Part shown: positions 1-64,000 of the stretch, in pieces
Layout: each line of letters begins with the position of its first letter
Position numbering within the stretch: position 1 is the first letter of the stretch
Assembly: GCA_043228905.1 (NCBI GenBank)
Contig: JBHGNT010000001.1
Coordinates: forward strand, 23,312,001-23,376,000
Length of the DNA: 64,000 nt
Direction: 5' to 3'
Origin: Azolla caroliniana
Taxonomy: Eukaryota > Plantae > Polypodiophyta
Made by a program: the position numbers and the translations under genes
The notes under the pieces: model-generated
The model's input: the letters and a program-made list of their open reading frames with translations, nothing else
Told to the model about the DNA's origin: nothing
Database searches by the model: none

Positions 1-1763
1 GTCTAAACATGATGCCCATAATCCTTGAGAGAGATAAATGGCTTTGCTCAACGGTGTGAGCAAATGTTGTGCTTGCTCACTCTAAGAGGGTGGCTACAAG
101 AACCATTCCTTGAAAATGTCAACAAAACCTTCCCAAATTGTGGGTATGTTCTTCGCAATCCTTGGGCAATGCCCTAACCTACAATCAAGATGGAGCTCAA
201 ATTGAGATTCCCAACGACCAAAGCAAGTGTTAATGGTCTCCCCAATTCTTTCTTTCTTATCTCCCTTGAAAGGTGTGACTATGAAAGAATGTTCACCGTC
301 TTTTATTGTCATGTCCTTTTGGCCATTGTTAAACAACCTTGCTCTCATTCTCAATGAAAGCACACTATTATATTAATTGAATGTAGAACCAATGTTGGTT
401 AGTCTTCTCTACCTATGTAGATATAGGGGAATCTTATAAAGCCATTAAAAGACCTAAATATGCATTTGAGGAAATGATCCCCACATGCCCCAACATCCAA
501 AAACTCCACATAAGAATGCCTTTGAAAGTTTTAACTTAGGCGTTCACCCCGTGAACATGAAAGAATTTCCCAAATTCCAAATGTATTGCAAACCCCCCCT
601 CCCCTTCTTGTCGTACATTGGAATCTAAGGTTTTGTTGATCACATTACTTACTATGGTACATCAAGTTTTGTGATCATGTCATTAATATGCCAAACTGGG
701 GTTTAAACTTTAGGGCTTTGTGATCACACAATATATGTTGGTATATTTGGAATGTGAGTTTGTAATCACATTATTTAGTGTGGTGAATTTTATTAAGGCT
801 TGCAAATGTATTGGATTGGGTTTTTGTTGACATTCAATTCTATAGGAGTCCTCCAAATTCTCTAATAATGTAACAATCTACAATGTTTAATAAATGTGAA
901 TTCTATAATGATATAACAATCCATCATATTTAGTAAGAGCAAGTACTGCATGCTCACCCATTTTTATTGGCAAAGCATGGCAATTATAACTACATTAAGA
1001 CTCACTGTGAAGGTTTCCAAATAGGTGTTTCTTCAAAACCCTTGAGAATTTTATTGAACTATTCCCATTGGCTCAAAACCTATGGGTCGTACCACACACC
1101 AATATTCACAAGGAAGTCTACACATGCACAAGCTTTGAGCGCTTGAATGACCTTCAAAACATGCATAAAGATTGCCTTGATTGCTTCAAGCTCAACATGC
1201 AAAGGTAAGGGAAGATGGATGGGGGGAGACAGACCAATCAATTTCACAATTAACAAGGTGAGCACCTCGAATATGGTTGCATTGTTGCTAATACAAGCCA
1301 CCATAAATTATTTAGGCTGAAATAAAAATTCATACTATAATTTAATTATCAGGTTTACTTATAGTGATAAAACTTATTCTCTGATGTCATCCATTTGATT
1401 CTTTGCAAAACAATTCAAAATTTTATACCTAAATGCTTCAGAAACTTTATATTAAAGTCTAAATGCTTTAAAAACTTAATCATTTCACATGGTTAGAGAA
1501 ATTTATGATGTTGATATTGATTGCTTTGTCTAACACAAATTAATTTTGAATTGTAACTACAATTTTGTTATGCAAGAGTATAGAGCGAGAATGTTTGCCA
1601 GCCACATGATCTTTATCTCAATCCAAGGCAGAGTTTAATATTATTGAGCTTCTCCTTTCTTATGAGCTTTCTCTACTTCATTATTTCACACCCTCTAATG
1701 AGTTTTTCCCTATTTCATGCAGTTTGGCCTCCGAGCATATTTAAATATTCATCATCATCTACT

Positions 1764-4700
1764 TCACCATTTCATTTTACGGGACCAATCATTGTGTGGC
1801 AAACATTGTCCGATCCTAAGACTCGATTCAAGCTTCACATTTCCAGTCATGCCATCACGAATTTGGATTTTTACACTAGGATCATTCCCCCAATTCACCT
1901 TCATAAATAAAAAACAGTTCAAAATCATTGTTAATATCAAACACTGGTTAATTATTGCTTTTTATGTAGTTTCTAATAGACCATAGGAAATTTGGCTTAT
2001 ATGTATATACCTCAATCATACCAAATGCTGGTGCTCGAACAAAATCACATTCCGGATGGTCACGCAACTGCAAAGGATCTTGTTTCACCACTAGAAAAAA
2101 CACAAGAACATTCAAACATTTTTGACAGTGTCATCACAAGACAAAAAATGGAAAGGGAGAAAATGAAACATGGGAAGAAAACGAAATCAAGTCATTTTAA
2201 TGGTACCAGTAGGGCTAAAGAGACATGTAGCATATATCATTTTATTAGTATCATTAGCCAATTGTTGCAAAAGAAGACTAAAAAATACAAACAAAAAATA
2301 TGAAAGTTGTCTTTTATTTGTATCAATAGGGTTATAACATATAGCATAAATATCTTCTGCATGTTGTATAAATTTTGGATGCAAGAAGTCATAGAGCCAA
2401 GAATTCTTGCCATCACAGCTAAAATTCCTTTCTGCTGTCGCTGTCAACCCACTTGCCATAACTTGATACAGAGGATATGAGAGTTCAATACCTCCATAGT
2501 GCTTTTTAATGTAATTTGCACCCGGAATTAGAACCTATCAAAATGCAAAAGGAAGTTATAATTACTAATGCACTTGCGGGTGGGTTTTCCTCACCTAAAA
2601 ATAGAGTGTGGATAGGAATAGATATCTATGTTGAAGTACATGAAAAACTATATGAATAACCCATCTATGAAAAACTGTATGATATACTCATATTTATATT
2701 CATCATACTTTGATATCTGAATATTCAAGACCGCCCGTCAGAAGGATAACGCAACCAGATGCTCGTGAAATCACATTTAGAAATTGCAATTGGGCAGGTT
2801 TATAGCATTCCCAATCATCATCAGAACAAGGGCATTCAACTCCACTGAGATCTTCACATACCTGCTTATAGACTAACTTACATGAATACATACCAAATCC
2901 CCAACATTTTCGATACTTGTCCATAAATCAACTATGTGCATGAGTCTTGTCTTAAACATGGTCACATTACCTTTTTGGCAGGATTTCCAATCACCACCGA
3001 GCTTGAGACAACTAGTTTAAGAGGAGAATTAGATTGCATAATGGTTTTTTCAAGCCACCTCCTTTGCTCTTGACCTAAAATCTGAATTCCAAAGAAAGAA
3101 GCACAAACCATTTGTTGTCCATAGAAATGTGCAAGATGAAGAATGAATGCAAAAGGATGAAAAACCACTCACCTCACAAAAAGATGAGTTACGAGCCAAC
3201 ATAACATCTCCAATATTGCGTGATGAAGTAGAACTTCCAAATTCTGGAGAATTAGGATCACATACACTACTCCACATATTATGATCCTTGTTTCTAGGTT
3301 CAAGACACCATCCTAATAACAATTACAAACATATCAATATAACACACAAGAAAAAGAATTGTTGCTTGCTTTATGATAGCAATGATGGATCAGCCTTACA
3401 GAGTTTTTGAGAATCTATGATGCATTAGGCAGTACTCAGCCAGTAAATTCTTATGTTTTCACATTATGCGTGCATGTGTTATGAACTACAAGATACATGA
3501 TTCGTGTGCAATAAACTACATTGCTTCATGTCTCCATGAACAAGCACATTAACAAAGGATTGGCGATCAATTTGATGCTCATATATACATTATGAACACC
3601 CAAAGATCCTGATCAGACATTATTAGTTTGGTCTTTGGTTATGCCATGATGAAATGCATTTGAAACAAATAAAAAACAAACATTATTAGTTTGGTCTGTA
3701 TCTGCTCACTTACAAGCACATGAGACATAACTGTCTTTGTAACAGGCCTCTGCATAATATACATCGTTTCTGATTCCATTCTATATAACATGGTGCCAAA
3801 GCTTCAAGTTTCGGTATATTGATGTTTGACAACGCCATGTAGAAAGAATCAGTTTCAGAAGCAGCAGTGATCAAACGAATTTGTGGATGTCCGTCAGTGA
3901 ATCGGACGATGTCAACGAGTAGAACTGTAAATGGGGCTCCTGGCTGTGCGAAGCCACGTCCACAAGGGATATTCAATGGAAAATTAGACAGGTTGACCTA
4001 ACGCAGTGGAAGTTCAAGATAATCACCATTTAATTAGGTTAACAACATCAGACGCCCATTCTGGAATAACATCCACTGTAGATAAGGTCACGTCAGGTTC
4101 CTTATCATCTACACCAGTAGGATCTTCTCTGCTACTTATCCTTGAGAAATGGTCAGGTAGGATAGGAAATGGTCAGTTAGGACGTGATCTTTACTTTAGT
4201 GCACGATGACCTTGGAAGGTGACAATTCATCTAGAGATCCATCCATTGAAACATGTCTTGATGACCAAATAAAGGAGGACTTTGTGTTCTACATAAAAAA
4301 GGAAGTGGACAACTCACAAGCCAGGAGGTCATGTTCAAACTTCTTGACACTGTATATCATGGTGAGCGCCTCCCTTCCAGTGATGGAATAATTGCACTCA
4401 GCTAAGTTATGCTGGTGACCCTCCAGTTGTGCGAAGACTGTGCCAATTGAGATAGTGAGTATCTGTGTGGGTATAGGAAGTCCCCGCTACGATTAGATGA
4501 GTGGACGATGGGTACTCAAGCACGATGCTCTTTGAGTGACTCAAACGACTTCATGCCGTCATCCTGTCATCCATCCACTTTAACTTTTTGAGTGGTTCAT
4601 AGAAGGGCCTCAATTTCTCAACAAGCATTTTGACAAACCATCTGTGGTAGCCTGCATATAACCCATGAACCCTTGTAGTTGCTAGTCATTAGTTGGACAG

Positions 4701-7700
4701 GGTATAGTTAGAATCAAACTAACCTTAGTTTCATCAGTAAAGATACCATCTTTGGAAACTAAATGCATAGTATCCACTCATGCTTAACCCGGAAATATTA
4801 AGGAGAACTGATATTCCTGACTCTTTTATGAATATTTCTTGCAGCAAGGAGAGGTGTTCTGCCCACGCAGGATTGCAACACAAGCCATACACATCTGATT
4901 CAACACCATTCCTCAATCATGATGCAATTATATGATCTGCTCCTTTCTATATGTGCTTTAAAGCACTGGTAAGTCTGAAAGGCATTTGCATGTAGAATAA
5001 TGTGCCTAATTTAGCAGCAAAGGCCATTTTGTGCTAGTTGTCTGGCATCGCCATGATTTCATTGTACCCAAAGAAACCATCAATAGAAGTATGGGCAGCT
5101 GAACCATCTCTAAGCTGCCCCATTTCATCCAGTCGTCGTAGGTAATGATGCTTACTCCTGCACCTGTGTAGAGTATGGCAGGCACAGTTATGTAGTTAAC
5201 CGTAAGTGGGAGCTTGAAACTAGTGTCATCTGCCTCAAAGAGCGCTACTTCTAGGGTGTGCACTTGGTCAGGAGTGTCAAAAAATTCTTCATTAGTATGG
5301 ATAGCAGTGGCAACAGGTATACTGTACCCAATATGTAACTCCGTTTAAACTCTCTGCAAGAGATCATACCAAGATCTTGGGTCTAGCTTAAGTATCTCTT
5401 CGATACTAATTTTGATGTGTTCATCTAGTGTAGATAGTCTGGCTATCGTGTATGCTTCTTGAAGGGACAACTTGACATTTGTGGTCAACAGTTGCTGGAG
5501 GGACACATTGACTTCGATATTGACGAGAGTTGGTGTTGCAGGTTGTCATACCTGGAGAGTTATGATCATGGAGGCATGGCATAGGTTGCTGTGACAGGTT
5601 GGCACTAGGCTTGAGAGGGGGCCACTCGGATAGTCTGTTACAACCTACGGTTCCATCCTCACTAGGTTGTTGTGCTCCTTGTTCTCTGCATAAAAGGTTG
5701 TCGTATTCTATGACCTTTGATGCAAGATTCTGAAAGTTGGATGATGCAGAAGTCTGCTATATAAAAACTGAAGAAGATCCCAAATTGACCAGTATAAAAC
5801 AGTTGGTACAAGTGAAGCGCTCAAGGGGGAGTGTGAGTGTGAAAATGCACCAACAACCCCTCCACCCATGTGTGAATAATAGGAAGGGTACACATTCATT
5901 ATAGTAGGTGGGGAAATCGTTTAAGCTAACCACCTGCTATATCCTTAGAACATATTCTAAAGTTAAGCCATCTACTGCATCCTCTAAGTAGTATCTATAT
6001 TTGCTCACCTATGAGCATATGAAGCATAGCTCTCTTTGTAGCAAAACCCTATTGTAGCCACTCTTAAGCATTCTACATAATATACATTGTTTTTTTTTCA
6101 TTCTTCGTTGTTTTCTTGTCAAGAATTTGTCTATGCAATCATCACATATATCCTCAATATAACAATTTGTATGATTCCTAGATCAAATCCCATTGTTGAC
6201 TTAATTGAAATAAAGAACCAAGGAAACAGACCATAAAATATTTCTTCGTCCTTTTCACAGCATGACCCATTATTGAACTGCCCACCATGAAGAAAGTCTG
6301 TGCACCTACTAAACATAAAAAACAAATGTGAAGCCTCGGTTCTTTTACAACATTCTTCAGAAGGTCTAAAGTTGCGATATCCTATATTAATATACTTGAT
6401 TGTTGGAATTCATTGGTCTGCTCACTTTTTTAATTATGTAACAAATTATATTCTTTGGAGGTCTTTTAATGGCATTTCAAACCTTACTCGTGTGGTTAAA
6501 CCATAGGAAGCTTCCCTTGACCATACTAAAATACTTACGAGGTCAACATATGGAAATAGCTTAGCAAGATTCGCGCATTGTTCATATGTCTTAGCCCATA
6601 GTAGGCTTTCCTTGACCTTACCAAAACCTAGATATCTAAGAAACAGAAACTTAGATATGTTAGCAGGTTTTTTCAAGCAGGAATTTCATGTCCTTGGTTC
6701 ATCCATCCTTAAAGATATTGGGTACCAACGGTTCACCTTTGGTCAAGTATAAGAAGCTGAGGTCATTGTTCAAAACACTCAATATTATTGAACAGCATTA
6801 TGCAAGAAAAACACTATATTTGCCCTATTAATCACCATGTACGAGGATTGTAAAGTGACAGGATTTCATATTATATTGAATGTTCAGACTATCACCTAAA
6901 TTCTAATACAAGCATATCATAAGGATGAATACCTCTAGATGATTGAAGTAGACCTTAAGTTTCAAACTGCTCATCAAATGAAAAAAATTGGAGTGTGGCC
7001 ATTACAAAAAAAAACCTAATTTCGTAAAAGATAATGCAATGTCACTAGAAAATAAGAGTTACTAGTCTGAAAATTAGTAATAGCACAAAGAGACTCAAAA
7101 TAATAGTTCATTCCTAAATAACCTATTCCACTTTTCCATGTGTCCAAGCATCCTACCCTGAAAACCACACAAAAAATCCTTGGAAAAATGAAAAAGAGCT
7201 TCAGAAATACACATTACCAAGCATGCTTTGCGTGATCCATTCCAACCACAGCCACCTTTTCACAAAAAGCTTTCCTCATATGGCAAGGAAGTGAATCACG
7301 ATAGTAACGCTCATCCAACAAGTAGATGTCAATTGTTTGGTTTGGTAGTCCATTATCCATTGTGTACTGCACTCACCAAAGATCACAAGCCCCATTAAAG
7401 ATGCCGTAAATAAATATCAATTTCCTCATCCAGAGTCTAAAGATGGCAATGTTTGTGCATCAAAAAATAAGCACTATGATAAATAGTGAAAACAGCCTCC
7501 GTACTGATATTTTTTATCAATCATAAAAACAACTACATATGTCAGTTGCAAGTTATTCTACAACAAATACGTCATAAGCATGTGGATGTCACACGATATT
7601 GGTATTGTTTTCTTGACAAATCACGCAATACAATCACATGCTTTCAGGAACATTTATGTTATACCTTCCATTGAATGCCACGCCCTGGATCCCTCCGTGG

Positions 7701-10700
7701 ACTACTACTAGGTTCGCCCATTGCATCCAAAAAAATCTGCTTCATCTGGTCTTTTTGAGGCAGGCGCTTATTCCCATATCCCCTATAGCACAATGTGAGA
7801 GCATTAGAACTTAAAGAAAGCTATTTCTCACATTCTATCATCTCTCGATGTCAGAACTAGACCTTTTAGTCTCCTAATCTTGCAGACAGCAAGAGATACG
7901 GAGTTGCATTATTGGAAGCCCCATGTTTATCAAGGTTATTGGAGTTTGCGCATCTTTATTAAAACTTTCAATAAGAGAATTACAGAGCTTAATTCAAGAG
8001 GGCCCCACCATAAGGATGCTCTTAAGATATGCTTCCCACCACAGCGACAGCGGACAATTTTGGATAACTTCAGGAGCTATATAAGGTTGACCATTGGAGA
8101 CTTGAGGTAATATAAAGAAGCCACCGACATGGCATCAGGGATTGAGAAATATTTCCACATTTCAGGATAGGATCCCAAGAAGCTAGCTTATGAAAAAGTT
8201 TAGCCACATTCTAGGATCACTACACAAGCTGCCAGAGTTTTATGTAGAAAAGTGGCAAGGAGTAGACATTGCAGGTGGTTCCCTCTTTACCAGGTTTGAT
8301 AACTCCCCCATCATGTATCACTTTTTCAATAATAAAGTACCATTACAAAATGTACTGTTTTCGTATATGGTAATCCTTCTATTTTCTATTAACAATTTCA
8401 GTGACGTTCTGGATGAAAACAAAACACTAGAGGGAATTATAGATTGTAGAGTACCAGCCATAATCATGACCACCATATGTGCCAAGGATTTGTCTTGGAC
8501 AAATAGAAAGATCTGAACCTGTCGGTGGATGCAGTCCCTTAACACGATGTCCCGGGCACATGAAAGATAGAAACTGCATTAATAAACAAAGTTGAACATC
8601 AAAGAGAAATCTTATAGCAGTATAACTCTCAGCATAATATCAAACAACAATTTTAAACAGAATTCATCACCATACACGTTGCAATTTTGTGTATCAATTG
8701 ATATTTTTTAACAACTTTTCTACTAGCTCTATTTATTTATTTGTGATTCTCAGGACTCGGCCATATTAATCATTGGCAAGAGAACACTGCAACGTATTTT
8801 TCCTGATTTTTCATTCTTATCCCTTAATTGTGCATATTCTATTCTAATTTGATTGAGATCAATGAATCCTATTTGTGCGGTTGGGAGATGCTTTCTCCAC
8901 ATATATAAAGAGACAAGTCTGAGAGAATTCATGCTTTATAGAGACAATATATCTTTTCTTGCCTTTAGTATCTTCCTGGAACTTGTCCCAAGTTTCATGA
9001 AAATAGTTCATTGCTTAAGTCAGTTCTATTGCACCTTTGTCTGGAACTCAACAAGGGACATGGACCTTCTATAGAACGAAGGGTTTCAGGCTGGTAGATA
9101 AATGGGGTGGACTACTCTTATGGCTACGGAAAATTGTAATGGAAAGCATTGGCTCATTTCATTCCAATGGAAGTACGCGATATTTATCCATGTCAATATT
9201 AATTTGATGCATTGCAGGAGGTTAACAAAATTCATACGGTACGTCAATTTCTTATTGGGTATGCTCTGAATCATGGCACATGTTGATGTATCAATTATGC
9301 TTGTTCAAATTTTTGAGTAAAAGGTTTGGAAAACAGGTCTACATATTCTGGACAATTCCGAACTCGATGAATACCAAAGAATGAATATAAAAACTTGATT
9401 AAACACAGTAAGAATAATCAGTTGTATGAGTTACTCTACAATCCCACCCACTTGAGCATAGTCTGGGTTTGAAAGTTGCACCTCAACGCGACTTGAAGCA
9501 AATGCTACATTTCCTGCATAAATTACAAACATTTATATTGTTGGAGCTCTTATGCTCTATAATCCATGTGTATAGAAAAAGTATACCATGGCAGCTGACA
9601 AGAGGAAATCAGGGAGAGAAACACCACCAGCCATGCATGAAACGTTTGCTTGATGCAGCCATGTATCGGTGCAGTTGCATTGTTCATGCCATGCCATGGC
9701 ATCACAATTGATCCATGGTTTATCCATGTACGCCATGTCACCTGTCCTGCTCAAATGAAGTATTAACGAGAAAAATTCACATTCGGGATCAATCTAAATG
9801 CAAAAGTTAAAATTCTGAAAGCTTTATAAAATATGACACTGTCATTGCTACAGCATTTATAAGCATGATTACATGAATGGTCTATCTTCGCACAAAAGTG
9901 CTCTTCTAGAATTATCATTCCTGGACCTAATCACTGAATAAAATTCCTTGTCCATATGTATAGTCTTGAGAGAAAAAAGAAACACTCAACTTTCTATATG
10001 CATATAAGTGGCAGAAGATCATATCATGTACTATGGAAATACCAATAATTAGTCGGTTGGAGGTTGAATCATGGATAAGAAATCTATTCATAGAATGTGT
10101 TTTCCTGTTTGATTATACATCCTCTGTTAATATTTGTGCATTACTACTTTTATACAGCTGCAAGTTGAAACCAGAAAAAGAAACAAAATTCCATTCTATC
10201 ACATTCTCTATTCTGTCTATGTATTGACCAACAAGAAGAGTTCATCAGAAAAGCCTTAGGAGAACACGAGGAAAAATCGGCCATTGGACTTTGCATAGTA
10301 CTGCTTCTGACTTATCCCAACGTTGTACTTTTGGCTGAGATCAAATATGATGTACTTTTGGCATATCCTCAACTGATACTGCAAAAGTTTTTAGATATGA
10401 TGTATTTTTTATCAGCGTAGATAAGACTAAAGTCCGCAGGTAGTAATGTATACGAGGACAATGCAATTGAAGTGGTTCACATATCGGAATGCCTCAGAAT
10501 TAACATACCTTTGCTTCCGTCGCTTCGGAGATGGATATTATTAGAGCAATAGTGTTTCATGCATTGATGCCCAAGCTCTACTTTATGGAATTGAAGTTTG
10601 GGGAGGCAGTACTTTCGCAACCTCGTGGAATGAAATAGAAAATACAAAAGAAATTCCTATGCCTTCCATTAAAGGTTAAGAGAACAACCCTACATGCCAT

Positions 10701-13700
10701 AATGCTTCTAGAATATTGAAGAAGCCCAAAACTGTTTCATCCCATACTCAAAGTAAGGGCAATGCCCTGAAATCACATCCCCAAGGCCATGCAGGAAATT
10801 GGCAGCTTACCAAAGAGAAACGATCGAAACAAATTTCTTTCATTTATTTGGGTTCAAAGCATTTGAAATAGCTAGCAAGATGGAATGTTGAAGAATCCCT
10901 GGATTGGGTGCGGAGGAAAAGAAAGAAAGATATATTAACGTCTTTTAAGAGGCCAAAATGGCCTATAAGACCAAACAAGAGATCACATCTTAAGTTTTGT
11001 CTCGTCTTTGACAACAACAAATCAAAATCAAAATAAATATTACTTAGTAAATATAAAAGTAAATAAGATAAAAAGAGACAAGGGAATCTGGTTTTCGGCA
11101 CAAGTGAGATTCTCAAGTTAGATATATTGTAACTTTTGTCTACGAAAGATCTCTAGCATAGGTCAATCCAGAATTGAGAGATCTCCGAAGCGACGGAAGC
11201 ACCTACGATTACGGGAGATAATGGCCTTTATCTGTCGATGACAAGGGTGTTGAGGTCGTCATCCATGGGGCCGGGGCCTATGTGCATGACAAATTGCTAT
11301 TTCCCGATCTATTGTAACCCCTTTGTTATGTCCTGGTCGGGAGCTCATTTGTGTATCCCTTGATTGACTTGTAGCATTAGTAAGTGTCATGGGGCTAAAG
11401 AAAGTTGTGATTGTTCTTTGTGGATGAGCTTGTGTGGTTGTATTCTTCAACAATTTTTCCCTATTTCTCTCAAGTTCTAGCAAGAAAAGTCCTAGGCACC
11501 GTTGGTCCTCATATTCCATTACCTTGCTTTCTTCTAGAGGTATTCGTGTATATTTGCCTACCTCAATCTATAACTGATGTAATAAAGTTTGCAGTTACCC
11601 TATCACACTACGCAGCACATAGGATAGATGTATGTCCATATAAGGTGGCCTGATGATGTATCCACCCTCTGATATGTGTACAAAGTGTGTCTTATAGTGG
11701 ACCATCTTCATACCAAGTGATGTTTTGGGTTGATCCATGTTATCTTGTTTTCCAAGTTAATAATATCAGTTTGGGTCACTCTATTCTTTTCCACTTTGGT
11801 CATATTTAGATGGGGCGAGTCCAAGCTATATTGGAACGGGCGTAGTGCATAATGCCATGTGACTCGAACCATTGCTACATTTCAGCATACCAACAATGAA
11901 TGTCTCCATTTTCAGCCAGTTGTCTTAATGACATAAGTGCCAACCTTGGGAACCTTCGTTTAGGGAGCTCCCAAAGATGTTAGATACATGTCACTGATTG
12001 GAACAATGCCTCGGTGATTATAGGTGCTGCTCCCATTTCTGCCCGGATTATATTATGGGGCACCGATGCTTTACTCCTTATCATGCGGGCAATCTTTGAC
12101 ACTAAAGATCTCTCTAAATCTTTCCAATGATTTGACTTGTTAAGACTCAGTCCCCATGTTTCTACTCCATAGAGAAGAGTTGATGTGACAAGTGTATCAA
12201 ATAACCACAGCTTAGTCGGTGGCTCTTAGAACTGCAAATGTGCACATTGTCTCTCGAGAGCACCAAGGGTTGCATATCCACGAGAAAGTCGGGCACAAGC
12301 ACCCTCCCATAAGGAGAACCTAGGCCCTGTAAATGTTACTTCTAGGTATGTGTAGGTGCGTGTGTATTCCCCCTTTTCCTCTCCCAAGAAGAATTCCGGT
12401 TCTGATCTTGTTACCCATGCTTCAGTGTTGTTAAACATCATCACTTTAGTTTTATCCATGTTTATTGACAAACCTTTGTCCGTACAAAATAGTTTTAAGG
12501 CATTTAGATGTCTTTGTCATCCCTCCGGAGAGTCAGAAATCAGCACAATATCATCAGCATATAGTAATATTTGTATAGCTTTACCTGCTAGGCATGTCCC
12601 GAACCCCTGAATCTTTCTATGTAATGTGATACCTCATCTATATAGAGACCGAAGAGAGTGGGTGATAGTGGGCATCCTTACTTCACTTCGATTGTGCTAG
12701 CCACCGCCTCTAACAAACCCTTGGAAGACCGCACTTTTCTTAACACAAATTCATAGAGTGCATAGATTCCCCATTGCATATCTGTAGGAACACCAAGGGC
12801 TTCTAACCGTTGCATAAGCCGAGCATGTGGCACAATGTCAAAGGCTTTTCGGAAGTCCACAAAGCAGCAATAAATCCTCTTATTATCGACTCTGCCCTCC
12901 TTAATAAGGGCTCGGAGGGTCAATATGTGATCCAAAGTCGTGAACCCCTTCCGAAAGCCTGCCTGTCCAGCTGAACGGTGGCCATTCCGCTCTGCCCATA
13001 TACTCAATTCTGATTCTAGAAACGAAAGGAACAAGAGAGCACAAACCCATCTTTTACTCAGCAAATTTGGAAACCCTCTAGACGAAATGGAGAACAGGCC
13101 AACATATATCTAAATTTAAGCATTATTGCAACCGTATTGAGACTTAATATTCGGAAAATTACAAGGGCATCTGACCGATGCCCAAGTTCACATTCCAATA
13201 CAATGTGCAAGCCAGTGAGACGTGACCTAATGCGCACACACGCGCACATATAAAAAATAGAAACAGGGATTTGACTGAATATCTAGAAGAAAAAGAGAAT
13301 ATGTGAAGCATTCCCAACAACACTAGGCGTGTTCTTTGCTTATCTACTCAGCCACGGAACCAAACTCATAGAAGATCCCTGATGGTGAAGTTTGGAAATA
13401 AGCTTACTTTTTTCTTTAATTTTCAGTTTACCACTTCAATATCCCCTGCCTACACAGATGGGGAGAGTGTTTTATAACAATTTGCAATCCCATAACCATA
13501 TTGGCCCTTGGTCACCTATGGATCTTAATATACATACAACCATCATCATATTAGAAAATATGTTGAACTAATAAAAACGTTAATGTATGTTATTCTTTAA
13601 TTCATTAATATGTTTGCAAAATGAATGATAGTGTACGACAAATATTAGGAGCATTACAAAGCATTCAAAACTAGTTTTATCAGTGCAGGCATTTAGGATG

Positions 13701-15109
13701 ATTAAGACACAGCATGCACAGGAACACACCCTAAAGAAATGTGATCCAATATGGACAGAGTGTAAGACTTCTTCACTAGGTAGGTTGACCGTATAACTAG
13801 AGGGTGAGCACTGAGGAGCTTATGTTTATAAGATGAAAATGATATGACTGAAATCTAATAGATAAAACTGTTGGATATATAATGTCTCTTCCATTTCTAC
13901 TCTCTTTCTCATTAGTTGATCATTATTCTACTCCTGTTTCTCTCAGGCTGGTTCTTAATGGTCAAATTTAACTTCAGGGTATGCATTTTTAATAAGATTA
14001 AGATGTCGTGTGCAATTGCAGCAACATGAACCATTGAAAAGTGCATTTGAAAATAGTAGTAAGGACATTTACCAGATCCATACATCTGGGTTGCTTGGCA
14101 TTATGCCTTGTACCCAAATTGGCTGTGGCCGATAGTCCACAGATGTACCCGAGCCAAAAGCAATTCTGGTGGTTCGTTTTAGCGGTTTATCTTCGTCGGT
14201 CCCTCTTGCCCTTTCCAACACAGCTACGCTTACTAGTGATGCAATCACAGAAAGTAGCCCCATGATTCCCACAATTCTTAGACATGTTTGTCTGCCGGCA
14301 ACCTTTTCCAAACAAACCCACAAAATAGATACACAGCGATGAAATTATTCATATGGCATAATCCAAATACATAGGCTTTAGAAAGATAAATTTACCCACA
14401 AAGCATAACATAATCCAAAAATGTATAGTTTACATGAGTATATCACTCAGTTCTTGAGAATCACTTGATAGTTCCTCGTTTATCTAAAGTACCCTTGCTT
14501 TTAATCAAATGTAAACAATGGTTACCAAGACATATTAATGAATTACTTAATTTAACTCACGTTTTGATTTGTTTAAGTAGTTACCAAATCATTGCTTGAT
14601 TGAATGCTCTATTCACCTGTCGCTTAATTAGTTAACTATCAATAGGTTAACTGAATAATTAGCACACTAATCACATCTAGTATGAAATGATTCCTAATTG
14701 ACTAATCGAGCCTCATTAAATTCTAAAGTTATTCTGGTAATTTTGGAAGCTGGGGGGTGGTAATACTTAACATACGCCAAAATACATAGAAATATGTAGT
14801 TACCACGAAGGTTATAACATAACCCAAAATATGAAACATAGCATAAGCCAAAATCCATAGAATTATGCAAGGCATAACATAAACTAGAATATATTGACAA
14901 AATGTGCAACATACCATAAGACAAAATACATAGAGATGTGCAATTAAACACGAAGAACCAGCCAAAACACATGGAAGTATGAATTTACATGGAAGCGAAG
15001 AATATATATAAATATAAAAAGTGCTAGGGAATATGCAATTACATGCAAAGTCTAGGACATGCACCAAAAATGGATAGAAATATGAAATTGGCTATAAATC
15101 ATGACCCAG

Positions 15110-15165
<56 letters not shown>

Positions 15166-15401
15166 AAATCATGCCAACAAAACATAAGCCGAAATAGATA
15201 ATCAAAACATTTATGTGGATAAATAGAAAGAAGGGGAAAAAAACAATATGCATAGAAACAAAATGACCCAAAAACACGAGGAGAAGTGGAAGTATAATGC
15301 TCGATCAAATGCTCTTCAGACCAGATGAATAAGAGGAAGGGAAATGCAAGAGACACAGGCAACGAAATTACCTTCCATTTGGGTCTCTTCTTGCGTGCCA
15401 T
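1764..15401 (-). CDS. PhoD-like (alkaline phosphatase D / metallophosphatase fold) type II membrane protein, 14 exons, 547 aa; catalytic ligands largely substituted
   Basis: Hand-spliced exons 5'->3': 15401-15372, 14302-14073, 9746-9628, 9513-9452, 8573-8455, 7782-7665, 7366-7218, 6305-6232, 3312-3173, 3081-2971, 2861-2709, 2534-2411, 2090-2011, 1898-1764. Total is 1644 nt and all phases are compatible. Introns are GT-AG except one probable GC-AG. PhoD landmarks occur in order: RIAFGS, PQPIW, WIWTGDMAYMD, ILGTYGGHDYGW, FLDAMGEP..SPRR, YLLDERYYRD, ILGQEQRRWLE, DDWECY, LLTGGLEY, YQVMASGLT, FGMIEVNW. The N-terminus is basic (MARKKRPKWK) and followed by a hydrophobic segment (IVGIMGLLSVIASLVSVAVL). 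Confidence 0.85.
3900..5300 (-). mobile_element. Degenerate Ty3/gypsy pol remnant (protease, RT, RNase H) inside a PhoD intron
   Basis: Minus-strand fragments: AILYTGAGVSII (decayed DTG aspartic protease, ORF 5006-5263), YHRWFVKML (YYRRFV-like), SIGTVFAQ and AECNYSITGREALTMIYSVKKFEHDLL (gypsy RNase H). Many stops and frameshifts; boundaries approximate. Confidence 0.75.
6440..6830 (-). mobile_element. Highly decayed L1-type LINE RT fragment (intronic)
   Basis: ORF 6446-6676 FLFLRYLGFGKVKESLLWAKTYEQ..LAKLFPYVDLV resembles the L1 RT segment F.P.RYI....QE.I.WAK...Q..LKLDF.KAYD.V. Confidence 0.35.
10430..10830 (+). mobile_element. LINE ORF2 fragment (post-RT region)
   Basis: Reads LLYGIEVWGGSTFATSWNEIEN at ~10578-10643, homologous to LLYGVEVWGGSIPKSTWKEFEN in ORF 33914-34741. 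Confidence 0.65.
10915..13030 (-). mobile_element. 5'-truncated LINE (RT to 3' tail), RTEX/RTE-like, in PhoD intron 2
   Basis: RT motifs QAGFRKGF, CCFVDFRKAFD, VK*GCPLSPTLFGLYID, LLYADDIVL, INMDKTKVM. The 3' terminus GGTCTTATAGGCCATTTTGGCCTCTTAAAAGACGTTAATATA is followed by (TCTT)n at ~10915-10972. Confidence 0.85.
15113..15162. repeat. (AT)n(AG)n compound microsatellite in PhoD intron 1
   Basis: Direct reading. Confidence 0.95.
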
Positions 15402-16619
15402 AACTTCGTAGATGTAGCATCTGAGAAAGAGAAAGGCAAGTCTGATACGAGGGTGGGAGGCAGAGAATGAATGAGTGAGTGAGTGAGTGAGTGAGTGAGT
15501 AGTAGTAGTAACACGGAATATGCTCTTCTTAGTGTGTTAGTGCTTTCCGAAGATCTTTATGTTCATTTTGGGTGTCTCGTTCTCGAAGAGATGAGGAGGT
15601 ACCCGGAAAATAAGTGAATTAATGACTGAAAGTCAGTATGTCAAAATTAATGCCAAAATTAAACCATTTAAGACGAAGCTAAGCAAATTACATAAAGAAA
15701 TAAAGAATGGAAAAAGATGAAGCAAGTCTGAATCAGAAAAAGGGTGAAACTATATATGATTATGTATGTATTGTATGTATGTATGTATGTATGGGATTCC
15801 CCAAAACTTGGCATTCATTTCGTGAAATGTAGAGGGCTTCTCCTTCCTTCTTGTGTGACTCTTGTGGATATGTAGTTATAGAGGCAATCCCGTAATAATT
15901 GCCCTCGGTTTTTCTATACCATACCAATTTCTTATTTAGATCTAAAGAGAACTCTTTGGCATACAACGCACGCGATTTGTCATTAGACATATGTACAGAC
16001 TACCCGATGTGTGTTTCGAACTTTAAATCGGCTTGATTATGAGAGTTTGTACTCTGGGAGCCTTTGACCCCCATTCTGGTTCATCTTGTTTTGCTCAATC
16101 CTTCGGCATCGTAACCTCATACGGAGGAGGGCTTCTTGTGTCTTGTGTGACAATCCTTTCCTCATTGGAAGAGCTTCATTTACTAAATATGTATTATGAG
16201 GATTTGAAAAATGGTAGCTAGTATGCTCCATGTCATAGAATCTCTTAGTAGTTATGATTATTCATCGTGTAAAGAAAAAACGAGCCAAATCTAGGTTGAT
16301 ATTATTTCATGCAACTATTTGTCATGGTTGATGCTTGAGTACAAAAAATTGACATTATTGGTAACGCTAGCTAATGATTAATGTGCTACTTTTCTATTGA
16401 CACCGTATTACTTTCGATTTTTTTTGTTTAAATTTATACTTGTTTAATAGAGAAGAGTAACCCTCATGGAGTTATGGTTTCTATTGGACACATCATCATA
16501 AGGAAAAGGTTTACTATCTTCAATGTCATTCACTAATTACTAATTAAGAGAGAGAGAGAGAGAGAGAGAAATTTATAAGACAATGTCTAATTATCATTAA
16601 AATTGAAAATTACATTAGG

Positions 16620-16677
16620 ATGGTGAAATGCAAACTAGTTTCACCCTTACGGGGGCTCATCAGTGCCAAATGACCAT
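16620..16677 (-). ncRNA. Minimal type I hammerhead ribozyme, intact core
   Basis: Minus strand reads ATGGTCATTTGGCA-CTGATGA-GCCCCCGTAAGGGT-GAAA-CTAG-TT^TGCATTTCACCAT. It has the CUGAUGA and GAAA cores, stem II, palindromic stem III ACUAGU, a GUU cleavage triplet, and stem I GCA/UGC plus AUGGU/ACCAU. Confidence 0.7.
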
Positions 16678-16969
16678 GTAGGGTGTAAGATGGTTTATAT
16701 AGAGATTTGAGAGAGAATGAAAATAGAGAGTGGAGTGTGTTAGGGGTGTGTGCTTGAAAAGGGGAGGATTTGAAGATAGAAGAAACGAGGTTTTAATGAG
16801 GTTTCTTAAAATACTCTTATGCCTTTCCCCTATTTTTTTACTTTCCTACCTCTCCCTCCCCTTTCTATATTTTCCTCCTTTTTTCACCATACCCTTCCTC
16901 CCTACTCTTTTTTCTATTTTATTTTATATGTACCCCTCCTCCCTTTTATTCCCTTTCTCATTTTATTCT

Positions 16970-16974
<5 letters not shown>

Positions 16975-17036
<62 letters not shown>
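16975..17036. repeat. (CT)n microsatellite
   Basis: Direct reading, about 30 units. Confidence 0.95.
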
Positions 17037-17038
<2 letters not shown>

Positions 17039-17040
<2 letters not shown>

Positions 17041-17096
17041 GTCTCATGGGCCAAATTTTGGCCTTAAAAGACGTTAATATATCTTTCTTTCTTTCT
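17039..17096 (+). mobile_element. Extremely 5'-truncated LINE 3' end with (TCTT)n tail
   Basis: GTCTCATGGGCCAAATTTTGGCCTTAAAAGACGTTAATATATCTTTCTTTCTTTC closely matches the terminus of the minus-strand LINE at 10915-10972. Confidence 0.7.
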
Positions 17097-17526
17097 TATG
17101 TTGGCACCCTTTTCCTATATCCCCCCTTCCCTTCCCTTTCTCTTTCTTCCTTTTTACACGTTCCCCACGCCCCCTCCCCCAATAGTTTTCTCTCTCCTCC
17201 CCTCACGTATTCCTTCCTCCCTCTCTCCTACTTTTTACTTTTCCTTCCTTCTTACCTTTTGTCCCCTCTCTCTTTTGTCTTTCTCTTTATATCCTTCCTC
17301 TCTTTCTCCCACGTTTTTATCTCTATCCTCTTCTTTTTTACATTCACCACCCCCATTATCACCGCCTCTTTTCCCATCTCTTATCCCGCTTATCACATTA
17401 AACCTCATTCCTTCTATCTTTAAACCCTCCCCTTTTCAATCACACCCCACTCTCTGTTTTCATTCTCACACAAATCTCTACTTTTAATCTCTCTCAAATC
17501 TCTATATAAACCATCCTACACCCCAC

Positions 17527-17584
17527 ATGGTCATTCGGCACTAATGAGCCCCCGTAGGGGCGAAACTAGTTTGCACTTGACCAT
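17527..17584 (+). ncRNA. Minimal type I hammerhead ribozyme, core G>A mutated (CUAAUGA)
   Basis: ATGGTCA-TTCG-GCA-CTAATGA-GCCCC-CGTA-GGGGC-GAAA-CTAG-TT^TGC-ACT-TGACCAT. It has a perfect 5-bp stem II and a 7-bp distal stem I (ATGGTCA/TGACCAT). Predicted cleavage is after 17571. CTATATAAA lies ~17 nt upstream. Confidence 0.65.
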
Positions 17585-17817
17585 ATTTATCCCCATGTAG
17601 TTCTTCTAATCTTAATGATGTTTAGACTTGTTTTTAATCTATCTCTCTCATAAGTTATAACATGATAGTAGTATTGTTTTAGTTGTTTTTAATTAATAAT
17701 TAATAATTAATCCTCCCTCCCTCTTTCTTTCTCACTATGTCTTTAGGTTTGTAGGTATATTTAGGTTTTAATTCAAAGTTTAATCTCTCTCTCTCTCTCT
17801 CATATTATACTTGTAGT

Positions 17818-18355
17818 TGTAGAGGATACTACCGGCCATAACCAATTGATACACTTTCATATGCAAGTGCAAAGATTAAGACAACAGTACACAAACAAAC
17901 AGAAACAGAAGTACAAATGCATAAGTATTTTAACGTGGAAACGCTGAAAGGGAAAAAACCATGTGGAGTCCACAAACTCCCAAAACGAATCACTATGATG
18001 GGAGGAATACAACAAGAAGCTTCAAGGCAACGACCTTGACCTCTTCTTCGTCATAGGCAATTATAGAGATACTCACACACTCTCTTGCACTCTAGTTATA
18101 GAAGGCAACCACAAACTGTAACCTTTTTTTTTCAACAATGATCATAATCCTCATCTTAACTACTTGCCCTAACTATATTTATACTCATATACATAAATGA
18201 CTATTTACAAATATACCCTCGAATCGGCTCCAACCGATTCGACTATTAGCCGAATCGATTTTCAATCAATTGTCGATTAGTCAATAATTCGGCCTTGGCC
18301 AAGTTAGCCATCGACTGATTTGGCTTATCTCTCCATTTGAACCAGTTTCCTAACG
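17818..18355 (-). mobile_element. Possible solo LTR (copia-type)
   Basis: Ends TGTAG...CTAACG, with flanks GTAGT/ATAGT as a possible 5-bp TSD (1 mismatch). Internal TTTAACGTGGAAAC..GGAAAAAACCA and a reverse TATA (TATTTATA) are reminiscent of plant copia LTRs. Confidence 0.35.
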
Positions 18356-18514
18356 ATAGTAGTATTTAATTTTTATTTCTAATCCTCATTAGTAATTTAA
18401 TCTCTCCCTCGTTTATCTTGCACGCCTCCCTCTCCATGCCATGTATCAACAGATGGCACACCTTTTCGCACTCATTGTGTGTGACCTAACGGTTGACAAA
18501 ACCCTAATTAGTGT

Positions 18515-18578
<64 letters not shown>

Positions 18579-18853
18579 TCACTCCATCCATCATTGTTTA
18601 CATTCTATAGCTCATTAGAAAGCTTTCTAAGGAATGTTCATTTACTGAATTCCGTTACCATGGCGAGAAGTTATGAGCATTTTCGTCTGCATCCATCTTT
18701 GCCCCACGGCTCCTCAAACGCAAGGTATATTTTGAAGCCCTAAATCAAGTGAAAGGTACATTTTCTCTCTCCCTCTCTCCCTCTCTCTCTCTTCTCGTAG
18801 GGTTTGGTCCTACACTGACACACACTCGTAAGGCCACCTCAAAGTTCGGGAGT

Positions 18854-19826
18854 ATGATTGATAATGAACCGAAATCGCCAACAAATGTTGATTCCAATGC
18901 AATAAACACAATGGAAAAAATGCTTATGAGTCTCTTGATTTCTCTTCAAGAAACCATAAACAAGCAAGGTAAAGAGATTAGGATGTTAATGAAAGAGAAT
19001 GCTAAGCTCCAAACTATTGCCATTGAGAATGAAATTCTTAAGAAAGTGGTTGCAAAACTTGAAGAAAATATTCAAGAATGTAAAAGAGTTTCTTTCGAAA
19101 CAAATGAGTGTCTTAATAAGATTGAGTTAAAGGAAGCATTAAAAGAATAAAAATTAGACACGATGAGGCGGGATGTAAGTGAGATGAAAAATGTATGTAC
19201 AACGAAATCATGGGCCGATGTATGTGGTGGGGATGGGGTATCAAACTCATCTAATATGCATGTGATGCATCAAGAGAAGAATCTAGAAAGCATAGATGCT
19301 CGAGAATTGAAAGAGCGTGAACGAAGATCGAAGAACATTGTTATCCGTGGGATTAAAGAGGAGAGTATGGAAACACCCACTTCCCTTGGAAAGGCCATCG
19401 GTGAAATTTTTAGCATGCATTATGGGATGTCGGATGTGAATGTATATGGGGCACACCGAGTTGGGAAACATGGTGTTACTCGCTCTGGAGAAAGGCCCAT
19501 TGTATGCACAATGACAGATGATACAAAGCAGCGGATCATACTCGAAAATAGTTGGGTATACCTCACATGTGAATGTATATGGGGCACACCGAGTTGGGAA
19601 ACATGGTGTTACTCGCTCTGGAGAAAGGCCCATTGTATGCACAATGACGGATGATACAAAGCAGCGGATCATACTCGAAAATAGTTGGGTATACCTCACA
19701 GGTACGCAATGCTTTGTGAGTGAAGATCATACTATCTCACAACAAAATGCCTGTCATAAAGCATATGAAGAAAGATTGAAAAATAAGGTTAAGGATGTGC
19801 TTAAAGATGGAAATGTAGGCAAATAG
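18854..19826 (+). pseudogene. LINE ORF1 (coiled-coil + RRM-like), disrupted
   Basis: A coiled-coil region is followed by ERERRSKNIVIRGIKE..AHRVG..RPIV..FVSED. There is an in-frame TAA at 19148-19150 and a 133-bp tandem duplication causing a frameshift. Confidence 0.8.
19434..19699 (+). repeat. 133-bp tandem duplication in LINE ORF1
   Basis: 19434-19566 and 19567-19699 are identical except for one A/G difference seen. Confidence 0.95.
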
Positions 19827-20081
19827 GGACACGTGACCTATGAGACTAAACCACATCTTTTACGACTATGTTTTTGGAATTGCAATGGATACCCATGGAA
19901 TGCGGGATTCGACATAGAGGAGTTAATCGATGACTCAGATATCACACTTCTTATTGAAACATAAGAGCATGATACTCAAAGGATTCAAGGTTTAGGAAAC
20001 TATAATGTACACTCTTTGATATGGGAGAGAAATCCAAGACAAAGAAGAGGACAAGGAGGGGTGGCATGTTTGATTAAGAAG
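19827..20081 (+). pseudogene. LINE ORF2 segment 1 (APE endonuclease N-terminus)
   Basis: LRLCFWNCNG..DITLLIET*..RRGQGGVACLIKK. Confidence 0.8.
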
Positions 20082-20546
20082 TGTTGAGAATCAAGCTCAA
20101 CATAGGACAACATGTGAACACACCTTTTGAGAATCCATGATTACTCAAAAGTCAAGAGTCACACCACTACTCTCTACACATTAACTATGTGTCATAGAAT
20201 CATATTCTATGACATATAACCAATGAGTTACATATTCCCCATGACTATGAGTCTTCACATTCCCCAAGAGAGAGAGTGGTTGTTGTAAAGTTAATGAAGA
20301 GAGAGGGTGACTCTATATAAAGCACCCTCCTCATACTTCATACTAAGTCGGTTGTGACTCCTTATTATGCTACATTTTGTAAATCTCATTCTACTTGTGA
20401 AATATACACCTTCTTCTTGAGTATTCTATTTTCCTATCATTTATCTATCTTGAGTTCTCTTTTCTCTCCACTCTTCTTCTCTCACACATAAACGCACATA
20501 ACACACATCTATTCCGCTACACAAGAATCACCATTGATTCTTTACA
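20082..20546 (+). repeat. copia-1 5' LTR
   Basis: Direct repeat of 24883-25347; contains CTATATAAAG TATA. Confidence 0.97.
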
Positions 20547-20713
20547 TGGTATCAGAGCGATTTGGTAGCTCGATCTAGCCCACTCGCCTCATCGGGATCG
20601 TGTGTTGTGCTCTACGCCGACGTTCAAGAAGAACCAGCTCATCGCTATCGTAGTACCACTACATAGCTCGTGTTCGAGAGAGAAGGAAAAGAAGAAAGGA
20701 AGCTTAATCGACA

Positions 20714-23700
20714 ATGAATACTCAAATGTGGAGCGCTCTCCCTAGCGAGAAGTTGGACCGAAACAACTTCACATCTTGGGAGTACAAGATGCACCAATAC
20801 CTTATCAGCCAAGGCTATTGGGGTTACATCAAGGGAGCACAAGAAAACTGACCCAAGCCGGAAGACGCCGACTATGCAACGTGGGAGCAAGCGGCAAGCC
20901 GAGTGATGTATTGCTTGGCGACATGTGTTCACGACCACATGCTCGGCTACATTCGACAAGCCAAGACGCCGAAGGAAGCGTGGGAAAATCTACGAAAGAT
21001 TTTCACCGCCAACACGACTGTGAGAAAGCTTCAACACCGCCAAGAGTTGAATAACATTCAACAACGGGATATGTCCATTACAAGCTATACCTTGAACATC
21101 AAGGAGCTTTGCGACTTGCTTGGCTCGATAAGCGTCAATGTGGACGATGATGAGATGGTGCAAATATGCCTCGGACAGAGGAAGAGGACGCGGTCGTGCA
21201 AGAAGAGGCCGATTCGGCCAAGGACGTGGCGGACGAGGCGGACAAGGCCCGATTTATGAAAACAACTCGCAATTTCGGCATCAAGACAGAAGCCATCGAG
21301 GAACCTTCGGAAGAAGGGGGAGCTTCCATTCCGGTCCGAACCGACAAAGCTCGGTCGAATGCGGATATTGCGGAAAAATCGGTCACCACGAAGAAGAATG
21401 TCGTAAGAAGATACGCGAGTCGACTTCCACTAGCCGACAACTCACGAACTATGCCATCAACTCTGATTATGATGATCGCGGCGGAATGTTCGTGATGAGA
21501 CATAGAGCGAATTCTATGTCGGCCTCTACTTCCACTAGTGCCTCCAGTTTGGAATGGAAGACGTATAGTTCATCGATTCCGGTGCCTCGAACCATATGAC
21601 GTCGCATCAAGAATGGTTCCGAGAACTTCGAGAGCCAGACCGTCCTGGCTATGTTGAAACCGGAAACGACACTACGCATCCGATTCGGCACATCGACAAT
21701 GTTCCATTCGGAGAAGAAGATAAGGAAACTTATATTAAAAATGTTTTGCATGTACCAAGTATCACGAAGAATTTGGTCTCTGTCGGCCAAATTGTAGAGC
21801 AAGGAATGCAAGTACAATTTAATCAATGTGGTTGCTTCATCGAAAAAGAGGGCCGACTCATCGCTCGCGGACAAAAGAGGGCCGAATGTTCATTCTTGAC
21901 TCACACGAGATGAAATTGGCCATGTTCACAAAGGGCGTGAAAGCCGATTCCGACATAGAGGTATGGCACAAGCCGATTGGCCATATAAATCTCCAAAAGC
22001 TCAAGGCAATGCAATCGAAAGAAGTCGTCATCGGGCTCCCGACACTCGCGGAGAAGGAGATTGAACGCGTGTGTGCCGCTTGCCAATTCGGCAAGCAACA
22101 TCGGCACCCTTTTCCGAAGGAGTGGAATGTGAGCAAAGGCGTACTCAACGTAATTCATTCCGATGTATGGGGTTTGGCTCAGACGACGACATTCGGCGGA
22201 AGCCGATACTACATGACCTTCATTGACGACTTCTCTAGGCACACTTGGATCTACCCGATGCGGAAAAAGAGAGAAGTAATCGGACACTTACAAAATTCAA
22301 GAATCAAGTCGAGACAGCCACGGGCCGACATATACGATGTCTTCGGTCGGATGGAGGCAAGGAGTACTTCTCCGACGAATTTTCGGCGTTTCTACGAAAA
22401 GAAGGAATACGGCGAGAATTTTCGTGTCGACATACGCCGCAACAAAACGGAGTGGCCGGACGCAAGAATCGGCACATCCTCGAAGTGGCACAGGCTATGC
22501 TTAATGAAAAGCACATGCCGAAATCGTATTGGGCGGAAGCAGCTAACATGGCCGTCTATCTCATGAATCGGTGTACGACATTGGGTGTGTACAAACTTAC
22601 TCCGCACGAGAAGTTCTTCGTAAAGAAGCCGGACCTATCGCATGTTCAGATATTTGGCTCCATTGCGTATGTGCACATCCCCGACGAGAAGCGTCAAAAG
22701 CTCGACCCGAAGTCGGAAAAATGTATCCTCGTAGAATACTCACTGGAGCAAAAGGGGTACAAGTGCTACAACCCCTCAACTCGAAAATCTCCCGTAAGTC
22801 GAGACGTCGTTTTCGACGAGTCCGCATCCTGGTACGCACCAGAGACAACTTCGACTTCAATTCCGCTCGACCCGGATTTCGCCGAAATAGAGATAGAAGC
22901 CGAAGATCGACTCACGCGCATGTTCGAAGAAAGCCCAATTACGACAAGGCTTAGTGGGCCACAAAAGCCCCCGAGCGATCAAAGCACATCTCGGTCGAGT
23001 TCGAAGATGGACAAAGGGAAGGCGAAAATGCCGGAGTATGAAGAAGATCACTTCGATGGCAACGAATCAACTCACTCCCTCAATAGTGAGTTTGAAGGCC
23101 TTGAGATCCGGACAAATGGAGCGGAGAACGCCGTAGTATCCACAAACGAGAAGCTCTGCCGATCCACCCGTGAAAAGAACCCCGTAAGCCGATTCGGCTA
23201 CAAGGATCATATGGCGTACCATTACGCCTTTATGATGAAGGTAGCAACAGTACAGGAGCTGGAAACCTTTTCCAAAGCCGCGAAGGACCCGCGATGGATC
23301 AAAGCAATGAACGAGGAGATGTGTGCGTTACGCAAGAACGAGACATGGGATCTCGTTCCCCACTCACTGCACAAGAAGGCAATCGGTTGCAGATGGATCT
23401 ACAAGGTGACGTATAACGCCGATGGCTCCGTAAACCACTACAAAGCTCAACTCGTAGCGAAAGGATACGCTCAGACGCATGGCGTCAACTATGAAGAGAC
23501 CTTTGCCCCGGTGGCAAAGATGACGACGATGCGGACCGTGATCGCACTTGCAACGGCAAAAGGGTGGCACCTCCACCAAATGGACGTCAAGAACGTCTTT
23601 CTCCAAGGCGAATTAGACGAGGGGGTCTACATGGTACAACCACCCGGCTTCGAATCGCGCATTCATCCAAAAGTCGTATGCCAACTCAAGAAGCCACTCT

Positions 23701-24869
23701 ACGGCCTTAAGTAAGCACCGCGTGCTTGGCATTTGAAGATTATGCACTATCTTCATCAAATCGGCTTTCAAATGTCAAAATCTAACAACTCCCTCTATGT
23801 ACGACACAACTCTAGAAGCTTAATTGTCATCATCCTATACGTGGATGATCTGGTCATTGGAGGTGAAAGTCTAGTCGACATCAACAAGGTCAAGTCCCTC
23901 CTCTCCGGAAAATTCGAGATGATGGACATGAAGGAGCTCCATTACTTCCTTGGCATCGAAGTAATTTGGATTCCGGCCGGCATTATGATCTCTCAACAAC
24001 ACTACATTCTCAACCTGTTATACAATTTCGGGATGACGAAGTGTAAATCGATCACTACGCCTCTCGATAGAAACCTCAAACTAGATACCGACTCCGGCAC
24101 GAACGAGTGCAATCCGACTCAATATTGTCAACTGATCGGGAGCCTCATCTAGCTCACGATCACTTGACCCGACCTTAGCTATCCAGTCGGACTCCTCAGC
24201 CAATTCATGCAAAAACCACGCGACACTCACTTGGATTGCGCTAAGCGAGTATTACGATACGTGAGCGACACAATGGATTATGACGTTCTCTACGCATCGG
24301 CCACACCAATACGACTCGAAGGGTACACAAATGTGGATTGGGCTGGCTACAAAGCCGATCGATGATCGACCTCCGGATTTGTCTTCTCCCTCGACAGCGG
24401 AGCGATTTCATGGAGTAGCAAGTAGCAGCCTATCGTCGCTCTTTCGAGTACGGAGGCAGAATACAGGGGCGCAACCGTAGTGGCGTGTGAAGCCATATGG
24501 CTCAAGAGGATTTTGAAGGATCTGGGTGTTCCCATCAAGGATCTGACTCCCCTTTACTGCGACAACATGAGCAGTATTTATCTGGCTCAGAACCCGGTGT
24601 TCCATGCATGCACGAAGCATATCGAAGTGCACTATCACTTCATTCGGGAGCGTGTTCAAGCCGGAGATGTCGACCTTCAACACATCAATACAAATCTTCA
24701 AACGGCCGACATCTTCACGAAGTCCCTAGGAACTGACAAGCTTCGGCAATTCATGTCAGACCTTGGATTGACGATCCCTGACTTGCCAAGCTTGAGGGGG
24801 AGTACAAGCGAGAACCGAATACCGAGCGTACACCGGAGATCATCCGAACCGGATACCAACCCGAGTTGA
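20714..24869 (+). pseudogene. copia-1 gag-pol (frameshifts and stops)
   Basis: EKLDRNNFTSWEYKM, zinc knuckle CGYCGKIGHHEEEC, protease FIDSGASNHM, integrase HSDVWG/RSDGGKEY/PQQNGVA, RT HQMDVKN/YVDDL, RNase H KHIEVHYHF/ADIFTK. Confidence 0.95.
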
Positions 24870-24882
24870 GCTTGAGGGGGCG

Positions 24883-25347
24883 TGTTGAGAATCAAGCTCA
24901 ACATAGCACAACGTGTGAACACACCTTTTGAGAATCCATGACTACTCAAAAGTCAAGAGTCACACCACTACTCTCTACACATTAACTATGTGTCATAGAA
25001 TCATATTTTATGACACATAACCAATGAGTTACATATTCCCCATGACTATGAGTCTTCACATTCCCCAAGAGAGAGAGTGGTTGTTGTAAAGTTAATGAAG
25101 AGAGAGGGTGACTCTATATAAAGCACCCTCCTCATACTTCATACTAAGTCGGTTGTGACTCCTTATTACGCTACATTTTGTAAATCTCATTCTACTTGTG
25201 AAATATACACCTTCTTCTTGAGTATTCTATTTTCCTATCATTTATCTATCTTGAGTTCTCTTTTCTCTCCACTCTTCTTCTCTCACACATATGCGCACAT
25301 AACACACATCTATTCCGCTACACAAGAATCACCATTGATTCTTTACA
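24883..25347 (+). repeat. copia-1 3' LTR
   Basis: Direct repeat of 20082-20546. Confidence 0.97.
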
Positions 25348-25352
25348 AGAAG

Positions 25353-26388
25353 GAAATAGAGAAATATGTGTCAATCGTAAAAAATGATGAACATAAATGC
25401 TACATATGGCTCAAAATAGAAACACCTAATGATTTGCCCACTTTTGTCGTTGGATGTTACATTCCTCATCAAGATTCTAACTTCTATGCTTATTTGGATA
25501 AGGATCAACCTTTTGCAAATCTAGAAGATGATATTGCTTATTTCAAATCCAAAGGGGAAGTTATTGTCTTTGGTGACATGAATGCTCGTACAAGAAGTTT
25601 CCAACTTGATTCACAAGAATCTCTCATGCCACATATCTAAAGGATGCAAGAGGATATACAAATGTATAGTCGAACTTCTAGCGATGAAAAAGATCCGGAC
25701 CAATTTGGGAAACTACTCCTACAAATGTGCAATAGTACCAGATTGCTTATTGCAAATGGTGTTTCCTTATGGCCCAATACTAACAGATTTACATGTAGAA
25801 AACATAATGGAAATAGTGTGATTGACTATGTGCTACTTTCTGAAGGTATTTTGGATCGTATACATAAATTCTCACTGGGGGAATGGACACTGGAATCCGA
25901 TAATAGGAATTTTATGTATTGATCTCAAATGTATGCATAGGTTTGATTGCGAGAAGGTCGTTGGAGATAGTAAACAAACGCAGTTGAGCATGAATATTAA
26001 GCGAGCGCCCATGTATTCCAAGATGGTTGAGGATATGTTACAAATGACAAAGACACAACATGGTGTCACACTAGAATGCAAATGGGAAGCTTTTAAGAAT
26101 GTCATTCTCTCTTGTACAAACAAATGTTTTTCGACAAACCGCACATCATGGAAATCCACTAAGAAATGTAAGAAAAAATGGTTTGATAAAGAATGTCATG
26201 AAGCTCGAAAGTGCCTTATGGTTTTGGATGTAGTTAAGAATAAAGAAAATTACCAAAAGCATTTGCATGACTATAAAAGGCTTATTCAAAGAAAGAGACG
26301 AACATGGGAAGTTACTCAACAACTTCTCCAAACGCAAGAGAAAGCACATGCATGGGCTAAATTTTGGGGAAATCTAAAGGGGAAACGT
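25353..26388 (+). pseudogene. LINE ORF2 segment 2 (APE endonuclease C-terminus + linker)
   Basis: VGCYIP, VIVFGDMNART, FGKLLLQMC, SVIDYVL, ESD, KKWFDKEC. Confidence 0.85.
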
Positions 26389-27090
26389 TGTCGTAGTGTA
26401 TTCCACACACTACGTGAAAACCATAAAATAATATATCCGATTTTAAATACATATAAATAAATAAATAATATATCAAAATACTTATTATGTGCATAGGGCA
26501 AGATTCAAACCTTGCACCTCCACGTGGATAAACCTCAACTTTACCATTGTAATAACTTATCTTTAGTATTATACATATAGATTTAATACATATAAGACCT
26601 CTATTTACACATACCTTTATTAAAAGGTAAAAATCATGTATTCTTTAGGGTGTGAATATTTTATTTACACGTGACATTAAAAGTGACTCGTGCACATCTA
26701 GCGTGCATGAGCCCTATACTTAGGAAATGACAAAGCATCACATGCACATTTAGTGTGCATGGACACTTTAGGTGAAAAAGCATGAAGCCATGCTTAGCCT
26801 CTTCCGTCTTTATAAGGAGGAGAGAAATATGTATAAGGTTGTTGATTAATATACAAGGATTGATCAATCTAATATATTCGTGGGATTCACGAATTTTGCC
26901 ATCTAAATTACTCTTATAATCTAAATATTGTTTTAAATACACTAAACTCATGGGATTCACGAGATTGCTATCTTACTTCTCTTTCTACTATTCATAACTA
27001 GCCTTAAGTTGTATTCCTCTTCCTCCTAGTCCAAAACCTCGGCGGTTCCCACCCGACTCACGCAACGATCTGGAGCCGAAAGGCGCGACA
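26389..27090 (+). repeat. gypsy 5' LTR
   Basis: Direct repeat of 32750-33451. Confidence 0.97.
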
Positions 27091-27129
27091 CAGTTGGTGA
27101 ACCCGATATGAAAATCGGGTGGCAAGGAG

Positions 27130-29160
27130 ATGGAAAATCAACCGGAGGCTAGCAACATGATGATGATGTTCGAGCGCATGCTATAAGAACAACGCGCGAT
27201 GTCGGAGATAGCGGCATCAGTGGAGCGGCTCGTGCAACGAAACAGGCAATTCAACGGGAAAGACGTGTCGCGGTATCTTCGAGACTACAAGGCGGAGATG
27301 CTACGGTGCGGAATATCGGAAGGACTGCAAGTGACGTCCTTCAACCGGGTGGCGACCGACGGGCTTCAAGCAAGCATCCATGGGCTACGACAACAAAATC
27401 CGACATGGGAGGCGTTTGAAGAAGAGCTAAAGAGGACGTTCGCCATCGAGGATTCCTCCAAGGCGACGCGAAGGGGATTCGAAGATTGGGTGCAGACGCC
27501 GGACAAGGGATTGAAGGTCGTTGATGTGTTTTCGGCATTCGAAAGCCGGTTCGGGAGGTTGTCCGCGAGAGATCAAGCTATCCTCGTACCGGACAAGGTG
27601 ATCATGTTCTTGCGAGCCGTGGACGTCCGGGATCGGAAAGATCTCGGAGTGCTCTTGGAGGACGCGACCACGAAGAGTGGCCTCACCGAAACATGGGAAA
27701 GCATGTGGGATATCGTCGCGCGATACACGAAGAGGGGGCAATGGCTTGCCAACGAGGAAAAGAGGGTTTCGGAACCGAGAACCGGATTGGAAGACCATCA
27801 ACCGAGGGCTCGGGAGACTACAACCGAGAAGGGGATTGATGCATCTACGGTGGAGCAACTATTGAAGGAGATGGAGAATCTGAAGATCGCGATGGTGAAG
27901 AAGTCGGATGACCGCCCCACAAGCTCCAAGTATACGGACCGACGGTGCATATGGTGCGATAGCGCCGAACACGATCGGAGGGATTGCGACGAGCATAAGG
28001 AGGCGCTACGACGGGATCTCATCTACTACGAGGGAAACCGGATTCATTCGATGAACTCTCGAAAGCCACTCCGACCGAACTTCCGGAAAGGCGGCATGAA
28101 GAAGGTGCTCGAGGAGGAATTGGCGGCAAGAATCAACTATGCGACAACCGCGGGAATATGTGTCGGGGAGTCATCGAGCGCAAAGACATCTTTTTGGCCG
28201 GAAGTTCTAGAAAACACCAAGAAAACCGACTCCAACGAGATCCGAAACACCGCGGAAGGCGTCCGGGAAGCTACGGGATGGGAGTGCCCTGTCGACAAGA
28301 ATAGAGTATACGCCCTGTGTCAATTACATGAGGTGTATGTGGACGAGAAACGACGGCGCATGGAGGATGCGGCCGGGCCATCGAAGATACCGGAAAGCTA
28401 GAACTCCGGGGGTAAGGGAAAAGAAAAGGCGACTCCGGCATTTAAGCTCGCCTCGGACATAGAACAACAAACCGACTTGAAAAGAGTGTTCGAGGAAAGA
28501 ATCTTGGATAGCCGGGTAGATTTCTTGCTTTGGGAGCTACTCGGAATAACAAAGAAGGATTTCCACGATCTTCTCGTGGATCTCGTGAAGCGAAAAAGAC
28601 AAAGTACGGAGGAAAATGCTCCAAGGGTGAATGCAAACACCGTTTTAATGAACGACACCGAAGTGGAGGACGAAATTCCGAACTCCCACTATACAAGGCC
28701 ACATTGGGCACGCGCGACTACGGAGACTTCAGTCCGAATCGGCAACATCAAAGAACCCGTGCTAGCATTGATTGATCACGGATCGGAGATCAACTTGATG
28801 TCCAAGGAGTTCTACCGGAAGGGGAAGTGGCCTATTAACACCAACCATGGATGGAAGATTCGGGCGGCCACCAAAGCAACGGAATATCTATTTGCGGCTT
28901 GTCTGGATGTGACGGTGAAGATCGGGGATGTCGAGATTGACCAAAAAAATTTCGTGCAAGATGAGGTTTCACATTCCGTCATCCTCGGCCAACCATTTAT
29001 CACGGCATCACGGATGGAGACGAAGGTGCTCGATAGCGGTGCGGCTTTTGCGCGAATTCGGAGCCAAAACGGTGGGAAATCCGTCCAATTCCTAACGGTG
29101 CCGGCAAATCACGAAAGGAACAAGAGGGAACTCTTATCCCAAGTGAGAATGGATTTTTAA
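27130..29160 (+). pseudogene. gypsy gag-protease ORF (two premature stops)
   Basis: One frame from ATG 27130, with TAA at 27184 and TAG at 28399. Zinc knuckle CIWCDSAEHDRRDC; protease ALIDHGSEINLM..VILGQPF. Confidence 0.9.
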
Positions 29161-32100
29161 AGCGGACTGTTGCGGAGTGGGGAAGTGATAGTCCGAGAAG
29201 CCCCGATACCCCACACAGGAAGAAAACTCTCGAAGCAAAACATGTACGAATCGGTCCGGATGGGGCATCTACGTACACGACCGTAACCGGAGGATTGAAG
29301 AAAGGATACCGACAAGTGGAGGATAAGTTGCAGTCGGCATCAATAATAAAAGAAGATGAAGAAATCGTGGGGATAGTCGAAGAAGTGTTCTATGGGAGCA
29401 CGCTACAACGACTTGAAGAGCTTGCGGAAGATAAAAGCCAAGGGAACCGGGTAGTCCCGGTGGAATCGGTCGAGATGTACGAGATCATTGCGAAAATGGA
29501 TCCAGATACGCTCCGCAAAGAAGAAGCAATGGTAAGTACGAAATACAAGACCGTGGAGAAGAAGGTGAAACCGGCCGCAGGACCACTACCCGCCGATAGC
29601 GAACAAAAGAGGAAAGAAGTCTCGAGAGATCCGACACTTCGGAAGTCCGTGGATATCGGACATGCCTTCATGGATGAGACCCGGAAGAAACTTCGGATCG
29701 GTGGAGAGGGGTTCCTATTACAAAAAGAAGAAGAACGGTTTCGCGAGATGTTGGAGCAACACGGCAAAGCGTTTGCATTTACATCAAGGGAGATAGGGTG
29801 CGTCGATCCGAGAATAGTGGAGCCGATGGTGATCTTCACGATTGACCATGTACCGTGGAACCTGAAGCCGATTCCGGTGCCACGAGCACATATTCCGAAA
29901 GTTATTGACTTGCTCAAGGAGAAGGTGGCGATGGGGATTCTAGAGCCATCAACTGCTCCGTACTCAAATCGATGGTTCACGGTTCCGAAGAAGAATGGGT
30001 CACTCCGATTTATCCAAGACTTGCAACCGGTAAATAAGGTCACGATCCGGAACTCGGGAGTCGGTCCGATAGTGGACGAATTTGCAGAAGCTTTTGCCAG
30101 TCGTGCCATATACTCCATCGGAGACCTATACTCGGGATATGACCAATTCCAACTAGCCGTGGAGAGTCGAGACATCACAACCATGCGAACACCGATGGGA
30201 TTAGTCCGAATGTGCACACTACCACAAGGAGCGACAAACTCGGTTGCTCATATGATGAACGCGATGAACAAGGTGCTTCGAGACTGCATTCCGGAGATAA
30301 CGATGCCGTTCCTCGATTACATTCCGATGAAAGGATGCGTGGTAGAAGAAAAAGATGAGACTATGGATGATCGGGGATGCCGAAAGTTCGTGGTCGACCA
30401 TATTCATGATTGCGAGAAAGTGTTGCGAAAGCTAGAATATGTGCACCTAACACTTTCCGGGGAGAAATCGGCATTCGGGCAAGAAGAAATATTGGTGGTC
30501 GGACATCTATGTGGGCCCTACGGCCGAAGACCGTCACCAACAAAGATCGATGCGATTCAAGCTATGGAGGAAGTATGCGAGTCAACATCTGAAGTCCGAA
30601 GGTTTCTCGGTGCATGTGCATTCTATCACATATGGATTCCGCACTATGCACATATAGCGGACCCGCTCTACCACTTGTTGCGGAAAGGTAAGAAATTCGA
30701 ATGGAAACCGGAACACACCAAAGCCATGAAGAAATTGAAGAAGACACTTCGGAGGGCGGAAGCACTTAAGAAGCCGAGCTACGACCGACCGATCATAGTA
30801 ACGGTTGATACAAGTCCAACCGGTATCGGGTGAGTCATCAATCAAGCCGACTCGGATGGTTCGCGGTATCCGATCCGATTCGGAGCAAAGGTTCTCAACG
30901 AAAGGCAACGTGGATATGCACAAGTCAAAAGAGAACTATGGGGAGTTGTGTCGGCGATAAAATCGGATCGGGATTATTTGATCGGAGCCGAAGTGGTGAT
31001 CGAGACCGATTGTCTTCCGATACTCGGGATGATGCGGTGTTGTACGATACCGGATGTAGCTATGCTAAGGTGGGTTGCATATGTCAAGTCGCTTAATCCG
31101 GAGGTTTGACACATCTCGGGGAAGGACAACGCGGTAGCGGATATGTTATCAAGGGCTCGGTTTAGAGACGACATAACCGAATCGGATAATGAAGAAGTTT
31201 CCGAAGACTACTTCGCGTCGGAGCACATATGTCAAGTGAACGTAATCCGAGAATTCCGGGAAGAAGAATACGAGGGAGAAAGCTTGATGATCGGAAAAAT
31301 GTTACAACAGGCCGAGGATTCAACAAATGATAAAGGAAGAAGAGCCGAGATCCGAAGGAAGAAGAGGCAAGTCCAAAAGTTCTTCTTGGAAAACGGATTA
31401 ATATGGAGGGCGCCGAAAAGACCAGATGGTATACCACTTCGAGTAGTCGGGACAAAAGAGCAACGAAACCGAATAATGTCTGAGTTTCACGAATCCGATT
31501 GGGTTGGACACTGAGGAACATGGGCAACATTTGTGAAGATCAAGCAAAAATATTGGTGGAAGAAAATGTACAAAGATGTCGCGAAGTTCACGGAAAGCTG
31601 CGAGAAATGTCAAGTCTACTCCGATGTTTGACATCGAGATGAGTTACATCCGACATTCTCACCGACAATCAACTTCAAGTGGATGGTCGACATAGTGGCC
31701 ATGCCGACCGGGATCGGACAAAAGAAATACTTGGTATTAGCTCGGGAAGATCTCACGAATCAAGTAGAAGGTCGAGCGCTTCAGAGGAAAACGTGTTCCG
31801 CGGTATGCCAATTTCTTTTGGAGGAAGTATTTTGCAGGTATGGGTGTGTAGGACAAGTGATTGTAGATCGGGGAGAACTCGACTCAGACAAAGCTAGGGG
31901 ATTCTTCGCCAAACACGGAGTTCGGTTAACGCTGACAATGGCATACAATCCGAAGGCCAACGGGAAAATCGAACGAGGACATAGTCCGATCGTGAAAGCA
32001 CTTGCGAAGGCATGCGATGGAAAGGTGAAGGACTGGCCGCAGATGCTTCCGTATGCACTATGGGCAGATCGGACGGCGCATAGCTCCGTAACCGGTTACA

Positions 32101-32792
32101 TGCCGGCAGAACTCATGACCGGACAAGCACCGGTAATGCCGACGGAAACCGCGATCGCAACATGGACAGTGCTACCGTGGAAGGAAGAGATGAGCCGGGA
32201 AGAACTACTAGCGGTCCGGATACGACAACTAGAGGGAAGACTGGCAGACATAGCGGAAGCAATACGCCGACAACAAGAAGCACGATTCCGGAACAAAAGC
32301 CGGTTCGACACAAAGCACCAACTACGACCGAGGAGGATTGAAGAAGGAGATTGGGTGATCGTCTATGATAGTAGTTTGGACCATCAACATACAACGATGC
32401 AGAAATTCGCGAAAAGGTGGTTCGGGCCATACGAGGTTCGGAAAGTCTTTGACAACGGAACGTACCGACTATTCGAGTTGGATGGAACAATACTACGAGT
32501 GCCTATAGCCGGGAAGCGGGTGAAGATTTTCAAGAAGCGGACCGACGACAAACCCTATGTGATCCAAGCCAAGGCCGACAACGAGGAGCAATCGGACGAA
32601 GACCACGGTGATGCGGGAACCGAAAAAAGTGAATTACAACTCATAGTCGACATAAGGGGAGAATCAGAGGAAGCTTTGGGTGAAGACGGATATGAGGAAT
32701 CGAGAACTTCGGCACATACCAGAGGATGTGCGGGTTCGGAGGGGGCGAGTGTCGTAGTGTATTCCACACACTACGTGAAAACCATAAAATAA
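29151..32792 (+). pseudogene. gypsy RT-RNaseH-integrase ORF in the -1 frame
   Basis: LRFIQDLQPVN, DLYSGYDQF, LPQGATNS, FLDYI (decayed xxDD), VTVDTSPTGIG, NAVADMLSR, integrase VDIV..IVDRGE..NGKIERGH and FGPY. Several TGA stops; the ORF ends inside the 3' LTR. Confidence 0.92.
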
Positions 32793-33451
32793 TATATCCG
32801 ATTTTAAATACATATAAATAAATAAATAATATATCAAAATACTTATCACGTGCATAGGGCAAGATTCAAACCTTACACCTCCACGTGGATAAACCTCAAC
32901 TTTACCATTGTAATAACTTATCTTTAGTGTTATACATATAGATTTAATACGTATAAGACCTCTATTTACACATACCTTTATTAAAAGGTAAAAATCACGT
33001 ATTCTTTAGGGTGTGAATATTTTATTTACACGTGACATTAAAAGTGACTCGTGCACATCTAGCGTGCATGAGCCCTATACTTAGGAAATGACAAAGCATC
33101 ACATGCACATTTAGTGTGCATGGACACTTTAGGTGAAAAAGCATGAAGCCATGCTTAGCCTCTTCCGTCTTTATAAGGAGGAGAGAAATATGTATAAGGT
33201 TGTTGATTAATATACAAGGATTGATCAATCTAATATATTCGTGGGATTCACGAATTTTGCCATCTAAATTACTCTTATAATCTAAATATTGTTTTAAATA
33301 CACTAAACTCGTGGGATTCACGAGATTGCTATCTTACTTCTCTTTCTACTATTCATAACTAGCCTTAAGTTGTATTCCTCTTCCTCCTAGTCCAAAACCT
33401 CGGCGGTTCCCACCCGACTCACGCAACGATCCGGAGCCGAAAGGCGCGACA
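32750..33451 (+). repeat. gypsy 3' LTR
   Basis: Direct repeat of 26389-27090. Confidence 0.97.
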
Positions 33452-33455
33452 ACGT

Positions 33456-35083
33456 GTTGAGAGTTATGGTGACTTAACTCTTCATGACTTGTCTATGCAT
33501 TGTAAGAATTTATATGAGTTATCTCTTACCGGAAAGATGATGTGTTATGGTTCTCTTTCACATATGTCTCCCTTCTTTACAATTGAAGATATATGCATAG
33601 GACTTAAGAAATATGAGGTGTCAAGTGAATATATGCTTGCAATTTCCCGAATATATGAGAAGGTTATATGTTGTGTGCGTATGAGAGATAGACTTTCAGA
33701 TTTTTTCAATAGCACTATTGGTGTTAAGCAAGGATGCCCATTCTCACCAACATTATTTGGTCTATGCATTGATGAATTAGAAGAAATGGTTACCAAGTTT
33801 GTAAAGGAAGAATGCGTTGAAGAAGTTGCCATTGGGAATGTTGTGATTATGCTTTTGTTATATGCATATGATGTAGTGCTTTTTGCAAATACTTCAGGAG
33901 ATGCACAAAGCTTATGAAGGCATCGGAAAAAATTTGCATGCATACTAGATTAAGTGTCAATAGCTCTAAAACAAAGATTATGCTTGTGAAGAGTCAAAAA
34001 AGAGATAAACCATGCATTATGTACAACAATGAGCCACTTGAATGTGTGGAAAGCTTCAAATATCTTGGCCTTGAAGGTCCTTCAAATCATAAATGGAATG
34101 AATGTGCTACACGCCGCTTAGAGGGGGGTAAACGAGCATATTATGCATTCGAGAACACATGCAATCTTGGAGATATTAAGTGTTGGGTCCTCAAGAAATA
34201 TCTTTTTGACACTTTGGTGACCCCGGTTCTTCTCTATGGGGTGGAAGTATGGGGCGGTAGCATCCCTAAATCTACGTGGAAAGAGTTTGAAAATGTCCAA
34301 AAACATTTTCTTACAAAGTTTCTACAAGTTAAGAAACAAACACCCTACACCCTCCTCCTACTTGAGACGGTATCGCTTCCCATTGAGATCATGGCCATGG
34401 AAAGGGTTGTTGAATACATGCTTAAGGTTCATAAAAGCCCCTCACATGGACTTCCTAGAATTGCATGGGAAGCAAGCAAAAAGATCCAAAAGACACATAA
34501 AAGCAAAATTTTGTGTTCCAGTTGGATGCAAGATTTAGAAAAATGGTTTGGTAGATGGGATGCAAGACACTTGCTTCATGATGCGTCACTAGATTCCTCT
34601 GTAAATGAGGCCTTTTTGCAACGCCAATGTATCATGACATGGGACAAATGTGGTGCCTCACACTTCACACATTATACTACAAATGTTGCACCTAACTACA
34701 AAACCATATTCCTCGTGGAATGGGGAAGCCATACACATTGATTCATGTTAGAGCCCATCCCGATATCTACCATTGGAACCATTGCTTCCATGCGACTTAG
34801 CTCGCACGCATTGAGATGTGAGACAAGGCGTTGGGGCACAAGTGATGAGAGTGGCTGACTATGCACACTTTGCCCTAAACAAGTTCGAGAGTCTGAGTAT
34901 CACACTTTGATACAATGCTCTGCCTTTGATCATATTCGACCATGCTTTCCACATCTCTTCGATTGAGCCCAATCCTTGCACGAATTTCTCTCAAAACCAC
35001 GATGTGCACTCTCGATTGCAACATTCATTGGTAAAGTTCTTGAACATCGAGAGTCGCTACTCGCCTTCACACGTATCACATGA
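33456..35083 (+). pseudogene. LINE ORF2 segment 3 (RT with internal deletion, C-terminal zinc-binding motif)
   Basis: GVKQGCPFSPTLFGL, LLYAYDVVL (YADD decayed), SKTKIM, FKYLGL, LLYGVEVWG, RLSSHALRCET, CTLC..H..C. Confidence 0.88.
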
Positions 35084-35138
35084 AATGTAATATTTTTGGT
35101 CTCATAGGTCATATTTGACCTCCGAATACGATAATATA

Positions 35139-35182
<44 letters not shown>

Positions 35183-35234
35183 GTTTGTTTGTTTGTCTGT
35201 CTGTCTTAGACCTAACGGTGGACGAAAAATTGAA

Positions 35235-35700
35235 AACACATATTTAGTCACCCTACTTCCATTGTGTTTTCTAAATGTAAAACCACTAGTTTGGCCGTAA
35301 GGCTCCACCATTTGCAATAACCCGTTTTGGTACTATTACACATTTGTAGGAATAACTTTCCAAATTGATGAGGATCTTTTTTATCACTAGAATGGTGACT
35401 ATACATTTGCATATCCTCTTGCATCATTGAGATATGTGGCATGAAAGATTGTTGTGCATAAAGTTGGAAACCTTTTTTTATAGTAATTCATGTCACCGAA
35501 GACAATAACTTTCCCTTTGGATTTTAAATAAGTAATATCATCTTCTAGATTGGCAAAAGGTTGGCCTTTATCCAAACAAGGAGGGAAGTTAGAATATCAA
35601 TGAGGAATGTAGTTTCTAACTACAAATGCGCTCATATCATTTGTATTTGTATTTTAAAGCATACATAATGTTTATGTTCATTATTTCTTACAATGTCCAA
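35235..35700 (-). mobile_element. Older inverted fragment of the same LINE family (endonuclease region)
   Basis: ORF 35248-35442 MPHISMMQEDMQMYSHHSSDKKDPHQFGKLFLQMCNST matches MQEDIQMYSRTSSDEKDPDQFGKLLLQMCNST at 25644. Confidence 0.85.
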
Positions 35701-36379
35701 TTGCTTGTCAAATTTGGAGTTACATTTCTTAGGTTTGGCAAGTTTTGTTACGTTGTGAAATCAAAGATAGAGATCATTTTCATATTTCTAAGAAATTGGG
35801 GATTACGTCATAATTGGGATAAGCGCAATGCCTTTGTATTTGGCCGTAGGCATGGAGTCACAAAAACACATTTATAGAAGCAAATGAGAGTACTAGCATT
35901 GCAAATTTATTTATTAGAACAAGTATTCCTCATATTGTCTAACGCATTCATCGTGTCCCACTACCCCCATTTATGTTGTGGTGACCACACTCAATTGTCG
36001 TACTAGTTTAGTAGTGTTTTTTTATATGTTTATTAATATAATTGTGCGTGGATGGAATAAAGGGTTATAAATATATGGGATTTTCATAAGCTTATTACTT
36101 GGTAGTTACAACTTGCATAATATGAACCATACGTACAATACATGCATTCACATTTGCAAATGTTTCAACCATTCACGTAAGAAAAACACCCTCAAAGAAT
36201 GATAAATACAATACTTTTGGATTAAATATTTATTATGAGGTGAATAAGCCTAAAAAATGGAAAAAACAAAAAAAAAACATTAAATAAATGGGGAAAAAAC
36301 AAAACAAAAAACACAATAATGTTTGAATAACATTCACATTTGTTTTCCAGCGTAGGAAAACAAATGTTATGCTAGATGA

Positions 36380-36960
36380 ACACAAATTTTACGTACTATG
36401 GTTACAAACTTACAAGTGATCAAGGTAAGTTCGTGTTCTTGATTGATGCTACAAGCTAAGGTATTCATTTGAGAGTTATGGTTTGAGCTTTACTATTTGG
36501 GGGATGCATTAAACAAAAGAAACAATGCTAGAGGAATGTGTTTCTTTTGTTCGGTGGAATTGGAACATAGCAGGCATCGATTTCTTCATGGCCAATAGTT
36601 GGAATGGTTTGGAAGTGTGTCAATTTAGTGTTAATATCTTTAACTAGAGTAAGACTATCTTCATTCATTCAATTGGGTTTTTGCACACATAGAGAAAGAG
36701 TGAACGGATGCCTCATTTCCAAATTATGTTTGAGTTCTTGAGGTATCGGGGTTTATGGTTCAGTTGAAAAATGTGGAATGCCATCACTTTTGATTCGCAA
36801 GTTGGGGTGAGAAATATATATCGTAAAGTTAAAAGGACTTCTTTCGTGGCAATTGAAAGTGCTAAGAGAAGTCACAAAATCTCAACCTTCGTGAAGAGAG
36901 AGAACTCTCCAAGGTCACATATTCATCATATTCTTCGACATTTGAATTGGTGGAGTTTGT
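36380..36960 (+). mobile_element. Decayed L1-type LINE 3' region (zf-RVT-like)
   Basis: Fragments resembling CFFC..E...H.F and LWFS*KMWNAITF (LW.IWK.RN..F). Confidence 0.4.
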
Positions 36961-37086
36961 AGTCATAACAATAGTATTTAGATCAGTAGACAAGTTTTAT
37001 ACATATGTACATTATTTGGCGTAACTTACTAGTCATGGTGGTGGGTTTTTTTCTTTCATAATGAAAGCCATTATTTATGTACATAC

Positions 37087-37090
<4 letters not shown>

Positions 37091-37138
<48 letters not shown>

Positions 37139-37713
37139 TTTCGAGAATTAAAGAGAAAGTGAAAAGAGAGAGAGAGAGGGTATTTCGAGAATTAAAGAGA
37201 AAATGAAAAGAGAGAGAGAGGGTATTTCGAGAATTAAAGAGAAAGTGAAAAGAGAGAGAGAGAGGGTATTTCGAGAATTAAAGAGAAAGTGAAAAGAGAG
37301 AGAGAGGGTATTTCGAGAATTAAAGAGAAAGTGAAAAGAGAGAGAGAGGGTATTTCGAGAATTAAAGAGAAAGTGAAAAGAGAGAGAGAGGGTATTTCGA
37401 GAATTAAAGAGAAAGTGAAAAGAGAGAGAGAGAGGGTATTTCGAGAATTAAAGAGAAAGTGAAAAGAGAGAGAGAGGGTATTTCGAGAATTAAAGAGAAA
37501 GTGAAAAGAGAGAGAGAGGGTATTTCGAGAATTAAGGAGAAAGTGAAAAGAGAGAGAGAAGGTATTTCGAGAAGAATTAAAGAGAAAGTGAAAAGAGAGA
37601 GAGAGGGTATTTCGAGAATTAAAGAGAAAGTGAAAAGAGAGAGAGAGGGTATTTCGAGAATTAAAGAGAAAGTGAAAAGAGAGAGAGAAGGTATTTCGAG
37701 AATTACAGAGAAA
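37091..37713. repeat. Minisatellite, 14 copies of ~42 bp [(GA)n GGTATTTCGAGAATTAAAGAGAAAGTGAAAA], preceded by a long (GA)n tract
   Basis: GGTATTTCGAGAA starts at 37135, 37179, 37221, 37265, 37307, 37349, 37391, 37435, 37477, 37519, 37561, 37606, 37648 and 37690. Length variation is mostly in GA count. Confidence 0.97.
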
Positions 37714-37716
37714 ATG

Positions 37717-37755
37717 AGGCGGGCCAATTTGAAATTTGAATCCTAAGCGATTTTA

Positions 37756-37793
<38 letters not shown>

Positions 37794-38125
37794 GGATGGT
37801 TTGAAGAATGAATGAATCAGGTAAATTCCTCTTCTCCATTCGATTTAGGGTTTCTCTGTCTCTTCCTCTTCTTCTCCCTGTAGAGATTAGGGTTTCCTTT
37901 GGAAAATTTTATATCTGCATGCGTCTCTTCACCTCTTCTGAATTTCTTTCTTTTTTGTTCTCGTTTACTGGATTTAGGGTTTTCCATTGATCTTCGTCCC
38001 CGTCTTTCACCAGCTTTCGAAATAATAAAACGACGAAGGCTTCGTTTCCTCTTCTCTCACCAAACCAGAGTTATTTAAGTTCTCTGTGTAAAGGAATATA
38101 ATGCTTCTGTTCAATTAGGGTTTTC
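37717..38125 (+). promoter_or_regulatory. FHA gene core promoter / 5' UTR: GGCGGG + tandem TTTGAA (CDE/CHR-like), CT-rich Y-patch, several telo-boxes
   Basis: GAGGCGGGCCAATTTGAAATTTGAAT at 37717-37741, (CT)n at 37755-37793, TAGGGTT at ~37846, 37888, 37976 and 38116, and a probable 5' UTR intron donor CAG/GTAAAT at 37821. Confidence 0.5.
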
Positions 38126-38331
38126 ACAGATCTGTTTGTGAAGAAGAGGGACAAAAACAAAAACAAGGATTTTCGCGTGATAATGTTCAGCCGAAGGTAT
38201 CTTGAAAAGTGTGTTGTTATAAGATGTGTGGCCAAATCAGGGTTTTGAAGAAGCCGTCAAACTAGGAGGGGAAGAAGAAGAAGAAGAAGAAGTACACCTT
38301 CGGCCTATCGAGCTAAACTGGATCTGCAGGC

Positions 38332-39429
38332 ATGGCTCACCCATCTCTCTACGTTGTTGTGGAAAAAGGCCCCAAACATGGCCATAACCTTAAATGCAAA
38401 CCTTCCGACGTTGTAACAGTGGGCCGAGATCGCTCGAATTCTCTTCAAATAACCAAAGATTCAGGAATTTCTCAGAAACATCTTTGCTTTCGATATTCTG
38501 ATAATGAAGATGGAAAGAAGAGCTCCGGATGGACCGTAGAAGATACAGGAAGCTCTAACGGAACCATTCTGAATGGATCAAATATAGAACCAGAGAAAGC
38601 TATGACGATCAACACAGGAGATATTATCAAGATTGGTGCGCAAACCACTATCAGAGTTGAGATCTTGCCAGGTATAATCCATCACAACAAGCAAGATTCC
38701 GATGCAGAATCATGCCGGTCTTTGTGTGAAGAAAAAGAAGAACATAAGAAACAGAAACATACCAATAAAGCTTCTGGTAATCAGAAAAGCACCTGCAAGA
38801 AGCCGCTTCTTCAGATGCAAGAATTAAAAGAAGAAGAAGAAGATCAGAGACAGAAACATGGAAATAAAGTTTCCAATAGTAAGAAGAAAGCGTGCAAGAT
38901 GTCTCTTCTTGAGAGGCACGAAGTAATAGTTGAAGAAGAAAAAGATCAGAGTCAGAAACATGACAAGAAAGCTTCTGATATTAAGAAGAGAACCTGCAGA
39001 AAGCCTCTTCTTGAATTACAGGAAGTAGAAGACGAAGAAAAGGGAAAAGGACAGAGACAAAAACAGAAACATGGCAAGAAAACTTCGGACAATAAGAAGA
39101 AAACCTGCAGGAAGCCTCTCCTTGATGTGCAAGTAGTAGACAAAGAGGAGGAGGAGGAGGAAGAAGAAGAAGAAGAAGATCAGAAACAGACACATAGCAA
39201 AAAGGCTTCTGGTAACAACAAGAAAACCTGCAAGAAGCCTCTTCTTGAGGTGCAAGAAGAAGGTGAGATGCATTATTCACAAGAGGACGACAGCACCATG
39301 ACGGTGCAGGCATGGTTTGAACATATGATGGAAGAGGGACCCAAATACCTCTACAAAGTTTCAGAATCCATCATTCAGGATATGAAGATAGAATCAGAGA
39401 AATTCGACGAGTATATACAATCTCTCTAG
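38332..39429 (+). CDS. FHA domain protein (At4g14490-like architecture), 365 aa, intronless CDS
   Basis: FHA motifs TVGR, GISQKH, EDTGSSNGT, GDIIKIG. The middle is charged and repetitive. The C-terminal MTVQAWFEHM..PKYL...SESIIQDMK resembles the MTL.EWF..E..LPK tail of this family. Confidence 0.9.
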   Translation: MAHPSLYVVVEKGPKHGHNLKCKPSDVVTVGRDRSNSLQITKDSGISQKHLCFRYSDNEDGKKSSGWTVEDTGSSNGTILNGSNIEPEKAMTINTGDIIKIGAQTTIRVEILPGIIHHNKQDSDAESCRSLCEEKEEHKKQKHTNKASGNQKSTCKKPLLQMQELKEEEEDQRQKHGNKVSNSKKKACKMSLLERHEVIVEEEKDQSQKHDKKASDIKKRTCRKPLLELQEVEDEEKGKGQRQKQKHGKKTSDNKKKTCRKPLLDVQVVDKEEEEEEEEEEEDQKQTHSKKASGNNKKTCKKPLLEVQEEGEMHYSQEDDSTMTVQAWFEHMMEEGPKYLYKVSESIIQDMKIESEKFDEYIQSL

Positions 39430-40599
39430 GCATATACATATGCTTTAGAGATATATATATATATACCTCTCTATCATCTTTCAGTTTTTGAAGGTGAGAT
39501 GTTCATCATCTGCATCTGTTATTTAGGTTTCGTTTATTTTCTTCTGTTTTACCCCTTCTGTTTCTGCTATGGATGAACTGCATATAAAGCTTGTTGTCTG
39601 TATATGATCTGATACTCTAGGCGGAATATTTTTTCAGAAAATAGAGAGGTCTCATCTTCTTCTGTTTCCTTGACATGATTTGAATAATTGACAGCGAGAT
39701 ATGCCAGGAGAAAGGAATTTTGTGAAGATATAGTACTTTTTTTTATATTACCAGAGGACAGCTCTGATTTCAGCCTTTTCTTTTCAGGTTACACCAGGTA
39801 GAAGATCTCAAGGTGTCATTTCTGCACAAAGCAAACACAAAGTTGGGTATGAAGTTGTTATGTATATGGGAATCCACATACTGATAAGTGGGATTATGAA
39901 GAAGACTGTTGTAATGGTGATTAGGTCATCTCTCATTGATTGAACAGTGCTAATAGAGAAAGCTATCAACATCTCATTGAATATGCATTTGATTACGTGT
40001 CTTATTCTTTTGCAACATCCAATTGATAAAATCATGTTTATTAGGGGCATCAGGCCAATGTCTATATTGAAGCCCCTGCATTTTGATGACCAAACTATCA
40101 AGAGTATAGTTAGGCAACATCTGATCTATAGAATCACGTTTACAGTCCACATTTGATCATTTGACAATGAAGAATGCCAGTAGGCATTGTGATGTAGTTA
40201 GAAGTATGTCAATAAACTGCATTTGATCCTGCCTGAGTGTTAAGAGTGTCATCGACAAAAATTGTCCCTTGATCACTGTTTCTATTCAATGTTGTTCATG
40301 TCAAATAATAGTGTTTTGAAGTATGCAAATTAACTTCTTCTTACATGCTTTTAATGAGGTATTTTAGAGATATGCATGCCCACATTTTGTATTTGTGACA
40401 ATGAGGTGTGATTATTTTGTGGGTTCATGTCTAAGAGTCTCTTTGATTAACGAGAGCTTCCATCATATTGTTTTTTTTTACTAAAAAAAAAACACTACTT
40501 CACATTAGGTTAGCAAACAAAGTACATCAAAGTCCAACCATATTCAACAAAACTCACACTTCTCCCCACAAAGCTAATTATAATCCCCACCCCCTCATT

Positions 40600-41090
40600 T
40601 ACAACAAAAGTATCCCATTGACATTAACTTACTTGTATTGCAGCTAAACATATTTATATCTCCTACCCACTAATGGAAGCCATTGGTGGAAACACCCCAT
40701 TTAGGCCTTGACAATGATTTGACCATCATAGGAGAACCACCCCATTTTAACAGGAACTTTGATTGAGCCCTTTTTGCTTCGTCCCAGTCCCCTTGAATCG
40801 AGTTGTATTGTTTGCATAGCCAAGGTACTAGCTCGAACCATATGTTTAGCAACACCTCATCGTTTGGGAGCTTTCGTTGTTGAAAAACAAATGCACATTG
40901 CCTGGTCCAAATGTGTTAGACCGATAAGCACGGCACCATCGTCCATATCTCCTCAAAAAATGCAAGGTTTGTGCTAGGTTGCACTCTAGCACATTGGAAC
41001 ATGTTGCCACCATGCACTATAAGTCCATGATCATATGGGTTTAATTGTTTTGCCCAACCTTCCATCATATTGTTAGCCATCACATATACT
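40600..41090 (-). mobile_element. Decayed L1-type LINE ORF2 fragment
   Basis: W-rich post-RT-like fragments (GDWDEAKRAQSKFLLKWGG..SLSRPKWG). Weak. Confidence 0.3.
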
Positions 41091-42471
41091 AAGTTCTCTT
41101 TTAAATTGTGAACTTTTGATTAATTGTGCGATCATGAATGGTATTATTACATATTTTGAATTTCTTTTCAATAATTGTTTGAGATCATGACTCAACTAGT
41201 CTATCTTTAATGTGATGATTCAAAGGTAATATAAACCCTAAACTCGTCAATACTACGCCAACGTTAAGTTCTAAACCCTAACTTATTGTAAAAGTAAATG
41301 ACATTGGGTAACACTACTGCAACAAGAACGATGTTATAATTGCAATGACACAAGTTAGTACACCACAAACTTATTAATTGACGTTGGACAGAATTACTTA
41401 AGAGTCTTGCACACAATGGTTATTTCAATAAGGTAGGAATTAATTTGGAAGGGTGTGGAGGAAAGGCTACCTAAAGAACGTTTAAAATGGTGTTGAGGAA
41501 AGGGTTATGTGAAAGGAAGTATACAAGAGGATTGGAATAGTAAATTAGTTCAAAGGTACTAGGCCCTTCCTTGAATGAATATGGGAAATGGTGTTGATGA
41601 AAGGGGTTATTTGGAGAGAAAATGATGTGAAAGGAAGGATGTAGAGGATTGGGACAAAAAGTCATTTCAAAGGTTTAAGGCACTTGCTTAAATGAGTAAA
41701 GGAATCATGAGGTGTACTAGGGAATCAAGAGTTGTAAGAAGGGACAACCACACAAGGGGTGTGTGATGGAAATGGACCTAAGAGAGTGTCGAAGGTCAAA
41801 GGGTTTTATGGCGATTTTCTTGATTATGAGAAAGTGTACTATAGAAGCTTTTGCAAATGGAAACTCGTTTCTGAAACCATGTGCTTTTGTAATATTGTGT
41901 CAATTCTCCAACAAATGTGTCACTTCCTATCGTATATTAGAGAGCTTCGGGGTCATGTGACAACCATATGGGTATTATACTCGTGTGTACAAAGATCGTC
42001 ATCACATGAAAGCAAAGGGTAGTTGTATGAAGCACGATTCATGCTCACAACTTTCTAGTTAACCAAAGCATACACTTTTACTAAGTGAGATACTAATATT
42101 TATTAGATATATTCTTCATATACGTGTGACATTTGGCATGACCACATCCTTTGAAGAGCCTCGATCTTTATTTGTTGGTTTAGAAATCAAGTGCCATGTG
42201 TAGAGGCACCTCATTCTTGTTGAACCTTTTTGGATCAACACTAGTTTGAGTTTTTCTCATTCTATCATAAACTTCATGGCATTGCACACATTATATCTCC
42301 ATTAAAGTTTTTGGTCTCTTTTAGAGTATTGTGATATTCTTAGATAACTTTCTACCATGTTGTTATCGTCGTACTATTGCGATCTCGATGGCACAACGCA
42401 CATTGTGTCTTTAGTATAATTTCGTAACTCTTTTCAAAGTGTTTCTTGTAATCATTGTCTTCATAGCCTTT

Positions 42472-45400
42472 TGTTGAGAATCGAACTCAACTTCCCATAG
42501 GAATAGGTTCACACTAGCCCATGGGCATACCAAGCTAGTTTTGTAAATAGTAGAAAGGGCTCTTGCCCTAACCTTAGTTGGTATATAAACCAACTCATTG
42601 TAACTTAGTCACGGTTGGAAGTCTTATGTAATATACAGTTGATTATCTCTGTCTTTAGCTCTCACTCACTCACTCACTCTCTCTCTCTCTCTGTTGCTAC
42701 ACACACACACAAAGTCTCTCATCTTCCGCTGCATTGCAATCACCACAGACTCCATTTCTTAACATGGTATCAGAGCGAGTGGTTGCTTGATCAAGCATTT
42801 TCAACTGTGTTGTGCTGCACGCTGATGATCAATAGAACCGGCCCATTGACAGAGATAGAGAAGAAATCACCATGAATAATCAAATGGGAAGCGCTCTTCC
42901 TACCGAGAAGCTCGACAGAACGAACTTTGCATCTTGGGAATACAAGATGCATCAATATCTTGTTGGACAAGGCTACTAGAGCTACATCGAAGGAGCTCAC
43001 GAATCACACCCCAACCCAACACACGCCGACTATCCCGCTTGGGAGTAGGCCGCAAGCCGTGTGTTGTATTACCTTGCATTATGCATACATGATCACATGC
43101 TTGGCTACATTCGAGAGGCAAAAACGCTGAAGCAGGCGTGGGAAAATCTCAAAAAGATTTTCGTAGCCAACACGGTCGCACGCAAGCTCCAGCTCTGTGA
43201 GGAGATGAATAACATCCAACAGAGGGACATGTCAATCTCAAGCTATACCTTGAAGATCAAGGAGCTATGTGACGCCCTCAGATCAATCAACGTCGTCATT
43301 GACGATGACGAACTGGTGTAGATATGCCTCGGAGTCTTAGCACCGCGTTTCGGCACGATTAGATCGGCTAGTCTCGCTAGGGAGAACCCCCCCTCCTTCT
43401 TTGACCTTCAGTCGATATTGCTGGTCGAAGAGAACCACGCCCGGCAGAGGAGCAACGCACCAGATGGTCATATGCTCTACTCCCAGTCGGATGATAGAAG
43501 GAATTTCGGTCGAGGTCATAGAGGTCGCTTCAGACAAGGTCGTAATGATCGGCAAAATCAAGAGCGTAACTCTCACCAATGGCAAACAGATAGAAATGGT
43601 CCCAGAGATTTCGGCGGAAGGGGGAGTCATAACGCTGGACTGAGCAATCGCCGAAACCCAGTCGAGTGCGGGTATTGCCGAAAACCCAGCCACTATGAAG
43701 AGGATTGCCGAAAGAAGAAACGTGAGGCAGGCCGACAATTGACAAATTACGCCACGAACTCCGACTACAACGACCGTGGCGGAATGTTCATAATGTAGCA
43801 CGAAGCACACTCGATGTGTGCATTTGCGACAACCAACTCCTCCACTCCTAATAGTGTATGGTTTGTCGATTTGGGAGCTTCCAATCACATGACTTCCCAT
43901 GAAGATTGGTTTCGGGAATTACGGAAGCCTGAACGTCCTAGATATGTCGAAACAGGCGATGATACGACTCATCCAATACAACATATCGGGAATGTCCCAT
44001 TCGGAAACGACGGCGAACAAACCTACCTCAAGAACGTATTGCATGTTCCCACCATCACGATAAATCTGGTCTTGGTTGGCCAGATTGTAGAACAAGGAAT
44101 GCAGATACGCTTCAACAACGATGGGTGCTTCATTGAAAAAGGCGATCAAATCGTAGCTCACGGCAGACGAGAAGGTCATATGTTCATCCTCGAGTCGAGC
44201 GAAGTAAAGTCGGCTATGTACGCAAAGTGCCAGAAAGTCGAAACCGACTTAAAATTGTGGCACAAGAGAATCGGCCACATTAATCTCCAAAAGCTTCAGA
44301 ACATGCAGACGAAAGGAGTTGTAATCGGACTTCCGAACTTTATGGCAAAGGAGATCACGGGTGTGTGCAAAGCATGCCAATTCGGAAAGCAACGCCGTCA
44401 TCCATACCCAAAAGAGCGGAATGTAAGCAAAGGGATCCTGGATGTCATACATTCAGATGTGTGGGGACCAACCCAAACAACTACTTTCAACGGATGTCGT
44501 TACTATGTCATGTTCATCGACGACTTCTCCAGGAATACCTGGATTTATCCGATGAAGCAAAAGAGTGAAGTGTTCGGCCACTTCCAGAAGTTCAAAGCTG
44601 AAGTGGAAAAAGGCACAGGCCGGCATGTACGTTGCCTTCAATCAGATGGAGGCAAAGAATATTTTTCGGATGAGTTCTCGGCGTATCTCCGCAAGGAAGG
44701 AGTTTGACGAGAGTTCTCGTGCCAACATATGCCTCAGCAAAACAGTGTAGCAGAGCGGAAAAACCGCCACATAGTAGAAGTCGCACGAGCCATGATGAAT
44801 GAGAAGAACCTGCCGAAATCGTACTGGGCAGAAGCGGCAAATACGGCCGTATACCTCATGAACAGGTGCACAACCTCAGGAGTACAGGACATAACTCCGC
44901 ATGAGAAGTTTTTCGGTAAGAAGCCGAACTTATCGCATGTCCACATTTTCGGCTCAATCGCCTATGTACACGTTCCCGACGATACGCGGCAAAAGTTTGA
45001 CCCAAAGTCGGAGAAATGTATCCTCGTAGGATACTCACTCGAACAAAAGGGGTACAAATGCTACAATCCATCTATCCGTAAGGTTCGAACAAGTCGAGAC
45101 GTAGTCTTCGACGAATACGCATCCTGGCACGCACCAGAGAATACTTTGACTTCGCTCGACGCGGATGACACCGAAATAAGAATAGAAGCCGAGGATCGGC
45201 TCACGCAGATGTTCGAAGACAACCCAACTACGACACGGTTGAGTGGATCGCAAGAGCCCCCAAGTGATAAAAGCACATCTCGGGCAAAGTCCACTGTTAG
45301 ACAAAGGCAAGGCGAAAATGTAGGAGTATGTAGATCATTTCGATCTCGATAGTGAGTTCGAAGGCTTTGACATCCACACGGACGGCGTGAAGAAACCCTA

Positions 45401-47339
45401 GAATCCGCAAATGACAAGCCACACCGATCCACGCGCGAGAAGAACCCCGTAAACCGCTACGGCTACGACGAGTACATGACGTATCATTACGCATTCATGA
45501 TGAAAGTAGCGTTAGTACGGGAACCGGAAACGCTTTACGAAGCCTCAAAGGATCCGCGATGGGTCAACGCAATGAATGAGGAGATGGAAGCGTTATGCAA
45601 AAACGAGACATGGGATCTCGTTCCTCACCCCCCGAGCAAGAAACCAATTGGTTGCAGGTGGACTTACAAGGTGAAACACAATGCTGATGGTTCCGTAAAT
45701 CGCTTCAAAGCACGACTCGTTGCAAAAGGCTACGCACAAACACACAACGTAGACTATGAAGAAACCTTTGCCCCGGTGGCAAAGATGACGACAGTATGGA
45801 CCATTATCGCGCTAGCAGCAGCAAAAGGGTGGCACCTCCATCAGATGGACGTGAAAAACGCTTTCCTACAAGGAGAGCTAGAAGAAGAGGTGTATATGAC
45901 ACAACCACCTGGATTCGAATCGCGTAATCATCCACATGTCGTATGCCGACTCAAGAAGCCACTCTACGGCCTCAAACAAGCACTGCGTGCTTGGCACTCG
46001 AAGATCACGCAATATCTTCATTAAGTCGGATTTCAGATGTCAAAATCCGATACTTCCCTGTACATCCGAAACGAGTCGGATAGCTTGATAATCATCATCT
46101 TGTAAGTGGATGATTTGGTCATCGGAGGAAAGGATCTCGCAATTAACAAAGTTAAATCACTTCTTTCCGGCAGATTCGAAATGAAAGACATGCATGAACT
46201 TCATTACTTCCTAGGTATTGAAGTAATTCGGACACCAGTCGGGATAATGATCTCACAACGACACTACGTCCTCAACCTACTGTTCAAATTCGGAATGACA
46301 GAGTGCAAACTTGTGACTACCCCTCTTGATCGCAATATCAAGATTGATGCTAGTTCCGGCACGGTCGAGATTGAACCAACTCAGTATCGCCAACTGATCG
46401 GTAGCTTGATCTATCTCACCATTACGCGACCCGACCTAAGTTATTCGGTCGGCCTACTTAGCCAATTCATGCAGAATCCACATAACCTTCATCTCGATTG
46501 TGCTAAGAGGATACTATGGTATGTCAGTACGACAATGGATCACGACATCGTATATAAGTCGAATACGATTGTTCGACTCGGAGGGTACACAGACGCGGAC
46601 TGGCCAGGATACAAAGCAGATAGACGATCCACATCTGGATTCATCTTCTCCCTCGACAGCGGAGCGATCTCATGGAGCAACAAGAAACAACTAATAGTGG
46701 CATTGTCGAGCACAGAAGCCGAATACAAGGGTGCGGCAATCGCTGCATGTGAAGTCGTATGGCTTAAGCGCGTACTGAAGGATCTGGGCGTTCCCATCAA
46801 AGATCCAATACGCATGTACTGCAAAAACATGAGCAGTATCTACTTGGCGCGCAATCCCGTATTTCATGCGCGGACTAAACACATCGAAGTGCACTACCAC
46901 TTTATCTGCGAGCGCGTCCAAGCCGGATAAATTGACCTCCAACACATCAGCACACACCTACAAGTCGTTGATATCTTTACGAAGGCCTTAGGCATCAACA
47001 AGCTCGGGCAATTTGCATCGGATCTTGGTCTCATGTCGTCCACATTGCCGAGCTTGAGGGGGAGTACGTAGAGTACGCATAATACACATTGATACGCAGA
47101 TATGTACACCGAACTTCAAACCAAACATATGAAAATTGTGTTTGAAGGGGTGTGTTGAGAATCAAACTCAACTTCCCATAGGAATAGGTTCACACTAACC
47201 CATGGACATACCAGGCTAGTTTTGTAAATAGTAGAAAGGGCTCTTGCCCTAGCCTTAGTTGGTATATAAACCAACTCATTGTAACTTAGTCACGGTTGGA
47301 AGTCTTATGTAATATACAATTGATTATCTCTGTCTTGAG

Positions 47340-47399
<60 letters not shown>

Positions 47400-47400
47400 G

Positions 47401-47445
<45 letters not shown>

Positions 47446-47498
47446 AAGTCTCTCATCTTCTGCTGCATTGCAATCACCACAGACTCCATTTCTTAACA
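42472..47498 (+). mobile_element. Complete Ty1/copia LTR retrotransposon (copia-2), non-functional
   Basis: LTRs 42472-42764 (293 bp) and 47153-47498 (346 bp), TG..CA. TSD CCTTT/TCTTT (1 mismatch). PBS TGGTATCAGAGC at 42765-42776. PPT GAAGGGGTG. Confidence 0.96.
42872..47071 (+). pseudogene. copia-2 gag-pol (many stops)
   Basis: EKLDRTNFASWEYKM, CGYCRKPSHYEEDC, WFVDLGASNHM, HSDVWG, QSDGGKEY, HQMDVKNAFL, L*VDDL, GYTDADW, KHIEVHYHF. Clearly homologous to copia-1. Confidence 0.95.
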
Positions 47499-48059
47499 TC
47501 TTTGAACAAGGTTTGCACCAAATGGTTGTAAGTAGTGAGTTTAGGGGAATCTCTAAGGTAAGGTCGTGAGTGAGTGGAGAAGCCTAAACCTTGAATGAGC
47601 CAACAAGAAGATGTGTGGTAAAAACCCTAAACCCCACCAACGCGAGGTCTGAACCGAAGTAAACCCTTACATCTCATGCATCGACACTCACACTCACTCA
47701 AAATGAATCTTTACCTAACATAGCTACACAATGTTTGTACATCATATATATGATATGAACTAAAAACCCACCACGATCCTAAACCTCCCCAACCAAGAAG
47801 ACCAAGCAAGAGGTCATGCCATGCTATCTATCTATATATATTTTCTACTACATGCTTGCTCATTTCTCACATATGCCATGCAAGCAAGAGAACACCGAGA
47901 AGAGGATTAATGTTACTAAAAACAAGAGATTGGCTATGAGAGAGAGAGAGAGAGGAGCTCTAAAAGGTTTTGAGAGACGACGACGTATAACATGGTGATG
48001 GAACCAACCATACGCTTCTCTACTAGTACTTAGTAAGTAGTATGTAACTAGCCTCCTCT

Positions 48060-48333
48060 TCCTTACGAAACAGAAGCAGCAGCAGCAGCAGCAGCAGCAG
48101 AGACGAAGACGAAGACGAAGAAGACGACGGTAGCATCGGAAGAAGAACCGAACAAAACCCCCCCCCACACGAAACCAAACTCGCTTCTCTCACAGGTTTT
48201 GCTCTTGTGACTTAATATGAAGATTCTCCTGCATGCCTTGCTTGTCTATAAAAGATTGTGTTCTTCCGCCTATTTATTCTCTCTTCATAGCATGCATATA
48301 TATATACATATATACATATATACATACATACAG

Positions 48334-48389
<56 letters not shown>

Positions 48390-50971
48390 TATTGCTTACA
48401 CACGTGCATTCATACATACATATATACACATTTCCATTTATTTGATATATTGATTGATATAAAACAAGCACAAATTTATGGAAAGACTTGCAGTTAACAA
48501 TTCGCACTAATTACAAGGAGAGAAAAGCGGGCAATCAGGATTTTTCAAACATTTCTATTTCCCTTCATAATTCAAAATTGTGACTGTTTCCACAAATGTC
48601 ACTGTTTGCACAAAATGATCAGATGGGTTTCCTAAATAAATATCGAATGTATTCAGATGGTCCTCAGAACAAGGGTAATCCTACACATGGATATGATTAT
48701 GTGTGTATAAGAGAGATATGATGATGATGATGACCTATTATTGTCCTTGAGTGGCCAGTAGATGAGTTACAAGATTCTCTTACAGAGGGAGATGGAGACA
48801 GGAGAAGAAGAAAAAGGAAGAAGAAGAAAAGAAGAGACTTAGTAATTTGAGAATCACATTTTTGGCTTAATTGCATTGGTATGCTTCAAACCATGTCATT
48901 AATTGCATTTTTGTTTCAGTTCCTTGGTGCATCCTTTGTTGTGGGACTTTAATAAATACATTACTGCCTATTGGTAGACCCGCTCTTTATGATCGCCCAA
49001 ATTCACGGTGAAATAGCAAGCCAAAACAGTGTTCATAGCCATGCCAATGTCACACATACAAAAGAATAGATATGCTAACGTTATACGAAAGTTTTATCTA
49101 ACATAATCATTCATATTACATTATCAATCCATTTGGGTGCCCTATTATTTACAATGGCCCAAATGCACTATGATATAGCAAGCCAAAACAAAATTGACAG
49201 CCATGCCAATGACTTACAAAAGGACTGATACATGCAAATGTCAGTAAGAAATTTCATGTAACATATTCTTCATATCATTGTGGGTTTTGTTTTGATCCAT
49301 GATCCCCTTAGTGTAGACATGCCCTTGATTAAAACAGACTTCAGAGACATGTAATGCAAAAGAACGATGGGAAAATACCATACTGAAGCATATCCAATAG
49401 CATCTTGCATATTAATTTAGTAATTAAATCAATGCAATGAACCTTTTGGAAGACCCTTTACGTTGCCTTAATGCACTATGATAGCACTCCAAAACAGAGG
49501 TAATAGCTATGCCAAGTACAGATCCAAGGACTAATATGCAATCTCATACAATCCAACATAATCTTTCATATTAATCAATTTGCAAGTCCTTATTGTGTGA
49601 TTTGAATCAATCCATCAATCCCTTTTGATAGACCTACCCTTTATAATGTCCCTATTGCACAGACATAAGACTCCAAAAGCAGAGTTCATAGACGTGTCAT
49701 GTGAAAATGCCATACAAAAGTTTATCTAATATAATGTTGCATATTACTGGTTCGATAATTCCCTGTAAGTTTATGGAAGAAAATCATTAAAATAATTGTG
49801 GCAAGCAAATAGTGCCAACTTAGCTTAGGAAACTGGACTTTGGCACCTCACTATGGACATGATTACTAAGCCAAAACCTTGTTCAAACATGGTGCTAAGG
49901 ATTTTGAGGATTGATATTGAAACCAAATAGTGGTTCAATGAGAGATCAAAGGAGTTTGGTTGATAAAGTTGACGTCTAAACATGGTTGGGAATAAAGATA
50001 TTTATAATGTATGAATAATATATTTAACAAACACGAGGCATAATAGGCACTTCCATTTATGATTTTGTCATACATAAGTGTTTGATTCCAAGAACCTGAG
50101 TAGGTTTGTAAATCTACAACTATTCTTTCAAGACTGGTCTTTTTATATTGAAGGCACTTTTCATATTGTATAACAGTGAATACATTATGTTGTAAGCAAC
50201 GCGAATCAGGGTAGCCACTGACATTTATGATTTTATCATATATGTTTGATTCCAAAAGCCAGAGAATGTTTGCAAATCCACAACTATTCTTTCATATCAC
50301 CAATTCTCTTTGTACTGAAATCAATTTCGATATTGTTGATTGTGGATTATCACCAACAATATTGATCAAACGATGCCATGCTAAACAGTTCAATGTAAGT
50401 TGAATTTATGTAACTTATATGGCATAATTTTCTTACAGACTCTCCTCAAAAAGTTTTTATGTTATTTATATTAAATTATGTATCAATCCCAACAGTGGCT
50501 ATAATATGCCCTTTGTTTGTAAAGAGAAATGCCATAATTGGAGGAGATAAAAGGTTCACTTTTTTGCCTAGATAAAGAACAGAATATCTTGTTTAAGCTT
50601 GAGATTGGTCATGCTTCTTCTGCTCGACATCTATATGAATATGTATGTACATTTTGGCACCAGGCACATATTGATATATCATTGGTACTGGTGGTGTATA
50701 CTAACTTTGTCTCATTAATCTCTTGTTGGATTTGGACTTCATTAATTGTATGTGTTTATGTACATGCAACCTGCCATCAAGATAAATTTCTATATCCTTA
50801 AAGCTAAATGAAAACTTATTTCATATAAATATGGAATTACTCTTTCCAATTGTTAGAACAGATTAGATTCTATGCCTGTGATACCTCTGGTGGTATCTTA
50901 CGTTTTCATTTATGTACAAACATGCCTAATATGTTTCTAATCATGACGAATCATCCTTTCTGTATATTTAG
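48060..50971 (+). promoter_or_regulatory. Probable KH-gene 5' UTR exon with (CAG)n/(GAAGAC)n and a ~2.8-kb leader intron
   Basis: Donor CAG/GT at 48196 and acceptor TTTAG at 50971, six nt before the ATG. Inferred; no transcript evidence. Confidence 0.45.
48960..49750. repeat. Degenerate ~160-bp tandem repeat, ~5 units
   Basis: An ATAGCAAGCCAAAACA..AGCCATGCCAA-like motif recurs at ~49013, 49176, (49325), 49481 and 49665. Confidence 0.6.
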
Positions 50972-50977
50972 TGAACA

Positions 50978-53900
50978 ATGGAAAGTCTAGGGCCTCGCTA
51001 TAGAACAACAAAGCGAACCTTTTCGCATCATAATGGTGACTATGAAGATTATTACAGTAACAGACCAAAGAGACATGCACCAGATGAATCACAAAATGGT
51101 AGACCCGTAACACCACCGGGGATATCTAAGCCAACAGAGATAGTCTTCCGAATAATTTGTCCCGAGTCTAGGGCTGGTTGTGTAATTGGAAAAGGTGGCA
51201 GTATCATAAAGAGTTTGAGGCAGGATACTGGTGCAAAAATTACCATTGCAGATGCAGCTGAAGGTGCAGATGATAGGGTTATATTCATTTCCTCTGCTGT
51301 TCCAGAGAATCAGAATGGCTATGGTAGGGATGATGTTGAGAAAAGCAAGGAAGGTAGTAAGGATGATGCTGACAAAAACACACCTATCAACAACGATAGC
51401 TCAATGAATGAGGTCCTCTCACCAGCGCAAGAAGCACTATTGAAGATTCATGATCATATCATTGAGGGCAGTGACCTGAAAAGCGACTCAGAAGAAGGAT
51501 CTTCCCTACTGGTGACAAGGATGTTGATTCCAAGTAGTCAAGTTGGATGTTTGCTTGGAAAAGGAGGAAAAATCATCGAACAAATGCGTCAAGAAAGCAA
51601 AGCGAAAATCCGTATTGTAGCTTGTGAGAAGAACTTACTGGGTTTGATGCCATTTGATGAGATACTTCAGGTATCCTTCACTCATATATCATGTTCTATT
51701 TAATAGTCATTTTTGGGCCGCCATCTCATAGTGCATACATCTCTTATGCCCATATTAAAGCAAATAACTACTACGTGTGTGGACACCTTTTTTTTTCATT
51801 TGTACATGCACGTGGAATTCCGACCTACAATCTTCTATCAATTTATCTTGTTTGCATGCTCTGTGCATGCTGGTCATTGCCTCATAATCATTCTTTTGTT
51901 GGTTTTCACCTTTTTTCCATCCATATTATAATGTATTGCGTAAAACAAAAAGATGCATAAAACACTTTGTCTTGATTAAAATATGACTGTGTTCATCTGT
52001 TTTGGTTTTCAAATCACATTGAGTTTCCCCCCAATAGCATAGTACATTGCGATAAAAGAAAAAGAAGCATGTATACATCTCTTTCATCTCACAATAAGTT
52101 TGTTCATTTTTCCTTTTTCGTGGAGTTTGATCTCACATTGAAGTTTCTCATCAGTAATGTTATGGTAATGTATTGCTTAAGAAGAGCATGTGTTGATTTT
52201 TTTTTTTGTCTTGAATAATTTTTACTAATGTTCCTTCTTTGAGGGTTTTCACCTCGCATTGAGGTTTTGCATTGTGTAGAACACATTGTCCCGAGTAAGA
52301 TTTACCAATACTTACATTTTCTGGATTATCTCATTGAGCTTTCCATCTGTAATATTATGTTCTGTATTGTTTAAATAAAATATGTAGAACACTTTTCATC
52401 AATAAATTGGCTCAATATTCATGTTTAATTATTTTCACCCCACACTTAGGTTTTCTCATGAGTAACGAAATGCTTAACCCAAAAAAAGAAAAAAGAAAAG
52501 CGTGTGTCAAACACCTTGTTCGGAATAAATATTTAACCAATGTTTGTAGATCACTGGAGATGTGGATGCCATAAAGAGAGCTATCCATCTTGCAGCGCAA
52601 CGGCTTCAGGAGAATCCTGCACAAGAACATATACAGTTTTCTTCCATAGGTCCACCCCCACCCCGGACCGGAGTTGAAGATTTGGATGTGTCTAGGACCA
52701 TGTCAGATACCCGAAGAAGTGCAGATTTACATCAACAAAGGCATTCATCATTTACGCCAGATGTGGAGTCACTCAATGCTAGATATTCTCGTGGTTACCA
52801 AAGTGGAGTTTCTGAGTCGGCATGGCCTGGTCGAGCTGCTAAGGATGGGATCACATTCCGTATACTGTGTCCAAATGAGAAAATCGGAGGCATTATCGGT
52901 AAAGGTGGAAGTATCATAAGAGGTTTACAAGAAGATATCGGTGTGAAAATCAAAGTCATGGATCCTGTTGTTGGATCAAGTGAGCGGATTGTTGCCATTT
53001 TCTCAATTGAAGTATGCCATCTCTTATTGAGGTTCTATCCCTTTTAGTTAAATGACTTGAGATACGGGTATTGATGTTTTTCAGCATGCTATGCTCATAA
53101 GGAGTCCTTGGATTTAATGTTTCTTGGCTCTCTCTCTCTTTCTCTCTATCTTGCATGTTTCCCTTCCTGTCTCTCATTCTATATTTACATCATGTAGTTG
53201 AATGCTTGTTTCCTAGTTCTATGATCACTGTTTTCTTTTTGCTATTTTTATCTTTAGCTTCGTTCTGATAGTTGTATCATGTATGAGATTGTGGTTTCTG
53301 CATTTTGGTCTCATAGGTTAATTTGTATTTTTGCATATTTCATCTCTCTCTCTCTCTCGTGCATTTGGTTAGCATGCCATAGTGTGCCTTGGATGGATTG
53401 AGTGTATGCAAATTCGATTGTATACTCATTGTGGGAACAGAGTCAAGCCAGAAATTGGTTAAAATACATTTTTATGAAGAAAGTTTCTTCTTAGGTTTTT
53501 CTTTTTTGGTATTGTGAGTTTGTGTTTTGTATTAAGCATACCTTATTGAATGCAGCATCCAGAGGATGACATATCCCCAGCTCAAGAAGCATTACTGCAT
53601 GTCCAAAGCAAGATTGCAGATTTGGGGACAGATGAAGATGCCGTTATCACATCAAGGCTTTTAGTTCCATCAGATGAAGTTGGTTGCCTTCTTGGAAAAG
53701 GTGGGAGCATTATAACAGAAATCCGCAAATCCACTCGTGCAAATATACGCATCCTCGGCAAAGATGACCTCCCGAAATGTGCACCAGCAAGTGATGAACT
53801 TGTACAGGTCTCATATATATAATATATAATATAATATAATAAGTTCTACATCAGTGTGTTCTTCTTGACGAGAAAACACTAGAATACCCCTAAGCTTTCA

Positions 53901-55849
53901 AACAATTACCAGAATACCCCTCTTTAGCAGTAACCTTTTGTAATGCAGAGGGGAGGGATATTCTCATAATTCTTGGAAATCTTTGGTGTAATCTGAGGGT
54001 AATGCCCAAAATTTTAGGATTTGTTTTTGTTCTCCCTCCCTCCCCCCCCCCCCCTTTTGAGCTTGAATATCTCCTTACAAAATAGTTATGTCTTTCCTTC
54101 GATCTGGGTTGGGTCTATAATTGATTCAGATTGTGGGTGATATAAGAGTTGCTCGAGAAGCACTCATCCAAATAACAGAGAGGCTTAGACGGAAATGCCA
54201 ACAAAAGAAATTGCATGGAAATCTCGTTGAAACTCTAGCAAGATCAACAGATTCTTGGCGACATGATGTTGTATCTCCTGGAAGAATGGAGTTTCAAAGA
54301 CATGGCGTTCATGGTCTTGGACCACCATCATCGAGCTACCATTCTTTCATACCTTCTCCTGGACACTGGACTGGACAGGTTAATTATATTACCCTTAATA
54401 TTTTGAAGCATGTCTCAGGGGAGGAGATTCTGTAGGATCTATGTTTTCTTTTAATTTGGGTAATTTTGTGAGCATGTGTATAAGCTACACTATTAGGGGT
54501 CAACTAATGCGAAAATAGGTATTTTAGCTATTGGAAAGCATTTGTGATTTGGGTTTTGTGGGAATAGTTTCATCTACCTTTTTTCTCTTGCTTTAGGTAA
54601 TTGTGTGAGCATGTGCATAACTATACTATTAGGGGCCAATTAATACTAGAGCAGGTCCCATGAGCTATTGGAAAGTGTTTTAACTTCAGGGGTTAGTAGG
54701 AATATTTTCATCTATTTTTCTCTTAGCTTGATTAATTATTATGAGCATATGTACACCCACATTATTAGTTATTAATTAAGCATGAGAGACACACAATTAT
54801 GTAGTTATGTATATATAGGGTCGTAATAGTAATTTACTATTACCCTACTTAAGTTTATGCTGATAAATCAGTCTTTTGCAATCATCGCAAAAGACAAATG
54901 TTGTAAGTAGTAAACTTAAGTGTAGACATGACTTCAAAGTAGGATTCATGTATCGCATAAAACTCAATTGCAAGGTCCAAATAGGTGGAAGTGTTTGCGG
55001 TTTCCATTGAAAGTGAGTAAGGTAATTTAGGGTTGTAACTCTAAAACCTTGAAACACTAAATGCCATTAAAAATGTAGGTAATTTTCTTTTAGCTGTAAA
55101 CCCGAAACCAATGCCATTTTGAAGATGTCGTTGGGGTTTTAATGTGGTAATATTTTTTTTCAGGATGCTCCTGGAGTACGAACTTTTAGCGATTATGATC
55201 ATCCCCCACCGACACAACCACCCCTGGATTACAGGTATATGTGCATTTTCTTATGGGTGATGTTCGGTGGATTGATGCTGAGGTTCAGTTTGACAAAGAA
55301 CTATATTAATCAAATGTGTATCTGTATATACAGGCTAAGTGGTGCACTGGTGACAAGGACAACTGTTGAAGTAATGATTCCTGCACATGCAGTTACATCC
55401 ATCATCGGGGATGGTGGGAATAGAATTGTTCAAATTCGACAGGTATTGTGAAGTAACAAACTACTGCTTGTTGCCATTTCCCACTATAGTCTTTTTAGTG
55501 GTTTCCATTAGCATTTTCTATTAAAAAAAGTTTCACGAACCTATAAAATGGTAATACTTTATTGTGGATGAATTCATTCAAAAACTTGAATTCTTGTGAG
55601 ATTTAAGGGATTTAAGATAAAATCAGAGACTAGGATTTCTTCCCGATGGAGTGTTCACATGATATACCCCTTTTCCCTCTTTGATGGTTCCAGATGTCTG
55701 GTGCGAAAGTAGACTTATTGGACGTCGTTTCAGGAACATCAGAAGGTATTGTAAAGATATCGGGTACACCCGAACAAACCCAAAGTGCCCAAAGACTATT
55801 ACAAGAGCTTATTTTGAATGCGCAAACATCGTCTCTTGGCTACACTTGA
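50978..55849 (+). CDS. Five-KH-domain RNA-binding protein (HEN4 / At4g18375-like), 7 exons, 663 aa
   Basis: Exons 50978-51670, 52550-53011, 53556-53807, 54130-54378, 55164-55234, 55334-55442, 55694-55849 (1992 nt, GT-AG, phases compatible). KH loops VIGKGG, LLGKGG, IIGKGG, LLGKGG, IIGDGG; family motif SPAQEALL twice. Confidence 0.92.
54460..54750. repeat. ~138-bp intronic tandem duplication (2+ units)
   Basis: TGTGAGCATGTG.ATAA..ACTATTAGGGG.CAA..AGCTATTGGAAAG at ~54467 and ~54604, partial third at ~54741. Confidence 0.7.
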
Positions 55850-56259
55850 TCGGAGTATTGCTATATTACTTTGCCGCAACTTTACGTACACATTGTGAAG
55901 CACCACGACATATATATACATCTTTTCTGGCGGGTTTTATTTTGTCTTTATTTTTTTAAATTTACCGAGCGATGTCGTGTCGTTCAAGAGTTTTTGCTTT
56001 CCCACCATTTTCCATAGACAATGATGTGGAGGAAACCCAAAGGATTGGTAATGTCACTTTGTAAATGCCTTGTTCAAATCAATTTCAACATGTAGGAATT
56101 TTGCGGTTTTCTAATATCACGTAAACAAAGTCCCAAGTCATTCATGTTATGATGGACAAAAAAAGTGTTTTGAAAGACAACTTTGGGCGCAAGTGTAAGG
56201 TTTCTAGAAGTTGGAGTATATCCAATCTCATGTTTTGATTGTTGAAGATTAATGGATGT

Positions 56260-56460
56260 TTGTTGTTGACAAATTCCATAATGATAGAGCCTTGATGAGT
56301 GCAAAGAGCTGGGATGTGAAACACTAGGCCAACCTCTAAAATTCTAAAATTTTGTTATTATTGTTGTTGACAAATTCCGTAATGATAGAATCTTGATGAG
56401 TGCAAAGAGCTATGATGTCAAACACTAGGCGAGCCTCTAAAATGTTTAAATTTTATTATT
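56260..56460. repeat. 101-bp tandem duplication
   Basis: TTGTTGTTGACAAATTCC.TAATGATAGA..CTTGATGAGTGCAAA at 56260 and 56361. Confidence 0.85.
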
Positions 56461-57864
56461 ATTATGGCTAAGTTTTTCTCTCATATGTTAATGTTCCCCC
56501 TAGATATTGACTATATAGGTTGGGAATGAAAGGGAATTGTTATTACATCATTAAACTTCCAACATGCCTAATGCACTATACTTGTAAACTTTCATTTGGA
56601 ACAAAATCCTCATGATTAGGGTTTTATGTTGCATTGCATGAGAGATATTATTATTGTCCTCAGAGGTCTTTTAGTTCCATGGGAATGATGATGTGTGTGC
56701 AAGATGCCTATATGTGGTTACACCATTCTTCATCCATTTGAGGGTGGTAAGAAGGGCTTGACTCACTTCACACTGGGTCATTCTTATGAAACACACATTC
56801 AATATCCAATATCCCTTATTCGGTACTTGATTATGGGGTTGCCATGAGGCCATCGTTGTGAAAGGCATTCATTATGAAATAACCATGTGATAGGCCATGA
56901 GATTACTACGAAAATCCCAAGTCGAGAAATTGAGTTGAGGAAATCCCAAACTCAAGGAAGTTGAGTTTAGTAAATCTTGATTTGAGGAATTTCTTCCCCT
57001 TTCCCTTGACGTGATTCAACCTCTGTGTGTGTGTGTGTCACCACGGTTATACTCAAATGATTTACATAAGAATAGGGCTAACTACATCCAATTAATACAA
57101 TAAGACCTAACACTATTTCTTACAAAAGAAATTCCCTTTACAAACTTTACAATGTGGTTTCAAAATAATTACATTAATGATTATGAAAGTGTTTAAGTTT
57201 ATTACAATGGTGGTATGAGCATGGATTGGTTAAGCTACCGATATGGATCCAAGCTTCGTTGCCTTCGACGAGGTTGTCTACGATCAATGGCTACCCTGCC
57301 TTTTGTTGATGTGGGGGCATTTGTGCCACTTTGAACTTCATTCCTTGACTGATGAACTGAAGTGACTTCCAACCTCTTTTTTTCATGCTCGCTTGCCATG
57401 TTATGATAGCTTTTGAAGGTGAGAAGGTCCTAATGCAAAAGGCAAATAAAAATGAAGCAGGAGAAGTTGTTCAAACTCCACTCTCACCTTAACCCTAAGA
57501 TCAAAGTAGGAAGAAGAATCTCACAAACTCGTAGAATCTCAAAAAGAAGTAAGAAGAAGTTGATGCACACAACCCTGACTAAAAGATGGTCCTCTCCCCA
57601 AACCCAAAGTAAGTGGCGAATAATCCCTCTTCTCCAATTTTTATAGGAAAAGAGGTGCCCACTTATTGCATTAACGATTCACATACCCTTTTTCCATTGA
57701 AAAATCAAAGGGGAAGTTCTTTTTGTGTCAATAGGAAAAACACTCAACCTTTTTTGGACCCGCCACATCACGACAACGTAATCGAGGCCTTTGGCCTCTA
57801 CGCAAATGCTTCACACATCAAACATGTGTAATATGAATGTAGAATGATGTAATAACATATATAG

Positions 57865-58300
57865 TTGTGGAATGGAGTGATAACTACAAGTGTAGAACGA
57901 TTCTGATGTCCAAAGTATTATTTCAACCATCTCTCATCAGCATGGAGGCTGCAAATATCCATGAATTGAAAATGTTTTTAGGTCCCTTTCTCCTCATGAA
58001 TGGATGGATGAATTTATTGTTAGCATTAGCTTTGTTTTGGTGGGGTTCTTCTTCTCACCGAAACAGCCATCAACAAGCTGAAATGTTATATTGTGGAATG
58101 GAGTGATAACTACAGGTGTACAATGATTCTGATGTCCAAAGTATTATTTCAGCCATCTCTCATCGGCATGGAGGCTGCAAATATCCATGAATCGAAAATA
58201 TTTTTAGGTTCCTTTCTCCTCGTGAATGGATGGATGAATTTATGGTTAGCATTAGCTTTGTTTTGGTGGGGTTCTTCTTCTCACCGAAACAACCATCAAC
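57865..58300. repeat. 226-bp tandem duplication
   Basis: Near-identical units giving twin ORFs at 57867 and 58093. Confidence 0.9.
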
Positions 58301-59094
58301 TTTTGTATTGCTTATGATTTTATAATACCAGGGTGTATCTTTTGTTAAAATAAAATAAAATAACATATATAGTACACAATTGAGGCATGAACCTCATACA
58401 CATACATAACACATATGAAAGGGTTTGGTTGGGTTAGGATGCAAGAGTTCAATGCCGTGAAGTTATGTGACTACATGTGAAACGTGAACGAGACCATCGG
58501 GAACCTGAACTAGAGAGGATGGTTGCCTTAAGATGTTGATGTTAGAGTGCTCAAATATGTGGATTTCCACACTCGGTTTTCTTTCAAAGAATTGAATTTC
58601 ACTTTTTCAAAATTCTTGTTTGTGAGGATAACTTTCATGTGTGTGTGTGTGTGTATGGTATATTTTTGTGAGGGAATGTAAATATGTGATTGCATTCATG
58701 TGCACTTGAGCACAAGTGTTTCTATTTGAATTAGTATAAGGGGAAAGGAATATGTGTATTTATGTATGAGATGTTTAGGAGTGGACATGTGTGCCAATTT
58801 CTTCTTTAATTGACATGCGCTTGATGTCCAGAAGACGTCTCGTAGTTCAGACAAGGCTCAAACCCTGACCTCCTAGTACTAGTGTTAGCTTGTGAGAATT
58901 CAGATATGTCTTTTTGTTGTCTCTTACATCGTCTTATCTTGTGACCTTCTTTCCATCGTTGTATAAAACATGCGCGCATGTGCAACTCAAGAGGGACTAT
59001 GGGGACCTGAACCAGGAAGGACGTCCACCAAGAGAAGATTCTTTTGACCACTTTTGTCGATCTCTTTGCGTAATTTCCTCTTTTTATAATTTGC

Positions 59095-59385
59095 ACAAAG
59101 ACGAGGCAAATGTAAGAAATGACATGAATGCCAAAGACGATGCGAACGTAGGAGACAACATAAATGAAGGAGATGATGGGAACATAAGCGACAACACGAA
59201 CAAAAGAATCAATGTGAATGATGGAGTCAACATGAACGTAGGCGATTACGCGAACAAAGGAGTCAACGAGAACGAAGGTGATGATGTGAACAAATGAGTC
59301 AACATGAAAGAAGGAGATGATATGAACTTAGGCTATGACGTGAACAAAGGGTTGACGGAACGAAGGCGATGCCACGAAACAAGGA
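59095..59385. repeat. Decayed short-period tandem repeat (GA.G.GAAC.AAGGAG-like)
   Basis: Recurring GATGCGAACGTAGGAGAC / GATGTGAACAAA-type units. A related piece lies at ~60245-60295. Confidence 0.6.
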
Positions 59386-60825
59386 GTCAAGATGTTGTAA
59401 AGATTGCAGTTGTGTGTCGCAACACTTGGGGTTCTGTGACTCAGGAGGATCGATATGATAAGGCGTAATTGCGAATGGTGTGATGGCAAGAAGATGAGAC
59501 AAATGTGAAGTTGTTGAGGAAAATAAAATTAATTGATTAAAAAATACTTACAATATTTGCTTGCCAAAAGCTATTTTCGCAAGATTTAATCCTAACTGCT
59601 CGCATTTCATAGTAAAGGCTTTTCTAGTAAACCACTTCAACCTTTCTCTTTGTCTTTATATAAAGAACCTCTTTAGAAAACTTGAACTCACGATCTTTCC
59701 TTGGGAAAGAGTGTCACTTCGTCTTCTTTTGTTTTCTTTCCCCAAGTTTTGTGTATAGTCCAACCTATACACCACCCATACAAACCATCTACTTGAGCAG
59801 CCTCCTTAACAACACGCCTTCTTCACCCTTGCGAGCTCCTTCACTCGCTTTCTATGCCCTCCTACCATGGGAGAGGGGCTTTTATGGGGTACAAACCGCC
59901 AAGTTTGCCACCTTCCTTGAGACGGTTTGCTGACCTTCTGACGCGCGTGCGCTTGTGTTTTTTATTTTATTTTTAATCTCCATTATAAAATTACACCTTT
60001 TTACAAACTACAAAATTGTCCTTATTTTATTTAGACCTCCTTCCTATGATATAATTACATTTTTGTCCATGTCAATCTTGAACCTATTATGATCCTTCTA
60101 GAGGTTGATTCTTGGGCTTCCAAACTTTGATTCACAAACCGTAAAATCATACATGTTCCTTGTTGTAAGTTCCAAGTGGCGAGACAATATCATTCTTTAC
60201 CTTTTTCACATTGTTTCGATATCATGAAGCCTCAACTTCACAACAATGATGATGTCGACGCGAGCATAGGTGACGACACGAACGAAAGGGAGGCAAATGC
60301 TCCCATCGGCTACCACTTTTCTCCTTCTCTTCTTCTTTTCCATGAAGAACTTAGGAGCGTATTACCATGGGATTAGCTTATATATGCGTGATTGGAGGAA
60401 TACGTACAAGATTTAAGAGAAATTCATACAAGATTAGAACCAAAATGGCCTCTTTTTTAGGCCAAATATGCTACATTAGATTAGAAATCCATTGTAAAAT
60501 AGAGTTTGCAAATAACCGAAGTTTAATTACAAGGATAGTAATTTCAACCTAACCATTTGACATGAATGAAACAAAAGAAGAGGGGGGCGGTTGAGCTTCC
60601 GGTGAAGGTGAGTCAAGTGGATTGGTGAGACCTCGCCTATGTTCAACGAATGTCCCTCGAGTTGAAATAATGTTCTATGGCCACTTCGTCCTCCTTTCAA
60701 ATGGCAGGTAAGTGAGTTAGTCGACCCCTATATTTGAAGGTACCCTTGGGAAGCAGAATAAGAAGAAGCGCTAAGAAATGTAATGCTCACAAAGAAAAGG
60801 GAAAATAACACCCTAATACCTAAAG

Positions 60826-61323
60826 TAACAATCGGCAACAATTCGGTTTGAGAGGGTCCAAACTGAACCAGTTTGGAACCGAACTGTTTAAAATGTTTGA
60901 AACTTGAACCGAACCGAACCGAACCACGAAACCGTTAAACAATTTTCAAACTTTTAAACCATTAAACCGGGGTTTTGTGGTTCGGTTTCGGTTTTCAACA
61001 TAGGTCAAATTTCTACTTTCTAATTTTTAAAAATTTATAATATTTCATTTTTTAAAATATTTAAGATGTTCCTAAAATGTGACAATAAGGTGTAAAAAGG
61101 AAAGATTGTTTAAAAACAAACTTTAAAATTATTTAAAAAATAATAATTTTTTTAAAATAAAATAAAAAAAACAAAAACGTTAAATTGTTTAAACCACGGT
61201 TTTTGGCTGTTAAAACCAAACCGAACCATTAAAAAAAACCTAAACCTGAACTGAACCGAACAGTTGAAACCGTTTAGCCGCGGTTTCGCGGTTTGGTTCG
61301 GTTCAAACCGTTGCCGATTGTTA
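60826..61323. mobile_element. hAT-type MITE (498 bp)
   Basis: Perfect 14-bp TIR TAACAATCGGCAAC (60826-60839 / 61310-61323), 8-bp TSD ACCTAAAG/ACCTCAAG, clustered AACCG/CGGTT subterminal motifs and an AT-rich core. Confidence 0.88.
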
Positions 61324-61714
61324 ACCTCAAGTACATTGAGGAAAAGAAGGAAAACAACTAAGAAAAGAAGAAGAAGGGGAAGCAAAAACCTTAATGTTTT
61401 CCCCCAAATTACAAAATGGACGACAAGAATGGTACTCTCCAAAATTGGGCCCAAAATGGGCTCCATGAAGTAAGGAACCTTCTTTTATTTTTATAGAGAA
61501 AGCAACACCTATTTTTTAGGTTAAATGCTTTTATTCCTTTTTGCTTTCAAATTACAAAATAATAAACACTAGCAATGATTAAACTCTAAACTTCTTACAC
61601 GTTGTCATGCCCTAACCACTATGCTCTTCCACTTTCTACCTTTGGCGACACCATACTTCTTCCTTGCCCTTCAATATTTTATATGTATTTAACTTTAACC
61701 CATTTCCTATGTGC

Positions 61715-62050
61715 GCTCCCCGCATCACGACAATAGGGGCAATGATGGATGCTTGTTTTAGAAACTTGAAGGCGTTTTGGGCATCCGTGGTCCAGACAAA
61801 AGGAGTATCTTTGCTTGTAACCACAATCAAGGGTTGCGCAATTGTCAAGAACCCCTTGATAAATCATTGTTAGCAATTGCCAAACCTAAGGAATGACGAC
61901 ACATCTTTTAGTTTAGTCAAAGTGGCGTACTCTTGAATAGTCTTGACCTTCTATGTATCCATCGTGATTCCCTAGTAAGAGATGACAATTAGTACGTAAT
62001 ATGCTCGAATGCATTGGCAAACATTCTTTTTCATACGAATGCAAATGAAC
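61715..62050 (-). mobile_element. Ty3/gypsy RT/RNase H connection fragment
   Basis: FIKGFLTIAQPL..TSKDTPFVWTTDAQNAFKFLKQA..API. Confidence 0.75.
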
Positions 62051-63139
62051 GCGTATGCTATCACAACATTCTTATGTTTTTTTTACAGTTTTTACCTTAC
62101 AAAAATTTACCTTATAATGAATAATGAATACAAAAGTATGGTATTTACCATACTTTGAGGGTGTTTACCATACTCAAATGCAAATGCATGTATGGTACGT
62201 ATGGTTCATACTATGGATCATGACATAGTTAAGGAGTTCCGCGGCAATATGGTTAAACTTATATTTCTCTCTTTTGGCATATAGTTTGTGATCCTGAATG
62301 TTAGTCTTCGACACATTGCTTATAATCTTGTATCTCTTGGAATTAGTACGTTTACATTCTCTTTTACTTCCCTCTCTTTTTCTTATTCTTTTTTTACTAC
62401 CTAACATTCTTCTCTATTTCCCTCTTCTTCTTCTCTTCTTCAACTGGATATTGTTCCAAACTATAGCCTTGATAGTTTCTTGATTTATTTTTATCTCTCT
62501 TGGTGTGTTGTTGGCTAGGTGGTTTACACCATAGCCTCAAAAGTTATAACACTGAGAGAACCTAAGTTTTATCCTTTCCATGGGTAGTTAGGCCTCATCT
62601 CATAGATCGCAATAGATTGTCAGGGCCAATGCTTGAGAAAAGAGAATTAAAAAGAAAGAGCAAAACAAAGAGAGAAAACGGATATAGTTTTATTATAAGA
62701 GGAAAACAAGACTTGGATATTTCTAGGTATTTAAAATCTAGCAAGCTTAAGTATCTGAACCATTGCTTAAGTCAAATGCCACATAACTAAATGTTTTGCT
62801 AGAGTAGACAACCACTTGTCCATGACTTGTAATGGAGAAAAGTGGAGGAATTCCTAATATTTTTGAATTCAACATCCACACCAACTTTGGTTTTGAAGTG
62901 CCACTATATAAGCAAAGCATTGGAGAGTGGTATAATTCTCTCTTAGGTTCTCAATATTTTGTAGGCTCTCATTGGGAGTGGATATCTAGGTTTAAGCACA
63001 CTCTCTTAACTGAAGAAAGCAAACCCCATACTTGATAGAATTTTCTTATGAACATCTAGGGTCTACATTGGTTCATACTTAATGTAGCTCATCCTGTTTC
63101 TACTTTTGTAAGCCTTCTTTTGATTACATGAATACAACT

Positions 63140-64000
63140 CTTAGCCTTTGGCAATAACACCTTTGCTACAACAAGCTAGGAGACCACCTATAAAGGTGAT
63201 AGAATCGGGAACTATACCATCAATCTCCAACATGTGAAAACAAGTTAGTGTTTCATCAAAACCTCCATGTTCTATAAGCTCTATCATCATTGAATTCCAT
63301 GAGATCACATTTGTAGTTAGGAGCCTCCGAAACACATCTTCCTTTGCCCCTTGTCATGGTCTCTAAAAACTTCATGTTACAAACAAAGGTGGTTGAACTT
63401 GGTTCCGCATATACAAAGCTCTTCACCATAACCCTACTCAACATATAAACAAATCCTTGCAGTCTAAGAGAATACATTTCTTGCTAGTAGTCATGCTCAA
63501 CCTACTTTGGTTGTCCACCCTGGCTGGTAGTCTAAAAACTTCATGTTTGCATTTGGTTCCGCATATACTAAAGCTCTTCACCATGATAGCCATGCTCAAC
63601 ATATAAACAAATTCCTGCCGTCCAAGAGAATACATTTCTTGCTTGTAGTCATGCTCAACATATATACCCTAACTGCCCACTAACTATTGCTTCTGGAGTA
63701 TTAGTTCACAAAACACGTCCAATACTTCAATACATAGCCACATCTTGCATGCATATGTAGAAAGTGTCACAGACATTGCCCATCAAAACCGTCTTCAACA
63801 AATTGAGCTTGTATAGCCAACCCATCATAGAATGCATTTGTATTGGCCCAATCACTCAAGCCACATAGAAAGGTAACATCATCTGTTAGGATGTCCTTTG
63901 AATTAGCTGAAAATTCTTTGCATTGTAGGAACATACTCGGCAAAGTTTTGTACGTCAAGACCTTCTTCAACTGCTACAATTATAAACACGAAACAGTCCA
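63140..64000 (-). pseudogene. PLS-class PPR pseudogene fragment (extends beyond the window)
   Basis: NVISWNSMM..HGGFDETLTCFHML..GIVPDSITFIGGLLAC; DDVTFLCGL..IQAQFVEDGF..MHARCG. Stops, frameshifts and a ~150-bp internal duplication at 63360-63660. Confidence 0.75.

What the first reader, a model, noticed from the sequence alone, without database searches (positions are those of the whole stretch)
1764..15401. Intact PhoD-fold gene with a systematically dismantled metal centre: candidate membrane-anchored pseudo-phosphatase
Seen: all 14 exons splice into an uninterrupted 547-aa frame despite TE-filled introns, so the gene looks maintained. Established: PhoD enzymes (B. subtilis structure, Fe3+/Ca2+) use the motifs GSC, GD..Y.D, DDH[DE]..N[ND] and GD.H as metal ligands. 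Seen here: GSC>GSG (GGT 14149-14147), DDH>GGH (GGTGGT 8474-8469), N[ND]>GY (exon at 7782) and GD.H>GGLE (GGT 2732-2730, GAA 2726-2724). Only GDMAYMD keeps its Asp and Tyr. Seven of nine ligand positions across four exons are lost, five of them to Gly, while flanking fold residues are kept. Random decay is unlikely to do this. Inference: a catalytically dead PhoD domain with an enlarged, metal-free pocket, repurposed as a luminal or extracellular binder, sensor or scaffold.
Basis: partly seen in the sequence, partly recalled or inferred. Interest (0 to 1): 0.85.

Follow-up and report, generated by a model that had tools for sequence, protein, structure and literature searches.

The report
Fern phosphatase that lost its metals
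This fern gene is spliced and well conserved but has lost seven of the nine metal-gripping residues of its phosphatase family, as relatives in other ferns, spikemosses and some parasites have in part, so it is likely a dead enzyme kept for a predicted binding or scaffolding job on the luminal or outer side of a membrane.

Summary
Fourteen exons give a 547-aa frame, and all 13 introns are joined in public contigs. Seven of nine PhoD ligand positions are lost, against 1 of 77 other conserved columns.

It is not a one-gene event. The gene is the fern orthologue of a Cys-rich, type II membrane PhoD subfamily (green algae, bryophytes, lycophytes, ferns, alveolates) that I found no paper on. Algae mostly keep 9 of 9 ligands, liverworts 8, Sphagnum and Psilotum 6, Pteridium and Adiantum 4, and Selaginella and this gene 2. 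Selaginella and leptosporangiate ferns reached the same GD.H>G-L-E change independently (AU p=0.0008). Some apicomplexan and other unnamed members also lost ligands.

Canonical Fe/Ca/Ca catalysis is very likely gone, since single ligand-to-Ala changes abolish or cripple B. subtilis PhoD. Best reading: a pseudophosphatase with a non-catalytic luminal or surface role (0.6). Main rival: a remodelled single-metal site, Asp90/Tyr93/Glu430 (0.22). A 'metal-free, enlarged pocket' is not established, and each Gly is one base change from its likely precursor. No partner, ligand or phenotype is known.

The parts
1764..15401 (-). Whole gene, 14 exons, 547 aa: Cys-rich type II membrane PhoD-fold protein with 2 of 9 metal ligands left
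15372..15401 (-). Exon 1 (aa 1-10), basic N-terminal tail, predicted cytosolic
   Evidence: joint 14300/15370 in 4 of 4 runs; charge +6 before the TM helix
14073..14302 (-). Exon 2 (aa 11-87): single TM helix aa 20-38; FGSG motif, G62 in place of the Fe-ligand Cys (14149-14147)
9628..9746 (-). Exon 3: GDMAYMD with retained D90 and Y93; first Cys-rich insert
9452..9513 (-). Exon 4 (aa 127-147): start of the segment aa 135-174, which is highly conserved in land plants though non-catalytic
8455..8573 (-). Exon 5: C153-C172 insert; YGGHDY, G181 and G182 in place of the DD Ca ligands (8474-8469)
7665..7782 (-). Exon 6: G188/Y189 in place of N-[ND] (7781-7776)
7218..7366 (-). Exon 7: LLDERYYR motif retained; start of the large Cys-rich insert
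6232..6305 (-). Exon 8 (74 nt), Cys-rich insert
   Evidence: joints 3311/6231 and 6303/7216
3173..3312 (-). Exon 9, Cys-rich insert
2971..3081 (-). Exon 10, PhoD core (weak Pfam PF09423 hit on its own, E 0.019)
2709..2861 (-). Exon 11: DDWECY; TGGLEY, with G428 (2732-2730) and E430 (2726-2724) in place of GD.H
2411..2534 (-). Exon 12, followed by a GC-AG intron
   Evidence: joint 2090/2411 with CT..GC ends in 3 of 4 runs
2011..2090 (-). Exon 13
1764..1898 (-). Exon 14 with TGA stop at 1766-1764
10918..13109 (-). High-copy, broken LINE-like reverse-transcriptase element inside intron 2 (label from motifs read by eye)
   Evidence: depth up to 1296; stop-free stretches
15516..15523 (.). P1BS consensus (GNATATNC) 115 nt upstream of the ATG; may be chance
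   Evidence: 20 matches in the window against 16.5 expected

Best explanation
The gene encodes a spliced, conserved PhoD-fold protein with one N-terminal membrane helix and seven of nine metal ligands lost, and it likely works as a catalytically dead pseudophosphatase whose predicted disulfide-rich luminal or extracellular domain would bind a partner or glycan/lipid ligand rather than hydrolyse it. Shown: the gene structure, the selective ligand loss, the stepwise loss across streptophytes, and conservation of the scaffold and of about 21 family cysteines. Predicted: the fold (modelled on a 66%-identical fern orthologue) and the type II topology. Inferred: the ancestral algal and liverwort protein is an active Fe/Ca/Ca phosphoesterase; a non-catalytic role became the selected one in this streptophyte clade; the Fe-site Cys and the CaB Asn pair went first, then the His and D436 equivalents, and last the DD pair, which now drifts independently among ferns (G, N, S). 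The most likely working surface is the non-catalytic segment aa 135-174, just before the DDH loop, which is 76-85% identical among land plants against 40-44% among algae.
For: 7 of 9 ligands against 1 of 77 other conserved columns changed; p=1e-5 with another reference set. In B. subtilis, C180A, D265A, N271A, N272A and D436A each abolish activity and D266A drastically reduces it (PMC4223295); all six positions are changed here. All 13 introns are spliced. In run X11, 5 of 6 listed exon differences are synonymous (p=0.003 neutral; worst case 0.05 if the 4 unlisted rows were all non-synonymous), and the one replacement is H183N in the dismantled motif. Model of P0003: pLDDT 89.6, best match 2YEQ, Z 28.2, rmsd 3.4 over 332 residues. 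The former ligands change repeatedly and differently across ferns and lycophytes. Single TM helix with a basic N-side in the land-plant members. Conserved segment 135-174. Ligand-depleted members recur in apicomplexans and other lineages.
Against: No assay, ligand, partner, localisation or phenotype. D90 and Y93 are kept in all 7 fern proteins that cover them, and E430 arose twice, which a wholly unused pocket does not predict. The window protein itself was not folded, and no coordinates were available to inspect the pocket. The window's end branch (0.30) is the longest among the ferns. The Marchantia orthologue responds to low phosphate, which fits an enzymatic ancestor but says nothing on the later role.
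Confidence: 0.6

Rival explanations
1. The site was remodelled rather than emptied. Asp90, Tyr93 and the new Glu430 would hold a single metal ion (Fe3+, Mn2+ or Ca2+), giving a metal or phosphate sensor, or a hydrolase with altered chemistry, in a pocket opened by the Gly changes.
For: D90 and Y93 are kept in all 7 ferns covering them. G-L-E in place of D-x-H occurs in both Selaginella and leptosporangiate ferns, and their monophyly is rejected on motif-free columns (p-AU 0.0008). His>Glu needs two base changes, and P0005 shows the Gln intermediate. Gly is favoured at the ligand Asp columns against 0 of 34 elsewhere.
Against: Selaginella has Asn in place of D90. H183 is unconstrained (Q in Adiantum, R in Closterium, N in run X11). 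B. subtilis needs all three metals for activity. Glu and Gly may simply suit an empty loop structurally.
Confidence: 0.22
2. It remains a phosphoesterase with low or substrate-specific activity, using ligands that migrated to positions my alignment does not see (for example D95, D184, D399).
For: D95, D184, D244, R246, R249 and D399 are retained. The Pfam PhoD match is kept in fern orthologues.
Against: These residues are also conserved in intact members alongside the full ligand set, so they did not replace it. Both the CaA and CaB ligand sets are lost.
Confidence: 0.1
3. The gene is slowly decaying toward loss (no named seed-plant member was found), and only folding constraints slow it.
For: Ligands fall stepwise towards derived lineages. 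No named seed-plant protein lies among the 50 clade hits or the 30 short hits. dS against Sphagnum is saturated, so dN/dS could not be measured.
Against: Intact orthologues with a degenerate site persist in Psilotum, Pteridium, Adiantum, Ceratopteris and lycophytes, lineages separated by hundreds of millions of years (recalled). Only 1 of 77 conserved columns changed. Synonymous excess in X11. 135 columns are invariant in 13 land-plant rows.
Confidence: 0.08

Closest known systems
Bacillus subtilis PhoD (PDB 2YEQ; Pfam PF09423; PMC4223295) and Streptomyces PhoD-type phospholipase D (9UYA; PMC13435022)
   Same: Same fold (Z 28.2 for the orthologue model) and same motif order. Algal and liverwort members keep 8-9 of the 9 ligand positions.
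   Different: Seven of nine ligands lost. N-terminal membrane anchor, about 21 conserved Cys in inserts absent from 25 canonical outgroup proteins, and six N-glycosylation sequons.
Canonical plant PhoD-like proteins (spinach P0068, amaranth P0073; At5g42370 recalled as the Arabidopsis member, not aligned here)
   Same: Nearest outgroup, about 31% identity in the N-terminal core, with the same DDHDYG-x-N[ND] motif type.
   Different: They keep 9 of 9 ligands, have a C-terminal hydrophobic helix and lack the Cys inserts. They form a separate clade (SH-aLRT 100).
Babesia/Plasmodium/diatom membrane PhoD (PMC10907312, passages read)
   Same: Eukaryotic membrane-anchored PhoD in the endomembrane system.
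   Different: Signal peptide plus C-terminal TM helix, with predicted metal-binding residues described. Not shown to belong to this Cys-rich clade (not aligned here).
Plasmodium GAP50 (PDB 3TGH)
   Same: Purple-acid-phosphatase fold used as a membrane anchor (entry title; Z 22.4): a precedent for a structural role of this fold.
   Different: PAP rather than PhoD lineage. Its metal and activity status is only recalled and was not checked.
Pseudophosphatases in general (STYX, MK-STYX and others; search listing only)
   Same: Conserved fold with lost catalytic residues and an inferred binding or regulatory role.
   Different: The listed examples are other folds. None of the 20 listed papers (of 127) contains the word PhoD.

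Membership tests
PhoD family (PF09423) | PhoD/metallophosphatase fold | tested here: met
   Model of the 66%-identical orthologue P0003: Foldseek E 5.5e-11 and VIA Z 28.2 to 2YEQ. The window protein itself was not folded.
PhoD family (PF09423) | Pfam gathering score of 27 bits | tested here: inconclusive
   Orthologues P0217 30.0 and P0003 31.9 pass, P0001 25.3 fails. Window exons were scanned singly; best E 0.019.
Active PhoD phosphatase | Fe3+ ligand set Cys/Asp, Asp, Tyr, His | tested here: not met
   G62 and E430; D90 and Y93 kept.
Active PhoD phosphatase | CaA/CaB ligands D265, D266, N271, N/D272, D436 equivalents | tested here: not met
   G181, G182, G188, Y189, G428.
Active PhoD phosphatase | Phosphomono-/diesterase activity and bound metals | not testable with these tools
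   Needs purified protein.
Cys-rich type II membrane PhoD subfamily (defined here) | About 21 conserved Cys in inserts, one N-terminal TM helix, monophyly | tested here: met
   the gene nests in a fern clade with 100/98 support
Pseudoenzyme | Catalytic residues lost while the scaffold stays conserved and expressed | tested here: met
Pseudoenzyme | Measured absence of activity and a demonstrated non-catalytic role | not testable with these tools
   No biochemical or genetic data found.
Purple acid phosphatase | Asp at the first Fe ligand; His2/Asp/Asn second-metal set | tested here: not met
   Motifs are of the PhoD type (DDH, GD.H order) and lost; the best structural match is PhoD, not a PAP.

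The most novel reading that the evidence does not exclude
An undescribed eukaryotic family of disulfide-rich, membrane-anchored PhoD proteins has repeatedly turned from enzyme into receptor. In ferns and Selaginella the three-metal centre was convergently rebuilt (GD.H to G-L-E) into a single-metal or open pocket that senses iron, phosphate or a phosphoester on the luminal or outer side of the membrane, a signalling component kept from algae to ferns and apparently lost in flowering plants.
Probability: 0.2. Interest if true: 0.85.

Novelty: new variant of a known kind. Interest (0 to 1): 0.6.

Why it matters
Pseudoenzymes are a known kind, but my searches found none described in the PhoD family and no paper on this subfamily. 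The family offers a graded natural series (9, 8, 6, 5, 4, 3 and 2 ligands) with convergent end states, in tractable models: Chlamydomonas CHLRE_07g321350, Marchantia Mp3g03860 and Ceratopteris KP509_11G076600. That makes it directly testable how an enzyme becomes a non-catalytic protein without an evident active twin, and it points to an unknown membrane function of seed-free plants. It also warns that 'PhoD-like phosphatase' labels in these genomes overstate phosphatase capacity.

Tried and rejected
No whole genome is held for the window, so I could not look for an intact paralogue in it. No run is on record as RNA ('no RNA holder listed'); expression rests on the spliced joints. A first 13-exon model broke frame and was corrected from the joints. 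phmmer of P0001 against PDB found nothing; only the profile reached 2YEQ. dN/dS against the Sphagnum-like transcript L001 was unusable because dS was saturated. The exon/intron difference contrast in X11 (2.5% against 6.5%, p=0.02) loses significance if one or two unlisted rows are exonic. The P1BS upstream of the ATG is within chance for the window. A flagellar or sperm link was considered and set aside because Closterium has the gene and, as recalled, lacks flagella. Literature searches. The five locus-tag terms gave 0 papers and PhoD plus Marchantia gave 0. Supplements of PMC10413257, PMC6899820 (one file cut when stored), PMC6919629 (one file unreadable), PMC9110296 and PMC9477723 (one file unreadable) did not hold the orthologue ids; cut files and closed bioRxiv supplements may hold expression data. 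The 'phod' hits in PMC8128824 are a species code. ESM Atlas gave only PhoD-labelled clusters. Earlier scan notes held nothing on this gene. No complex prediction was run because no partner is proposed.

Full report
Observation. On the minus strand, 14 exons between 15401 and 1764 give 1644 nt and 547 aa without an internal stop. My first model missed an exon; the final boundaries come from spliced contigs. Runs X1 and X14 join 13 of 13 introns, X2 and X3 join subsets, and one intron is GC-AG. None of these runs is on record as RNA, and the best holder may be related to the source, but four coded studies show the same joints, while X11 (probably DNA) carries the intron unspliced. A profile of the family aligns FASC, GDYIY, WDDHEVENN and GDVH of 2YEQ with the gene's FGSG, GDMAY, YGGHDYGWGY and GGLE. 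Two of these stretches are individually below significance, but a +56 offset reproduces the ligand numbers in PMC4223295 (passages and Discussion read). So seven of nine positions are lost, five to Gly.

What it is. Exon 2 found an Adiantum protein, which found 50 eukaryotic relatives well separated from 25 canonical PhoD-like proteins. Named members come from chlorophytes, Vitrella, Chara, Closterium, liverworts, Sphagnum, Ceratodon, lycophytes, Psilotum, Pteridium, Adiantum and Ceratopteris. None of the 50, nor of 30 shorter hits, is a named seed-plant member; gymnosperms may be undersampled. The family has one hydrophobic helix before the domain, with a basic N-side in land plants, and about 21 cysteines that are near-invariant inside the clade and absent from the outgroup. 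The gene nests inside ferns as sister to the Pteridium/Adiantum/Ceratopteris group (100/98), 66% identical to its nearest hits. A model of one of these, P0003, has pLDDT 89.6 and matches B. subtilis PhoD best (Z 28.2, rmsd 3.4, 332 residues). The window protein itself was not folded.

Selectivity of the loss. Of 32 reference members (algae, alveolates, Chara, moss paralogues), 31 miss at most one covered ligand and one has lost all. Against columns conserved at 90% or more in that set, the gene changed 5 of 7 ligand columns and 2 of 83 others (p=1e-5). With 28 non-streptophyte references it lost 7 of 9 ligands and changed 1 of 77 other columns, as few as Marchantia, which keeps 8 of 9 ligands. 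In X11, five of six listed exon differences are synonymous and the sixth is H183N within the dismantled motif; four rows were not shown, so p lies between 0.003 and 0.05. A formal dN/dS was not possible.

History. Ligands kept: liverworts 8, Sphagnum 6, Psilotum 6, P0005 6, Closterium 5, Diphasiastrum 5, Pteridium and Adiantum 4, P0003 3, Selaginella 2, this gene 2. A second streptophyte clade (Chara, Ceratodon, P0076) keeps 8. C62G, D428G and H430E are shared with other leptosporangiate ferns. The DD pair changes independently: G in this gene, N in Ceratopteris and S in Selaginella at 181; G in this gene and P0003 at 182, with a close unnamed relative at DGH (P0286). Selaginella and leptosporangiate ferns share G-L-E, yet a tree without the motif columns rejects their monophyly (p-AU 0.0008; LG+G4, and Selaginella's branch is fairly long), so the change is convergent. 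Ligand-depleted members also occur in Selenidium, Cardiosporidium, Ancora and unnamed eukaryotes, outside the land-plant clade; several are long branches, so their number of origins is unsure.

The glycines. Asp>Gly, Glu>Gly and Ser(AGY)>Gly are single transitions, and the codons here fit such steps, so relaxed selection can give them. Against that, Gly is 6 of 15, 4 of 12 and 14 of 21 replacements at columns 181, 182 and 428 (non-independent rows, some misaligned fragments), against 0 of 34 at other Asp-rich columns in the algal set. Gly is therefore favoured, but a loop-conformation or charge effect explains this as well as a selected larger pocket.

Mechanism. In B. subtilis, single Ala changes at five of the positions altered here abolish activity and a sixth drastically reduces it, so canonical catalysis is very likely gone (about 0.9). 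What is selected instead is inferred. The segment aa 135-174, outside the catalytic motifs, is 76-85% identical among land plants against 40-44% among algae, where overall identities are 64-66% and 46%; it is my candidate binding surface. I put 0.6 on a non-catalytic luminal or surface binder or scaffold, 0.22 on a remodelled single-metal site (D90, Y93, E430), 0.10 on residual activity and 0.08 on slow decay. The only functional datum found concerns the near-intact Marchantia orthologue, Mapoly0022s0145: values -3.07, +2.05 and +2.62 at 12, 24 and 150 h of low phosphate, with one P1BS (PMC7672586, Table S4 row and passages). In that study 35% of genes changed, so this is a weak hint of a phosphate-related ancestor. 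This gene has a P1BS consensus 115 nt upstream of its ATG, at a frequency within chance.

Comparison and novelty. It has the PhoD fold but fails the ligand test for an active PhoD. It differs from angiosperm PhoD-like proteins (full ligands, C-terminal helix) and from apicomplexan and diatom PhoDs with C-terminal anchors (PMC10907312, passages). PMC13435022 (passages) confirms the conserved Fe-Ca-Ca centre in a second PhoD structure. Ten literature searches found no description of this subfamily or of a PhoD pseudoenzyme; the library lacks most subscription papers. Verdict: a real feature, a new variant of a known kind (pseudophosphatase), interest 0.6.

Noticed in passing
window 2091-2410: GC-AG intron, supported by joints in 3 of 4 runs.
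   Followed up: yes
window 10918-13109: Broken LINE-like element in intron 2, with very high depth in the putative RNA runs, so the repeat family may be transcribed.
   Followed up: partly
window 3700-5760: Degenerate retroelement-like frames in intron 8 (label by eye).
   Followed up: no
window 38317-39429 (+): ORF with an FHA domain (PF00498, E 2.6e-15).
   Followed up: no
window 50975-53047 (+): Two ORFs with KH domains, probably exons of one RNA-binding protein gene.
   Followed up: no
window 21823-23714, 27187-32792, 43799-46930 (+): LTR retroelement remains: RVT_2, integrase and gag-pre-integrase in two places, and RVT_1 with RNase H and integrase in one.
   Followed up: no
proteins P0104, P0131, P0136: Members from Selenidium, Cardiosporidium and Ancora have lost many ligands, while Vitrella and two other alveolate-clade members keep 8-9: possibly parallel pseudoenzymes in Apicomplexa.
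   Followed up: partly
protein P0050 and its 21-member cluster: Unnamed ENA member with 0 of 7 covered ligands kept, yet most family cysteines intact.
   Followed up: partly
protein P0036 (Chlamydomonas eustigma): The DHD..WNNG active-site loop is tandemly repeated about ten times; may be an assembly or gene-model artefact.
   Followed up: no
proteins P0019, P0023, P0021, P0076: A second streptophyte clade (Ceratodon twice, Chara, Mesen1) keeps 8 of 9 ligands, whereas Sphagnum and Closterium carry the ligand-losing clade: a possible ancient duplication with differential loss.
   Followed up: partly
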